Of a DNA stretch of 64,000 nucleotides, positions 1 to 64,000 are shown in pieces. The stretch comes from Elusimicrobiales bacterium. Its GTDB lineage: Bacteria; Elusimicrobiota; Elusimicrobia; Elusimicrobiales; Elusimicrobiaceae. The position numbers and the translations under genes were made by a program. The stretch spans positions 10,126-74,125 of the forward strand of contig JAQTYB010000002.1 in assembly GCA_028688475.1 (NCBI GenBank). Direction: 5' to 3'. Each line of letters begins with the position of its first letter. Within the stretch, counting starts at the first letter, position 1. The notes below the pieces were generated by a model that did not search any database, was not told the origin of the DNA, and was given only the letters and a program-made list of their open reading frames with translations.

Positions 1-1
1 G

Positions 2-169
2 GACAACGGGTTTCTGCACCCGATAGCGACTCTGCCGCTGATGATATACACCTACGCCGTCTCGCCTTACGAGGACTGGCATAATCAGGCCTGGGCGGCG
101 GCGCTGATATTGCTGGCGATAGTGCTGGCCGCCAATGTCACGGCCCGGCTGGCTTTGAGGAAAACCTGA
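2..169 (+). CDS. pstA: phosphate ABC transporter permease PstA, C-terminal fragment (5' end outside window)
   Basis: Frame-2 translation [55 protein letters not shown] looks like the last TM segment of PstA. Its stop overlaps the pstB start (TGATG at 167-171). Confidence 0.65.
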
Positions 170-942
170 TGGAAATCATGGATACGCCCGAAGAAACCGT
201 CATAGAAATACGCGGGCTCTGCGCCGGCTACGGCTGCGGAGACTCCATCCGCAATGTCCATATTCCGCTGCGAAAAAACCGGATAACCGCAATCATCGGC
301 CCGTCGGGCTGCGGCAAGTCCACGCTCATCCGCTGCGTCAACCGCATGCACGAGGAATGCAAGTCGGCCACGGTGCGCGGCGAGGTATTGCTGGCGGGCC
401 GCAACATTCTCGACATGGACCCCGTGCTGCTGCGCCGCCGCGTCGGCATGGTATTCCAGCGCCCGAACCCGTTTCCATCAATGTCCATCCACGGCAACGT
501 GGCCGCCGGCCCCGTCCTCAACGGCATGAAAAAAGGCGCGGCTCTCGATGAAATAGTGGAGACCAGCCTCCGCCAGGCCGCGCTTTGGGACGAGGTGAAA
601 GACAAGCTGCGCCAGTCCGCCGCCAATCTTTCCGGCGGCCAGCAGCAGCGGCTGTGCATAGCGCGGGCGCTGGCGGTGGACCCGCAGGTCCTGCTGCTCG
701 ACGAGCCCTGTTCCGCGCTGGACCCCATCGCCACCGCTCGCATAGAGGAATTGCTGCTGGAATTGAAAAACCGCCTGACAATAGCTATAGTGACTCATAA
801 CATGCAGCAGGCAGCGCGCGTGTCCGACTATACGGCGTTCATGCTGCTGGGCGACCTGGTGGAATTCGGGCCGACCGACATGATTTTCACCAACCCGTCC
901 GATTCCCGGACGCAGGACTATATCACAGGCCGTTTCGGCTGA
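169..942 (+). CDS. pstB: phosphate ABC transporter ATP-binding protein PstB
   Basis: 257-aa ORF with Walker [10 protein letters not shown], signature LSGGQQQRL, Walker B LLLDEP and the PstB-type C-terminus DYITGRFG. It lies between pstA and phoU. Confidence 0.95.
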
Positions 943-956
943 CAGGAGAGGGCGCA

Positions 957-1637
957 ATGCACAGGCATTTCGAGGACGCGGAAGAAGAACTGAAACAGCG
1001 GCTGCTCCGCATGGGCGGGCTGGTGGAGGATATGCTCAGCTACGCCGGCAAGGGCCTGCTGGAAAAAGACGAAACCGCCCTGAAAAAAGTCTACGAAACG
1101 GAAGCCGAGGTGAACCGCCTGCATATCGAGCTTGACGACAGGGCGCTCAAGCTCATCGCGCTGCACCAGCCCGCGGCGGCGGATGTGCGTTTCACCGTGG
1201 CCTGCATAAAAATCAATTCGGACCTGGAGCGCATAGGCGACCAGGCGATGAACATCGCGCAAAACACCGAAATATTTCTTAAGCGCCCGCCGCTAGCCCA
1301 CACTTTCGTGGCGCTGCCGCGCATGGTGGAACTGGCCGCCTCCATGCTTAAAAACAGCCTCGACGCTTTCGTGGGCAAAAATGTTGAGCTGGCCGGCGCC
1401 GTGCTGTCCAGCGACACCGAGGAGGACCGGCTGAAAAGCGCGGTTTTTCACGCCGTGATGGGCCTGATGCAAAATGACGCCTCGACTGTGCAAAGCGCGC
1501 TTTGTATAATGCTGATAGCCAGGAACCTGGAGCGCATAGCCGACCATGCCACGAATATTTCCGAAGATGTCATTTTCATGGTGCGCGGAACAGACGTCCG
1601 CCACCACTCCGCCGGAACCAGCAAGATCGGCGCATAA
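957..1637 (+). CDS. phoU: phosphate signalling regulator PhoU
   Basis: 226-aa ORF with both PhoU repeats (DLERIGDQAMNIA and NLERIADHATNISE). It starts 15 nt after pstB. Confidence 0.9.
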   Translation: MHRHFEDAEEELKQRLLRMGGLVEDMLSYAGKGLLEKDETALKKVYETEAEVNRLHIELDDRALKLIALHQPAAADVRFTVACIKINSDLERIGDQAMNIAQNTEIFLKRPPLAHTFVALPRMVELAASMLKNSLDAFVGKNVELAGAVLSSDTEEDRLKSAVFHAVMGLMQNDASTVQSALCIMLIARNLERIADHATNISEDVIFMVRGTDVRHHSAGTSKIGA

Positions 1638-1665
1638 CTTCACCGGATTTGCCAAACCGGCGGTT

Positions 1666-2352
1666 ATGCTGGCCGTTCTGGCGGCATTGTGCGCCTGCGC
1701 GCCTTGTTTTCCTCCAAAAACCGCGCAGCCGGAGTTTGCGGGCGTCCCCGCCTACTATCTCCGGCAGGCGCAGATGGATTCGCTGCAACTGCCGCCGCCT
1801 CCGGCGCCGGGGTCCGAGATTGATATGGCCGATATGGGCGCGGTGCATCAGTGGCAGACCAGGCGCACCACCGCGGAATGCGCGCGGGCGCTTTCCGAAG
1901 CGGATGCCACTTACGAACAGTTTTACGGCGCCATAAGCCCTTTCCCAAAGCCGCCGCAGCAGCAGGTCTCGGACTTCCTAAACCGGTTGGAGACGGATGC
2001 CTCTGTCGCCACGACGCGTTTCAAAGAATTTTACAAGCGTCAGCGCCCTTTCATGCGCGATAAAACGGTTCATACCTGCGTCAAGGTCGTTCCTTCATGG
2101 TCCTATCCCAGCGGGCACACCGTGATAGCGCGGCTCACCGCGCTGGCGCTGTCTGACCTGGTTCCCGCGCGGCGCGCCGAGTTCATGGCGCGGGCCGACG
2201 AAGCGGCGCTGGACCGCGTCATCGCCGGAGTTCATCATCCCGCAGACCTCGCCGCCGGAAAACAGCTTGCCGACGAGATTTATCCCCTGCTGCTCAAAAA
2301 TCCCGCCTTCGCGGCGGATATGGAGCAGGCCCGCCTCTCGCTGGCGAAGTGA
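1666..2352 (+). CDS. PAP2-family (class A acid) phosphatase, probable lipoprotein
   Basis: ORF 1546-2352 trimmed to in-frame ATG 1666 (MLAVLAALCAC signal), because the longer form overlaps phoU. PAP2 motifs are present: K-x6-RP (KEFYKRQRP), PSGHT and R-x5-H-x3-D (RVIAGVHHPAD). Confidence 0.75.
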   Translation: MLAVLAALCACAPCFPPKTAQPEFAGVPAYYLRQAQMDSLQLPPPPAPGSEIDMADMGAVHQWQTRRTTAECARALSEADATYEQFYGAISPFPKPPQQQVSDFLNRLETDASVATTRFKEFYKRQRPFMRDKTVHTCVKVVPSWSYPSGHTVIARLTALALSDLVPARRAEFMARADEAALDRVIAGVHHPADLAAGKQLADEIYPLLLKNPAFAADMEQARLSLAK

Positions 2353-4196
2353 AATTCGCTCAAAAACCTGATTGCGATGAAAAGCAGCGCGCACAGCGAC
2401 AGCGCCGCGCCCGCTAAAAGTGAAAGCGGCCTGTAACGGAAAACCACTTCGTGTTTCCCTGACGGCACCCGCACCGCGCTGAAAATGCCGTTATAAGTTT
2501 CCAGCGGCGCGGTTTTGCCGTCAATGAGCGCTTTCCAGCCCGGATAGTAAACCTGCCGCATAACCAGCAGCTGCGGCCTGTCCGCTTCGGTTTCGACACG
2601 CACCGAGTTTCTTCCCGGCTCATAACGCGGCGGCGGCGAACCGCCGTCGAAATACATTAGCGGCCTGGCAGTTTTATTCTCGAAACGCAGAAACTCTATT
2701 TTCCCCGCGGACTGTTTTGCGTCCATGACCAGCGCGATTCCCGCGTCGTCGAGCAGCTTTGCGCGCGCTTGCGGCCTGGTTTCCATGTCAAGCAGGTAAT
2801 CGGCGCAGCTTTTGCTTCGCAGAACCTGATAACTGCGCGCTTCCGCCACGCCGAAAGCCGTGCCGTGGGAGGGCAGCAGCGCTTCTTTTATGAAAACGTA
2901 GTCCCGTTCCGACCCCAGCGCACTGGCTGAAACAGCTTTCTGGAAATCAACCGTGTGGTAAATTCTCGCGCCGCCGTAATCCCGCGCGAAATCCCGCGCC
3001 AGCCGCGGCGTGTCGGTGAAATAGGCGGGTTTCACCCAGGCGAACGTGCTGCGCGCGAAACCGGCGGCGAAAATATCCGCCGCCAGCAGCGCCGCCAGAG
3101 ACAGGCGCAGCGCGGGTTTTTCGACTTTTGCCAGTCCGCGCGCGCAAAGCAGCGCGATGATGAGCAGCGCCGGCAGCAGCCAGTAGGCCGGAAACCGGAA
3201 CACGTTCGTAAACGGCAATGCCGCGTAAAGCGGCGTGGCCGGCCCGAGCGCCAGCGCCAGCAGAACCGCGCAGAGAAAAACGGCGGCGCGTTCGGCTTTT
3301 CCGTTTTTCACGGCGGCGTAAACCGCCAGCGAAAGCGCGGTTATCCCGGCGTAAAAGGCCAGTATTCCGGGGTCCGCGCCGCCGAAATCAGGCGTTTTAA
3401 CCCACGGCGGCACGAGCAGCTGCATTCCCAGTCCGGCCGGCGTGGAGGAATAGACGGCCGCGGTGCTTTTGTCCAGCAGCACGCCCCGCGCCGAGCGCGA
3501 GAGCATTTCCAGAAACGGCAGCGTCTGAGCCGCGTCCAGCGCCAGCGCCAGCAGCGCGCTTTTGAGCAGGAAAACGGTTTTGTCCCTGCCCGAGAAAATC
3601 GCGGCGGCGGCGAAAATCACGGCGGCCATCACGGAGTACGAGGGATATCCCGCCAGCCACAGCATGGCAAACGCCAGCCCCAGCGCGATGGCGGAGCCTT
3701 CAAGATAAAACCACGCGCAAACCGGATACCACGCCAGCGACGCGAAACAAACGCCGAGCGTGCCTTTGGACAGGACCAGCGGATTGAACACGAAAAATGC
3801 CGCGCACGCGGCTGCTGATATTTCGTCGCCGCCCAGCCGCAGGGCGACGCGGTAAAGGAAATAAAACGCCAGCGCGCTGTGAAACAAAATCCAGAACTTC
3901 ATGAATCCGGCGAAACTCAAGAGCAGCCCGAAGAGGAATGGCGGGTAGAGGCTCATGGATTGCGGGTCCGCCAGCAGCGGTTCGCCCATATTCTGCAGCG
4001 GATTCCAGAGCGGCGGCGCGCCGGAGAGAATAGCCGCTTTTACATTCTCGCGCAGCGGATATGTGAGAATAAGCAGATTGCCGTCGGCGGGAAGCAGGCC
4101 GGAGAAAACAAGCCCGCGCCAGGCCGCCGCGAAAAAGACCGCGAAAACAACAGCGGGAAAAAGCAGCGGAAGACATTTTTTTAAGGCTGATTTCAT
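2280..4196 (-). CDS. polytopic membrane protein, YfhO-like GT-C glycosyltransferase family (tentative)
   Basis: 638-aa ORF with many hydrophobic segments followed by a soluble C-terminal domain. The N-terminal region (LILTYPLRENVKAAILSGAPPLWNPLQNMGEPLLADPQ) resembles the YfhO family from memory. The antisense ORFs are Arg-rich junk. Confidence 0.5.
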   Translation of the reverse strand: MKSALKKCLPLLFPAVVFAVFFAAAWRGLVFSGLLPADGNLLILTYPLRENVKAAILSGAPPLWNPLQNMGEPLLADPQSMSLYPPFLFGLLLSFAGFMKFWILFHSALAFYFLYRVALRLGGDEISAAACAAFFVFNPLVLSKGTLGVCFASLAWYPVCAWFYLEGSAIALGLAFAMLWLAGYPSYSVMAAVIFAAAAIFSGRDKTVFLLKSALLALALDAAQTLPFLEMLSRSARGVLLDKSTAAVYSSTPAGLGMQLLVPPWVKTPDFGGADPGILAFYAGITALSLAVYAAVKNGKAERAAVFLCAVLLALALGPATPLYAALPFTNVFRFPAYWLLPALLIIALLCARGLAKVEKPALRLSLAALLAADIFAAGFARSTFAWVKPAYFTDTPRLARDFARDYGGARIYHTVDFQKAVSASALGSERDYVFIKEALLPSHGTAFGVAEARSYQVLRSKSCADYLLDMETRPQARAKLLDDAGIALVMDAKQSAGKIEFLRFENKTARPLMYFDGGSPPPRYEPGRNSVRVETEADRPQLLVMRQVYYPGWKALIDGKTAPLETYNGIFSAVRVPSGKHEVVFRYRPLSLLAGAALSLCALLFIAIRFLSEFHFASERRACSISAAKAGFLSSRG

Positions 4197-4267
4197 GTTG
4201 CCGAGGGTGGAGATATTTTGTTTACTACAGTATCGTAATTTTGCTGTTCAGGGAGCAAGCGCAAAGC

Positions 4268-5185
4268 ATGGAAAACAGCAGTTTTCCGCCTCAACACGGG
4301 AATACGCCGCCGGCCGGGCCGCAGCGCCCGCATGCGCCTCCGGCGCGTCCCTCCGCGTCCCCGCATTCTCCCGCGCCTGCCGCTTCCGGCCCCGCTCCCG
4401 CAGCGCAAACCGCTGTCAATTCTGCGCCGCCTCCGTTACGGGACGCCGGTACCGGAAACGGGCCGCGGACTTTCGCCGATGCCAGGATTATCGTCATCGT
4501 CATGTGCGCGCTGCTGCTGGCCTCCGGCGGCGTCATCTACCGTTATGCTTCCCGCAAAGCGGAGCCGGGCGGGAGCGAGCCCTCCGGTTACGGCAAAGTG
4601 CCAGACCAGTTCCGCGTCCAGCCCGAACCCGTGCGCCTGCCGGCGACTGAAGATGTTCCGCGCGACAGGCTGCTGATTTCAACCGCGTCGCTGCCCGCCG
4701 CCGCGCCGCCCGCGGCGGAACAGGTGCGCCGGCAGGTGGCCGACACCGCGGATGATTTCATCAAGCTTGCTCAGAAATACCGCAACAGGCCCGTCGCAAA
4801 ACAATTCTGGGCCGAAATAAGCGCAGACCCCGTCTTCCAGAAAGCGCTGCAAACGCCGGACAACGCCGGCGCAATGCTGCTGCTGGCGCAGTCGCAGGCT
4901 TCCAGAAACGCCGCCACAGTCGTGAAAAAATATATGGGCAACCCTGATTTCATCCGCCTTGTGCAGGACATCACGCGCGACCCTGATTTCGCCCGCGCCA
5001 TGGGCAGGCTGGGCCCTATGGTCGGCGGCGCGTTGTCGGGCATTCCCGCCAGCCCGTACGGTCCGGTGCCGCCCGGCGTAAGCGCCGCCATTCAAAGCGC
5101 CGTCGGCACGCTGCGGGTGGACCCGGCGGAACTGGGCTCCAACTCCCGTCCCCAATCCGCCCGCGGCGCCCCGACCGGGGAGTAA
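4268..5185 (+). CDS. hypothetical bitopic protein: Pro-rich N-terminus, one TM helix (IIVIVMCALLLASGGVIY), C-terminal domain of unknown function
   Basis: ORF 4241-5185 with ATG 4268 preceded by GGGAG. It is the first gene of the long + strand run and is divergent from the YfhO-like gene. No recognisable domain. Confidence 0.5.
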   Translation: MENSSFPPQHGNTPPAGPQRPHAPPARPSASPHSPAPAASGPAPAAQTAVNSAPPPLRDAGTGNGPRTFADARIIVIVMCALLLASGGVIYRYASRKAEPGGSEPSGYGKVPDQFRVQPEPVRLPATEDVPRDRLLISTASLPAAAPPAAEQVRRQVADTADDFIKLAQKYRNRPVAKQFWAEISADPVFQKALQTPDNAGAMLLLAQSQASRNAATVVKKYMGNPDFIRLVQDITRDPDFARAMGRLGPMVGGALSGIPASPYGPVPPGVSAAIQSAVGTLRVDPAELGSNSRPQSARGAPTGE

Positions 5186-5232
5186 GCGGATAAAACAGTA
5201 TCATTTCTTGCGTTTGCGTCACGAGATATTGA

Positions 5233-6429
5233 ATGGAGAAGGTCGAACTCAGGAAAATGGCGGCAGCCGTGTTTCTTGCTGTGTGTCTCGCAGCGGGGGG
5301 CTACAGGTTATACCGCCGCCACATAAATCTTGCCGCCGCGAATAATGTCGTGCCGCAAATAGTCAGGGAACAGGTTGCCGCGCGGTTTCACCGGAAAGGC
5401 CTGCAAGGCTGTTACCGGAAGGAATGGAGCGCCTGCATACGAAGTTACGACAAAGCCTTAAGGCTGAATCCGCATTCGGCGGTCTATTACTGCAACAGAG
5501 GGCTGGCATATCTGCAAAGCGGCAGGGATGCCGCCGCGGTGAGAGATTTCACCAAGGCTGTAAAACTGGCCCCCGCCGATGAGAGAAATTATGTGGCGCG
5601 CGCCGCGGCTTACGCGGGGCTGGCGGATTTGGAAAAAGCCGAAGAGGACACCAGAACCGCCGCCGGACTTGTCGCCGGCAAACCGGAGGCGGATTTCAGG
5701 CGGTATGAGCAAATGATTTTCGGATATATCGCAAACGGCGAAAAGCAAAAAGCCCTGGAATTTCTGCATACCCCGATGGGTCTTTTGAGCAGTGACTGGC
5801 GTTTTCCCGTTTACAGGGGCATTTTGGCCTGGGATGCGGGACTCTATGACGATGCGGCGAAGGACTTCGCTTATGATTTCATGTCACGGCATCCGGCTAA
5901 TTTCTACAGCCGGAACAAGGGGCGTTTAGCCTGCAACATGGAAAAATATGTTAAACCCGTAGTGTTCAAATACATTGACGCTCTCGCGCGTGGGAATGAA
6001 TATGAAAGCAACCTTCTGAAGGGTGTTGCTCTGGAACAGCTAATCTGTCCCGACTCGACCTACTTCAGCAAAGCCATAGCGCTCAATCCGAAGGATTTCC
6101 GCGCCTACGGGGCGAGAACGGAATATTACCTGCTCGCGGAAAATCCCAGGGCGGTTGACGACGCGGACAGGGCCGTGTACATCAATAAACAGGACCCGCT
6201 GGCGTATATGGTCAGGAACTGCGTGGACAAATACCTGGACAATAGCGGAGAATCAGCTGACGGCTATGCGAACCAGCAGTCGCGGGAATGCCGCATGCTT
6301 TTGCGCGGCCTTATGCAGCCGACCGCGCATGTTTTTTGGGGGAACGAAAAGACTTTGGAGATAGGTCTTGCCAACGTAGCCAGAGCCTGCCGCGCGGGAA
6401 ATCCATGGGCCTGCTCGCTCGATAAATAA
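5233..6429 (+). CDS. TPR-repeat protein, N-terminal membrane anchor or signal
   Basis: 398-aa ORF with clear TPR units (YDKALRLNPHSAVYYCNRGLAYLQSGRDAAAVRDFTKAVKLAPADERNYVARAAAY) and a hydrophobic N-terminus (MAAAVFLAVCLAAGG). Confidence 0.75.
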   Translation: MEKVELRKMAAAVFLAVCLAAGGYRLYRRHINLAAANNVVPQIVREQVAARFHRKGLQGCYRKEWSACIRSYDKALRLNPHSAVYYCNRGLAYLQSGRDAAAVRDFTKAVKLAPADERNYVARAAAYAGLADLEKAEEDTRTAAGLVAGKPEADFRRYEQMIFGYIANGEKQKALEFLHTPMGLLSSDWRFPVYRGILAWDAGLYDDAAKDFAYDFMSRHPANFYSRNKGRLACNMEKYVKPVVFKYIDALARGNEYESNLLKGVALEQLICPDSTYFSKAIALNPKDFRAYGARTEYYLLAENPRAVDDADRAVYINKQDPLAYMVRNCVDKYLDNSGESADGYANQQSRECRMLLRGLMQPTAHVFWGNEKTLEIGLANVARACRAGNPWACSLDK

Positions 6430-6462
6430 CCTGCGCGGACGGCAACATCGGCATCTCAAAGT

Positions 6463-6521
6463 CTGTTCACAATCTTTCGCAGCGAACGGCGCTTGCAGCA
6501 GAATACGGAGATTGTGAACAG
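6463..6521. promoter_or_regulatory. 13-bp perfect inverted repeat CTGTTCACAATCT / AGATTGTGAACAG with a 33-nt spacer, between the TPR gene and gene C
   Basis: Read directly: arms at 6463-6475 and 6509-6521. There is no T-tract afterwards, so it is not a classic terminator. The right arm recurs at 14735-14748. Confidence 0.35.
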
Positions 6522-6586
6522 GCTCTGAGGTCCCGCGGGGTTGAAAGTTCGTCCCGGAGGGGTTATACTTACTGCGAGAGGCGGCT

Positions 6587-7825
6587 ATGGGTGAATTGCA
6601 GCAGAAACGGGAACGCAAGATACTGTTGCTCATGCTCCTGGGATTTGTGGGCACGGGCAGCGGCATCTCCGTGTATCTCGGCGGGCAGGCGCTGCTCGAC
6701 CTGGCCGCGCCGCCGGACAAAAGATTCAGCACCGGCGGCGGGGCGCGCGTTTCCGTAGCCTCGCTGCTGCTTGGTTTGAGCCAGGACAACGATGCAGACA
6801 GCGCGCCGCCCAAGCGCCCTAATTTTTTCGCGGGCCCCACCGCGTTTTTCGTGGATAGCAGCGTTCCCCGCTCCGCCGCGTCCGCCGGCGCAGGAGTTCG
6901 CCGCGGCGTGCCCGCAGCCGGCGCGGATGGCGCAAAATCGGCGGTGATATCGAAGCGGGAAATTCCCATTCCTCCGGCCTCCGCCGGCGGCAAGCCGCGG
7001 CTTGCGGCGGCTCCCTTTGCCGGCATAGGTTCCTCCGGCAAAGGCTCGTCCTCGGGCGGCGCGCTGGCGGGCATGGGCGCGGGCTCTTCCGGAAACAACA
7101 TGCTGTCCGTGAAAGCCTCGGGCGCCGCGGCGCAGAATCCTTCCGACGGCAAGGCTCCGCGCAATAAATCGTTTTCGGCGCTTAAAAATCTCGCCGGCGA
7201 AGCGTTCAAATCCGCCGATACCACGTCCGCTAATTCGGCCAAAAGCGGCATGGACACCGCCTACGGCGCGGTCCGCTCCGACACCGTCGTCTCTTATGAA
7301 AGCCGCCTGGCCGGATTGGACGTGATGAACGGCGCCGTGGCGAGCCTGAAACAAAGCGCTCCCGAATCCCTCAGGGTGGACGCGCCCAAGAGCCTCAAGG
7401 TAGACAACGCCGCCTCCAAGCAAGACCCTTTCAACGCCGCGCTGGATAAAGCCGTCAAGAATATGGACCCTACCTCGGGCGTGATAAACCCCGCGTCCAG
7501 CGGATTGTCCGACACCATGAGCAGCGCCATGGGCGGCGGAGGCGCAAGCGGTTCGTTTTCGGGAAGCTCGGAGGACGGCATGCTCACGGGGTCCATGAAC
7601 CAGGATATAGGAGTGGTGGACGACTCTCTTGATCCCGCGGTGCAGGACTCCATTGAGGAACTGGACGTGTACGGGCAAGGCGGCGAGTACACGCAAAATC
7701 CCGACGGCACCGTTTCCGTGACAATAAATGACAATCCTCCCAGCGAGGCCCTTCTGGAACAGGACGGTTCGGTGATAGCGTTCTCCGACGGCGTGACCGG
7801 AGAGACTTACGTGGATGGCATGTAG
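6587..7825 (+). CDS. hypothetical bitopic low-complexity protein (cluster gene C)
   Basis: 412-aa ORF with an SD (GAGAGG) upstream. N-terminus MGELQQKRERK is followed by a TM helix (ILLLMLLGFVGTGSGISVYLGG), then an Ala/Gly/Ser-rich, Cys-free sequence. Third-codon positions are G/C-rich in this frame. Confidence 0.6.
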   Translation: MGELQQKRERKILLLMLLGFVGTGSGISVYLGGQALLDLAAPPDKRFSTGGGARVSVASLLLGLSQDNDADSAPPKRPNFFAGPTAFFVDSSVPRSAASAGAGVRRGVPAAGADGAKSAVISKREIPIPPASAGGKPRLAAAPFAGIGSSGKGSSSGGALAGMGAGSSGNNMLSVKASGAAAQNPSDGKAPRNKSFSALKNLAGEAFKSADTTSANSAKSGMDTAYGAVRSDTVVSYESRLAGLDVMNGAVASLKQSAPESLRVDAPKSLKVDNAASKQDPFNAALDKAVKNMDPTSGVINPASSGLSDTMSSAMGGGGASGSFSGSSEDGMLTGSMNQDIGVVDDSLDPAVQDSIEELDVYGQGGEYTQNPDGTVSVTINDNPPSEALLEQDGSVIAFSDGVTGETYVDGM

Positions 7826-7974
7826 CCATTTTTGGGTCTTGACAGGCCGGAAAACGCGGGCTAGCCTATTGGCGTAAGATTGAAAATTCGCAGGCGCATC
7901 AACTCTTTGTCCGAGCGGAGGGGTTCCGGGTCGGGCGAGAGGCGGCTTTTTTTACGCCGCGAAAGGAGAATTTT

Positions 7975-8988
7975 ATGGCGGCTGTATTCGCCCGCAAGCC
8001 CAACAACGCCAGATACATCGCGGTGAGCGCGGTGGCCATAGTCCTTGCCATTCTATGGGCCGCCATGCCCGCCAGCGAGCGCGCAGGCGGCGATGTCCGC
8101 CCCGCGCGGTTCAAAGGCCGCGCGGTGAGCCTGAGAAATATTGACGTGCGGCTTGAAGGCCAGGCGGCGGGAATGCCGCTCACGGGCGAAATAACGAACA
8201 ATCCCACCAGACAGCCCCTGTCGGGTTCGTCTCTTTACGGCGTGTCGGACGGCGCTAAATTCGAGGAAGCCGCCGGCAAAGACGCCGGCGCAGCCGCCGC
8301 AACGGCGCAGGACGCTCTCAAGGAGCCGCCCGCGCCTTCGGCGGACGCGGCCGCGGCGCCCTCGTCGGGCGGGGCCGCTCCGGCTCCCGCGTCCCATCCG
8401 GCGGCCAAAAAGCTCAGTTCGGTTCCGGCGTTGAGCGGCGCGTCGGGAGGCGCCACTTCAGGGGCCCCCGTGAGCGGCAGCAAATTTTTCGGCTCCGGCA
8501 ACGGCAAAGCCGAACTGGAAGCCGCCACGCGGCTTAAGGGCGACGTTACGGCGCCGGGCGGAGGCAGGCTGATGGCCTCGCTTCAGAAAACCGAGAATAT
8601 CAGTTCTAAAGCCGCCAAAGACGGCGACAAGGGCGCCGCCGTCGGCGCGTTCGAAGGCGGCAACCGCCTGAGGTCCGATCTCAACGGCGCCCTGGAAAAG
8701 GGCTCGGCCCGCAGCGGCGCGGAGCTTTCGGATGTGGAAGCACAGGTGGCTTCCTTAAAGACCAACGATCCGACGCTCAACAGCGTCAATATCAAGGCGC
8801 CCACTCCGCCCCTGCCCCAGGAGAATATGAAGGACAAACAGGCTGAGATGATAAAGATGATGATAATCCAGATGGCTATCCAGTCCATACTGGGGCCGGT
8901 GTTCGGCTCCGTGGGCCAGATGATATCCGGCGCCGCGGGCACTTCCATGGGCAGCGGAGTGAACAGCAGTTGGAGCGGCGGCCAGTGA
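7975..8988 (+). CDS. hypothetical bitopic low-complexity protein (cluster gene D)
   Basis: 337-aa ORF with SD AAGGAG 7 nt upstream. It has an N-terminal TM helix (YIAVSAVAIVLAILWAAM), an Ala/Gly/Ser/Pro-rich body and a hydrophobic C-terminal motif AEMIKMMIIQMAIQSILGPVF. Confidence 0.6.
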   Translation: MAAVFARKPNNARYIAVSAVAIVLAILWAAMPASERAGGDVRPARFKGRAVSLRNIDVRLEGQAAGMPLTGEITNNPTRQPLSGSSLYGVSDGAKFEEAAGKDAGAAAATAQDALKEPPAPSADAAAAPSSGGAAPAPASHPAAKKLSSVPALSGASGGATSGAPVSGSKFFGSGNGKAELEAATRLKGDVTAPGGGRLMASLQKTENISSKAAKDGDKGAAVGAFEGGNRLRSDLNGALEKGSARSGAELSDVEAQVASLKTNDPTLNSVNIKAPTPPLPQENMKDKQAEMIKMMIIQMAIQSILGPVFGSVGQMISGAAGTSMGSGVNSSWSGGQ

Positions 8989-9037
8989 TGGGTTGCGCGC
9001 CGCGGGCAGCGATTTGCAAACATAACCGGGAGGGTGT

Positions 9038-16656: not shown

Positions 16657-19600
16657 ATGGATGCCAACGACGCTGAAAATTTAACGCCGGACGAGGGCGC
16701 CGGAGATAAAAAAGAAATCGCCGGCGAGTGGTACGGCGGCAAGCTGCCGCCGGACGATATGCGCGCCGGGCAAAAGGAAGACGCCGGCGCGAAGAGGCCG
16801 GAGGCCGCCGCGCTTCCGCCGGTTGACGCGCGCGCCGGACGGACAGAGCCGGTTCCCGCTAAAAACGAGCGCGCGGAGATTCAATTGCCTCCCATCGCCG
16901 CGCGCGCCGGACAGGGGGAAGGACCCTCCCGGTCAAAGGTCTGGGATGCGCTGAAGCTGCCGTCCATCAAAGTGAACGCCAAATCCTCCGGCAAAAAAAA
17001 GACGACCCGCAAAACCGAGTCCATACTTCTGCGCATGCCCAAAGTGCGCTCCACCACCGGCGTGACGGGCAGGGGCCTGCTGACCCGGCTTAAAACCCTC
17101 TCCCGCAAGGACCTTACCTATCTGGCCGGAGCGGCCATGCTGGTCGTTTTCCTGCCCATAGCCTCCAATTACCTGATGAAGCCGGAGAACGACAGGACGC
17201 TGCGTCCCGAATTCGGCCAGCGCGGCGGCGGAAAGGGCGACGTGTTCGAGCCCGGCGCCGGCGGCTTTTCGCCGGGCAGCGTCAGCGGCTCGGGCGATAT
17301 CATAACGCCGCTCAGCGCGCGCGACCCCTCTTCGCTCATCCTCATGCCGGGGGAAGACAAGCCCGCGGCGCCGCCCCCGCCCGCGCCCGCGGCCCAGCCG
17401 CCGGAGCGCGTGGGTGACGCCGTAAGAAACGCCGCCACCCAGGCGGTGAGCAGGGCGGTGCAGACGGTTTCGCCCACTCCCATACCAAAATTGTCCGCCT
17501 CGCTGCGCGGTCTGGGCGCGATAGGAGGGGAGCGTAGCGCCAGCGGGGGCCAGCTTCCCGGTTCGGGCATACTGGCCGCGGCCAACAGAGCTCCCGGCGT
17601 GCCGCAGCGTTCCACTTTGAACCCCGTCGGCATGAAAGGCTACGCCGGCGCCTCCACTCACGGTCCCAGCGTCGGCAGCGTCTCTCCGGAAAATCTCAGA
17701 GCCCGGTCGGACGATATGGGCAACTGGCTTAACCGCTCCGGCGCGGCGCGCTCGCTGGACGCGGCGGCCAACGCCGCCATCGGCGCCGGACAGGGCACCC
17801 CCGGCGGCGGCGCGGGCGGCAGGGACGAGGCGAACAAAGCCGGCGGCGTGGGCTCGATAAAAAACAGCGCGTCCTACAGCCCCGGCAGACAGTCGCTCGA
17901 GGAGCGGCTCCGCGAGATGGCGGCAACCACCCGGCTGCAAAACGCCCTCGCCCACGAGAAATTCATGAAGTACGACGTGAAAGAGCAGATAATAAAAGGC
18001 TTCGTTGACGCCGCGATGAAAGGCATCACGGAACCGCTCACCAAGATGCTGGCCAAGGCGTTGGGCGGCAAAGCCCCTGATGATGACGGCGTTCATTGCG
18101 TTTGCGCGCAACTCCAATGTGTATTTGGGGTATTCACTTATGATAAGGGGAAGGAATATACTGAGGCCGGGGGCTGCAAAGACGACCCTGCGGAAGTAAA
18201 GAAGCAATGCACCACCCAACAGTTGCAAAGCGTAGGCTTCAAGGTCATGCCTTGCGGAAAAGACGCCGGTGGTGGAGGCGGTGACAGCGACGGCGGTGGC
18301 GGCAACAATGGCGGTGGAGGCAATAATGGCGGTGGAGGCAACAATGGTGGTGGCGGCAGCAATGGCCCCAACGGTTCCGATGGCAACCTTCAGGGCGCGG
18401 CCAAACCCAGCAGCCGCGGGGCCAATGAAACGGCAATCACTCAGCGCCAGCTTGTAGACCAAAAATATCCTGAAACCAAGAAATTGGTTGAGAAGTGCAA
18501 ACAGGCGCTGGCAAACTGCAAAGGTAACGGGCAGAATAACGGGCAGGGCGCGCAGACCTCGTATTTTGGCGGGAACGGAAACGGCGCGGAGGCATACTCC
18601 AATCTGAACGCCTTCGCGTCCTGCGGCGCGTTCTGCCATGTTGTCGCCTCTTTATACGCCGGTCCCGTTGGAAACGCCTTCGCGACTTGCGGGAACCACG
18701 GGGGGCCGCCGCCGGAGGGCGCCGATGCCTGCGCCAAGAAGCTTACTGACGAGCAGAAGGCTGTATGCCTCAAGGCCGCCCAGGCGGTTGCCGGTTTGGC
18801 CGGCAACAACAAAGGCATGCATGACGCCGACATCAAGCAGATAGAGGGCATAAAGCAGCAACTGGATAAAAACGGGCAGGAGCTCGACAAGCTCAATCAG
18901 CCCGACCAGCCCGGGAATACGGCGTTTCTCTATAACACCTTTCCCAAAAGCGGCGGCAGCCCCCTGCTGGCCTTTTTCGGCGGCACGCTTGGCGGCGGTT
19001 ATGCCTGCGCGGCGCCCGCCGAGGGCGACGGGAGCAGTGATGCGTCGGCGCGCGGAAATACCGGTACCGAGAAACAACAGACCGGCAGAACCCGTATCAC
19101 CGGTTTCAAGCAGGGCGGCAACGCCGCCGATAACGCCAAAGTTCTCGCCGCCGCGGCGGAATATTGCAAAAACCACAAGGAAGACAAGGATTGCGCCTCT
19201 TACTTCTCCATAAGGGACGGCGGCCAGCAAAAGGGCACGGCATTCCCGGGCGCTTTGCAGCCCGGCTTCCTGGAGGAAAGGAAGAAAGCCCTCGCGGAAC
19301 TTGATGCGGAAATAAAAGCCGTCGTCGAGCAGGATAGGCGGCTTCTGTCCTCCGCCGGCGAAGCAGCGGCGGGGCTGACAGAGAAAAGCCGGAAGGGCGC
19401 GGAAGTCGCGGACAGAGCCGCCAAAACGGTTACGGGGCTCAAATTCGATAACAATCCCAAAGACGATATCACGAGGCTGGAGGAGGCGTTCAACTCGCTG
19501 GGCGACCCCGGCAAATCCGGCGGCGACGGCGACGACCAGTGCAAAACCTCCCTGGGTTGCTTCGCCAAAGTGACGGGCCAGGACGGGGACATGAGCGATG

Positions 19601-19965
19601 AGCACAAGCGGTGGCGGGAGGGCAGGGCGTCGGGCAAGCTCGAGCTCGATTTCCACGGAAACCCGGGCGAATACACCACGCTTGACAGAGACAAAGCGTC
19701 GTTGCTGAGGCTGCTTTCCGTCAGGCGCAATGTTCTCAACGAGATTTCCAGAATCTCCACAGCCCGCGAGTCGCATGCCTCCTGGGTGAATAATTGGGAT
19801 AAAACTTCCGCCCTGATGAAGGACCCGGGCTTCACAAGCCTCATCAGCAGGCTGGCGCTGAAGCAGAATTTGGCGGAGAAGGAGAAAGAGAAAAAAGAAA
19901 AAGAAGCCAAGGATAAAGCCGGGAACAAGGCCGGCGCATCGGATAAAAAGACAGGCGCCGGCTAG
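16657..19965 (+). CDS. large hypothetical bitopic protein (cluster gene J): I-like core plus ~630-aa Cys-paired, coiled-coil-like extension
   Basis: ORF 16561-19965 trimmed to ATG 16657, which has the same GGAGG-N-TTTATGGATGCCAAC start context as gene I. The core is colinear with I up to about 18060. The extension has 18 Cys by my count, a GGGGNN repeat and a Lys/Glu-rich tail. Confidence 0.65.
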   Translation: MDANDAENLTPDEGAGDKKEIAGEWYGGKLPPDDMRAGQKEDAGAKRPEAAALPPVDARAGRTEPVPAKNERAEIQLPPIAARAGQGEGPSRSKVWDALKLPSIKVNAKSSGKKKTTRKTESILLRMPKVRSTTGVTGRGLLTRLKTLSRKDLTYLAGAAMLVVFLPIASNYLMKPENDRTLRPEFGQRGGGKGDVFEPGAGGFSPGSVSGSGDIITPLSARDPSSLILMPGEDKPAAPPPPAPAAQPPERVGDAVRNAATQAVSRAVQTVSPTPIPKLSASLRGLGAIGGERSASGGQLPGSGILAAANRAPGVPQRSTLNPVGMKGYAGASTHGPSVGSVSPENLRARSDDMGNWLNRSGAARSLDAAANAAIGAGQGTPGGGAGGRDEANKAGGVGSIKNSASYSPGRQSLEERLREMAATTRLQNALAHEKFMKYDVKEQIIKGFVDAAMKGITEPLTKMLAKALGGKAPDDDGVHCVCAQLQCVFGVFTYDKGKEYTEAGGCKDDPAEVKKQCTTQQLQSVGFKVMPCGKDAGGGGGDSDGGGGNNGGGGNNGGGGNNGGGGSNGPNGSDGNLQGAAKPSSRGANETAITQRQLVDQKYPETKKLVEKCKQALANCKGNGQNNGQGAQTSYFGGNGNGAEAYSNLNAFASCGAFCHVVASLYAGPVGNAFATCGNHGGPPPEGADACAKKLTDEQKAVCLKAAQAVAGLAGNNKGMHDADIKQIEGIKQQLDKNGQELDKLNQPDQPGNTAFLYNTFPKSGGSPLLAFFGGTLGGGYACAAPAEGDGSSDASARGNTGTEKQQTGRTRITGFKQGGNAADNAKVLAAAAEYCKNHKEDKDCASYFSIRDGGQQKGTAFPGALQPGFLEERKKALAELDAEIKAVVEQDRRLLSSAGEAAAGLTEKSRKGAEVADRAAKTVTGLKFDNNPKDDITRLEEAFNSLGDPGKSGGDGDDQCKTSLGCFAKVTGQDGDMSDEHKRWREGRASGKLELDFHGNPGEYTTLDRDKASLLRLLSVRRNVLNEISRISTARESHASWVNNWDKTSALMKDPGFTSLISRLALKQNLAEKEKEKKEKEAKDKAGNKAGASDKKTGAG
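18268..18363 (+). repeat. 18-bp tandem repeat (GGCGGTGGAGGCAACAAT-like, four good copies plus one degenerate) encoding (GGGGNN)n in gene J
   Basis: Read directly: units at 18292, 18310, 18328 and 18346, preceded by a degenerate unit from 18268. Confidence 0.8.
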
Positions 19966-19997
19966 AAAGACGAATTTGGCGGCGTTCAAGATTGCAG

Positions 19998-20035
19998 CCC
20001 GGGCGGGGAAAGGCTCCCGCCCGGGTTTTTGTTTT
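19998..20035 (+). terminator. rho-independent terminator closing the C-J gene block
   Basis: Stem CCCGGGCGGG, loop GAAAGGCT, stem CCCGCCCGGG (10-bp perfect G/C stem), followed by TTTTTGTTTT. It lies 33 nt after the J stop. Confidence 0.85.
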
Positions 20036-20062
20036 GCAGGGCGTTTTCCGCTTTGGTATAGT
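20034..20062 (+). promoter_or_regulatory. candidate sigma70-type promoter TTGCAG-17 nt-TGGTATAGT (extended -10) for the TPR gene K
   Basis: Motifs read at 20034-20039 and 20054-20062. The -10 ends 8 nt before ATG 20071, which implies a leaderless or near-leaderless mRNA. Confidence 0.35.
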
Positions 20063-20070
20063 TGAGAAGG

Positions 20071-21837
20071 ATGAAAACGGTTTTATTTTTTATCGCTCTC
20101 TTTTCCGCTTCAATCGCGCTATGCGCCGTCTCCGACGACGATTCCCACCCGGAAATGCGCACCGTCTGGGACAGGATAATGCACGCGCAGTCCTACCACA
20201 ACATGTCGCGCGGCCTTTCCCTGCTAGACGACGGCAAATACTCCGAGGCGGCGCGCGAGTTCGGCAAGGCCATAGTCGAAAACCCCGGCGAACCCTGGCC
20301 GCATATCCTGTTGGGCTCCGCGCTTTACTGGGCCGGCCAGGTGGACCAGGCCATGACGGAATTCGACGCCGCGCTCAGGCTGGACCCCAAAAACGCCGAC
20401 GCGTGGCAGCTAAAAGGCATAGCATACTCCTGGAAGGGCAACGGTGCCGCCGCGCTGGAGGCGTTCTCCTCCGCCGCCGGCTACGCGCCCGCGCGGCCCG
20501 ACGTGCAGATGAACCTCGGCTCGATTTACGAGAGCGTCGGCAATTTTTCCGAGGCCGTCGTGCATCTGCGCCGCGCCGCGGAGCTTGAGCCGCGGCATCC
20601 GCTCTACTGGTTCCAGTTGGGCTCGCTCTATTCCCGGCTGGGGCGGGACACGGATGCCGCCGAGGCGTTAAACCATGCGCTGGACATCCACTCCGGCTAC
20701 CAGGACGCGCTGGTGGAGCTGGGCGCGGTGGAGGAGCGGCTGGGAAAAAGCAAGGCCGCGCTGTCACTGTTCAAAAAAGCGGTCAAGCTCAAACCCGGGG
20801 ATTCCGTGGCGCGCCTGCGCGCCGCGCTGCTGCTGGACAAAGCCGCCGCCCGGCCCGACGCCGAGGAGATTATCGCGGGCGCGTTCAACCTCATGCCCAG
20901 CCGGACGGGCGAGGGAATCGCGCTTTCGGTTTCCTATTCCGGCGCGGCGGCCAAAGGCCCGCCGGGCCAGCCGGATAAAAGCGCGGATTCCAAGACGCCG
21001 GCAAAGCCGCAGTCTGGCGGGCCGGTGGATTCCCTCCGCCGCAACCTTGAGCGCGCGCCGCTGGACCAGCAGGTGCATATCTCGGTGGAAATGCTCTACA
21101 TTCCGCAGCCGGTATTGCAGCGGGAAAAACCGGGGGAGGCCGTAAAAGGCGCGCTGGGCCGCGCGCTCAACTCGCAGATGCAGGCGCAAAAGCACACGCC
21201 GGTCGTGCTTGCCGCGAAACGCGATTTCACGCTGCCGCCCGGCGACGCGCTGGCCCGCTCCTCCGAAATTGATTCCATCGTGGACGAGCTCAACAAAGCC
21301 GTGGCCGGCGTGCCGCCCGGCGCGGATATGCGCATGGCGCTCAGCATGGAGACCAAAAAACCCGGCGCCGCGCCCGCCGGCCCCGCGCAGCAGGACGGCG
21401 GCACGTCCGGGCAGGGCCGCGCGCCCGACGACGCGGCCAGCGCCTCCCGTGTGGTTTTCAACCCGCGCGCCGTCGGAAACGATATGGGGCTCTGGGTGAT
21501 GGGGACCGCGTGGCTGGATTTGGTCAACGAAGTTACGCCGGAGCTTGAAGCGCTCGCTGAAACCGAAACCGACCCCGTAAAATGGGAAGCGGCGGGGCTG
21601 GCGCACGTCATAGCGGGGGAGTCGCGGTCCGCGCTGGAGGATTTCGCGCGCGCGGAGTCCCGCGGCGCGCGCGAGACGGCGCTCATGGGTTCCGCCGTGG
21701 CGTGGGTGCTTGCCGGCAGCGAGGAAAACGCGGTGGACTGCCTGCGCAAAGTTCTCAAGCTCAATCCCGGCAACAAAACCGCGCGGGAGAATCTGAAATG
21801 GCTCACCACTCCGTCGAATATACAGGGGGCGAAATGA
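20071..21837 (+). CDS. secreted TPR-repeat protein (cluster gene K)
   Basis: ORF 20062-21837 with ATG 20071 giving the signal peptide MKTVLFFIALFSASIALCA. It has several TPR units (DAALRLDPKNADAWQLKGIAYSWKGNGAAALEAF, RRAAELEPRHPLYWFQLGSLY), a low-complexity middle and a TPR-like C-terminus. Confidence 0.75.
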   Translation: MKTVLFFIALFSASIALCAVSDDDSHPEMRTVWDRIMHAQSYHNMSRGLSLLDDGKYSEAAREFGKAIVENPGEPWPHILLGSALYWAGQVDQAMTEFDAALRLDPKNADAWQLKGIAYSWKGNGAAALEAFSSAAGYAPARPDVQMNLGSIYESVGNFSEAVVHLRRAAELEPRHPLYWFQLGSLYSRLGRDTDAAEALNHALDIHSGYQDALVELGAVEERLGKSKAALSLFKKAVKLKPGDSVARLRAALLLDKAAARPDAEEIIAGAFNLMPSRTGEGIALSVSYSGAAAKGPPGQPDKSADSKTPAKPQSGGPVDSLRRNLERAPLDQQVHISVEMLYIPQPVLQREKPGEAVKGALGRALNSQMQAQKHTPVVLAAKRDFTLPPGDALARSSEIDSIVDELNKAVAGVPPGADMRMALSMETKKPGAAPAGPAQQDGGTSGQGRAPDDAASASRVVFNPRAVGNDMGLWVMGTAWLDLVNEVTPELEALAETETDPVKWEAAGLAHVIAGESRSALEDFARAESRGARETALMGSAVAWVLAGSEENAVDCLRKVLKLNPGNKTARENLKWLTTPSNIQGAK

Positions 21838-22388
21838 AAATAATTTCAGCGGCGTGCATTGCGGCCCTGTTTGCGGCTCCGTGTCTCTCCGCCGCGAAAC
21901 CGGCGAATCTCAAACGCGGCGGCGTGAAAATTTCCGTCAGCGGCGCGCTGTCCGCCAAAACCGGCAAGGCGCTGGCCCTGCTCGGCAAATCAGCGCCGGA
22001 GGCGGGCGCGCAGGTCAAAAAGTATGTCTTCGAGATAAAAAAAGGCGCGCTCTCCGGCATTTCGCCGGAAAACGCTCCGAACGCCGTGGCGCTGAGCACG
22101 GCGGCGGCAGGATGTTCCGTCACCTGGCTGGCGGGCGCAATCGCGCATGAAAGCTGCCTGCTGAAGTTGTACGCCGACTACGGGAAAAGCCATGAAGGGC
22201 CGGTTCCGCGGCGAGTCTGGACGGGCGGCGAGGCGGATAGATATTGCATTAGGTATCAGCTTTCCGTGCTGCGCCAGCTCAACGCGCCGCAGCAGGAAAC
22301 GGATTGCCTGAGTTCCGGCGCCGGCAACAATTCCGGCGCGGCCTCCTCCTACGCCGGCTGGGAAAGCCGCTGCACTTCCAATCGCTGA
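21834..22388 (+). CDS. secreted hypothetical protein (cluster gene L)
   Basis: ORF 21582-22388 trimmed to ATG 21834, which overlaps the K stop (ATGA). It has the signal peptide MKIISAACIAALFAAPCLSAA. No recognisable domain. Confidence 0.55.
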   Translation: MKIISAACIAALFAAPCLSAAKPANLKRGGVKISVSGALSAKTGKALALLGKSAPEAGAQVKKYVFEIKKGALSGISPENAPNAVALSTAAAGCSVTWLAGAIAHESCLLKLYADYGKSHEGPVPRRVWTGGEADRYCIRYQLSVLRQLNAPQQETDCLSSGAGNNSGAASSYAGWESRCTSNR

Positions 22389-22397
22389 TTGCGGTTT

Positions 22398-23207
22398 ATG
22401 CCTAAATTCAGCCAGAACTTTCTTGTGAACCCCGGCATCTGCCGTTCCATCGTGAACGCGCTTGCGGCGCTGCCGGCCGGTTTCACCGTCGAAATCGGTC
22501 CCGGAAAAGGCGCGCTCACAAAATTGCTGGCCGGGCGCGGCGAGCCCTTCGCCGCCGTCGAGATAGACCCGGAGATGGCGGCGCTGCTGCGCCGGGCGCC
22601 GGAAATAGCGCGGCTGTGCAGCCTTCATAATATTGATTTTCTGAAAGCGGATTTGAGCGCGGCGCTGCCGCGGGGCGAAGCCATTTTGTTCGTCGGAAAC
22701 CTGCCTTACGATTGCGGCTCGGCGATTTTGCAAAGGGCGCTTGCCTGCCCGCGGTTTGGCGGCGCGGTGTTCATGTTCCAGAAGGAAGTGGCGCAGCGCA
22801 TTGTGGCCGGCCCCGGCTCCGGCAAATACGGGCTGCTGGCGCTGAGCGCGCAATGCCGCGCGCGCGTCCGGCTGCTTATGACGGTGGGCAAAAACAATTT
22901 CAGGCCGGTTCCGGCGGTGGATTCCGCCGTGGTGGAATTTGTCAGGCTGGAAAGTTCGCCGTTCAAATCCGCGGAGCACGAGGCGGGGTTTTTCAGGACA
23001 ATCCGCGCCGCCTTTGCCCACCGCCGGAAAACGGTCGCAAACTCGCTCTCGCTGTCGTTATGCAGCGATAAAGCGGTTTTGGAGCGGCAGTTGGCCCGCG
23101 CGGGCATAAACCCCGCCCTCCGTCCCGAAGCCATCCCGCTGGAAAAGTATGTCCAACTGGCGGATGTACTGTGTTTCAATCAATCAGGCGCAAGTCCGCA
23201 TTTTTAA
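22398..23207 (+). CDS. rsmA: 16S rRNA (adenine1518/1519-N6)-dimethyltransferase RsmA/KsgA
   Basis: N-terminal PKFSQNFLVNP and the SAM-binding VEIGPGKGALT are typical of KsgA. ATG 22398 is preferred over TTG 22389. Confidence 0.85.
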   Translation: MPKFSQNFLVNPGICRSIVNALAALPAGFTVEIGPGKGALTKLLAGRGEPFAAVEIDPEMAALLRRAPEIARLCSLHNIDFLKADLSAALPRGEAILFVGNLPYDCGSAILQRALACPRFGGAVFMFQKEVAQRIVAGPGSGKYGLLALSAQCRARVRLLMTVGKNNFRPVPAVDSAVVEFVRLESSPFKSAEHEAGFFRTIRAAFAHRRKTVANSLSLSLCSDKAVLERQLARAGINPALRPEAIPLEKYVQLADVLCFNQSGASPHF

Positions 23208-23224
23208 TATAATGAGACAGATTT

Positions 23225-24145
23225 ATGCAGAGCGCGCATCACAAGCCTGACGTGAAATCGCTGCGGGAAGCGGCCCTGAAGCTGTCCATGCCCAAAAAGC
23301 GGCCCGTCCTGAAAAACCGGCGCCGGTTGCACGGGCGGGACAAGGAGCTTGTGGCCGTGGGCGATTTGCACGGGGAGCTCGACGGCATTCTGGAGATACT
23401 GCTCCACGCCGGACTTATAGACTTCCGCGCCCGCTGGAAAGGCGGCAACAAAACCCTCGTGCAGCTGGGCGATGTGATAGACCGCGGCCCGCATTCAATG
23501 GACGTCAACAATCTGCTGGCGCGGCTCCAGCGCGAGGCCGAGCTCAAGGGCGGCAAAGTGGTGCGGCTGCTGGGCAACCACGAGCTGGAGCTGCTGCGCG
23601 GAAACGCCTACCTCACCACCCTGCCGCCGGAGCAGGCCGGGGAATACCGCCGCCGGCTGGCGGGGGATATTTTGAACGGCAACGTGCTGGCCGCCTACTC
23701 GCAGCAAGGCTATCTTTTCACCCATGCGGGGCTCACCGGCGAGATGCTGAGCCTGCTCGCCAGGTCCGACGGCCCCCTGCCGTCCGACGAGGCCGGCCTG
23801 GCGGACCTGATAAACAAAATAACCGCGCAGGCTCTCATGCGCAACGATTACTCTCACAGCATTTTCAATATCGGCGCCTCGCGCGGCGGGCGTTACCGCC
23901 ACGGCGGGATTTTCTGGGAGGATGTGCGGCTGCTGTTCGCCTCGGAAGGCGCGGCGGGGATAAAACAGGTGGTGGGCCACACCCCGCTCAAACGCGTAAT
24001 CCAGAGCGAGGGCGGCAGGCTGACCGCGCTGGATGTGGGGATATACAAAGGTTACGGCGGGGGGCGCGCCTACATCCGCATGAAACGCGGCAGGATATCC
24101 ATAGTGGAACTGGCGCTGCCCGCGGTAGTTTCTATTTTGCAGTAA
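23225..24145 (+). CDS. calcineurin-like metallophosphoesterase (PPP/ApaH-like)
   Basis: Motifs GDLHG, GDVIDRG and GNHE are present in order. Confidence 0.75.
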   Translation: MQSAHHKPDVKSLREAALKLSMPKKRPVLKNRRRLHGRDKELVAVGDLHGELDGILEILLHAGLIDFRARWKGGNKTLVQLGDVIDRGPHSMDVNNLLARLQREAELKGGKVVRLLGNHELELLRGNAYLTTLPPEQAGEYRRRLAGDILNGNVLAAYSQQGYLFTHAGLTGEMLSLLARSDGPLPSDEAGLADLINKITAQALMRNDYSHSIFNIGASRGGRYRHGGIFWEDVRLLFASEGAAGIKQVVGHTPLKRVIQSEGGRLTALDVGIYKGYGGGRAYIRMKRGRISIVELALPAVVSILQ

Positions 24146-24180
24146 CCGAAATACGCGGGACGGGCGGCGGGCGGCATTTT

Positions 24181-24189
24181 TGCTAGAAT
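24181..24189 (+). promoter_or_regulatory. candidate extended -10 element TGCTAGAAT upstream of nadE
   Basis: Read directly. It ends 9 nt before ATG 24199 and no SD lies in between, which suggests a leaderless or near-leaderless nadE mRNA. Confidence 0.3.
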
Positions 24190-24198
24190 TGTTGCGCG

Positions 24199-25842
24199 AT
24201 GAAGATTGCGATTGCGCAGATAAATCCCAAAGCAGGCGACCTGCAAGGCAACTCCGCGAAGATTATCGAGTTCACGCGCCGGGCGGGCCAGGCCGGGGCG
24301 GAACTCGCTGTTTTCCCGGAATGCGCTCTTACCGGATATCCCGCGTGGGATTTGTGGGAGGACCGCAGTTTTATCGAGGCCAATCTTAAAACGCTGGACG
24401 CTGTAGCCGCCAAAACCGGCAAAACCGCCGCGCTGTTCGGCTATGTGGATTTCAACCGCGAGGCGGCGGGCAAACGGCTTTTAAACTGCGCCGCGCTGGC
24501 GCACGAGGGCAGGATAACCGCCCGCCGCGCCAAAACGCTTCTGCCCACCTACGACGTTTTCGACGAGGCCCGTTATTTCGAGTCCGCCGCCGAGAATCTG
24601 CCCGTGGAGTTCAACGGCAGGCGGCTGGGCGTCACGATTTGCGAAGACGTCTGGAACGAAGGCCTGCCGCGCAAATTTTACCGCAAGGACCCCGTGAACA
24701 GCCTCGTCAAAGCCGGGCTGGACGCGGTAATCAACCTTTCCGCCTCGCCGTTTTTCGAGGGCAAGGCGGAACTGCGGCGGCGGCTGATAGGCGCGCACGC
24801 AAAAAAAAGCGGCGTCCCGTTCATCTATTGCAACCAGACCGGCGGCAACGACGATTTGGTGTTCGACGGCGGCAGCTTCGCGGTGGACGCGCATGGCGCG
24901 CTGCTGGCCCGCGCAAAACCGTTCGCGGAGGAATTGCTGCCGGTGGATACCGCCGCCGCGTCGCTGGCGCGGGACAGCCAGGCCCTGCCCGACGAGGAAC
25001 TGTTCCTCGCGCTCACCACGGGGATACGCGATTATCTCTCAAAATGCGGCATCAAAAAAGCCGTGCTTGGGCTCAGCGGCGGCGTTGACTCGGCGGTGGT
25101 CTGCGCGCTGGCGGCGCGCGCAATCGGCGGCGGGAATGTTACCGGAGTGTCGCTGCCGTCTCAATATACCTCGCCCGAAAGCCGCCGCGACGCGGCGGAA
25201 CTGGCGCGCAAGCTGGGCGTGAAATTCCACGAAATCCCGATAACGCCGGTCTTCGGGGAATACACGAAGGCGCTGGCGACGGTTTTCGCCGGACGCAAGC
25301 CCGACGCCACCGAGGAAAATATTCAGGCCCGCATTCGCGGCGGCATTCTGATGGCGCTTTCAAACAAGTCCGGCGCGCTGCTGCTGAGCACCGGAAACAA
25401 AAGCGAAATCGCCGTCGGATATTGCACGCTTTACGGCGATATGTGCGGCGGACTTGCGCCGCTTGCCGACGTGGTGAAAACGCGGGTTTACGCGCTGGCG
25501 CGTTATATCAACGAGCGATTCGGCGGCCCTATCCCGGAATATACGCTTACCCGCCCGCCAAGCGCGGAGCTGCGCCCCGGCCAGACCGACCAGGACGAGC
25601 TGCCGCCGTACGATATTCTCGACTCAATCGTGAAAGCGTATGTGGAGGAAGGCAAAACGCATAAAGAGATAGCCGCGCTGGGCATAGAGGCCGCGCTGGT
25701 TTTGAAAATCCTCGACAAAATAGATTGCAGCGAGTTCAAGCGCAAACAGGCGGCAATCGGCATAAAGGTTACGCCCAAAGCTTTCGGCGGCGGGCGGCGG
25801 ATGCCGGTGGCGCGCGGCAATCATCGAACGGAAAAACCATGA
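24199..25842 (+). CDS. nadE: glutamine-dependent NAD+ synthetase
   Basis: 547-aa ORF with an N-terminal nitrilase/CN-hydrolase domain (MKIAIAQINP..., FPECALTGYP) and a C-terminal NAD synthetase domain (GLSGGVDSAV P-loop). Confidence 0.9.
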   Translation: MKIAIAQINPKAGDLQGNSAKIIEFTRRAGQAGAELAVFPECALTGYPAWDLWEDRSFIEANLKTLDAVAAKTGKTAALFGYVDFNREAAGKRLLNCAALAHEGRITARRAKTLLPTYDVFDEARYFESAAENLPVEFNGRRLGVTICEDVWNEGLPRKFYRKDPVNSLVKAGLDAVINLSASPFFEGKAELRRRLIGAHAKKSGVPFIYCNQTGGNDDLVFDGGSFAVDAHGALLARAKPFAEELLPVDTAAASLARDSQALPDEELFLALTTGIRDYLSKCGIKKAVLGLSGGVDSAVVCALAARAIGGGNVTGVSLPSQYTSPESRRDAAELARKLGVKFHEIPITPVFGEYTKALATVFAGRKPDATEENIQARIRGGILMALSNKSGALLLSTGNKSEIAVGYCTLYGDMCGGLAPLADVVKTRVYALARYINERFGGPIPEYTLTRPPSAELRPGQTDQDELPPYDILDSIVKAYVEEGKTHKEIAALGIEAALVLKILDKIDCSEFKRKQAAIGIKVTPKAFGGGRRMPVARGNHRTEKP

Positions 25843-27194
25843 GGCATCTCGCGGCGGCGGTTTTACTTTTTTTGACGGCAACAGCCTGTCGGGCGGCAGG
25901 GTCTTTCGACTTTTCAAAGCCCACGCAGTTCTCGCCGCCGATACTGAGCGAGCAGAACAATTTGAAGGAGAAAATCACCGCCCCGCTGCTCGCGCCGGAA
26001 AAAACGCCCGCCAAACAGAATTTCGCCGAAAAATTTTTCAGCAAAATCGTAATCCCGCTGCGGCGCGGGCCGTTGCTGCTTTTGCCGGTGCTCGACTCCA
26101 GCAAGGACCTCGGCCCGAACTACGGCGTCATGCCGATATGGGCGCTGCGCGACGACAAGCGCAAGGCCATCTCCTCGGTGCTGGCGCCTTCGCTGAACTA
26201 CAACGAATACCTGCGCACCACGCTGACCTACCGCCACTACTTTTTCCCGGACGACAAGCAGCTCTGGGTCATTCGCGGCTCCTGGTCCGCCGTGGTGCAG
26301 CGCGAGCTTTTTTTGCGTTACAACAACCCCGAATTTCTGGGCACGCAGTGGCGCGTCAACGCCGAGTTCCGCCACTGGGTCAACGGCAAGGCGTCGTTTT
26401 ACGGCATCGGCCCGGAGACGGCGCGGGGGGACCAGGCCACTTTCGCGCTTAACATGACCGGCGAGGAATTCACCGTCAGCATGCCGATGAAGCGCAACCT
26501 TTATCTGGATTTCACGCATTCCTATTACCAGTATATGACGGCGGAAGGCCCGGTGCCAGGCGTGCCGCAGCTCAAAGACAAATACCCCGGCATTTTCGAC
26601 ACGACCTCAGTGGCCAAAAATTTCATGGTGCACCGCCTCGCGCTTTTCTACGACAACACGGACCATCCCGTCATCCCCAAAAACGGCACTTACGCCGGAA
26701 TTTCAGCCGCCGCGTCGCGCAACGGCCTGGCAAGCGATTACACCTACAACACCTATACCGCCGAGTTCAAGCACTACTGCAACTATAAGCAGCAGGACCA
26801 TTTCGTCACCGCGCTGCACGGCATGATTCAGGATATGCGCGGGCATGACACCGTGCCTTTTTACGCCATGCCCGTGCTCGGCGAAAGCACCGGCCTGCGC
26901 TCCGTCGGCGACGGGCGCTACGTGGGCGGCGGAAAAGTGGTTTTCAACATCGAGGAGCGCATCACGCCGTGGCGCATTCCGGTGCTGAACTTTTTCAGCG
27001 AGTTCGAGTTCACGCCGTTTCTGGACATGGGGCAGGTGTTCGGCACGCTTGACGATATCCAGCAGAAACAGTTCCAGTTCGGCTACGGCATGGCGTTTCG
27101 CGTAGTGATACGTCCGCAGGTGGTGGCCACCGCCGACCTCGCCTACGGACGGGAAGGCCCCAACATAATCATCCACGTCGGCTATCCGTTTTGA
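25839..27194 (+). CDS. Omp85/surface-antigen (D15) family outer-membrane beta-barrel protein
   Basis: ORF 25725-27194 trimmed to ATG 25839, which overlaps the nadE stop (ATGA). It has a signal peptide (MRHLAAAVLLFLTATACRAAG) and alternating beta-strand patterns, and ends ...IIIHVGYPF (C-terminal aromatic residue). Confidence 0.7.
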   Translation: MRHLAAAVLLFLTATACRAAGSFDFSKPTQFSPPILSEQNNLKEKITAPLLAPEKTPAKQNFAEKFFSKIVIPLRRGPLLLLPVLDSSKDLGPNYGVMPIWALRDDKRKAISSVLAPSLNYNEYLRTTLTYRHYFFPDDKQLWVIRGSWSAVVQRELFLRYNNPEFLGTQWRVNAEFRHWVNGKASFYGIGPETARGDQATFALNMTGEEFTVSMPMKRNLYLDFTHSYYQYMTAEGPVPGVPQLKDKYPGIFDTTSVAKNFMVHRLALFYDNTDHPVIPKNGTYAGISAAASRNGLASDYTYNTYTAEFKHYCNYKQQDHFVTALHGMIQDMRGHDTVPFYAMPVLGESTGLRSVGDGRYVGGGKVVFNIEERITPWRIPVLNFFSEFEFTPFLDMGQVFGTLDDIQQKQFQFGYGMAFRVVIRPQVVATADLAYGREGPNIIIHVGYPF

Positions 27195-27224
27195 TAGAAT
27201 CTTGAAAACGGCAAAGGAGAAAAT

Positions 27225-28109
27225 ATGCATATCCCCGAATCAATGATGCACGGGCGCGTCTGCCCGGTGACAGCGACGCTGAGCGCCACGTTTCTGGCGG
27301 CGACGGCGTATGCCGCCTGTAAAGTCAAGGACAAGCCCGCGCCCGCGCGGTTCGCCTCCGTCTCCGCCTTTATTTTCGCGGCGCAGATGCTCAATTTTCC
27401 CGTCGCGCACGGCACGTCGGGGCATTTCCTCGGCGGCGTTTTCGCGGCGGCGCTGCTGGGAATTCCGCACGGCATAATAGCGGTGTCGCTGGTTGTGTCG
27501 GCGCAGGCGCTGCTGTTTGCCGACGGCGGGCTTTCAGTCCTCGGAGCGAATATTTTGAATATGGCGCTTGTCGGCGCGGGCATGGGCGGACTGCTGCGGC
27601 ATTATTTCGCAAAACGCGGCGCGGGTTCGGCGACGGCAACCGCGGCGGCGGCGTGGCTTTGCGTCATGCTGGCGGCGCTTTTCTGCTCGGCGGAGCTGGC
27701 GTTGTCCGGCGCGGCGCGCTTTGCGCAAACGGCGGGGGCCATGCTTTTCGCGCACGCGCTGACCGGCGCGGTTGAAGCCGCAATCACGGTGGCCGCGGTG
27801 AAAGCGTTCGCCGGCAATCGCATGGTTTCCAAAACCTCCTGCGCGCCGGCGGCTGCGGCGACCGCGGCGCTGCTCATGCTGGCGCCGTTCGCCAGCCAGT
27901 TGCCCGACGGGCTGGAAAGTGCGGCGCGGCAGTACGGTTTTCTAAAGGAAGCGCAGCCGTTGTTTGCCTCGCCGCTTGCGAACTATTCGTTCCCCGCCAT
28001 GTCAAACCCGCAGATTGCCGCAGCTATGGCCGGAGCAGCAGGCGCGGCGGCGGTTTTTGCCGCATCCTATATGGCGGCAAGGCTTATCGCCGGAAAACAA
28101 GCCGCTTGA
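27225..28109 (+). CDS. cbiM: ECF-type Co/Ni transporter substrate component CbiM fused to a PDGLE domain
   Basis: The N-terminus MHIPESMMHG, AAQMLNFPVAHGTSGHFLGG and the C-terminal LPDGLES motif are present. No cbiQ or cbiO is adjacent. Confidence 0.7.
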   Translation: MHIPESMMHGRVCPVTATLSATFLAATAYAACKVKDKPAPARFASVSAFIFAAQMLNFPVAHGTSGHFLGGVFAAALLGIPHGIIAVSLVVSAQALLFADGGLSVLGANILNMALVGAGMGGLLRHYFAKRGAGSATATAAAAWLCVMLAALFCSAELALSGAARFAQTAGAMLFAHALTGAVEAAITVAAVKAFAGNRMVSKTSCAPAAAATAALLMLAPFASQLPDGLESAARQYGFLKEAQPLFASPLANYSFPAMSNPQIAAAMAGAAGAAAVFAASYMAARLIAGKQAA

Positions 28110-28128
28110 GTTATTACCGAAACAAAAA

Positions 28129-28156
28129 AGCCCCCGCAACGGACGGGGGCTTTTTA
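28129..28156 (+). terminator. rho-independent terminator after cbiM
   Basis: Stem AGCCCCCG, loop CAACGGA, stem CGGGGGCT, followed by TTTTTAT. Confidence 0.8.
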
Positions 28157-28244
28157 TATGACAATCCGCTCGGCGCCGCAAGGCCTATCAGAATAATTTT
28201 TGCCGAAAGAATTATTAGGGAAAAGTCTGATATCCGCAGTTATG

Positions 28245-28279
28245 AAACAACCCCATGCAAGTTTTGCATGGGGTTGTTT
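28245..28279. terminator. perfect 16-bp hairpin AAACAACCCCATGCAA-GTT-TTGCATGGGGTTGTTT
   Basis: Read directly. It sits just downstream of the small minus-strand ORF at 28299-28466 and is probably its terminator. Confidence 0.5.
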
Positions 28280-28298
28280 GCTGGAATTGGAGCGGGGG

Positions 28299-28466
28299 CT
28301 ATTTTTCTCCGATCATAACTTCGCCGATTAGCTCGCCCTTGTCGTCAAGCAGTTCATCCGGCGGGTTCCAGCGCGCGAGGTCGTCGGCCAGCCGATGCAG
28401 CGATTTCACTATGGACGGCATCGGGTCCGGCGTGTTGGGCACTTTGTAGATTATGCGTATTTCCAT
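28299..28466 (-). CDS. small hypothetical protein (55 aa), divergent from the XRE gene
   Basis: My own translation (the ORF is too short for the supplied track): MEIRIIYKVPNTPDPMPSIVKSLHRLADDLARWNPPDELLDDKGELIGEVMIGEK*. It lies in the A/T-rich islet. No recognised family. Confidence 0.35.
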   Translation of the reverse strand: MEIRIIYKVPNTPDPMPSIVKSLHRLADDLARWNPPDELLDDKGELIGEVMIGEK

Positions 28467-28615
28467 ACGGAGTCCGCAGTTTGTGAGGTGCGCTGCCGCA
28501 AAAAAATGAGCGGAACTTTGCGTTTCCTGACACTGATAGTTTACCGTCTTTTATCCTTAAAGTCAATAAATATATTTTTTCCCTAATGGACATGTGAGGA
28601 GACCGTCGCATATTT

Positions 28616-28621
28616 TATAAT
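28616..28621 (+). promoter_or_regulatory. consensus -10 hexamer TATAAT 8 nt upstream of the XRE start codon
   Basis: Read directly. There is no SD, which implies a leaderless transcript, as is known for some phage-type repressors. Confidence 0.35.
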
Positions 28622-28629
28622 CGCTCATT

Positions 28630-28980
28630 ATGGACACGGACATATACTGCACGCTGGCAAAACAACTGCGCGTGAGGCGGCTGAAAGCCAAGCTGACGCT
28701 GGAAAAAGTTTCCGAGCTTGCGGACATCAGCACCAGTTTTCTAGCTTATATCGAGACGGGCCGGAAAAAGCCCAGCCTTGCGACCGTGGGAAAACTTGCT
28801 TGCGCGTTGAACGTGTCCGTGGCGGAATTGTTCGATGACAGGGCCGTCTCAGGCATCCCCGACAGCAACCAGAAAGACGTGGGCAAAATTTTGAAATTGC
28901 TGCGCGGGAAAAACCAGGCGGAAACTCAAACCATAATAGCCATGGTGGCGACGCTGGCCCGAAAATTTCCCCTGAAATGA
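28630..28980 (+). CDS. XRE-family helix-turn-helix transcriptional regulator
   Basis: 116-aa ORF with a typical HTH_3 region: LRVRRLKAKLTLEKVSELADISTSFLAYIETGRKKPSLATVGKLACALNVSVAELF. Confidence 0.85.
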   Translation: MDTDIYCTLAKQLRVRRLKAKLTLEKVSELADISTSFLAYIETGRKKPSLATVGKLACALNVSVAELFDDRAVSGIPDSNQKDVGKILKLLRGKNQAETQTIIAMVATLARKFPLK

Positions 28981-29036
28981 TTGTGAGTCTCAATACTCGT
29001 CTCCTCCATTCCCGCCGGCAGTCAAAAGACCATAGT

Positions 29037-29224
29037 CTGTGTCATTAAAAACAGCAAAATAACGGCGGGCGCCATTTTAGCCACGAAACACACTAAACAC
29101 ACGAAAAACAGGGATGGGGGGGGATGACAAAAAAACAACCCGTTCCCTGTGCCCCTTTCGTGTATTTCGTGTGTTTCGTGGCTAAAATGCAGCCCTTTGT
29201 GGTCTTGTTGTTTTTATGACACGG
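29037..29224. repeat. ~190-bp imperfect palindromic (MITE/REP-like) element
   Basis: The left arm (CTGTGTCATTAAAAACAGCAA...CATTTTAGCCACGAAACACAC...ACAGGGA) pairs with the right arm (TCCCTGT...GTGTGTTTCGTGGCTAAAATG...TTGTTGTTTTTATGACACGG). There is a 21-bp perfect core, and the loop contains a G8 run (29116-29123) and an A7 run. Confidence 0.6.
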
Positions 29225-29329
29225 TTAAGAATAGGCAAGCTGCTGAAATTGTTGAGCGGGAGAACTCCTGCGCAAACCCGGGTCATAATCGCCATGGTGG
29301 AGACTCTGTCCAGAAAGTTCCAGTGGTGA
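29216..29329 (+). pseudogene. remnant of a second XRE-family gene (C-terminal tail only)
   Basis: Translation MTRLRIGKLLKLLSGRTPAQTRVIIAMVETLSRKFQW* aligns with the C-terminus of the intact XRE protein (VGKILKLLRGKNQAETQTIIAMVATLARKFPLK*). The HTH part is missing. Confidence 0.45.
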
Positions 29330-29337
29330 GAACGATT

Positions 29338-29387
29338 GCCCGCAAATAAAAAACCTCCGCAACTGCGGAGGTTTTTTATTTGCGGGC
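29338..29387. terminator. 50-nt perfect hairpin (23-bp stem), bidirectional terminator between the islet and glyS
   Basis: GCCCGCAAATAAAAAACCTCCGC-AACT-GCGGAGGTTTTTTATTTGCGGGC, with A/T tracts on both sides of the G/C core. Confidence 0.8.
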
Positions 29388-29389
29388 AG

Positions 29390-31591
29390 CTACTGAAGCT
29401 GGCTCAAATCGGCCACGGAACCTAGCAGGACGTGCAATTCTTTCAGCAACGCCAGCCGGTTGGCGCGGATTTCAGGGGCAGGGTCCATGACCATTACCGC
29501 GTCGAAAAAACTGTCCAGCTGCGGTTTCAGCGAGGCCATTTCCAGCAGGCAGGATTCGTAATCCGGCTGCGCGGCGCGCAGGTGGCTGAGGAAGGGGAAA
29601 ACCCTGGCGCGGACGGTTTTCAGCGCGCAATAAAGCTCGCCTTCCTGTTTCGCGGCGAAGGCCGCCTCGGAAATTTCGGCGGCGATTTCAACCTTGTCCT
29701 CGGCGGCTTTGCGCAGTATGTTGGCCACGCGCTTGTAGGAAACCGCCACCGCCGCGAAATCCGGATTTTTGCGCACGTTGTGCAGCGCGGCCGCGCGCGC
29801 GAAAATTTCGGACAAAGACAACGGGCGGGCAAGCCGTCCGCCGTCGAATTGCGCTTTGCGCACGGCGCGCACGGTGTCGAAACCGAAGCCTTTTTCCGCC
29901 AGTATCGTCTCGGCGCGGGACCAGACGAATTCCTCCACGCCGCGCGTCACGCGGTCCTTGTCCAGCGGGTTCGCGCAGGCGTTTTCCGGGGCGCAATCGT
30001 CGCGGCGCAATATATTGATGCGGCGGGTTACGTCTCCGCTCTTGAAATCCGGCGGCAGCGAATCATAGGCGCAGCCGGCGAGTTCGCTTACTGAAAGCGG
30101 CAGTCCCTTCTCCATCAGTATGCGCACCGCGCCGGCGGCCAGGCGGCGCAGGGCGTGCGGGTCCTCGCTGCCGGTGGGGACCATATCCACCGCGAAGTCG
30201 CCGACGAGGGTGTCTATTTTGCCGGCGAGGGAGACTATCGCGCCCTCGGGCGTGGCGGGCAGCCCGCTTTTGGCGGTGAGCGGGAAATAGAATTCCTTTA
30301 TCGCCAGCGCGGCGCGCGGGGACTCGCCCGCGCGCGCGGCGTATTCTCCGCCCATATGGCCCTGCAATTCGGGAAACTCGCGCACCACTTCGCTGGTGAG
30401 GTCGGCATAGGCCAGTTGCGACGCGCGGGAGACCACGGCTTCGTCCACGTGCATGTCCTGGCGGATGCGCTCGCATATCCATTTGGCGATATGCTCCACC
30501 CGCGCGGATTTCAGGTACATGCTGCCCAGCTTTTCGTGGAACAGGACGCCGTTTAGCCTGCCGCGCATGTCGTCGAGCGAATGCGCCAAATCCTTCTCGA
30601 AGAAAAACACCGCGTCGGAAAGGCGCGCTTCCACCACCGACTCGAATCCCTGGCGCACCTCGTCCTGGTTCTCGCTCGTGCCGTCGCGCACGGCGATGAA
30701 ATGCGGCTCCAGTTCGTCTTGCGCGTTGAGGACGGGGAAAAACTTGAGCTGGCGTTTCAGCACGGTGATTATCAGCTCCGGCGGCAGCTTCATAAAGCGC
30801 AGCGAGAGTCCGCCCGTCACCGCCACGGGGTTTTCGGCGAGATAAACCGTTTCTTCCAGCAGCGCCTCATCGAGCGCCGGCTTTGCGCCCAGCCGCGCCG
30901 CCGCCGAGGCCACCGCCGAGACAAGCGCCTTGCGCCGGTCTTCGGGCTCCGCCAGCACGCCTTCGCCGCGCAGCGCGCCGATATACTCCTCCGCCGAGGA
31001 GACGGAAACAGGTTTCGAGCCGGTCATCTGCCGCGCGGCGGTTTTTTTGCCGGATTTCACGCCCGCCAGTTCGAAGGGGACGTTTCTGTCCCCGTTCAGG
31101 GCGAGAAAACCCCGTATCGGGCGCGCGAAACGGAACTGCGTTTCTTCCCACGTCATCGTTTTGGGAAATTGCAGCGAGGAGACCAGTTTGGGGAAAACCG
31201 CGGCTAAAATATCATTGGCGGGTTCGCCTTTGATGATTTTTTTCGCGGCAAGCACCGCGCCTTTGGCGGAATCGGCAATGTAAAGCTTGTCCGGCGTGAG
31301 GCCGTGCTTGGCGGCAAAGCCCGTGCTCTGCGGCGTGTATTTGCCGTCCGCGGTCTTCCATTTCGACGCGGCGGGACCCAGCGATTCGGTTTCCATGTCC
31401 GGCGAGGCGGTTTCGAGGCCCTCTATTATAAGGGCAAGGCGGCGGTGGGTGCCGGCGGCGCGCAGGCCGGAAAACCCGATGCGTTTCTCCGCCAGCAGTT
31501 TGCGCGCGTTTTCCTCAAGCTGAGAAAGCGCGGATTTGACAAACCGCGCGGGCAGGTGCTCCACTCCTATTTCCAAAAGCGCGTTGCTCAT
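29390..31591 (-). CDS. glyS: glycine--tRNA ligase beta subunit
   Basis: ORF 29390-31774 trimmed to ATG 31591 ([17 protein letters not shown], the typical GlyS N-terminus), which overlaps the glyQ stop (ATGA). Confidence 0.9.
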
Positions 31592-32487
31592 TGTTTCACT
31601 CCCGAAAGCCTGTTTGGCGGCGCCGCGTCTTCTTTTTTCTCCGGCGGCTCGACGGCTTCGACGTATTTTACCGCGCATTTGCGCGCCAGCGCGCGCACAC
31701 GCCCGATAAGCTGGGTGCGTTCCGTGACGGAAATCGCGCCGCGCGCGTCGAGCAGGTTGAAATAGTGGGAGCATTTCATCGCCGCGTCGTAGGCGGGGAG
31801 ATAAAGCCCCTTGCCGGCGAGCTCGGCGCTTTCTTTCTCGTAATCGCCGAAATAGCGGCGCAGATTGTCGGCGTTGGTCTCCTCGAAATTGTAGCGGGAG
31901 AACTGGCGCTCCTGCTCAAGGTGCGTGTCGCCGTAGCTGACGGAACCGTTCCACGAAATATCGTACACGTTGCGCTTTTTCTGGCTGTACATCGCTATGC
32001 GCTCGAGGCCGTAGGTGATTTCCACGGTAATCGGTTTCAACGCAAACCCCGACATCTGCTGGAAATAGGTGAACTGCGTTATCTCCATCCCGTCGAGCCA
32101 GACCTCCCAGCCCACGCCGGACGCGCCGAGGGTGGGCGACTCCCAGTCGTCCTCAATCCAGCGCACGTCGTGCAGGTTGGGGTCGAGGCCGAGGGCTTTC
32201 AGGGAATTGAGATAAAGCGTCTGCGTGTCCGCCGGGGCGGGTTTCATGATTACCTGAAACTGGTAATACTTGCCGAGGCGGTTGGGATTGTCGCCGTAGC
32301 GCCCGTCGGCGGGGCGGCGGCAGGGTTCGACATAGGCCGCGTTCGCCGGTTTTGACGTGAGCGAGCCGAAAAACGTCGCAGGGTTGAAGGTGCCCGCGCC
32401 TTTTTCGATGTCGTAGGGCTGTATGACGCAGCAACCCTGTTTTTTCCAGTATTCGCAAAGGGTGGAGATGATGTCCTGAAAATGCAT
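31588..32487 (-). CDS. glyQ: glycine--tRNA ligase alpha subunit
   Basis: ORF trimmed to ATG 32487 ([36 protein letters not shown], the typical GlyQ N-terminus). Confidence 0.92.
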
Positions 32488-32653
32488 TTGAGAGTCCGTT
32501 TGGCACGCTTGAGAAATAGCGCAGCACGACGCGCCTGATTCATTCAATCAAAAATGGTGGAACGCTTTCAAACCGAACGCCGATTCTCAAGCGGCTTTTG
32601 TTTGCTACAATAATGCTTGTTCGGAGTGCATATCCGCGTCAAGGAGTTGAATC

Positions 32654-34798
32654 TTGAAATATCCACTTGCTCTGCTCATCGCGGCTTGCCCGTTCGCCGC
32701 GTACGCTCAGACTTCCGCATCGTCCGTGAACCCGTTCTTTGAGCCCAGCGCGCTGCCTTATCAGCTTCCGCCGTTCGACAAGATAGCGAACGCGGATTTC
32801 AGGCCCGCATACGAGGCCGGAATGGCCGGGCAGCGCAGGGAGGTTGATGCCATCGCGCAGAACGCCTCCGAGCCGACTTTCGAAAATACCATCGTCGCCC
32901 TCGAGCGTTCTGGCAGACTGCTGACGCGCGTGTCAAAAACGTTCTCCAATCTCAACGTCTCAAACACCGACGACGAGATGCAGAAGATTGAAGCGGATAT
33001 GGCGCCGAGGCTGGCGGCCCATCAGGACGCCATCAATCTCGACCCCGCTTTGTTCGCGCGGGTTGACGCGCTCTACCGGCGGCGCGAAAGCCTGGGTTTG
33101 GACGCGGAATCCGCGCAATTGCTCGACCGCTATTATAAAAATTTCGTGCGCGCCGGAGCGCGGCTGGCGCCAGCCGACAAAGCGGCGCTTAAGGAGATAA
33201 ACAAGGTCCTGTCTTCGCTGACAACGCAATTCGGGCAGAACCTGCTCAAGGCGACAAAAAGCGGCGCCGTCGTAGTGGACGCCGCCGCGGATCTGGACGG
33301 GTTGTCCGCCGAGCAGGCAGGCGCCGCGGCGGAGGCGGCGAAGGCGCGCGGACTCGCCGGAAAATGGGTCATCACCCTGCAAAACACGACGGTGCAGCCG
33401 CCGCTGGAGCAGTTGAAGAGCCGCGCTTTGCGCGAGCGCATCTACCGCGCCTCCAGCGAGCGGGGAAACGGCGGCGAGTTCGACAACACGGGCCTCGTCT
33501 CCCAAATCGCGGCGCTGCGGGCCAGGCAGGCCGCGCTTCTCGGCTACCGCAATTACGCCGCATATTCGCTTGAGGATGAGTCCGCCGGCACTCCTGAAGC
33601 GGTCAACCGGATGCTCGGCCAACTGGGCCCTGCGGCGCTTGTCAAGGCGAAAAGCGAGGCCGAAGACATCCAGCGGCTCATAGACGCACAGGCGCAAGCC
33701 GGGCGCGCGCCGTCGTTTCAGTTGCAGCCGTGGGACTGGCCGTTTTACGCGCAGCAGGCGCGCAAGGCGCGCTACGACTTCGACGATGCGCAGGTGAAGC
33801 CCTATTTCGAGCTCGACCGCGTTCTGCGGGACGGCGTTTTCTTCGTCGCGCATGAACTTTACGGCCTGGCATTCAAGGAGCGTACGGACCTGCCGGTGTA
33901 CCGCTCCGACGTGCGCGTATTCGAGGTTTTCGATGCGGACGGCTCGCCGCTGGGCCTGCTGCTCCGCGACGATTTCAAGCGCGACAACAAAAAAGGCGGG
34001 GCGTGGATGGACGCCTTTGTGGACCAGGTCGGCTTGTTCGGGCAGAAACCGGTGATAATCAACAATCTCAACATCTCCAAGCCGCCTGCGGGTCAGCCGG
34101 TGCTGATGACGCTCGATGAAGTTATAACGATGTTTCACGAATTCGGCCACGCGCTGCACGGCCTGTTGTCGAACGTCAGGTATCCGACGTTGGCTGGCAC
34201 AAACGTTCCGGCGGATTTTGTGGAATATCCGTCGCAGTTCAACGAGATGTGGGTCCGCGAACCCGCTGTGCTGGCGCATTTCGCCAGGGACTACCGGACC
34301 GGAGAGCCGATGCCCGAAGCGCTGCTGCAAAAAGTGCTGTCGTCTCAAACTTACGGGGAGGGCTATGGCACCGCCGAGTATGTGTCCGCCGCGATGATAG
34401 ACCAGTCCTGGCATCAGCTGGCCGCGCCGGACGCGCCGCCCGCCGCCGGAGTCATGGCGTTCGAAAAAGCCGCTCTCGAAAAGAACGGCATGGCATACGG
34501 TCCGGTGCCGCCGCGCTACCACACGCCTTATTTCGCGCATGTTTTCAGCGGCGGTTATCAGGCGGCCTATTACGCCTATATCTGGAGCGAAGTGCTTGCG
34601 CGCGATACCGGCCGCTGGTTCCATGCGCACGGCGGGCTCAACCGCGCCAACGGCGGTTTGTTCCGCGACAAGGTGCTTTCGCGGGGCCGCACGCTGGAGC
34701 CGGGCGTGCTTTTCGAGCGGTTCTACGGACAGCCGCCGGACATCAAACCGCTGCTCGACTACCGGGGGCTGGTTTTGCCGGAGGCGAAACCGCAGTAA
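32654..34798 (+). CDS. dcp: M3-family peptidyl-dipeptidase (Dcp-like), secreted
   Basis: 714-aa ORF with a TTG start preceded by AAGGAG and a signal peptide (MKYPLALLIAACPFAAYA). It has the zinc motif HEFGHALHG. A candidate extended -10, TGCTACAAT, lies at 32603-32611. Confidence 0.85.
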   Translation: MKYPLALLIAACPFAAYAQTSASSVNPFFEPSALPYQLPPFDKIANADFRPAYEAGMAGQRREVDAIAQNASEPTFENTIVALERSGRLLTRVSKTFSNLNVSNTDDEMQKIEADMAPRLAAHQDAINLDPALFARVDALYRRRESLGLDAESAQLLDRYYKNFVRAGARLAPADKAALKEINKVLSSLTTQFGQNLLKATKSGAVVVDAAADLDGLSAEQAGAAAEAAKARGLAGKWVITLQNTTVQPPLEQLKSRALRERIYRASSERGNGGEFDNTGLVSQIAALRARQAALLGYRNYAAYSLEDESAGTPEAVNRMLGQLGPAALVKAKSEAEDIQRLIDAQAQAGRAPSFQLQPWDWPFYAQQARKARYDFDDAQVKPYFELDRVLRDGVFFVAHELYGLAFKERTDLPVYRSDVRVFEVFDADGSPLGLLLRDDFKRDNKKGGAWMDAFVDQVGLFGQKPVIINNLNISKPPAGQPVLMTLDEVITMFHEFGHALHGLLSNVRYPTLAGTNVPADFVEYPSQFNEMWVREPAVLAHFARDYRTGEPMPEALLQKVLSSQTYGEGYGTAEYVSAAMIDQSWHQLAAPDAPPAAGVMAFEKAALEKNGMAYGPVPPRYHTPYFAHVFSGGYQAAYYAYIWSEVLARDTGRWFHAHGGLNRANGGLFRDKVLSRGRTLEPGVLFERFYGQPPDIKPLLDYRGLVLPEAKPQ

Positions 34799-34837
34799 GC
34801 CTGTTTCTTTATCCCGCTGCCGACTGCGGTTTTTGGG

Positions 34838-35950
34838 TTAATTCAGTCTCGTTTTGAACCTCGCCGCGCTTACGGCGGCGATTGCCGCGCCTATGGCGCA
34901 CAGCGCGCCGATATTCGTCCAGAAAACGCCCCAGTCGCCGCCTTTTAGCATGATGTTGCGCAGCAGTTTAGCGAAATACATCAGCGGGTTGAGATACGCC
35001 AGCAGCCGCCAGCCCGCCGGAATATTCTCGACCGGAAACATCACTCCCGACAGCAGCAGCGCAGGAAACAGGAATATGAAGCCGCCCATCATCGCCTGCT
35101 GCTGGTTTTGCGCGAAGGTCGAAATCAGCACGCCCACCATGACCGTGGTGCTCACGAAAACAAATCCTGCGCCGGCAAGCTGAAAAAGACTGCCGCGCAG
35201 CGGCACGCCAAACAGCGTCACGGCGGCGGCGATAATGATCGGAATCTCCGCCAGTCCCAAAAGTATATAAGGCACTGTTTTGCCGGCCAGAATCTCGCCG
35301 GTGGAAACGGGCGCGGAAATAAGCGTTTCAAAGGTTCCGGTTTCGCGCTCGCGCGCTATCGCCATGCTGGTTACTATGACGGTAATGATGCACAGTATCA
35401 TCGCCATTATCCCCGGCACCAGAAATATCGCCGATTCGAGCGACGGGTTGTAAAGCACGCGCAGGTCCAGCTTCACGGGCGGCAGGGGCGGCGCCTGGGA
35501 ATTGTCCGCCAGCGCCCGCGCAATCACATTTTTGACGTAAGCTTCCACCTGCCTCGCGCGGGATGCGTTTGCGGCGTCTATAAGCAGCTGAATTTTGGCG
35601 TTGCCGCGCTCCAGCGCGCGGCGCAGCCCTTCGGGCGCAACCGCCACAACCGCTTCGGTGCGTTTTTCGCGCAGGAGCGTCGCGTAATCCTGCGCTGCGG
35701 GGGAGTCAATCCGCACGGCGGAAAACCAGCCGGACGCGACGGCGCGTTCCTCTATGCGCCGCGCCAGATAGTCGCCCGGGCGGCTTACCACGGTCAGACT
35801 TATGTTTTTGACTTCGCTGGAAATCGCCAGCCCGAAAATAGTCAATTGTATGACGGGCACGAGAAAGATGAGCGTCGCCAGCCGCGGGTCCCTTAACGCC
35901 TGCGTCAGCTCTTTTTTGATGAATCCCACAATCGCGGGGTTGAGTTTCAT
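34838..35950 (-). CDS. ABC-2 type transporter permease (YbhR/YbhS-like)
   Basis: 370-aa ORF with an N-terminal TM helix, a large extracytoplasmic loop and five C-terminal TM helices. It has a 4-nt overlap with the upstream permease gene. Confidence 0.8.
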   Translation of the reverse strand: MKLNPAIVGFIKKELTQALRDPRLATLIFLVPVIQLTIFGLAISSEVKNISLTVVSRPGDYLARRIEERAVASGWFSAVRIDSPAAQDYATLLREKRTEAVVAVAPEGLRRALERGNAKIQLLIDAANASRARQVEAYVKNVIARALADNSQAPPLPPVKLDLRVLYNPSLESAIFLVPGIMAMILCIITVIVTSMAIARERETGTFETLISAPVSTGEILAGKTVPYILLGLAEIPIIIAAAVTLFGVPLRGSLFQLAGAGFVFVSTTVMVGVLISTFAQNQQQAMMGGFIFLFPALLLSGVMFPVENIPAGWRLLAYLNPLMYFAKLLRNIMLKGGDWGVFWTNIGALCAIGAAIAAVSAARFKTRLN

Positions 35951-37062
35951 GGTTCGATATCCGTTTTGAATTTTTTCACCGCCAGCGTAATCAAAACAGT
36001 GTTAATAGCCAAAAGGGCGGACAGCGGCCTTGCAAGCTCCATAAATCCCGCTCCTTTCAAAAATACGCCGCGGCTTATCTCCATGAACCAGCGCGGCGAG
36101 AGTATCATCGTGAAATATCGGAAAAACACGGGCATGCTTTCCACCGGGAATATGAAGCCGGAAAGCAGAAACGCCGGCAGCAGCCCCGATATCATCGAGA
36201 GCTGCATCGCCAGCCGCTGCTGGCGCGCCACTACGGAAATCAGCAGCCCCTGCGCCAGCGCCGCGGTGATGAAAACGGAGCACGCTGTCCAGTAAACAAT
36301 CCGGCTGCCGTTGAACGGCACGCCGAATACCAGCCGTGCCGCGAGATAAACCGTCACCGTCCCCGTCAGGCTGAGCGCGAAATACGGGAGCAGTTTCCCC
36401 GCCACTATCTCAAGCGGGCGCACCGGGGTGGAAAGCAGCAGCTCCATCGAGCCGTTTTCCCATTCGCGCGCCACGGTCATCGCGGTAAGCAGCACGCCCA
36501 GCAGCCCGATAATCACGGTAGCCAGCGCCGGCACGATAAACCAGCGGCTGCTCAACTCCTGATTGAACAAAAACCGCGTGCGGATTTCCGGCGAATTTCG
36601 CGGCGGAGTCTGCGCGAATTTCCGGTTCGCCGCGTCCATTATTCCGGCGAGATAACTTAACACCACGCCGGTTTTGGAATTGTCCGCGCCGTCAAGCAGC
36701 AATTGCGCTTCGCCCTGCCTGCCGGATTTTATGTGGCGCCCGAAATTTTCCTTTATCACCAGTACGCCGGAGGCTTTTTCGGAATCAAGCCAACTGACCG
36801 GCGCTATCTCCGAGGAAAACGGCTCCAGCCGGAAATAGCCCGACGAGGAGAATGTCCGCGCGAATTCCCGCGAGAGGCGCGTATGGTCCTGGTCCTGCAC
36901 CTTCAGCCCGATGTCGCCGTAATTGAGGTCTATGATAAAACCGAACATCAGCAGCAAAAGCAACGGCAGCCCGAGCCCCAGCGCCAGCGTGAACGGGTCG
37001 CGCAGAATGTGGCGCACCTCCTTGAGCGCGATTGCCAGCGCGCGGGCCGCGTTGAAATTCAT
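35947..37062 (-). CDS. ABC-2 type transporter permease (YbhS/YbhR-like)
   Basis: ORF 35947-37164 trimmed to ATG 37062 (MNFNAARALAIALKEVRHILRDP), which overlaps the stop of the ATPase gene. Confidence 0.8.
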   Translation of the reverse strand: MNFNAARALAIALKEVRHILRDPFTLALGLGLPLLLLLMFGFIIDLNYGDIGLKVQDQDHTRLSREFARTFSSSGYFRLEPFSSEIAPVSWLDSEKASGVLVIKENFGRHIKSGRQGEAQLLLDGADNSKTGVVLSYLAGIMDAANRKFAQTPPRNSPEIRTRFLFNQELSSRWFIVPALATVIIGLLGVLLTAMTVAREWENGSMELLLSTPVRPLEIVAGKLLPYFALSLTGTVTVYLAARLVFGVPFNGSRIVYWTACSVFITAALAQGLLISVVARQQRLAMQLSMISGLLPAFLLSGFIFPVESMPVFFRYFTMILSPRWFMEISRGVFLKGAGFMELARPLSALLAINTVLITLAVKKFKTDIEP

Positions 37063-37982
37063 GCCGCGCCGCCTCCCACGAGCTTGAGGAAAACATCTTC
37101 CAGCGTAGGCGCTATGCGCCGCTGCGAAAACTGTCCCGCGCGCTCCGCTGAAAACTTGCGCCACAAATCGGCGTTTTGTTCCTCAAGGTGATAGCGCAGC
37201 CCCCAGGGCCGCACTGGCCCCGCGCCGGAGGCAGCCAGCGCCGCGGCGAAATCCGATTCCGCCGCCGGAGAGGGGGAAATTTCGTAGAGCGGGTGCGGAA
37301 AATTGGCGGCTTTCAGATTTTGCGGAGTGTCCAGCGCCGCTATGCGGCCCGTTTGCATAAGCGAGACGCGTCCGCACTGCTCGGCTTCGTCCATGTAATG
37401 CGTGGTGACGAAAACAGTCTTGCCCGCCGCCGAAAGCTGTTTTATCAGGTTCCAGAACCGCGCCCGCGAGGCGGGGGAAACCCCCGCCGTCGGTTCGTCG
37501 AGGAAGATTATCGCCGGGTCGTGCAGCAGCGAGGCGCAAAGCGCCACCTCCTGCTTTACCCCGCCGGACAGATTTTGCACCAGCGTGTCCTGCGGATAGG
37601 AGAACCCCGTGAACCGGAAAAGCTCTTTTGAGCGCGCAAGAATCCTGCGCGCCGGCATTTTCCTCAACGCTCCGGCGAAGGCGATATTTTCGCGCACCGT
37701 AAGGTCCGGGTAGAGCGTAAACCGCTGCGACATGTAGCCCACGAGAGTTTTTATCGCCATGAGGTCGTCGGCCACATTGCGGCCCGCGACGGTGATTTTG
37801 CCCGCTGTCGGGCTCAGCAGTCCGCAGATGGCGCGTATGCAGGTTGTCTTTCCCGCGCCGTTTGCGCCGAGGAAACCGAAAATCTCCCCCGCTTCCACGC
37901 AAAACGAGATATCGTCCACGGCCTTGAAAGCGCCGAAGGCGATGGTCAGGTTTTCCACGTTGACCGCCACGTCGGCGCTCAC
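37059..37982 (-). CDS. ABC transporter ATP-binding protein
   Basis: Walker A GANGAGKTT, signature LSGGVKQ and Walker B IIFLDEP. Confidence 0.9.
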   Translation of the reverse strand: MSADVAVNVENLTIAFGAFKAVDDISFCVEAGEIFGFLGANGAGKTTCIRAICGLLSPTAGKITVAGRNVADDLMAIKTLVGYMSQRFTLYPDLTVRENIAFAGALRKMPARRILARSKELFRFTGFSYPQDTLVQNLSGGVKQEVALCASLLHDPAIIFLDEPTAGVSPASRARFWNLIKQLSAAGKTVFVTTHYMDEAEQCGRVSLMQTGRIAALDTPQNLKAANFPHPLYEISPSPAAESDFAAALAASGAGPVRPWGLRYHLEEQNADLWRKFSAERAGQFSQRRIAPTLEDVFLKLVGGGAA

Positions 37983-38707
37983 TTGCCCTCCCGCAGAAAA
38001 ACTTTCTCGAAGCTTGCCGCGCCGAGTTTCTCAAGCAGCGCGCCCGGCTCGCCTCCGGCGAGCAGTTTTCCGTTTTCCAGCAGTTGCACCCGGGCGCAGC
38101 GCTCGGCTTCGTCCATGTATGAGGTGGACATTATTATCGTCATCCTCCCCGCCGAGAAATCGTGCATCAGGTCCCACAGTTCCCGGCGGCTGACAGGGTC
38201 CACGCCGATGGTCGGTTCGTCGAGCAGCAGTATTTCCGGCGCGTGCAGCAGCACGCAAATCAGCCCCAGTTTTTTATACATCCCGCCGGAGAGCTGCCCC
38301 GCGCGCCGGTTTCTGAATTTTTCCAGCCGCGCCAGATGCAGCAGCGCTTCGCTTTTTTGCGCGAATTCCGCGCGCGGCAGTTGGTAGAGGTCGCGGAAAA
38401 ATTCCAGATGTTCGGCGCAGGACAAATCCGGGTAAAGGCTTGGTTCCTGCGGGAAATAAGCGATTTCAGGACGGATGTCGCCAAACGGAATTTGTGCTCC
38501 GCCGCGCGAAAAGCGCACCGCGCCGGAATCGGGATGCAGCAGTCCCGCCAGTATGCGCAGCAGCGTGGTTTTCCCCGCGCCGTTTGGGCCGATTATCCCG
38601 TGCAGCAGTCCGCCCTTGAAATCCAGCGAAACAGCGTCAAGCGCGCGGGTTTTGCCAAGCGTTTTTGTCACGCTTTCGAGTTTTATTCCAGCCGCCGCTG
38701 TTTGCAT
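37979..38707 (-). CDS. ABC transporter ATP-binding protein
   Basis: Walker A GPNGAGKTT, signature LSGGMYKK and Walker B LLLDEP. It has a 4-nt overlap with the next gene. Confidence 0.9.
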   Translation of the reverse strand: MQTAAAGIKLESVTKTLGKTRALDAVSLDFKGGLLHGIIGPNGAGKTTLLRILAGLLHPDSGAVRFSRGGAQIPFGDIRPEIAYFPQEPSLYPDLSCAEHLEFFRDLYQLPRAEFAQKSEALLHLARLEKFRNRRAGQLSGGMYKKLGLICVLLHAPEILLLDEPTIGVDPVSRRELWDLMHDFSAGRMTIIMSTSYMDEAERCARVQLLENGKLLAGGEPGALLEKLGAASFEKVFLREGK

Positions 38708-38716
38708 TTGGAACCT

Positions 38717-39439
38717 CTAATCCGGCAATTTCACCTCTATGGTCATGCCAGGCTTTAGCATGCTGTCCGGGTTTTTGAAAATGATTTTTACGCCGAAAAC
38801 CAGCCGCGTGCGTTCGGCGCGGGTCTGCACGTTTTTAGGGGTGAACTCCGCCTCTTCGTTGATTACGGCTATTTTGCCGGGGAACTGCCTGCCGCCGAGT
38901 TCGGGCAGATAGCCCGGCACTTCCATGCCGGTTGAAAGTTTCGCGATGAGGTCATGCGGTATGTAAACCCAGGCGTAGACTTCGCTCAAATCCGCCAGGG
39001 TGACAAGTTTCGCGCCGGGGCTTATCAACTCGCCCGCCTCGTGGTACTTGTAAAGCACCCGGCCCGCCTCCGGCGCGGTTATGCGGCACCAGCCGGCGCG
39101 CAGCGCGGCGTCGTCGCGGCGGTATTTCAGGCGGTCGTAGTTTTCGCGCGAGAGGCTGCCGGTTTTTAAAAGCTCGTCGGCGCGGTCGTAATCCTTGCGC
39201 GTGATATCGGCGGCGAGGCGCGCGTCGTCGCAGTCCAGCGCCGCGATAAGCGAGTTTTTGGCGATGATATCGCCTTCCTTCACGCGGTAGTCCTGTATCA
39301 CGCCTGAAATGCGGGCGGAGATATCCACTTCGGTGGCTTCTATGGTTCCGGCGTAACGGAAATCCTTCGCCGAGCGCAGTTTCCAGCCCAGCGCGGCTGC
39401 GGCGACGACAAGCGCGGCTATGATTATTTTCCTTTTCAT
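38717..39439 (-). CDS. HlyD-family membrane-fusion (periplasmic adaptor) protein, YbhG-like
   Basis: ORF trimmed to ATG 39439 (MKRKIIIAALVVAAAALGW). It has a lipoyl/barrel-sandwich pattern and the C-terminal MLKPGMTIEV motif. Confidence 0.8.
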   Translation of the reverse strand: MKRKIIIAALVVAAAALGWKLRSAKDFRYAGTIEATEVDISARISGVIQDYRVKEGDIIAKNSLIAALDCDDARLAADITRKDYDRADELLKTGSLSRENYDRLKYRRDDAALRAGWCRITAPEAGRVLYKYHEAGELISPGAKLVTLADLSEVYAWVYIPHDLIAKLSTGMEVPGYLPELGGRQFPGKIAVINEEAEFTPKNVQTRAERTRLVFGVKIIFKNPDSMLKPGMTIEVKLPD

Positions 39440-39443
39440 GGTT

Positions 39444-40787
39444 TCATCTCCCGGCGCTTGCCATGAGGGCAAGCTGTATCAGCATTTGCGCGTCGGTGTT
39501 CGCGGACTGGCTTTTAGCCGCCAGCACGCGCAGGTTTGCGTCCTGCACTTCCAGCCAGGTGGAACGCCCTGCTTTGTAGGCGGAATAGGTCAGCGCGGCG
39601 GCTTCACTAGCTTCCTTGACCGCTTCGGTATTTATGTCCTGCTGAAGTTTCAGCGCGGAAAAAGCGTCGTGCGCCTTGAAGAAATCGCGGCGGATACCGC
39701 GCGCCAGTTCCTGACGGCGCTCGTCGGCGCTTTGGGCGCGGTTTTGCTGTTCTCGGGACCGGGCGTCGCTTCTGCCGTTTTCAAAAAGCGGCAGCGAAAC
39801 GCTGATTCCAGCCGTGTTCTGCCCGTAACTGTAAAGCGAGGGGCCGTTGGGGTAGTCCAGCGAACTGCGGGCCGACAGCAGGACTCTGGGTGATTTATCC
39901 GCCCTGAAACTCTCCGCCGCGGCGCGATAGGACTGCGCCATCATTTCAAGCGAATGCAGGCTCGGGCTTTCCAAATCCGGCATCAGCGCGGAATATTTTT
40001 CCATGTCCGAAAGCAGCGAGGCGGCGGGTTCGGCGGAAACCAGCGCGGTTGGCGGCTCTATGCCGCCGTATTCGGCGTAATTCATGCGGGCGTCGAGCGC
40101 CAGAGACGGGTCGAAGGGGTCTTCCCGCCCGGTGATGGCGGCGAGTTCGCGCAGCGCGCCCGACAGCTCCGCGCGTGCCTGAAGCAGTTCGCGGCGGCGC
40201 GCCAGCACTTCCTGATTCGACATCAGCTCATCAAGGCGGCTTTTGGTTCCCGCCCTGGCGTTGAGCGAGATATCTTCGTGCTGCGATATGGCGAGCTTTA
40301 GCTGGTCACCTAGCAAATATGTCTGCTCAAGCGCCAGCTGCACCTGAAAATAGGCCAGCCGCGCCGAGAGTGTGACCTGGCGGCGCGCGTTTTCCAAATC
40401 CTCCGCTTTGGCGGCGGCGGTTTTTCTCGCGCTTTCCCACGCGGCGCGCGAGCCATTATTGTCGAAAAGCGTCCAGTAGGCCGACGGGCCGATGGAGTAG
40501 TTCCAATTGTCGCCCAGTTGCTTGTTGATTGTGCCAGCGGGCGTTGCCAGGTTTATTTGCGGGATGACGCCGGTGTAGCGCAGCGCGCCTTCCAGCGCCA
40601 CGCGCGGAAACAGGGCGGCCTTCACGTTTTCCGCAGCGTCCCGCGCCGCGGCGGCCTCCGCCAGCGCGCTTTTGATTTGAGGCGATAAATTCATGGCCGA
40701 GGTCTGGCAGTCCGACAACGCGAGATGCGCCGTCTGCGCGGCGTGAGCGGGAAGGGAAAGCATTGCCAGAAGAAAGATGGTTTTCAT
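39444..40787 (-). CDS. TolC-family outer-membrane efflux protein
   Basis: 447-aa ORF with a signal peptide (MKTIFLLAMLSLPAHA) and two OEP repeats. Confidence 0.8.
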   Translation of the reverse strand: MKTIFLLAMLSLPAHAAQTAHLALSDCQTSAMNLSPQIKSALAEAAAARDAAENVKAALFPRVALEGALRYTGVIPQINLATPAGTINKQLGDNWNYSIGPSAYWTLFDNNGSRAAWESARKTAAAKAEDLENARRQVTLSARLAYFQVQLALEQTYLLGDQLKLAISQHEDISLNARAGTKSRLDELMSNQEVLARRRELLQARAELSGALRELAAITGREDPFDPSLALDARMNYAEYGGIEPPTALVSAEPAASLLSDMEKYSALMPDLESPSLHSLEMMAQSYRAAAESFRADKSPRVLLSARSSLDYPNGPSLYSYGQNTAGISVSLPLFENGRSDARSREQQNRAQSADERRQELARGIRRDFFKAHDAFSALKLQQDINTEAVKEASEAAALTYSAYKAGRSTWLEVQDANLRVLAAKSQSANTDAQMLIQLALMASAGR

Positions 40788-41428
40788 ATTTTATTACGCG
40801 GTTCCAGCGCCGCGAGCGCCAGTTCCACGCGCTGCTCCATTGCCTTGTCCGAAATGACAAGTTGTTTTATTACGATGAGCGGCACGGGCAGCAGTGAGGA
40901 AAATCCGTTGCTTTCCGCCACGCCCACCGCGCCGCAGGGCACCACCAGCGGCAGCACCAGCAGCATCAGCATGTTGGGAAACGACGCGTCGCGCCGCAGC
41001 GCGCCGGCCTCCCGGCATTGCTCGACGATATCCAGCAGCAGCATGACATGGGCGGTGAAATTTTCCTTTATGAATAACACGGTTTCCTTTTTGCCGCCAA
41101 CAACGTCTTTGATGAGTGCCGCCAGTATCTGCCGGTTGTCGCGCGCGAATTTGCCGATGGTGAGCAGCGCGGTTTTAAGGCGCTCGCGCGGCTCGCCCGC
41201 GTTTTCAACGCCGAGGCGGAAGTCCCGCATGAATTCGGCGTACATCTCCTTGAGCAGCCGCTGCTCGAACTCCCGCTTGCTCCTGAAATAATAATAGAAC
41301 ATGCCGAGGTTCACTTCCGCCTCGCGGCAGATTTCCCGCACGTTGAGGCCTGTAAGGCCGCGCTTTAGCGCCAGCTTTTTGCCCGCCGTCACAAGCCGCA
41401 GGTCGCTTCCCGAAGATGGACGAGCCAT
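40784..41428 (-). CDS. TetR/AcrR-family transcriptional regulator
   Basis: ORF trimmed to ATG 41428. It has the HTH LTGLNVREICREAEVNLGMFYYYFRSKREF. It is the first gene of the efflux operon. Confidence 0.85.
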   Translation of the reverse strand: MARPSSGSDLRLVTAGKKLALKRGLTGLNVREICREAEVNLGMFYYYFRSKREFEQRLLKEMYAEFMRDFRLGVENAGEPRERLKTALLTIGKFARDNRQILAALIKDVVGGKKETVLFIKENFTAHVMLLLDIVEQCREAGALRRDASFPNMLMLLVLPLVVPCGAVGVAESNGFSSLLPVPLIVIKQLVISDKAMEQRVELALAALEPRNKI

Positions 41429-41438
41429 GAATCCTCCA

Positions 41439-41476
41439 TTGTTATACGCCAGTATAACTATACACCCGCATAACAA
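41439..41476. promoter_or_regulatory. nested palindrome, candidate TetR operator
   Basis: TTGTTATACG...CGCATAACAA (9/10 inverted repeat) encloses GTATAACTATAC. It lies 11 nt upstream of the TetR start codon. Confidence 0.45.
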
Positions 41477-41816
41477 TTTTGTCAAGCGCCAAAATTTGAA
41501 TTAGCGTTGGATTTCTTGTAAGATTTACTCACACAACTCGCACCGCAGCCTTGCACATCTTGCGACGGAGGAGCGCCTATAGCGGGATAGAAATTTCTCT
41601 TTGCGCATAATTTTGACTTGTTTTCGGGAGCCTGCATAAGAGCAGGCTGAGCTTCTGAAGCGATTCGGAAGCCCATTGCACACCGAAAGTGGGTCGCCCG
41701 CTGTTGCCCCCGCAAGGGGGCAGGGCGACACTATTTTGGGCTCGTGCAATGGCTCAGGTGGTGTCGCCTCTTTTATTTGCCATAGCCTGAGCCTAACCAC
41801 AAAATCATGGAGTGGT

Positions 41817-42653
41817 ATGAGCGCAAGGGTAAGCTTGATAATTCCGACTTTCAACAGGGAAGAAGTATTGGCGGCGTCAATACAAGATGCAGTAAATTCC
41901 AAATACCCCGACTTGGAGATAATTGTTGTTGACCAGACGCCAACGCATAAGCCGCAGACAGAAGAATTTTTGCAGTCCGTCGCGTCAAAAATAATCTGGC
42001 TTAGGGAGAAATGCGAGGGCGTGGCAAGGCCGCGTAATATAGGGTTGCGGCAGGCATTCGGTTCCTATATTATTTTCGTTGACGATGATGTCAGATTTGA
42101 CGAAAATTTTGTTGGAAACCATGTCAAAGTCCTCGATTCCGGCGCGGATGTCGTGCAGGGGCGTATCATAGAAGCAAAAGCCGGTCCGACGGACAGGCCG
42201 CAATGGATGGGGTTTTGGATACGTATTTCCGGCAGCAATGATTGTCCTGTCGCTGGTCCGACCAACACAATAACAGGATGCAATTTCAGCCTGAAGCGGG
42301 CGGTATACGACAGGATAGGCGGGTTTGACGAAAGGTTTTCAAATCCCGCCGTTTTCGAGGATGGAGATTGGGGAATGCGCGCTTATGCAACCGGTTTTAA
42401 CATGCGTTATTCTCCCGAACCTGCGTTGCATCATCTGCGAGCCGGCACCGGCGGTGTTGATTCGAGTGTAACGGAGCAACGTTTGTCGGAGAACTATTAC
42501 TTCTGCTGTTTTATGTACGCGTACAAACGTCATCACTGGCTGGCGGTCTTAAGATACACCACAAGGCTTTACATTCGCGGAGCAAAAGCGGCGATTCGCA
42601 TGATTCGGCGAGCAAGGGCTAGAGCAAAAGTGGGGATTGCTCCGGGTTTTTGA
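41817..42653 (+). CDS. family 2 glycosyltransferase
   Basis: ORF 41676-42653 trimmed to ATG 41817 (MSARVSLIIPTFNREEVLAASIQD...EIIVVDQT...IIFVDDDV), which carries the GT2 signatures. It is markedly A/T-richer than its surroundings. Confidence 0.8.
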   Translation: MSARVSLIIPTFNREEVLAASIQDAVNSKYPDLEIIVVDQTPTHKPQTEEFLQSVASKIIWLREKCEGVARPRNIGLRQAFGSYIIFVDDDVRFDENFVGNHVKVLDSGADVVQGRIIEAKAGPTDRPQWMGFWIRISGSNDCPVAGPTNTITGCNFSLKRAVYDRIGGFDERFSNPAVFEDGDWGMRAYATGFNMRYSPEPALHHLRAGTGGVDSSVTEQRLSENYYFCCFMYAYKRHHWLAVLRYTTRLYIRGAKAAIRMIRRARARAKVGIAPGF

Positions 42654-42707
42654 ATTCAGACCACCGTCGGTTAACCATGCCGGTTGGAAAAATGCTATAT
42701 AGTTCTT

Positions 42708-43010
42708 ATGCCTGCCAGAAACTATGAGGATGTTGAAACAGCGCTGCATTCGCGCATGGACGTGTTGCGCGGGAAATATCATGTGAAAAAAATAGGCGTT
42801 TTCGGTTCATTCGCGCAGGGGCGGCAGACCGCAAAAAGCGATGTGGATATATTGGTGTCTTTTTCCGTGCCCATCGGATTATTTCATTTCGTACGCACGG
42901 AAAAATATATCAGAGGCGTTCTCGGACGGAAAGTGGATATCGCGACGCAAGCCGCGTTAAAACCGGAAATAAAACATTCCGTGCTCGGCGAAGTCCGCTA
43001 TATATCATGA
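42708..43010 (+). CDS. MNT-type nucleotidyltransferase (antitoxin of HEPN/MNT toxin-antitoxin modules)
   Basis: The core is KIGVFGSFAQGRQTAKSDVDILVSF. ATG 42708 is preferred; the alternative start is TTG 42684. Confidence 0.75.
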   Translation: MPARNYEDVETALHSRMDVLRGKYHVKKIGVFGSFAQGRQTAKSDVDILVSFSVPIGLFHFVRTEKYIRGVLGRKVDIATQAALKPEIKHSVLGEVRYIS

Positions 43011-43051
43011 CACGGAATATGGGCTTGTATTTCAGCGCTTCCGGTATTTGA
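43007..43051 (+). pseudogene. 14-codon stub at the position where the HEPN (DUF86) toxin gene is expected
   Basis: ATG 43007 overlaps the MNT stop (ATGA), the usual MNT-HEPN junction. The frame stops after MTRNMGLYFSASGI*. Confidence 0.3.
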
Positions 43052-43077
43052 CAAACGGACGCTTAAGAATTTAGAAT
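43048..43077 (+). promoter_or_regulatory. near-consensus sigma70 promoter TTGACA-18 nt-TAGAAT of the rib operon
   Basis: Hexamers read at 43048-43053 and 43072-43077. The predicted transcription start coincides with the 5' end of the FMN riboswitch. Confidence 0.55.
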
Positions 43078-43084
43078 AAAAATA

Positions 43085-43232
43085 TACTCTTCGGGGCAAG
43101 GTGGAATTCCTGGCCGGCGGTACAGCCCGCGAGCTTTCGGTAGAAAGCATGACTTGGTGAAATTCCAAGGCCGATCGTAAAGCCGAGATGTGAGAAGAGC
43201 CGCTGTGCGTGTTTTTGCGCACGCATGATTTT
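43085..43232 (+). promoter_or_regulatory. FMN riboswitch (RFN element) with terminator-type expression platform
   Basis: The conserved RFN core is CTCTTCGGGGCAAGGTGGAATTCCTGGCCGGCGGTACAGCCCGCGAGC...GACTTGGTGAAATTCCAAGGCCGATCGTAAAGCCGAGATGTGAGAAGAG. A hairpin (43204-43227) plus ATTTT follows. It lies directly upstream of ribBA. Confidence 0.9.
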
Positions 43233-43275
43233 AACGCCCTGGAGCATTCCGCGGCGTTATTTTTTTGGAGGTACC

Positions 43276-44472
43276 GTGATAAAGCCGGTTTTTTCGCCGA
43301 TTGCAGATGTTATAAAGGATGTGCGCGCCGGAAGGCCCGTGGTAATCGTGGATGACGAAGGCCGCGAAAACGAGGGCGATATCGTAATCGCCGCCGCACG
43401 CTGCACGCCGCAGGCGATAAATTTCATGGCAAGCTGCGGACGCGGCCTGATATGTGTGCCGATGACCGCCGAAAGGCTTGATGAACTGGGGTTGCAGCGG
43501 ATGGCGGCGCAGTCCGGCGACCCGTACAAGACCGACTGGGCGGTTTCGGTGGATGCGAAAAAAGGCGTAACCACCGGCATCTCGGCGGCGGACAGGGCGC
43601 GCACCGTCGCGGCGCTGCTAAATCCAAAAACGCGGCCCGAAGACCTTGTAAAACCGGGGCATCTGTTTCCGCTGCGCGCGAAGGAAGGCGGCGTGCTCGC
43701 GCGCGCGGGCCATACCGAGGCCGCCGTGGACCTGGCGCGGCTGGCGGGGCTCGCGCCTGCCGGAGTAATCTGCGAGATAATGAACGATGACGGCACTATG
43801 GCCCGCGTTCCCCAGCTTTGGAAATTCTGCCTGAAGCACAAGCTGAAATTCGCCTCCGTGGCGGATATAATCGCCCACCGCCGCCGCGCCGAAACGCTGG
43901 TGGAAAAAATGGCCTCGGCGCGGCTGCCGACACGTTTCGGCGAATTCGCCATGACGGTATACCGCAGCCTGACCGACGGGCGCGAGCACGCGGCCCTCGT
44001 CGCCGGAAATCCCGGCGAAACGGCGCTGGTGCGCGTGCATTCGGAGTGTTTCACCGGCGACGTGATGGGTTCCGTCAGGTGCGACTGCGGATTGCAGCTT
44101 CACGCCGCGCTCAGGATGATTTCCGAAAACGGCTGCGGTGTGCTTTTGTACATGCGCCAGGAAGGCCGGGGCATAGGGCTGGTCAACAAGCTCAAAGCCT
44201 ACGGTTTGCAGGACTGCGGCCTTGACACCGTCGAGGCAAACCGCGCGCTGGGCTTCGCGCCCGACTTGCGCGATTACGGCGAGGGCGCGCAGATTCTGGC
44301 CGATTTGGGAATAAAAAAACTGTGCCTGCTGACCAACAATCCGCGCAAGGTGGCGGGGCTTTCCGGCTACGGGCTCAAAATAGTCAAACGCGTGCCGCTT
44401 GTCATCCCGGAAAACCCGGAAAGCAGGCGCTATCTCAAAACCAAAAAAACCAAGCTGGGACATTACCTGTGA
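43276..44472 (+). CDS. ribBA: bifunctional 3,4-dihydroxy-2-butanone-4-phosphate synthase / GTP cyclohydrolase II
   Basis: GTG 43276 is preceded by GGAGG; the longer ORF from 43225 would start inside the riboswitch terminator. DHBP synthase ([16 protein letters not shown]) and GCH-II ([12 protein letters not shown]...CDCG) motifs are present. Confidence 0.9.
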
Positions 44473-44480
44473 GGTGATAC

Positions 44481-44960
44481 ATGTCTGACATAAAAACAAT
44501 CGAAGGCAGGCTCGACGGCGCGGGACTGCGCTTTGCCGTGGCGGTTTCCCGCTTCAACGACTTCATGACCTCCAAACTGCTAGACGGCGCGGTGGACGCG
44601 CTTGTGCGCCACAACGTCGCGGAAAAGGATATTTCGGTGGTGAAAGTGCCCGGCTCCTTTGAACTGCCGCAGGCGGCGCAGAGGCTTGCCGGCTCAAAAA
44701 AATACGATGCGGTAATCTGCCTCGGCACGGTCATACGCGGCGCGACTTCGCATTACGAACTGGTCGCCGCCGAAGCCGCGCGCGGCATCGCGCAGGCCGC
44801 CATGCATAGCGGCGTGCCGGTGGTGTTCGGCGTGGTGACGGCCGAAAATCTTGAGCAGGCTATAGAGCGCGCCGGTTCCAAACAGGGCAACAAAGGCGCG
44901 CAATCTGCCGCCACCGCTATCGAGATGGCGGATTTATGGCGCAAACTTCCCGCAAAATGA
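44481..44960 (+). CDS. ribH: 6,7-dimethyl-8-ribityllumazine synthase
   Basis: 159-aa ORF with [28 protein letters not shown] and TSHYE motifs. Confidence 0.92.
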
Positions 44961-46057
44961 ACGACGAGGAATTGCTGCGCCGCGCCTTGTCGCTTGCGCC
45001 AAACGGCGCTATCGGCGCGCATCCAAATCCAATGGTGGGCGCGGTGGTGGCCAAATCGGGGCGCGTCATCGGCGAAGGCTGGCATGAATATTTCGGAGGG
45101 CCGCACGCGGAGATAAACGCGCTTGCCGCCGCCGGAAAACGCGCGCGCGGCGGCACGCTGTATGTCACGCTGGAACCCTGCTCCACCTTCGGCAAAACGC
45201 CGCCCTGCACGGACGCGATAATTAAAGCGCGAATCGCGCGCGTGGTTTTCGGCGCGGCGGACCCCAATCCCGCAAACGCGGGCCGCGCCGCCATAGTATT
45301 GCGCGCGGCGGGCATCAAGGTTTCCGCCGGATTGCTGCGCGCGGAATGCGCGGCGTTAAATCCCGCTTTCAATAAATTCATGCGCGCCGGAATGCCTTAT
45401 GTCACGGTTAAAATAGCCGAAAGCCTCGACGGAAAAATAACCGACGCGGCGGGGCGTTCGCGCTGGATTTCCGGCCCCGAGTCCCGCGCCAAAACGCATG
45501 AGCTGCGCGCGATGAATGACGCCGTCATCACCGGCATCGGCACGGTGCTCAAAGACAATCCGCTGATGACTGCGCGGCTTGCTAAAGCGTCCCGCCAGCC
45601 GCTGCGCGTGGTGCTCGACAGCAAACTGCAAATCCCGTTTTCGGCTGATATTGTAAAAACGGTGTCGGCGGACGCGCCGGCGCTGATTGCCTGCGCGGAC
45701 GGCGCAAGCGAAAGCAAAATGGACGCGCTCGGGAAATCAGGCTGCGCGGTGTTCATGTTCAAATCCTCCGACGGCAAGGTGCCGCTCAAACCGCTTTTGC
45801 GCGAGTTGGGCAAGTACGGAATTTCCTGCGCGCTGGTGGAGGCGGGGGCCGCGCTTACCGGCGCGTTCAACGACGCGGGGCTCATAGACAGATACGTTCT
45901 TTTCGTCGCGCCAACGGTGCTGGGCGGCAAAACCGCGCTGCCAGCGCTCGGCGGAAAAGGCGTGCTGAAAAATTACGGCGGATTGCTCGGTTTGCGGCTG
46001 AAAAACGTCTCAATCGCCATGTGCGGCGGCGATATCATGGTGACGGGGGAGCGCTGA
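44957..46057 (+). CDS. ribD: bifunctional riboflavin biosynthesis deaminase/reductase
   Basis: ATG 44957 overlaps the ribH stop (ATGA). It has the deaminase zinc motifs HAE and PCxxxGxxPPC ([13 protein letters not shown]) plus a C-terminal reductase domain. Confidence 0.9.
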
Positions 46058-46692
46058 TGTTTACCGGCATAATCGAGGCGCAGGGGCGGGTGCTGAAAAC
46101 TGTCGTCGCGTCTTCAGGCGGCGCGCTGGAAATAAAACTGCCTTCCGGCTGGACGCCAGCCCTCGGTGAGAGCATAGCGGTAAACGGTGCGTGCCTTACC
46201 GTAACCGCGTTTTCAAACGGCGCGGCAAGTTTCGACGCTTCGCCGGAAACGCTGGAAAAAAGCACGGTCGCCTCGCTGCGTCCCGGCATGGCGGTGAATC
46301 TGGAACGCGCGTTGCAGTCCGGCGCGCGTTTCGGCGGGCACATAGTAACCGGCCATGTGGATGGCAAAGCTCGTCTTGAAAGCGCGCTGCGGCGCGGGGA
46401 GTTCACGGCGCTGCGCTTTTCCGCAGCGCCTGGGATAATGGCGGATATAGTGGCGAAAGGCTCGGTCGCGTTGGACGGGATAAGCCTCACGGTGTCGGCG
46501 GTTTCGGAGAACGGTTTTGAAATAGCGGTAATTCCTCACACGCTGGAAAACTCAACTCTCGGCGCTGCAAAACCGGGCGGTTTGTTCAATATCGAAACCG
46601 ACATCCTCGCCAAATACGTCCGCAAATCCGTCGCTCATATCCCCGCAAGCCGAATAACCGAGGATTTTCTGCGAGAAAACGGATTTTTTTGA
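46057..46692 (+). CDS. ribE: riboflavin synthase (alpha chain)
   Basis: ATG 46057 overlaps the ribD stop. It has the MFTGIIE N-terminus and duplicated lumazine-binding repeats (SIAVNGACLTV and SVALDGISLTV). Confidence 0.92.
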   Translation: MFTGIIEAQGRVLKTVVASSGGALEIKLPSGWTPALGESIAVNGACLTVTAFSNGAASFDASPETLEKSTVASLRPGMAVNLERALQSGARFGGHIVTGHVDGKARLESALRRGEFTALRFSAAPGIMADIVAKGSVALDGISLTVSAVSENGFEIAVIPHTLENSTLGAAKPGGLFNIETDILAKYVRKSVAHIPASRITEDFLRENGFF

Positions 46693-46694
46693 AC

Positions 46695-47957
46695 TCATTT
46701 TTCAGCAGGTCCGGTTTTGCCGGAGCGCTGGCGCATCCAGTCGCCGAAAAGCAGGCCGCGTCCGTTGAGGCGGTTGATGACTTCGGAATAAAGCCGCAGC
46801 GTCGGAGCGGGGCGCTCGGCGGCGAAGGCGGTCCCCGGCAGCGGCATGAAAGTGTGCGCGTGAATGCGCGCGCCGCGGGCGGTCAAAGCCTCAAGCGCGG
46901 CTATGGTGAGGCGCGCGTCCTCTTGCGTCTCGCCGGGAAGGCCGAAGATGAAATCCACGCTGGCTTTGAGTCCGGCGGCAAGCGTAAGTTCCGCCGCGCG
47001 CATGAAATCGTCCACGCTGTGGCCCCTGCGGCATTTTTCAAGCAGGCGCGGGCTGGCGGTCTGCGCGCCGATTACGAGATTGTCGTTGTCGCAAAAACGC
47101 TTTACGAGGGCTATGGTCTGCGGCGTTACGTGCTCCGGCCTCACCTCGGACGGAAAAGAGCCGTAAAAAACTTTGCCCCCCGACGGTTTCATAACCGCGG
47201 AAAGCTTTGAGAGCAATTCCTCCAGCGCGGCGAGATTGACGGTTTTCCCGTCCGGCGAGCCGTAGGCGAAGGCGTCGGGCGTTACCGCGCGGAAGTGGCC
47301 CAATCCGCGCTTGGCGAGCCGTCCGGCAAAACCGCAAATGACATCCGCTCCGCGATGGCGCATAGCCGTGCCGAAATGGCCGGAGGTGCGGCAGAACGAG
47401 CAGGCGTTGGGACAGCCGCGCGTTATTTCAATCGCGCCGAAAAGCTCCTGCCTGAAGGAAACCGGAGGATAGGCGTCAAGAACGGCGGGCGCGGGCTTGG
47501 GGTTGAGCCGCAATTTGCCGCCGTCAATAAACGCCAACCCGCGGATTTTCCGCCATTCCCCGCCGCCGGCCAGCGCGCATAGAAGTTCAGGGAAAGCCGC
47601 CTCGCCTTCGCCGACGACAACAGCGTCGAACCCCGCCTCCAGCGTCTCAAGCGGCAACGCGCCGGCGTGCGCGCCGCCCGCGGCGCAAAAAACCGCGTCG
47701 CCCCAATCGCGCTTGAGGCGCGCAACCTCGGCGTAAACCCCGCGCGCCTGCCCTGTGAAAAAACTGAAAGCCGCGACGCACGGGCGCGCGCGCCCTGCAT
47801 GAGCTGAGACGGCCTGGAAAAAATCCGCAGCGCTTTTCGGGCGCAGCACGACCCAGTCGTCCAGTTCGGGCCGCGTTTCCATAGCGCCGCAAAGCGCGCA
47901 GACGCTGAGCTTGTTTTCCCGCGCCGCCCTGAATATCAGGCTTGGAGTATGCCGCAT
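46695..47957 (-). CDS. B12-binding-domain / radical SAM protein (function unknown)
   Basis: The CxxxCxxC cluster is TRGCPNACSFC, and the N-terminal region resembles B12-binding rSAM proteins. The start is uncertain (ATG 47957 or 47981; the ORF extends to 48101). Confidence 0.65.
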   Translation of the reverse strand: MRHTPSLIFRAARENKLSVCALCGAMETRPELDDWVVLRPKSAADFFQAVSAHAGRARPCVAAFSFFTGQARGVYAEVARLKRDWGDAVFCAAGGAHAGALPLETLEAGFDAVVVGEGEAAFPELLCALAGGGEWRKIRGLAFIDGGKLRLNPKPAPAVLDAYPPVSFRQELFGAIEITRGCPNACSFCRTSGHFGTAMRHRGADVICGFAGRLAKRGLGHFRAVTPDAFAYGSPDGKTVNLAALEELLSKLSAVMKPSGGKVFYGSFPSEVRPEHVTPQTIALVKRFCDNDNLVIGAQTASPRLLEKCRRGHSVDDFMRAAELTLAAGLKASVDFIFGLPGETQEDARLTIAALEALTARGARIHAHTFMPLPGTAFAAERPAPTLRLYSEVINRLNGRGLLFGDWMRQRSGKTGPAEK

Positions 47958-48006
47958 AACTGGTAAAATGGATTTTGTCATCGCAACACCTGACCGCTTG
48001 AATGAT

Positions 48007-50280
48007 ATGAAACTTGGCCTCACTTTCAAAACCGCAGCCCTGCTGATAGCGCTCGCCGCAGCAATCGCCCTGAGGCCGCTGCTCGACGCCGGTTTCACCA
48101 ACTGGGACGACGACGTTTATGTCACCAACAACACCGCCATAAAAGAGCTGTCGCCGCAAAGCGTGCGCGAAACGCTGACCAGTTTCCACAAGGGCCTCTA
48201 CAAGCCGCTGGTTATGCTCAGCTTCATGGCGGAGTATAAACTGTTCGAACTAAATCCGAAGGTATACCATGCGGACAACCTGCTGCTGCATATCGCAAAC
48301 TGCCTGCTGGCCGCGTGGCTGGCGCTGTCGCTGCTGGGCAGCGCCGAGGCCGCGCTGGCGGCGGGACTGCTGTTCGGGCTGCATCCGCTGCATGTCGAGT
48401 CGGTAGCGTGGGTGTCCGAGCGGAAGGATTTGCTGTTCACGCTGTTTTTTCTGGCGGCGCTGGCGGCCTGGCTGCGCTACCGCAAAAACGGCGCGCGCGC
48501 CGCTTACTGGGCCTCTGCGGCGTTTCTGCTGTGTTCGCTGATGGCGAAGCCGCAGGGGTTCATCCTCCCGCCCGTATTGTTATTGCTGGACTGGTATCAA
48601 GGCCGCCGGCTGGACCAGCGCGCGCTGCTAGATAAACTCCCGCACGCGCTGCTTTGCGCGTTTTTCCTTGCGCTGGCGCTTTTTTCAATCAACCGGGCCG
48701 ACGCGATGTTCAAACACCCCGAGTTGAATCTGTTCGACCGGCTCTGCGTCGCCTCCTACGGGCTGCTGGCGTATGTGAAACGGCTTTTTCTGCCGTTCGG
48801 ACTTTCGGCGGTTTACCCTTATCCCGACAAAACCGGAATGTTTTTGCCGTGGCGGTTTGCCATTGCGCCTTTTGCCGCGGCGGCGTTTTTCGGCGCGCTG
48901 CTGTGGTTTTTCAGAAAAAACAGGGATATCGTTCTTGGAGTTCTCTTTTTCCTTATAACCGTCGCGCCGGGGCTGCAATTCATGCCCATCGCGCCCACGG
49001 TGGCGTTCGACCATTACACCTATCTCGCCTATACCGGAATATTCATCGCCGCCGGAGCCGCGTTCGCGCGATTGTCCGCCTCGGCTAAAGCGGCGGCGCG
49101 GTATGCGGCGTGGACGGCGCTGGCTGCAATCGCAATCGCGCTGGGTTCGCTTTCTTATGTCCGCGCGGGGGTGTGGCGCAACAGCATCACGCTCTGGAAC
49201 GATGTTCTTGAAAAATACCCGGGCAATCAGATAGCGCTCAACAACCGCGCCGTGGCCCGGCTCAACGCGGGCGAACCCAAAGCGGCGCTGATTGACATAG
49301 AGACGGCGATGGCCGCCGCCCCGAAGGAATCGCGCAATTACCTCAACCGTGGCATGGCGCGCAAAGCGCTCGGCGATATTAAAGGCGCGCTGGCGGATTT
49401 CAGTTCCGCCATTGAACTGGAGCCCGGCAATCCGGACGCTTACGTCAACCGCGGCAACTTTTATAACGAGCGCGGCGACTTGAAAGCCGCTATGACGGAT
49501 TATGAGTCGGCGATAAGACTGGACCCGTTGAAAGACGGCGCCTACAACAATCTCGCCGGAACCTGTTACAAGCTGGGCGACGCGCGCAAGGCGCTGCTCA
49601 ATTATTCCATCGCCGTCAAACTCAACCCCGGCTTTGCCGACGCCTGGCTCAACCGCGGCCTGGTCTGCCTTTCGACCGGCAACACCGCCTGCGCCATAAG
49701 CGATTTAAGCAGAGCGGCGCGGCTCGCGCCGCATAACGCGGAGATTTACGCAAAGCGCGGCCTCGCCCTCGCTCTCGCGGGTCGGGCCGAAAAAGCGCTG
49801 GCTGATTATTCCCGCGCGCTTTCGCTCGACCCTAAAAACGCGGAAACTTTTTTTAACCGGGGCTTTGTGGAAATGACACACGCGGACATGGCGGGCGCGG
49901 AATCGGATTTCGGCGCGGCGCTGCGGCTGCGTCCGGATTATGCCGCCGCCTATATGAACCGCGCGGGGGTTTATTTCGCCACGCGCCGCTACGACATGGC
50001 GGTGAAGGACTTTTCGAAAGCGCTGGAACTGGAACCCGGCTCGGCGCAGGCTTACAATAACCGCGGGCTGGCGCGCGCCGCGCAGGGCAAAATGCCGGCG
50101 GCCCTGTCCGATTTCGGCAAAGCCATAGCGCTGCGCCCGGATTACGCGAAGGCCTACGCCAACAGGGCCGCGCTGCGCCTGAAGCTGGGCCTCCGCGCGG
50201 CCTGCCTGTCGGACGCTAAAAAGGCGCTGGCCCTCAATCCCGGACTGGCTGCAATCACACAAGAATGCAAACCCCGCTGA
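48007..50280 (+). CDS. TMTC-like GT-C glycosyltransferase (DUF1736 membrane domain) with C-terminal TPR array
   Basis: ORF trimmed to ATG 48007 (MKLGLTFKTAALLIALAAAIA). It has FTNWDDDVYVTNN and GLHPLHVESVAWVSERKDLL (DUF1736-type), about 9 TM helices and about 10 TPR units. A candidate extended -10, TGGTAAAAT, lies at 47961-47969. Confidence 0.75.
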   Translation: MKLGLTFKTAALLIALAAAIALRPLLDAGFTNWDDDVYVTNNTAIKELSPQSVRETLTSFHKGLYKPLVMLSFMAEYKLFELNPKVYHADNLLLHIANCLLAAWLALSLLGSAEAALAAGLLFGLHPLHVESVAWVSERKDLLFTLFFLAALAAWLRYRKNGARAAYWASAAFLLCSLMAKPQGFILPPVLLLLDWYQGRRLDQRALLDKLPHALLCAFFLALALFSINRADAMFKHPELNLFDRLCVASYGLLAYVKRLFLPFGLSAVYPYPDKTGMFLPWRFAIAPFAAAAFFGALLWFFRKNRDIVLGVLFFLITVAPGLQFMPIAPTVAFDHYTYLAYTGIFIAAGAAFARLSASAKAAARYAAWTALAAIAIALGSLSYVRAGVWRNSITLWNDVLEKYPGNQIALNNRAVARLNAGEPKAALIDIETAMAAAPKESRNYLNRGMARKALGDIKGALADFSSAIELEPGNPDAYVNRGNFYNERGDLKAAMTDYESAIRLDPLKDGAYNNLAGTCYKLGDARKALLNYSIAVKLNPGFADAWLNRGLVCLSTGNTACAISDLSRAARLAPHNAEIYAKRGLALALAGRAEKALADYSRALSLDPKNAETFFNRGFVEMTHADMAGAESDFGAALRLRPDYAAAYMNRAGVYFATRRYDMAVKDFSKALELEPGSAQAYNNRGLARAAQGKMPAALSDFGKAIALRPDYAKAYANRAALRLKLGLRAACLSDAKKALALNPGLAAITQECKPR

Positions 50281-52673
50281 TACCGCAAAAGCTTCTCAAC
50301 GCAAAAGCCGCGCTGGCCGCGCTGCTGCTGCTGTCCGCGCTGGCGCTGTCCCCCGCGCTGAAAGCGGGTTTTGTGAACTGGGACGACAATTTCTATGTCA
50401 CCGAAAATCCCGCCATCACCACCCTGTCGCCGGAGAACGTGAAGCATATTTTCTCCAGCTTCCAGCGCGGGCTCTACACTCCGCTTACGGTGCTCAGTTT
50501 CGCCGCCGAGTATAAGCTGGCGGGACTAAACCCCGCGCTTTACCACGCCACCAACCTTGCGCTGCATCTGGCGAATTGCGCGCTGGTGTTTTTGCTCGTG
50601 ACGGAATTGGGAGCGGGGTTATACGCGGCGTTTTTTATCGCGCTGTTTTTCGGGCTGCATCCGGTCAACGTGGAATCCGTGGCCTGGGTTTCGGAACGCA
50701 AGGAGCTGCTGCACGCGCTGTTTTGCCTCGGCGCGCTGTATTCGTACGCGCGGTGGATAAAAAGCGGCGACCTGCGGCTGGCCGCGCTTTCGCCGCTGCT
50801 GTTCGCGCTCGGACTCATGGGCAAGCCGCAAAGCGTCTGGATGCCGTTCGCGCTGGTTTTCATTGATTTCGCCGCAGGCAGGAAGTTCGACCGCCGCGCC
50901 GTGTGCGACAAGCTCGCTTTTATCGCGCTGGCGCTGTCATTCGGCGGCATGGCGTTTTTGCTGGCGCGCAAAATCGGCGTCATTTATCACAGGCCCGGAT
51001 TCGGGTTTTACGAGAACCTGTGCGTGGCGGCTTACGGGCTGCTGTCGTATCTGGCGAGGCTGGTTCTTCCGGTGAAGCTTTGCGCGATTTATCCGTACCC
51101 GCAGGTGACAGCGGGCAGGCTGCCTTTCGCATTCGCGTGGGCGCCGCTTTCCGCCGCGGTTGTTGTCCCGGCGCTTTTATACGCCGCGCGCAAAGACCGG
51201 CGCGTTCTGGCGGGAATCCTGTTTTTCATAGCCGCCGCGGGGCCGGGACTGCAACTGCTGCCCGTCGCGCCGTCGGTGGCTTTCGACCATTACGCCTATC
51301 TGCCTTATATAGGCCTTTTGTGCGCGGCGGCCGCCGGCGCGGAAAATCTGATTGCCGCGCGCCCGGAAACAGGAAAACCCGTTTTCGCGGCGGCATGGGC
51401 GCTGGCGGCGGTTTTTGGGGTAATGTCGTTTATGCGCGCGCAGGTATGGCATGACCCTTTGAGCCTGTGGAACGACGTCATCGCCAAATACCCCCGGACC
51501 TCGCTGGCCTACTCGAACCGCGCCGTGGCGCTGGCGGCGGAAAACAAGGCGCAGCAGGCGCTGCAAGACCTCGACAAGGCGCTGGAGCTTCAGCCGGACA
51601 ACACCGACGCGCTCGCCAACCGCTGCGGACTGTATCTGGCGCGGGGAAAAGACGATATCGCGCTAAGGGACTGCGACCGCGCTCTGGCGCTTGCGCCGAA
51701 TATCTCGGGCGCGTGGCAGAACCGCGGCCTCATATATCTCAAACGCAGGGATTACGCCGCCGCGCTGGAAAATTTCAACAACGCCATCAGGGCGAAGCCG
51801 CTGTCCGCGTCCGCCTGGATGAGCCGCGCGCTGCTGTACGAGGCGGCCGCAAAACCGCAAAAAGCCCTTGACGATTACATGACGGCGATGCGGCTCAACC
51901 CTTTATCGGCAGCGGCAAAACGCGGCGCCGCCGCCGTGCTGGCGAAGGCGGGCGACTCGCAGAACCTGCGCAGACTGCTCGCGGGCGAAGGCGGGGACCC
52001 GCAGTCCGCGCAGGCGTACATGGCATCCGGCGAAGGCTGCCTTGAAAACGGAAATTACCGCTGCGCGGCGGGCGAGTTATCCCAGGCGCTCAACCTCGGC
52101 GCGGACGCGGCGAAAGCGCGCACCATGCGCGCAGCCGCCTACGGCGCGCTGGGCATGCTGGACAATTCGCTTGAGGATTACGCCGCCGCTCTCCTGGCCT
52201 CGCCGGATTATATAGACGCTTACTACAACCGCGGCTTCATGTTCATAGCGCTTAAGCGCTATGACGAGGCGAAACGCGATATGGATAAAGTCATCAGCCT
52301 CAAACCCGATTCCGGCGGGGCTTACCTGAACCGCGGCGGCATCTGTCTGGCGACGGGAAAATATAAAGAAGCCGTGTCGGACCTGACAAAAGCCGCCGAT
52401 TTGCGCTACAGCCCGGCGTCCACGCTCACGAACCGCGCGCTGGCTTACCGGGCGCTGGGGGATATCCGCGCCGCGCTGGCGGATTTGAGCAAAGTCCTCG
52501 CGTTAAACCCGGAGCATGAAAACGCGCTGCTGCTCCGCGCGGAAATAAACCTTATGCCCGGCGGAGACCGCCGCGCAGCGGCGGCGGATTTGGACAGGCT
52601 GCTTTCGCTCAACCCGCGCAACGCCCCGGCTCTGGCGCTGCGCGCGAAAACGCGCGCGGACAAGGGGAAATAA
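50265..52673 (+). CDS. TMTC-like GT-C glycosyltransferase with C-terminal TPR array (tandem paralog)
   Basis: 802-aa ORF that overlaps the upstream paralog by 16 nt. It has the same motifs (FVNWDDNFYVTEN, GLHPVNVESVAWVSERKELL) and a long TPR region. Confidence 0.75.
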   Translation: MQTPLIPQKLLNAKAALAALLLLSALALSPALKAGFVNWDDNFYVTENPAITTLSPENVKHIFSSFQRGLYTPLTVLSFAAEYKLAGLNPALYHATNLALHLANCALVFLLVTELGAGLYAAFFIALFFGLHPVNVESVAWVSERKELLHALFCLGALYSYARWIKSGDLRLAALSPLLFALGLMGKPQSVWMPFALVFIDFAAGRKFDRRAVCDKLAFIALALSFGGMAFLLARKIGVIYHRPGFGFYENLCVAAYGLLSYLARLVLPVKLCAIYPYPQVTAGRLPFAFAWAPLSAAVVVPALLYAARKDRRVLAGILFFIAAAGPGLQLLPVAPSVAFDHYAYLPYIGLLCAAAAGAENLIAARPETGKPVFAAAWALAAVFGVMSFMRAQVWHDPLSLWNDVIAKYPRTSLAYSNRAVALAAENKAQQALQDLDKALELQPDNTDALANRCGLYLARGKDDIALRDCDRALALAPNISGAWQNRGLIYLKRRDYAAALENFNNAIRAKPLSASAWMSRALLYEAAAKPQKALDDYMTAMRLNPLSAAAKRGAAAVLAKAGDSQNLRRLLAGEGGDPQSAQAYMASGEGCLENGNYRCAAGELSQALNLGADAAKARTMRAAAYGALGMLDNSLEDYAAALLASPDYIDAYYNRGFMFIALKRYDEAKRDMDKVISLKPDSGGAYLNRGGICLATGKYKEAVSDLTKAADLRYSPASTLTNRALAYRALGDIRAALADLSKVLALNPEHENALLLRAEINLMPGGDRRAAAADLDRLLSLNPRNAPALALRAKTRADKGK

Positions 52674-53086
52674 TGCACACGAGCAAAAAACCGGCGGTAT
52701 ACCTCATAGACGGGCTAAATTACGTGAGAAGCCACCTCGCGCAAGGCGGCCCCGGCGAGGAAGACAGCGTAAGCGATTTTCTGGACTGGCTGGAATACGC
52801 GGCGCAGTATGCTCCGGCGGGGTCGTTTTTCCGCGTCGTGCTTGACGGCGGCTACCGGAACGTGGGCGCGACCGTCCGCGCGGGCGTGCGGGTGGATTTC
52901 TCGGAAGGCGAACGCGCCGACGACATCATTCTCGAGCACGCGCTTTATCTGCTGCGCGAGCGCCGTCGCCCCGTCGTGGTTTCCGACGACGGCGAACTGC
53001 TGTCGCGGGCGCGCGCCGAAGGCGTCAAAACCATCCGCTGCGAAAAATTCCACGCTTTCTGCCGTTCGGCTCTTCCGAACAAATAG
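52673..53086 (+). CDS. NYN-domain (YacP-like) predicted ribonuclease
   Basis: 137-aa ORF whose ATG overlaps the upstream TAA (TAATG). It contains VYLIDGLNYV, VVLDG and ADDIIL....VVVSDD. Confidence 0.6.
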   Translation: MHTSKKPAVYLIDGLNYVRSHLAQGGPGEEDSVSDFLDWLEYAAQYAPAGSFFRVVLDGGYRNVGATVRAGVRVDFSEGERADDIILEHALYLLRERRRPVVVSDDGELLSRARAEGVKTIRCEKFHAFCRSALPNK

Positions 53087-53203
53087 GTCTTTAGTCCCTA
53101 ATTCCCCGTGGGCCTTTGCGGCGCGAAAAATGGCCCTTAGGACCCGTGCGCGCGGCAGCGCAAACCGCTAGACTATGGCAACATCATTCGCAAAGGAGCC
53201 ACT

Positions 53204-54205
53204 ATGAAACCCGTCAGTCTCGCAGTCTCGCTGGTCCTGATGAACGTTCTGGCGACAGCAAACGTCCTGGCAGACTCAAGGACCGTTTACGGAACCGACG
53301 ACCGGATTGATTATTACGCCGCGCCGGCGGCTCTGCAAAAGCTGGCGGATTCCACCGTCGCGCTTTTCAAGGCGGACAATATCCAAGCGGACGGAACCCT
53401 GAATCTATCCAATTACGCCAAAAAATACGACCTCTGCAAAAGAGAACCCTTCGGCGAGCAGCCGGTAGGCGCTTTCTGCTCCGGCTCGCTGGTGGCGCCG
53501 GACATTATAATGACTGCCGGGCACTGCATACGAAACGACTCGGACTGCGCCAACACCAAGTTCATATTCGGTTTCGCGCTTAAAAGCGTCCGGATGCCTC
53601 ATAAAGCGCAGCCGGACGATATCTACTCGTGCGCCGGCATCATATCCCGGCAGCTTGACGCCGCGGGCGATTACGCCCTCATCAAACTCAATCGGCCCGC
53701 AACCAACCGCGTCCCGCTGAAGCTGAACCGCGGCGCAAATATCGCCGAGGGGGCGCACCTGCTGGTGATAGGCCATCCCATGGGGCTGCCGGTGAAAATA
53801 GCCGGAAACGCCAGTGTGAGGGATGCCTCCCAACCAGGATTTTTCGTTGCTAACCTAGATACTTACGGTGGAAATTCGGGCTCCGCAGTATTCAACGCCG
53901 AGACGCATCTCGTGGAAGGAATACTGGTCCGCGGCGACGATGATCTGGTGGGCAGCACGGAACAGGATACCACAGGGCAACAGCACCCGTGCCAAATCTC
54001 CAACGTGAATCCCGACGACGGAGGCAGGGGCGAGGACGTCACTAAAATATCCCTCGTGCTGCCGTTCCTGCCCGCCGCCGGCGCGCAGAAGGCGCGCGCG
54101 CACGACCCTGAAACCATTCCCGTCGCGGTCAAGCTCGCCGCGCCGGATGAAGGCACGGATTCAAAACTGCTCCGCATAATGTCGGCCCTAGACAACAGCC
54201 GGTAA
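53204..54205 (+). CDS. secreted trypsin-like (S1 family) serine protease
   Basis: Signal peptide MKPVSLAVSLVLMNVLATANVLA. The catalytic triad contexts are TAGHC, DYALIKL and GGNSGSAVF. Confidence 0.8.
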   Translation: MKPVSLAVSLVLMNVLATANVLADSRTVYGTDDRIDYYAAPAALQKLADSTVALFKADNIQADGTLNLSNYAKKYDLCKREPFGEQPVGAFCSGSLVAPDIIMTAGHCIRNDSDCANTKFIFGFALKSVRMPHKAQPDDIYSCAGIISRQLDAAGDYALIKLNRPATNRVPLKLNRGANIAEGAHLLVIGHPMGLPVKIAGNASVRDASQPGFFVANLDTYGGNSGSAVFNAETHLVEGILVRGDDDLVGSTEQDTTGQQHPCQISNVNPDDGGRGEDVTKISLVLPFLPAAGAQKARAHDPETIPVAVKLAAPDEGTDSKLLRIMSALDNSR

Positions 54206-54218
54206 TCTAAAATCCAAA

Positions 54219-54259
54219 GGCGGCCCCCGGACGGATATTCCGTCCGGGGGCCGTTTTTT
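54219..54259 (+). terminator. rho-independent terminator after the protease gene
   Basis: GGCGGCCCCCGGACGG-ATATT-CCGTCCGGGGGCCG followed by TTTTTT. Confidence 0.85.
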
Positions 54260-54262
54260 AAA

Positions 54263-54422
54263 CCCGGATTGTGCAATAGATAGCGAGGACAGAGACGGTG
54301 GATGGCGAGGACAGTTCGACGTAAAATTTGGAGCGAATAGCCGTAGCTATTCGCTCCAAGTTTTACACAGAAATGTCCCGCCAGCCGCCCTCGAATCCCG
54401 CTACTCTATTGCACAATCCGGG
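54263..54422. mobile_element. 160-bp MITE-like element with 18-bp perfect terminal inverted repeats and no ORF
   Basis: The TIRs are CCCGGATTGTGCAATAGA (54263-54280) and TCTATTGCACAATCCGGG (54405-54422). There is an internal direct repeat GCGAGGACAG x2 and a central perfect hairpin GGAGCGAATAGC-CGTA-GCTATTCGCTCC (54330-54357). Confidence 0.55.
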
Positions 54423-54575
54423 ATAATACCAGCCCGGCGCGGCGCGCAGTTCGGGGCGCAGCTCGCCGAAACCGCAATCGCCGATGCACAGAACGTTGAC
54501 GCCCAGTTTTTGCAGGGCGACGCAGAACCGGTAAAAATTCGGCGGGAAATGAGGGGAAAGGAATACAAAGTTCAT
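54423..54575 (-). pseudogene. 5' fragment (~51 codons) of an ATP-grasp family gene, truncated at the MITE-like element
   Basis: MNFVFLSPHFPPNFYRFCVALQKLGVNVLCIGD...ELRPELRAAPGWYY resembles, from memory, the N-terminus of a widespread ATP-grasp protein family. The reading frame runs straight into the element's TIR. Confidence 0.4.
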
Positions 54576-54619
54576 CGTAATTTCATCCGGCGCGGTCTTG
54601 CCCGTTTGGCGCGGCGGAT

Positions 54620-55050
54620 TCAGCCGCGCATGGCGCGGCGGCGGGGCAGCGCCGTTTTCGCCTTAAGCCGTAGCAGCGCGACCTTGAGCGCGGCCTCGGC
54701 GGCGTCAATATCCATATCGGGATGTCGGGACGCCAGCGCGCTTTTGGCTTTTTCAACGTCCTGGCGCGCTTTTTCCCCGTCTATCTCCTCGGCGAGTTCG
54801 GCGGCTTCGGCGAACACCGCCACCTCGTCGCGGAACACCTCCGCGAAACCGCCCATCACGGCGAAAACGCCGGTGTCCCCACCGTCTTTGTAGCGCAAAA
54901 TCCCCTCCCGCAACTGCACCAGCGCGGCGGCGTGGCCCGGCAGCACTCCCATCTCGCCGTCCCAGGCGGGCAGGGCGACGGAATCAACCGCCCGCTCCAG
55001 CACCGGTTTTTCGGGCGTGATTATCACCAGCCGCAGGCTTGCCCCGGGCA

Positions 55051-55051
<1 letters not shown>
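54620..55051 (-). CDS. atpC: F1Fo ATP synthase epsilon subunit
   Basis: 143-aa ORF with LVIITPEKPVLERAVDSVALPAWDGEMGVLPGHAA. Its start overlaps the atpD stop. Confidence 0.9.
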
Positions 55052-56499
<1,448 letters not shown>

Positions 56500-57402
56500 T
56501 CAGCCGTTCAAAGCCTCTGAACCGCCTACGATTTCGGAAATCTCCGTCGTTATCATGGACTGGCGAGTGCGGTTGAGCTTGAGCTTGAGCCCGTCCAGCA
56601 AATCCTCCGCGTTTTTGCCCGCCGACTCCATCGCGTTCATGCGCGCTGCCAGTTCGGCGGACTGAGATTCCAGCAGTATCCGGTAAAGCTGCGCTTTCAC
56701 ATAGCGCACCAGCAGCGCCTCGATGAGGCCGCGCTTGTCCGGCTCGAAAATAAAATCGTCACGGAACACGTCCTCTTTTGCCGGCGGCGGCGCGGGTTCA
56801 ACCGGCAGAAGCCGCTTGACCACGATGCGCTGGCTCAGCAGCGATTTGAACTCGTTATAAACCACCACCACTTCGCCGACCGCGCCGGAACGGACGAGAG
56901 GCAGCAATTGCCGGCCCAGCAGTTCGGCGTGTGCGTACGACGCTCTCGGGAAAATGCCGGTGAGCTCGTAGGACTGCTCGATATCGCCGGTTTTGACGCG
57001 CCGCAGATAGTCGCGCCCTTTTCTGCCGACGAAAAACGTTTTCACCTTGCGGCCCTTGTTGCGGCGGAGCCAGTCCAGAGCCGCGCGGATGACGGTTGAG
57101 TTGAACGGGCCGCACAAGCCTTTATCCGCCGTTATCACGACGAGCGCCGCGGGCGCGTCCGGCGCGGCCCCGCCGCACAATCCGCGGAAAACGGGGTTGA
57201 GCCCTATCTCGTCGCAGCGCAGTTCGTCAGCCAGACCGGTGGAGAGCAGTTCCTCCATTTTAGCCGCGAAAGGCCGCCCTGAGAGTATCGCCGACTGCGC
57301 GCGCTTGACCCGCGCCGAAGCCACCATTTTCATGGTGCGCATTATCTGGCGCGTGGCAGTGACGGATTTTATATTCCTGCGGATGTCTCGCAGCGATTCC
57401 AT
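56500..57402 (-). CDS. atpG: F1Fo ATP synthase gamma subunit
   Basis: 300-aa ORF with the N-terminus MESLRDIRRNIKSVTATRQIMRTMKMVA and the C-terminus RQSMITTEISEIVGG. Confidence 0.93.
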   Translation of the reverse strand: MESLRDIRRNIKSVTATRQIMRTMKMVASARVKRAQSAILSGRPFAAKMEELLSTGLADELRCDEIGLNPVFRGLCGGAAPDAPAALVVITADKGLCGPFNSTVIRAALDWLRRNKGRKVKTFFVGRKGRDYLRRVKTGDIEQSYELTGIFPRASYAHAELLGRQLLPLVRSGAVGEVVVVYNEFKSLLSQRIVVKRLLPVEPAPPPAKEDVFRDDFIFEPDKRGLIEALLVRYVKAQLYRILLESQSAELAARMNAMESAGKNAEDLLDGLKLKLNRTRQSMITTEISEIVGGSEALNG

Positions 57403-57403
57403 T

Positions 57404-58321
57404 TCACGCCTTCTTCTCCAGAAACTTCACATAATCCGCTATGCCGTCGGCGAGGCTCCAGGCCGAGGAGAAGCCTATCAACTTTTTCGCCAGCGCGGGC
57501 TGCGCCTGCGTCTTGTTCTGGTAGAAATCGTATGGATTTTCGATATACTCCGGCGGCAGCTGCGTACCGAGCCCGCGGTTGAGGCACTCTATGACGCTGT
57601 TGAAATTTTCCGGCTTTCCGGTGCCGACATTCACCACGCAGCTTTTTTTTGCGGCCAGAGCCTTCATATTCGCCGCAACGACGTCCTTGATATAGATAAA
57701 ATCGCGCATCTGCTCGCCGAATTTAAAAACGCGGGGGCGCTTGCCGGCTTTCATTTGCAGGTAAAGCTGGTACATCATGCTGGCGACCTTGCCCTTGTAA
57801 TTTTCGCGCGGGCCGTAGACGTTGAAATAGCGCAGGCCGACAAGCGTCATGTCAGGATGCGTTTTGGCGAAATCGCGCGCCACGTTGTCCATTATCGCCT
57901 TTGAAAACCCGTAGACGTTTTCCGGCGACGGGGTGTCCGTTTCCTTCATCGGGCAGGGCCCGTTGCCGTAGACGCCCGCAGAGGAGGCGTAAACCACGCG
58001 CGGCACGCCGTTTTCGGCGGCGAATTCCAGCGCGTTGCGCAAACCCTCGACGTTGACCTCCATCATGCGGCGCTGGTCGAGTACGGTGGTGTCGGTGATG
58101 GCGGCCTCGTGGAAAATAGCGTCGTATTTTCCGGCGAGCGGGGCGAAGGCGAACTCGTCTGTTATGTCGCCCGCGCAAACATAGCCTTTGAAACCGAGGA
58201 GATTCTTGAAATGCCCCGAGGAAAAATCGTCGAGCACCGCCACTTCATGGCCTTTCGACTCCAACTCGAAGGCGATGTTGCTGCCCACAAACCCGGCTCC
58301 GCCCGTAACAAGAAATTTCAT
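57404..58321 (-). CDS. hldD: NAD-dependent epimerase, ADP-L-glycero-D-manno-heptose-6-epimerase-like
   Basis: 305-aa ORF with TGGAGFVGSN and YGFSK. RYFNVYGPRENYKGKVASMMYQL and YQNKTQA closely resemble E. coli HldD as I remember it. Confidence 0.65.
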   Translation of the reverse strand: MKFLVTGGAGFVGSNIAFELESKGHEVAVLDDFSSGHFKNLLGFKGYVCAGDITDEFAFAPLAGKYDAIFHEAAITDTTVLDQRRMMEVNVEGLRNALEFAAENGVPRVVYASSAGVYGNGPCPMKETDTPSPENVYGFSKAIMDNVARDFAKTHPDMTLVGLRYFNVYGPRENYKGKVASMMYQLYLQMKAGKRPRVFKFGEQMRDFIYIKDVVAANMKALAAKKSCVVNVGTGKPENFNSVIECLNRGLGTQLPPEYIENPYDFYQNKTQAQPALAKKLIGFSSAWSLADGIADYVKFLEKKA

Positions 58322-58367
58322 CTTATCTCTCCTCCGAAAAAAATTTCAGCGGCATGAAAAACCGCGT

Positions 58368-59882
58368 TTACTTGAACCCGGCTCTGAACTCTTTTACCAG
58401 CGCGGACAGCTCGGTATTGAGCGCGTCGTCTATCTCCTTTTTTTCGCGTACACGGGCAAGCACGCCCGCGTAATTGGCGCGCGCGAATTTGAGCAGTCCG
58501 GCTTCAAACGGGCGCACGCGCGCGATGTCCACATCGTCGAGATAGCCGTTGACTCCCGCGAACAGCGACAGCACCTGCTCCTCGGCTTTCATGGGCGAGT
58601 ACTGGTCCTGCTTGAGAAGCTCGGTCATGCGGTCGCCGCGCGCGAGCTGGCGGCGGGATTCCTTGTCGAGGTCCGAGCCGAACTGGGCGAACGCCGCCAA
58701 ATCGTGATACTGCGCGAGGTCGCCGCGCAGACGGCCCGCCACCTTGCGCATCGCCTTTATCTGCGCCACGCCGCCGACGCGCGAAACAGATATTCCGACG
58801 TTCACCGCCGGACGCACGCCGGAGTAGAAAAGGCTGCTTTCGAGATAAATCTGCCCGTCGGTGATTGAGATGACGTTCGTGGGAATGTAGGCGGAAACGT
58901 CGTTGGCCTGCGTTTCGATGATGGGCAGCGCGGTGAGCGAGCCGCCGCCCGCGTCGGCGCTGAGCCGGCAGGCGCGTTCGAGCAGCCTGGAATGGAGATA
59001 AAAAACGTCGCCGGGATAGGCTTCGCGCCCGGGCGGGCGGCGCAGCAAAAGCGACATCTGGCGGTAGGACTGAGCGTGCTTTGTGAGGTCGTCGTAAATG
59101 ATGAGCACGTCGCGCCCTTTCCACATGAAGTATTCTGCCATCGAGGTTCCGGCGTAGGGCGCCATGTAAAGCATGGAGGCCGGCTCGCTGGCGCAGGCCG
59201 CGACGACTATGGTGTATTCCATCGCGCCGTGGTCGGAAAGCGTTTTCACCACCTGCGCGACGGTGGACTGTTTTTGCCCTATCGCGACGTAAACGCAGAT
59301 GACACGCTTGTCCGGCGGAGCGTCCTTCTGGTTGATGATGGTGTCGAGAGCGATGGCGGTTTTCCCGGTCTGCCGGTCGCCGATGATGAGCTCGCGCTGG
59401 CCGCGGCCTATGGGGATGATAGCGTCCACGGCCTTGAGGCCGGTTTGCAGCGGCACCTTGACCGGCTGGCGCTCCACGATGCCGGGCGCCACCACTTCCA
59501 GCGGGCGCGAAGACGAGGTTTTCACCGGCCCCTTGCCGTCCAGCGGCAGGCCAAGCGGATTGACCACGCGGCCTGTCAGTTCGTCGCCGACGGGCACGTC
59601 CAGCACGCGGCCCGTGCGGCGCACTATGTCGCCTTCCTTTACAAGCCTGTCCTCGCCCATCAGCACGCAGCCGACGTTATCGTGCTCGAGATTGAGCGCC
59701 AGGCCGCGCACTCCGTTTGGAAATTCCAGCAGTTCGCCCGACATGGCGTTTGAAAGCCCGTAAACGCGGGCAATGCCGTCGCCCACCTGCAAGACGTTTC
59801 CCACCTCTGCGATATCCGCCTTCGGAATGTAGCCCTCGATTTGACGCCGTATTATTTCCGTTATTTCCTCTGGACGTATCAT
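58368..59882 (-). CDS. atpA: F1Fo ATP synthase alpha subunit
   Basis: 504-aa ORF with Walker A GDRQTGKT and typical alpha-subunit sequence throughout. Confidence 0.97.
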
Positions 59883-59883
59883 C

Positions 59884-60420
59884 TCAATAAGCTCCGCCGG
59901 AAATTTGTTTTTTCAACCGCTCCGCCGCGCCGCGCGCTGAAGCGTCCACCAAAGTATCCGCCACCCGCGCCGTGAATCCGCCTATAAGCGCCGCATCCTC
60001 GGCGGTTTCAAGCCGCACCTGCGCGCCGGACAAGCGCTCCAGCGCGCGTTTCAAGACAGCCGTGTTTTCCCTGTCCAGCGGCGCGGCGGAAACCACGCGG
60101 GATAAGACAATGCCTTCCCGTTCGTCGCACAGGGCCTGCGCATCCGCCAGCACCGCGTCCAGCAGATTAAATCGCCGCACCCCGAGCAGCAGTTCCAGCA
60201 GCGAAAACGCCGCCGCGCCCTTGCCGGCAGGCAGCCTGCCGTTGAGAATATCGCTTTTCACCCGCGCAGGGATAAGCGGGCTGGCGAGATATTCCATCAC
60301 CCCGTCAAGCTGGCCGCGCTGCGCGGCCAGCGCTTCCACGCCGGCGCGCGGTTTGCCGCCGCAGGCCGCCACGAAAGCCCGCGCGTAGCGCCTGGCGAGA
60401 ATCCTGTCCGCCGCTTTCAT
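59884..60420 (-). CDS. atpH: F1Fo ATP synthase delta (OSCP) subunit
   Basis: 178-aa ORF between atpF and atpA with [10 protein letters not shown] and a C-terminal [17 protein letters not shown] motif. Confidence 0.85.
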
Positions 60421-60929
60421 CCCGCCCCGCCGCCTTTAAGCGACTGCACTTCCCGCAGGAAGCCGTCCACGGACTCTTTAGCGGATTTTTTGTCAACCTC
60501 GCGCCCGATTATGCGCTCGGCGGCGGCGATGGAAAGCCCCGCCACCTCCGCGCGCAGTTCGGCTATAAGCCTGTCCCGCTGCGCTTCGAGGTCGCGCTTC
60601 GACGCGGCGGCGATTTCCTCCGCCTGTTTTTTCGCCGCGTTGAGCAGGTCTTCTTTTTCCTTCGCGCCGGCGGCGGCGGCTTTGGCCATCGCGGCCTCGG
60701 TCTCCTGCGCCAGCCGCGCCAGCCGCTCGTCCAACTCGGCCCTGGCGTGCTCGGACGCGGCGCGCGCTTCGCGCGCGGCCTCAACGTCGGCTTTTATCCT
60801 GTTCTCGCGCTCTTCGAGGGCTTTCAGCACGGGCTTCCAGCCGAACTTGCCCAGCACGAGCACCAGCAGCGCGAAATTAAGGACGGTCCAGAAAACCAGG
60901 CCGAAATCCGGCTTTATCAGGTTTTCCAT
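60417..60929 (-). CDS. atpF: F1Fo ATP synthase b subunit
   Basis: 170-aa ORF with an N-terminal TM helix (FWTVLNFALLVLVLGKF) and a long charged helix. Confidence 0.88.
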   Translation of the reverse strand: MENLIKPDFGLVFWTVLNFALLVLVLGKFGWKPVLKALEERENRIKADVEAAREARAASEHARAELDERLARLAQETEAAMAKAAAAGAKEKEDLLNAAKKQAEEIAAASKRDLEAQRDRLIAELRAEVAGLSIAAAERIIGREVDKKSAKESVDGFLREVQSLKGGGAG

Positions 60930-60953
60930 AGCAACGTCCGCCTCCGGGCGGAA

Positions 60954-61259
60954 TTATTGCGCCGCTTGAGCGGCGGTCTGCTGAACCGGCGCGGGCGCGG
61001 CTTCGCTGATGGCCGGCTTGCTGAAGTTCATGACGGCAAGCAGGCAGACGATGAGGCCGAAAAATCCGAGGCCTTCTATGAGCGCCGCGGCGATAATCAT
61101 CGTGGTGCGCAGCGTGCCGCTGGCTTCCGGCTGCCTGGCGGTGCCTTCCAGCGCGGCGGCGGCGAGCTTGCCGATGCCGAGTCCCGAGCCGATAAGCACC
61201 AATCCCGCGCCAAGCCCCGCGCCGAGATATCCGTAACCTATATACAGTGTGTCTCCCAT
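60954..61259 (-). CDS. atpE: F1Fo ATP synthase c subunit with a ~22-aa C-terminal extension
   Basis: It has the hairpin with loop ARQPE and the carboxylate in AAALIEGLGFFGL. After the second helix there is an extra tail, SKPAISEAAPAPVQQTAAQAAQ. Confidence 0.9.
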   Translation of the reverse strand: MGDTLYIGYGYLGAGLGAGLVLIGSGLGIGKLAAAALEGTARQPEASGTLRTTMIIAAALIEGLGFFGLIVCLLAVMNFSKPAISEAAPAPVQQTAAQAAQ

Positions 61260-61271
61260 GTCATTTATCTC

Positions 61272-62033
61272 CTAGTGGGGATGCATTGCCATCCCCGTGA
61301 AAATAGTCGTCAGAAAAGTGAAGATGTACGCTTGCAGCACCGCCACAAGCACTTCCAGCAGCGTGACAAAAAGCGCCATCGGCACCGCGGCGGGGACGGT
61401 AATCAGCCAGTCCGCCACGGGACTTATGCTTCCGAAAATGAAAATCAGCCCGAACAGCGCCAGCAGGACGAAATGCCCCGCCACCATGTTCGCGAAAAGA
61501 CGAATGCAGAGCGCGAACGTCTTGGCTATCATGCCGAGTATCTCTATAGGAAACAGCATCGGGTACAGCCAGCCCGGCACGCCGTGCGGCACCAGCGTTT
61601 TGACGTAATGGAAAAATCCCTGCTGGCGTATGCCAGCGAAATTGACAAGCGCAAACGTGGTGAGCGCGAGCCCCGCCGTCACGGAAACGTTGCCGGTCGC
61701 TGTCGCGCCGAAAGGCACGAGGCCGATGCAGTTGCAAAGCAATATGAAGCAGAAAAGCGTGCAGAAATAAGGGGTGTAGCCCGCGCCTTCCCTGCCGAGA
61801 TTGGGCAGCACGATATCGTCGCGGATAAACACCGCCGTGCCTTCTATAAGCGTGCGCGCGGGCAGGAGCGCGCGGGATTTTGAGCGGAAAACAAGCGGGA
61901 TAAAAAATATCAGCAGCCCCGACGCCAGCCACATCATCAGCAGATGCCGCGTAACCGGCAGAGAAAAACCCGCGACCGTCAGCCGCGCGTAAACGTGGTC
62001 TATTATATGGTGTTCAAAAATTTCAGCGAGCAT
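61272..62033 (-). CDS. atpB: F1Fo ATP synthase a subunit
   Basis: 253-aa polytopic ORF with the essential Arg context (LCIRLFANMVAGH). Confidence 0.92.
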   Translation of the reverse strand: MLAEIFEHHIIDHVYARLTVAGFSLPVTRHLLMMWLASGLLIFFIPLVFRSKSRALLPARTLIEGTAVFIRDDIVLPNLGREGAGYTPYFCTLFCFILLCNCIGLVPFGATATGNVSVTAGLALTTFALVNFAGIRQQGFFHYVKTLVPHGVPGWLYPMLFPIEILGMIAKTFALCIRLFANMVAGHFVLLALFGLIFIFGSISPVADWLITVPAAVPMALFVTLLEVLVAVLQAYIFTFLTTIFTGMAMHPH

Positions 62034-62307
62034 GTTTTTCGCGTAAAGCGGGATTGACCGCCAGCAGCGCTGTCTGCACGGCGAGCATGCATAGCGCGAA
62101 TATCACCGCGTTGAACCTGCCGTAATGCCGCAGCGCCGCCATAAACAGCGTGACAACCACGCACATCCTGATGAAAATGCCGCCCAGCCAGACTGTGTAA
62201 AAAATTTTATCGCCCTTGCCGGCAACCCGCGAGACCGCCCAGCCGGAAATAAATCCGGTGACGGTTCCGCAAGCAAAGCCGTATGCGGCAAGCAGTACAG
62301 AGGTCAT
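62023..62307 (-). CDS. atpI: AtpI-like small membrane protein
   Basis: ORF 62023-62373 trimmed to ATG 62307. It has about 3-4 TM helices and sits in the canonical position upstream of atpB. Confidence 0.5.
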   Translation of the reverse strand: MTSVLLAAYGFACGTVTGFISGWAVSRVAGKGDKIFYTVWLGGIFIRMCVVVTLFMAALRHYGRFNAVIFALCMLAVQTALLAVNPALREKHAR

Positions 62308-62326
62308 TTTTGAAACCCTTGCGCGA

Positions 62327-62527
62327 CTATTTATCGAAAATTTCGCGCGCCGCCGTGTAAAACCCCGCGGCAAGACCCGCCGCCGCCCCCGCCAGCATCA
62401 GCCACGGCCCGGTGCGCAGCTTTTTATCCAACCAGTATCCCGCGATGAAACCGGCGAAAACGCAAACCGCGATTTCGATGCCGATTTGCGCGAACCGCCA
62501 CGGCGATTTTTCTTCACCGGCCATCAT
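62327..62527 (-). CDS. atpZ: AtpZ/AtpR-type small membrane protein (ATPase_gene1 family)
   Basis: 66 aa with two TM helices (WRFAQIGIEIAVCVFAGFIAGYWLD and PWLMLAGAAAGLAAGFY). It is the first gene of the atp operon. Confidence 0.6.
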   Translation of the reverse strand: MMAGEEKSPWRFAQIGIEIAVCVFAGFIAGYWLDKKLRTGPWLMLAGAAAGLAAGFYTAAREIFDK

Positions 62528-62748
62528 TTAATTATCCCAAAAGAAAACAGTTGTGTAAACAACGGGGCGCCAACGGGGGGGCAAGCCATATAGGTCTAAA
62601 GGGTAACATGCACTAGGTCTTTAGACCCATGCGCTATATGGGCCATGTGGTATCATACGGATGGGTCTAACGGCACCTTGTAATGCAGCGGAACACAAAA
62701 CCGGCGCACACAGGGCGGCCGAAATAAACACGGAGGATACACCAGAAC

Positions 62749-64000: not shown

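Follow-up and report, generated by a model that had tools for sequence, protein, structure and literature searches.

What do the genes between positions 4268 and 22388 of this 64,000-nucleotide stretch of DNA (the window) encode, and do they form a system of their own? The original prediction described a self-contained, eight-gene module bracketed by TPR proteins. All genes across the region lie on the + strand (Table 1), as it had stated. TPR, found in B and K, is the only recognized domain in the block, also as predicted; all other proteins lacked a match in Pfam, NCBIfam, PHROGs, or PADLOC. Searches of Pfam and NCBIfam and for motifs likewise returned no ATPase, secretin, prepilin, sortase, or PEP-CTERM signal within the block, the first four of which had been reported missing. 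We found that six of the families recur together across a phylum and have no match in Pfam, NCBIfam, PHROGs, PADLOC, PDB sequences, or Foldseek libraries. The cassette therefore matches no described protein family and, judging from sequence, probably builds a cell envelope structure that is as yet undescribed.

Table 1. Genes and signals of the block, in window positions
Feature	Coordinates	Strand	Description	Remarks
A	4268-5185	+	Bitopic, Pro-rich N-terminus	Upstream neighbor, outside conserved cassette
B	5233-6429	+	Membrane-anchored TPR protein, 10 Cys	Pfam TPR_1, E = 3.7e-12
Promoter-like site	6541-6569	+	TTGAAA-17-TATACT, directly 5' of C	10/12 consensus matches; consensus match only
C	6587-7825	+	412-aa N-in bitopic protein, Cys-free, low complexity; first cassette gene	dN/dS 0.34
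D	7975-8988	+	337-aa N-in bitopic protein	dN/dS 0.16; 32-member alignment
E	9038-10492	+	484 aa; TM1 at residues ~60-90, ~274-aa low-complexity loop, two C-terminal TMs	dN/dS 0.14
F	10503-12038	+	511-aa E paralog; ~284-aa loop, 3-4 C-terminal TMs	dN/dS 0.14; loop-length CV 0.05
G	12072-13289	+	405-aa N-in anchored protein; conserved 6-Cys helical hairpin, residues 312-381	dN/dS 0.36
H	13349-14428	+	359-aa secreted Ser/Gly/Thr-rich protein, 8-Cys C-terminal module	Lineage-specific insertion, not core
Noncoding gap	14429-14769	+	341 nt, 5' of I	Two hairpins, 14650-14686 and 14703-14719
I	14770-16443	+	557 aa; copy of J's juxtamembrane front half	51% identity to J over 386 aa
J	16657-19965	+	Cassette hallmark protein; single TM, 18 Cys in total	ORF opens at 16561; likely start 16657
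Intrinsic terminator	19996-20037	+	13-bp stem, 10 GC pairs, then TTTTTGTTTTG	Closes putative C-J transcription unit
K	20071-21837	+	588-aa TPR protein, N-terminal signal-type helix	Generic TPR
L	21834-22388	+	184-aa secreted Cys-containing protein, overlaps K stop codon	Lineage-specific

The reading frames are coding and under purifying selection. GC3 in the called frames was 0.63 to 0.81 (0.73 to 0.81 once B is set aside), and dN/dS of the block genes against a close relative was 0.14 to 0.36, compared to 0.17 for the phoU control. F was identical (100%) to an independently called 511-aa NCBI protein (P0037), which sets its start at 10503 rather than at the 10410 first proposed. The eight genes from 6587 to 19965 run back to back, with purine-rich, GGAGG-like sites 5 to 9 nt upstream of their starts, as originally described. 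Given the short intergenic gaps, the promoter-like site before C (the best consensus match in the region), and the best terminator after J, C to J may form a single transcription unit. The terminator stem (19996 to 20027) with its T-run scored highest within 3900 to 23300, the scope of our ranking; the earlier claim, made for the whole window, stands for that interval.

By gene order in related genomes, the conserved unit is the six families C-D-E-F-G-J rather than all eight genes. The order D-E-F-G-J is kept in dozens of Elusimicrobiota loci, and C orthologs occupy the same position in L007 to L009 and about 17 genome loci. Relatives of J occur in at least 110 species genomes; among the 80 such genomes listed, 76 are labeled Elusimicrobia and 4 only "bacterium." By crude gene calls, G lay upstream of J in 45 of 56 eligible loci, and E/F did so in 36 of 47. 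Of the findings that the original prediction named as refuting it, two did not occur: homologs in conserved order are present in many related genomes, and neither profile nor fold searches assigned the proteins to a characterized family.

The distribution of A, B, H, I, and L indicates that these genes are local additions restricted to close relatives of the window. A, B, and H are present in the close relative L170 (dN/dS of 0.15 to 0.16 for A and B) and have no orthologs among L002 to L009. Matches to H were weak and knottin-like only; its candidate signal peptide (MKRIIVLTAAVLLGLSSAALA, followed by QG), judged by eye, is consistent with the cleavable peptide predicted. L matched no family and was not found between K and ksgA in L007 to L009. 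K is conserved between J and ksgA (45 to 59% identity) in the sub-lineage of the window only, matched no specific TPR subfamily at cutoff, and has its own promoter-like site (20033 to 20062) beyond the C-J terminator. The "TPR-bracketed" arrangement is thus not a conserved one, with B confined to the window's close relative and K to one sub-lineage. Since K lies beyond the terminator and most lineages lack it, its partnership with the cassette is uncertain.

Profile comparisons showed that C, D, E, and F, together with m4 of sister genomes, are diverged or distant paralogs. C aligned with D (hhalign 97.5%, E = 8e-12) and with m4 (99%). An alignment of 32 D members contained a conserved "AFDG…LKxNDPxLN" block and a hydrophobic C-terminal helix; D also has a block in common with E (hhalign 94.7%). 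D is therefore related to C and E; the C-terminal motif first assigned to D, I, and J was not recovered, the match between D and J being weak (36%) and at the N-terminal end. The predicted E/F paralogy was borne out (BLASTP 4e-7; hhalign probability 100%, E = 1e-47), as was that of I and J (51% identity across 386 aa). A "YGQK" motif accompanies the C-terminal TMs of E. Searches with the individual families were negative: C had no domain match in Pfam or NCBIfam profile searches, D matched neither Pfam nor PDB, no database match recurred among 34 E members, and G had no PDB or Foldseek match.

J most likely starts at 16657, since ATGGATGCCAAC is common to I at that point and a spaced GGGGAGG site is present. 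The short N-terminus and helix first assigned to I and J were not found; instead, a long acidic, Pro-rich region precedes a single TM near residue 225 in I and 190 in J. In J, the juxtamembrane region (GDxITPLSxRDPSSLI) and a Cys cluster are both conserved, and a long helical extension then makes up the C-terminal part. AF2 predicted helices at residues 617-655, 730-779, 903-958, and 1046-1121 (pLDDT 80 to 94; mean for J, 47); at 1.5 Å per residue, such helices of 40 to 76 residues would each span about 6 to 11 nm. Fold and profile searches found no fold or domain match for J. Its best match among PDB sequences was the coiled-coil region of EnvC (E = 7e-5), which we rejected as a sign of kinship because the match was compositional and stood amid generic coiled-coil matches (NuMA, SMC, prefoldin). 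Among 1.84 billion proteins, the I/J family accounts for only 369 representative clusters. Sister loci carry one J-type gene only, preceded, like I here, by a gap (350 to 700 nt); the gap in the window had no Rfam match. The cytoplasmic N-terminal region of I contains a 44-aa tandem repeat.

Topology was assigned from hydropathy and charge. In every core protein, a membrane helix follows an N-terminus of positive charge, the net charge before TM1 being +1 to +4.5 (at least +2 in all families save E). E and F, first called bitopic, have 3 and 4 to 6 hydrophobic helices, respectively, arranged as an N-terminal helix and a C-terminal cluster with positively charged loops between the C-terminal TMs. 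C-terminal TMs were present in 31 of 34 E, 33 of 33 F, and 24 of 36 G members, the window's G being without them. This hydropathy pattern shows E, F, and most G orthologs as predicted double-anchored proteins with a low-complexity loop of ~270 to 400 residues across the membrane. Loop length was tightly conserved (E, 274 aa, interquartile range [IQR] 269 to 282; F, 284 aa, IQR 282 to 289; G, 406 aa, IQR 397 to 417), but loop sequence was not. Such conservation is as compatible with a folded or templated structure as with a spacer. Low AF2 confidence (mean pLDDT of 43 for G, with its hairpin at 60 to 72, and 47 for J) fits disorder, and shallow alignments give the same result; the loops could fold within a complex. 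A shared juxtamembrane motif, SS[LIM]-D/A-M-[FVI], exceeded its frequency in shuffled sequences when a degenerate pattern was allowed (F, 27 versus 7.2; G, 23 versus 8.9; D, 30 versus 13.6).

Composition agreed with the original prediction. Ala, Gly, Ser, Pro, and Thr made up 0.44 to 0.63 of the block proteins, and Cys residues were even in number (6 in G, 8 in H, and 18 in J) and confined to C-terminal, predicted extracytoplasmic parts. Topology and paired Cys fit the envelope or periplasmic location already suggested, and the host is diderm, with Omp85 and TolC-type genes within the window. From such features, the original prediction inferred a disordered layer or scaffold with TPR adaptors. 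We tentatively favor a related reading, in which the cassette may be a new phylum-specific, inner membrane-anchored periplasmic scaffold. The vertically inherited Elusimicrobiota cassette would be transcribed as a single unit that begins near 6541 and ends at the terminator (19996). Its products would insert N-in into the inner membrane, placing the loops, the Cys modules, and the J rod in the periplasm, where they would come together as subunits of a single structure, a mesh or spacer that is anchored in the membrane and has a defined thickness. From this mesh, J would project a disulfide-stapled helical rod outward. Protein-protein contacts would come from the SS[LIM]-D/A-M-[FVI] motif and from K, and in sister lineages S41 tail-specific and FtsH-like membrane proteases would probably mature or turn over the subunits. 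Candidate roles of the structure include envelope spacing, tethering, and serving as a platform for something else.

Known envelope systems resemble such a scaffold in part. Like TonB and TolA, the cassette proteins combine a single N-in anchor with a long periplasmic stretch of low complexity whose span is roughly fixed; like Ton and Tol-Pal, they share an operon with other small membrane proteins in diderm hosts, and the Tol-Pal operon also includes a periplasmic TPR protein (CpoB/YbgF). However, Pfam and NCBIfam searches of the cassette found no TonB_C, TolA domain III, ExbB/ExbD, or TolQ/TolR (MotA/TolQ family). Moreover, the cassette linkers are rich in Gly, Ala, and Ser, not in Pro, Glu, and Lys; E, F, and G carry an anchor at each end; and there are six paralogous or coevolving families instead of one transducer. 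The long predicted helices of the J extension recall helical spacers (Lpp as envelope ruler, Thermotoga Omp-alpha, and EnvC/PcsB arms), but J differs in its N-terminal TM anchor and its 18 Cys, and searches for M23, LysM, SLH, and OmpA-like domains and for a lipobox were negative.

The cassette is probably not self-contained, contrary to the original prediction. In sister lineages it is contiguous with genes for two proteases (S41 and FtsH-like AAA), m4 (the C/D paralog), TadE-like proteins, and a two-component cluster, and the contiguity with the FtsH-like protein suggests that an ATPase may belong to the system. The S41, FtsH-like, and TadE-like genes are all absent from the window. The TadE-like/FtsH-like/m4/S41 module adjoins the cassette in some lineages only; elsewhere, in many metagenome loci, unrelated genes follow it.

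This neighborhood raises the possibility, which we consider unlikely, that the cassette provides the membrane platform for a surface appendage or secretion apparatus following Tad/type IV filament logic. TadE/TadG-like proteins (and a Flp-type pilin in one locus) would form the fiber or tip, the FtsH-like AAA protein would supply energy or quality control, and the exported cargo would be the giant secreted proteins c3 and c5 or the J rod. Several genes upstream of the cassette in sister lineages are of the expected kind: TadE-like genes (u188, N-terminus GQATTEVVLLFP; its consensus scored 21.8 bits against Pfam TadE, where the cutoff is 22.9) and a Flp-type prepilin ORF, both directly upstream, and also a protein with a TadG-like N-terminus and the FtsH-like gene. 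In addition, m4 sits inside the TadE-like module and is paralogous to C and D, and in a second lineage domain-less proteins of 1,200 to >1,600 aa follow J, the representative c3 sequence examined having a signal peptide. TPR proteins often serve as pilus accessory factors (TadD and PilW), and K gave weak generic matches to both. The Tad/Flp system likewise sets several N-terminally anchored small or medium proteins (the pseudopilins TadE, TadF, and TadG) beside a TPR protein (the lipoprotein TadD). However, the window and the Pfam-annotated sister genes contained no TadA/CpaF-type ATPase, TadB/C, secretin (RcpA), prepilin peptidase, or TadV, most genes of the 160 related loci having been clustered only, without annotation. 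C to J also lack a prepilin or Flp motif, including the G/XXXXE(Y) processing motif; the Flp ORF occurs in one lineage only (L002); and the TadE-like and FtsH-like genes, missing here, occur apart from the cassette in many contigs.

The same neighbors could instead mean that C to J mainly serve as substrates or regulators in a circuit for envelope proteolysis and signaling, not as a structure, with an S41 protease and TPR adaptor, an FtsH-like protease, and a dedicated two-component system controlling envelope remodeling or division. This is quite improbable in our view. In L007 to L009 and L143, the S41 gene lies directly 5' of C, and K, a large and putatively periplasmic TPR protein, lies 3' of J, an arrangement that recalls Prc-NlpI of E. 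coli and CtpA-LbcA of Pseudomonas aeruginosa, in which a tail-specific protease is paired with a TPR adaptor. An FtsH-like paralog adjoins the cassette in another lineage, and the upstream two-component cluster comprises a dCache-HAMP histidine kinase, a hybrid kinase, and three regulators. FtsH and Ctp proteases use long tails as handles, and by analogy the long cytoplasmic and C-terminal tails of the cassette proteins could serve this purpose. Nevertheless, K has only generic TPR repeats without specific similarity to NlpI or LbcA, and the window carries neither protease gene. The targets of the known systems are peptidoglycan hydrolases; Pfam and NCBIfam detected no peptidoglycan hydrolase or synthase domain in the cassette. 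As a set of substrates, six conserved paralogous families with length-conserved loops would also be unusually large and constrained.

It is very improbable that the block is lineage-specific filler, that is, fast-evolving, dispensable, or miscalled ORFs in GC-rich DNA that serve no function together. Low complexity, missing domains, low AF2 confidence, and the restriction of A, B, H, I, and L to close relatives point that way, but synteny and selection largely refute it: dN/dS is phoU-like, GC3 is in frame, the six families keep an identical order across the phylum, and conservation extends to motifs, Cys positions, and loop lengths. Least probable of all is a mobile element, prophage, or antiphage defense island, suggested by the cluster of hypothetical proteins and by a transposase a few kilobases downstream in one sister locus and refuted for practical purposes by the absence of significant PHROGs or PADLOC matches (one sub-threshold PHROGs match, E = 0.0039) and of a flanking integrase, tRNA, or repeats, by a GC content like that of the surroundings, by flanking housekeeping genes (pstB, phoU, ksgA, nadE, dnaX, and recR), and by a cassette position that is stable across the phylum.

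The gene series on the + strand was reproduced by ORF listing and translation (see the table); ksgA, an ApaH-like phosphoesterase gene, and nadE follow 3′ of L. The original prediction proved largely right as an observation: the composition and cysteine counts claimed for the block proteins were recovered, and the corrections concern topology, start sites, and one motif. The tabulated start of F, downstream of the opening of its ORF, is confirmed by a 511-aa protein from an NCBI Elusimicrobiales metagenome-assembled genome (MAG) that is 100% identical. The tabulated start of J is the likely one, as ATGGATGCCAAC of I recurs there at proper spacing from a GGGGAGG site. Promoter-like sites lie ahead of C and K, and the terminator after J is the best in the interval from 3900 to 23300. 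The gap before I is noncoding, G-rich, and unusually long (341 nt), and 350 to 700 nt also lie ahead of J in sister loci, with sequence conserved only in patches. A conserved RNA element in this gap was not supported, given no match in Rfam and the patchy conservation.

Features of the window, with dN/dS values relative to the close relative L170 (genes A to L from ORF listing and translation)
Feature	Position	Strand	dN/dS	Remarks
YfhO-family gene	2280-4196	-		638-aa multi-pass membrane protein
A	4268-5185	+	0.15	
B	5233-6429	+	0.16	
Promoter-like site, ahead of C	6541-6569			10/12 matches
C	6587-7825	+	0.34	
D	7975-8988	+	0.16	
E	9038-10492	+	0.14	
F	10503-12038	+	0.14	ORF opens at 10410
G	12072-13289	+	0.36	
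H	13349-14428	+	0.35	
Gap before I	14429-14769			
Hairpin in gap	14650-14686			Perfect, 11 bp
Further hairpin in gap	14703-14719			
I	14770-16443	+		
Tandem repeat in I	15013-15263			132 nt (44 aa), 1.9 copies
J	16657-19965	+		ORF opens at 16561
Repeat in J	18292-18366			18 nt, 4.2 copies
Terminator, after J	19996-20027			13-bp stem, 10 GC pairs, T-run
Promoter-like site no. 2, ahead of K	20033-20062			
K	20071-21837	+		
L	21834-22388	+		
ksgA and metallophosphoesterase genes	22389-24145			
FMN riboswitch	43083-43203	+		Rfam RF00050, 100 bits, E = 5e-22
ribBA	43225-44472			
TPR gene, first of pair	47911-50280	+		
TPR gene, second of pair	50265-52673	+		
phoU (control)			0.17	

Third-position GC content in the A to L frames was 0.63 to 0.81 (0.73 to 0.81 without B), and the housekeeping neighbors were alike. 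We estimated dN/dS between the window and its close relative (L170; ∼95% amino acid identity), with phoU as a control. Since the ratios for A through H (0.14 to 0.36) stand against 0.17 for phoU, the low-complexity frames are, by this measure, translated and under constraint.

Recognizable domains were present only in B and K, as originally predicted and now confirmed by profile searches. B matched Pfam TPR_1 above the cutoff (E = 3.7e-12), and K matched consensus TPR proteins and the OGT TPR domain (E = 4e-68 to 1e-29) together with many generic NCBIfam TPR models, none at the cutoff of a specific family; by profile similarity, both are tetratricopeptide-repeat proteins. All of the window's other proteins in the series lacked a significant or recurring match in Pfam, NCBIfam, PHROGs, and PADLOC, as did 42 J, 34 E, and 33 F family members in Pfam or NCBIfam, and the family consensus sequences had no significant match in Pfam. 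A match of E to the NCBIfam "FGLLP membrane protein" model (E = 0.0095) was dropped, being absent from every other member. Profiles of D, E, G, and J retrieved nothing from PDB sequences, or coiled-coil compositional matches only, and Foldseek searches of PDB and BFVD with AF2 models of G and full-length J gave no match at E < 0.01 and generic helical bundles only. Literature searches turned up no description of a comparable Elusimicrobia system, whether envelope or pilus.

The window comes from an Elusimicrobiales MAG, and relatives of its J were found at each scale of search: 13 by word-indexed search, at least 110 genomes when each GTDB species was scanned through a single genome, and 369 clusters among 1.84 billion representatives searched exhaustively with HMMER, with near full-length matches (275 at E <= 1e-30). 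Among the 80 genomes with a J relative that were listed, 76 are labeled Elusimicrobia or Elusimicrobiota and 4 only "bacterium." When family HMMs were mapped onto loci, the order D-E-F(-F)-G-J was kept in dozens of genomes, with C ahead of it in one large lineage; by crude gene calls, among eligible loci, G lies 5′ of J in 45 of 56, and E/F does so in 36 of 47. The cassette is also carried by L031, a MAG labeled Elusimicrobium sp. We consider it established that C-D-E-F-G-J is a real, conserved, Elusimicrobiota-restricted cassette of six unannotated families. The block had been described as eight genes bracketed by TPR proteins, a description that does not generalize: A, B, H, and L have counterparts only in the window's close relative, the front half of J is locally duplicated to give I (the predicted I/J paralogy is confirmed), and the order J-K-ksgA is confined to the window's sub-lineage (K identity, 45 to 59%). 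In other lineages, the genes after J are dnaX-recR-comEC or those for two large domain-less proteins, c3 (∼1,200 aa and bearing a signal peptide) and c5 (>1,600 aa), which may be further components or cargo; the latter pair was seen in a second lineage at L049 (12521-16126), at L004 (19254-22382), and at about 30 other loci. H, which is secreted, Ser/Gly/Thr-rich, and lineage specific, occurs in L170 and is absent from sister loci; its 8-Cys C-terminal module gave weak knottin-type matches (Toxin_12, E = 0.026; Conotoxin, E = 0.13).

In all core families, the N-terminus is positively charged and a membrane helix is present (median net charge of the 25 residues before TM1, +1 to +4.5; at least +2 except in E). 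The original assignment of a short N-terminus and one helix to I and J was mistaken, as their single hydrophobic helix lies at about residue 225 (I) or 190 (J), after a long acidic, Pro-rich region. Nor are E and F bitopic: each has an N-terminal helix, a low-complexity segment, and then two to four helices at the C-terminal end, with a positively charged loop between them. Most G orthologs likewise carry C-terminal helices after the low-complexity segment. The simplest topology for E, F, and G would place the N-terminus inside, the large loop outside, and a short turn in the cytoplasm. Two C-terminal membrane helices were counted in 24 of 36 G orthologs; the G proteins of the window and its close relative (417 aa) are without them and end directly after the last conserved Cys. 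The length of the loop is nearly constant (median of 274 aa in E [interquartile range, 269 to 282], 284 aa in F [282 to 289], and 406 aa in G [397 to 417]), while sequence identity is only about 25 to 35%. After TM1, E, F, and G share an SS[LIM]-D/A-M-[FVI] motif, enriched relative to shuffled sequence, with variants in D and J.

Six conserved Cys residues in G fall in a helical hairpin, and only there is its AF2 model moderately confident. In J, an invariant juxtamembrane motif (GDxITPLSxRDPSSLI) and a cluster of conserved Cys residues are accompanied by a C-terminal extension modeled as helices of 39 to 76 residues (pLDDT of 80 to 94). The tandem repeat in I lies in its cytoplasmic N-terminal region, and that in J encodes (GGGGNN)4. 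As predicted, E and F are paralogs. The C-terminal motif once thought common to D, I, and J was not supported. The closest grouping of D is instead with C (hhalign, 97.5%; E = 8e-12), its similarity to J is weak (36%), and D and E have a block in common (94.7%). G as a paralog of D or F was not supported on comparison. The cassette most likely acts in the envelope. The first interpretation is supported in part: the novelty, conservation, and envelope location hold, and the function is one that we infer.

In sister lineages, a gene for an FtsH-like protease with clear AAA and Peptidase_M41 domains lies 5′ of D or C. Its match to TIGR01241 (441 bits versus a 600-bit cutoff) begins at profile position 118, so that the periplasmic region appears to be missing; by sequence, the protein is a divergent FtsH paralog. 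Ahead of it are a TadE-like protein (u188; GQATTEVVLLFP…; consensus, 21.8 bits versus a cutoff of 22.9) and another protein whose N-terminus is TadG-like. One locus, L002, also has a 68-aa ORF (628-834) with a textbook Flp-type prepilin motif, RKG|QSTVEYLLVMAVIV, just 5′ of the genes for the TadG-like, TadE-like, and FtsH-like proteins, which there lie ahead of the cassette. When metagenomes were scanned with the TadE-like protein as anchor, a longer upstream array emerged (example, L143): genes for a HAMP membrane protein, a small membrane protein, an OmpR-type regulator, a REC protein, and a 500-aa secreted protein; then a dCache-HAMP histidine kinase, a hybrid kinase, a LuxR-type regulator, and TadE-like/TadG-like/TadE-like proteins; and finally the FtsH-like protease, m4, and an S41 protease (TIGR00225, E = 1e-49, below cutoff), followed by C-D-E-F-G-J. 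The signal-transduction cluster, at 553-8457 in L143 and with the REC protein standing alone, is conserved in many Elusimicrobiota contigs, lying 5′ of the TadE-like/FtsH-like module. As m4 has both C (99%; E = 7.5e-18) and D (97%) as paralogs, the upstream module is tied to the cassette not by position alone but also by homology. The original proposal of a self-contained block does not generalize. The linkage is not universal: in many contigs, TadE-like/FtsH-like/m4/S41 genes are followed by unrelated genes, and the window's 64 kb is without any gene of this module, the S41 protease included. Its other genes are diderm housekeeping genes, such as those for Omp85, a TolC-type OEP, glyS, ribBA, and ATP synthase.

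The mechanism that we favor, if tentatively, is a single periplasmic scaffold anchored in the inner membrane. The core proteins would form it together, the length-conserved loops would set its thickness, and J would project outward as a helical rod; K, and elsewhere S41 and the FtsH-like protease, would be partners in assembly or turnover. Possible, though doubtful, is a wider, undescribed, Elusimicrobiota-only envelope machine comprising the cassette, m4, S41, the FtsH paralog without a periplasmic domain, the TadE/TadG-like proteins, the two-component cluster, and giant secreted proteins. Here, inner-membrane proteins anchored twice, with low-complexity loops calibrated in length, would build a periplasm-filling scaffold or conduit, J would be a disulfide-stapled rod reaching the wall or outer membrane, and an FtsH-type AAA+ protein would service the machine instead of a classical secretion ATPase.

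Known systems offer functional rather than homologous analogies. The features that define TonB/TolA-type anchored linkers were lacking: single proteins, family members, and consensus sequences had no Pfam or NCBIfam match to TonB_C, TolA domain III, or ExbBD/TolQR (MotA/TolQ/ExbB). Periplasmic coiled-coil spacers are a comparable analogy, as are S41-TPR protease-adaptor pairs, where the similarity of K is generic to TPR proteins only (33 bits to the NlpI model against a 250-bit cutoff). Profile searches found no beta-barrel, secretin, or autotransporter domain in the block, and the AF2 models of G and J consist of helices and coil only. The C-terminal signals of sortase, exosortase, or rhombosortase substrates (LPXTG, PEP-CTERM, or GlyGly-CTERM) were absent by regex, no NCBIfam sorting-signal model matched, and no cassette protein has a lipobox.

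It is unlikely that the cassette is instead a platform for a Tad-like appendage or secretion process, as the TadE-like and TadG-like neighbors in sister loci might suggest. A regex scan of A to K found no prepilin-type N-terminus (G|F/M-T-L-I-E, or G|XXXXE-Y/F for Flp/TadE) in C to J, such motifs being present only in u188 and the one Flp ORF, both in sister loci, and cassette proteins had no match to Pfam TadE, N_methyl, or Flp. A T2SSE-family ATPase, T2SSF platform protein, secretin, or prepilin peptidase was found neither in the block or 64-kb window nor among the annotated genes of the array that lies upstream in sister loci; one T2SSE gene lies ∼10 kb away, in L009 only. Because C to J lack a prepilin motif and the core Tad genes are missing from the window and from the annotated sister arrays, a Tad-pilus identity for C to J was rejected, and the likeness to Tad accessory proteins is functional, their defining features being absent. 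That the cassette proteins are substrates in a proteolysis and signaling circuit is quite improbable; the proteases and kinases of the upstream array accord with it, and none of the TadE-like/FtsH-like/m4/S41 genes occurs in the window. Lineage-specific filler, a mobile element, and a defense island are effectively excluded on context, selection, and synteny: the block is flanked by housekeeping genes without mobile-element context, PHROGs and PADLOC gave no significant match to phage or defense genes (one PHROGs match, E = 0.0039), and a tRNA search of its surroundings found none.

Elusimicrobiota are widespread, very small diderm bacteria, mostly uncultivated, and to our knowledge almost nothing is known of their envelope biology. 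If the scaffold reading is true, the six families, with no detectable relatives elsewhere, would be a lineage-defining envelope component, and their unusual double-anchored loops, constant to within a few residues in length while drifting in sequence, would be a test case for periplasmic distance-setting by disordered or repetitive segments; concrete study targets would be J, as a marker gene, and the loops of E and F. If the FtsH-like/TadE-like link holds, it could reveal a new way to assemble envelope structures.

Elsewhere in the window, the YfhO-family gene (family per annotation in L170) is divergent, lies just 5′ of A, and adjoins a pstB-phoU-PAP2 group. The metallophosphoesterase after ksgA has weak ApaH similarity (NCBIfam PRK00166, E = 3e-8), an order that echoes the ksgA-apaG-apaH arrangement of Escherichia coli. 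The FMN riboswitch is directly 5′ of ribBA. Two overlapping adjacent genes, in a position unrelated to the cassette, encode TPR proteins of ∼800 aa with many repeats.
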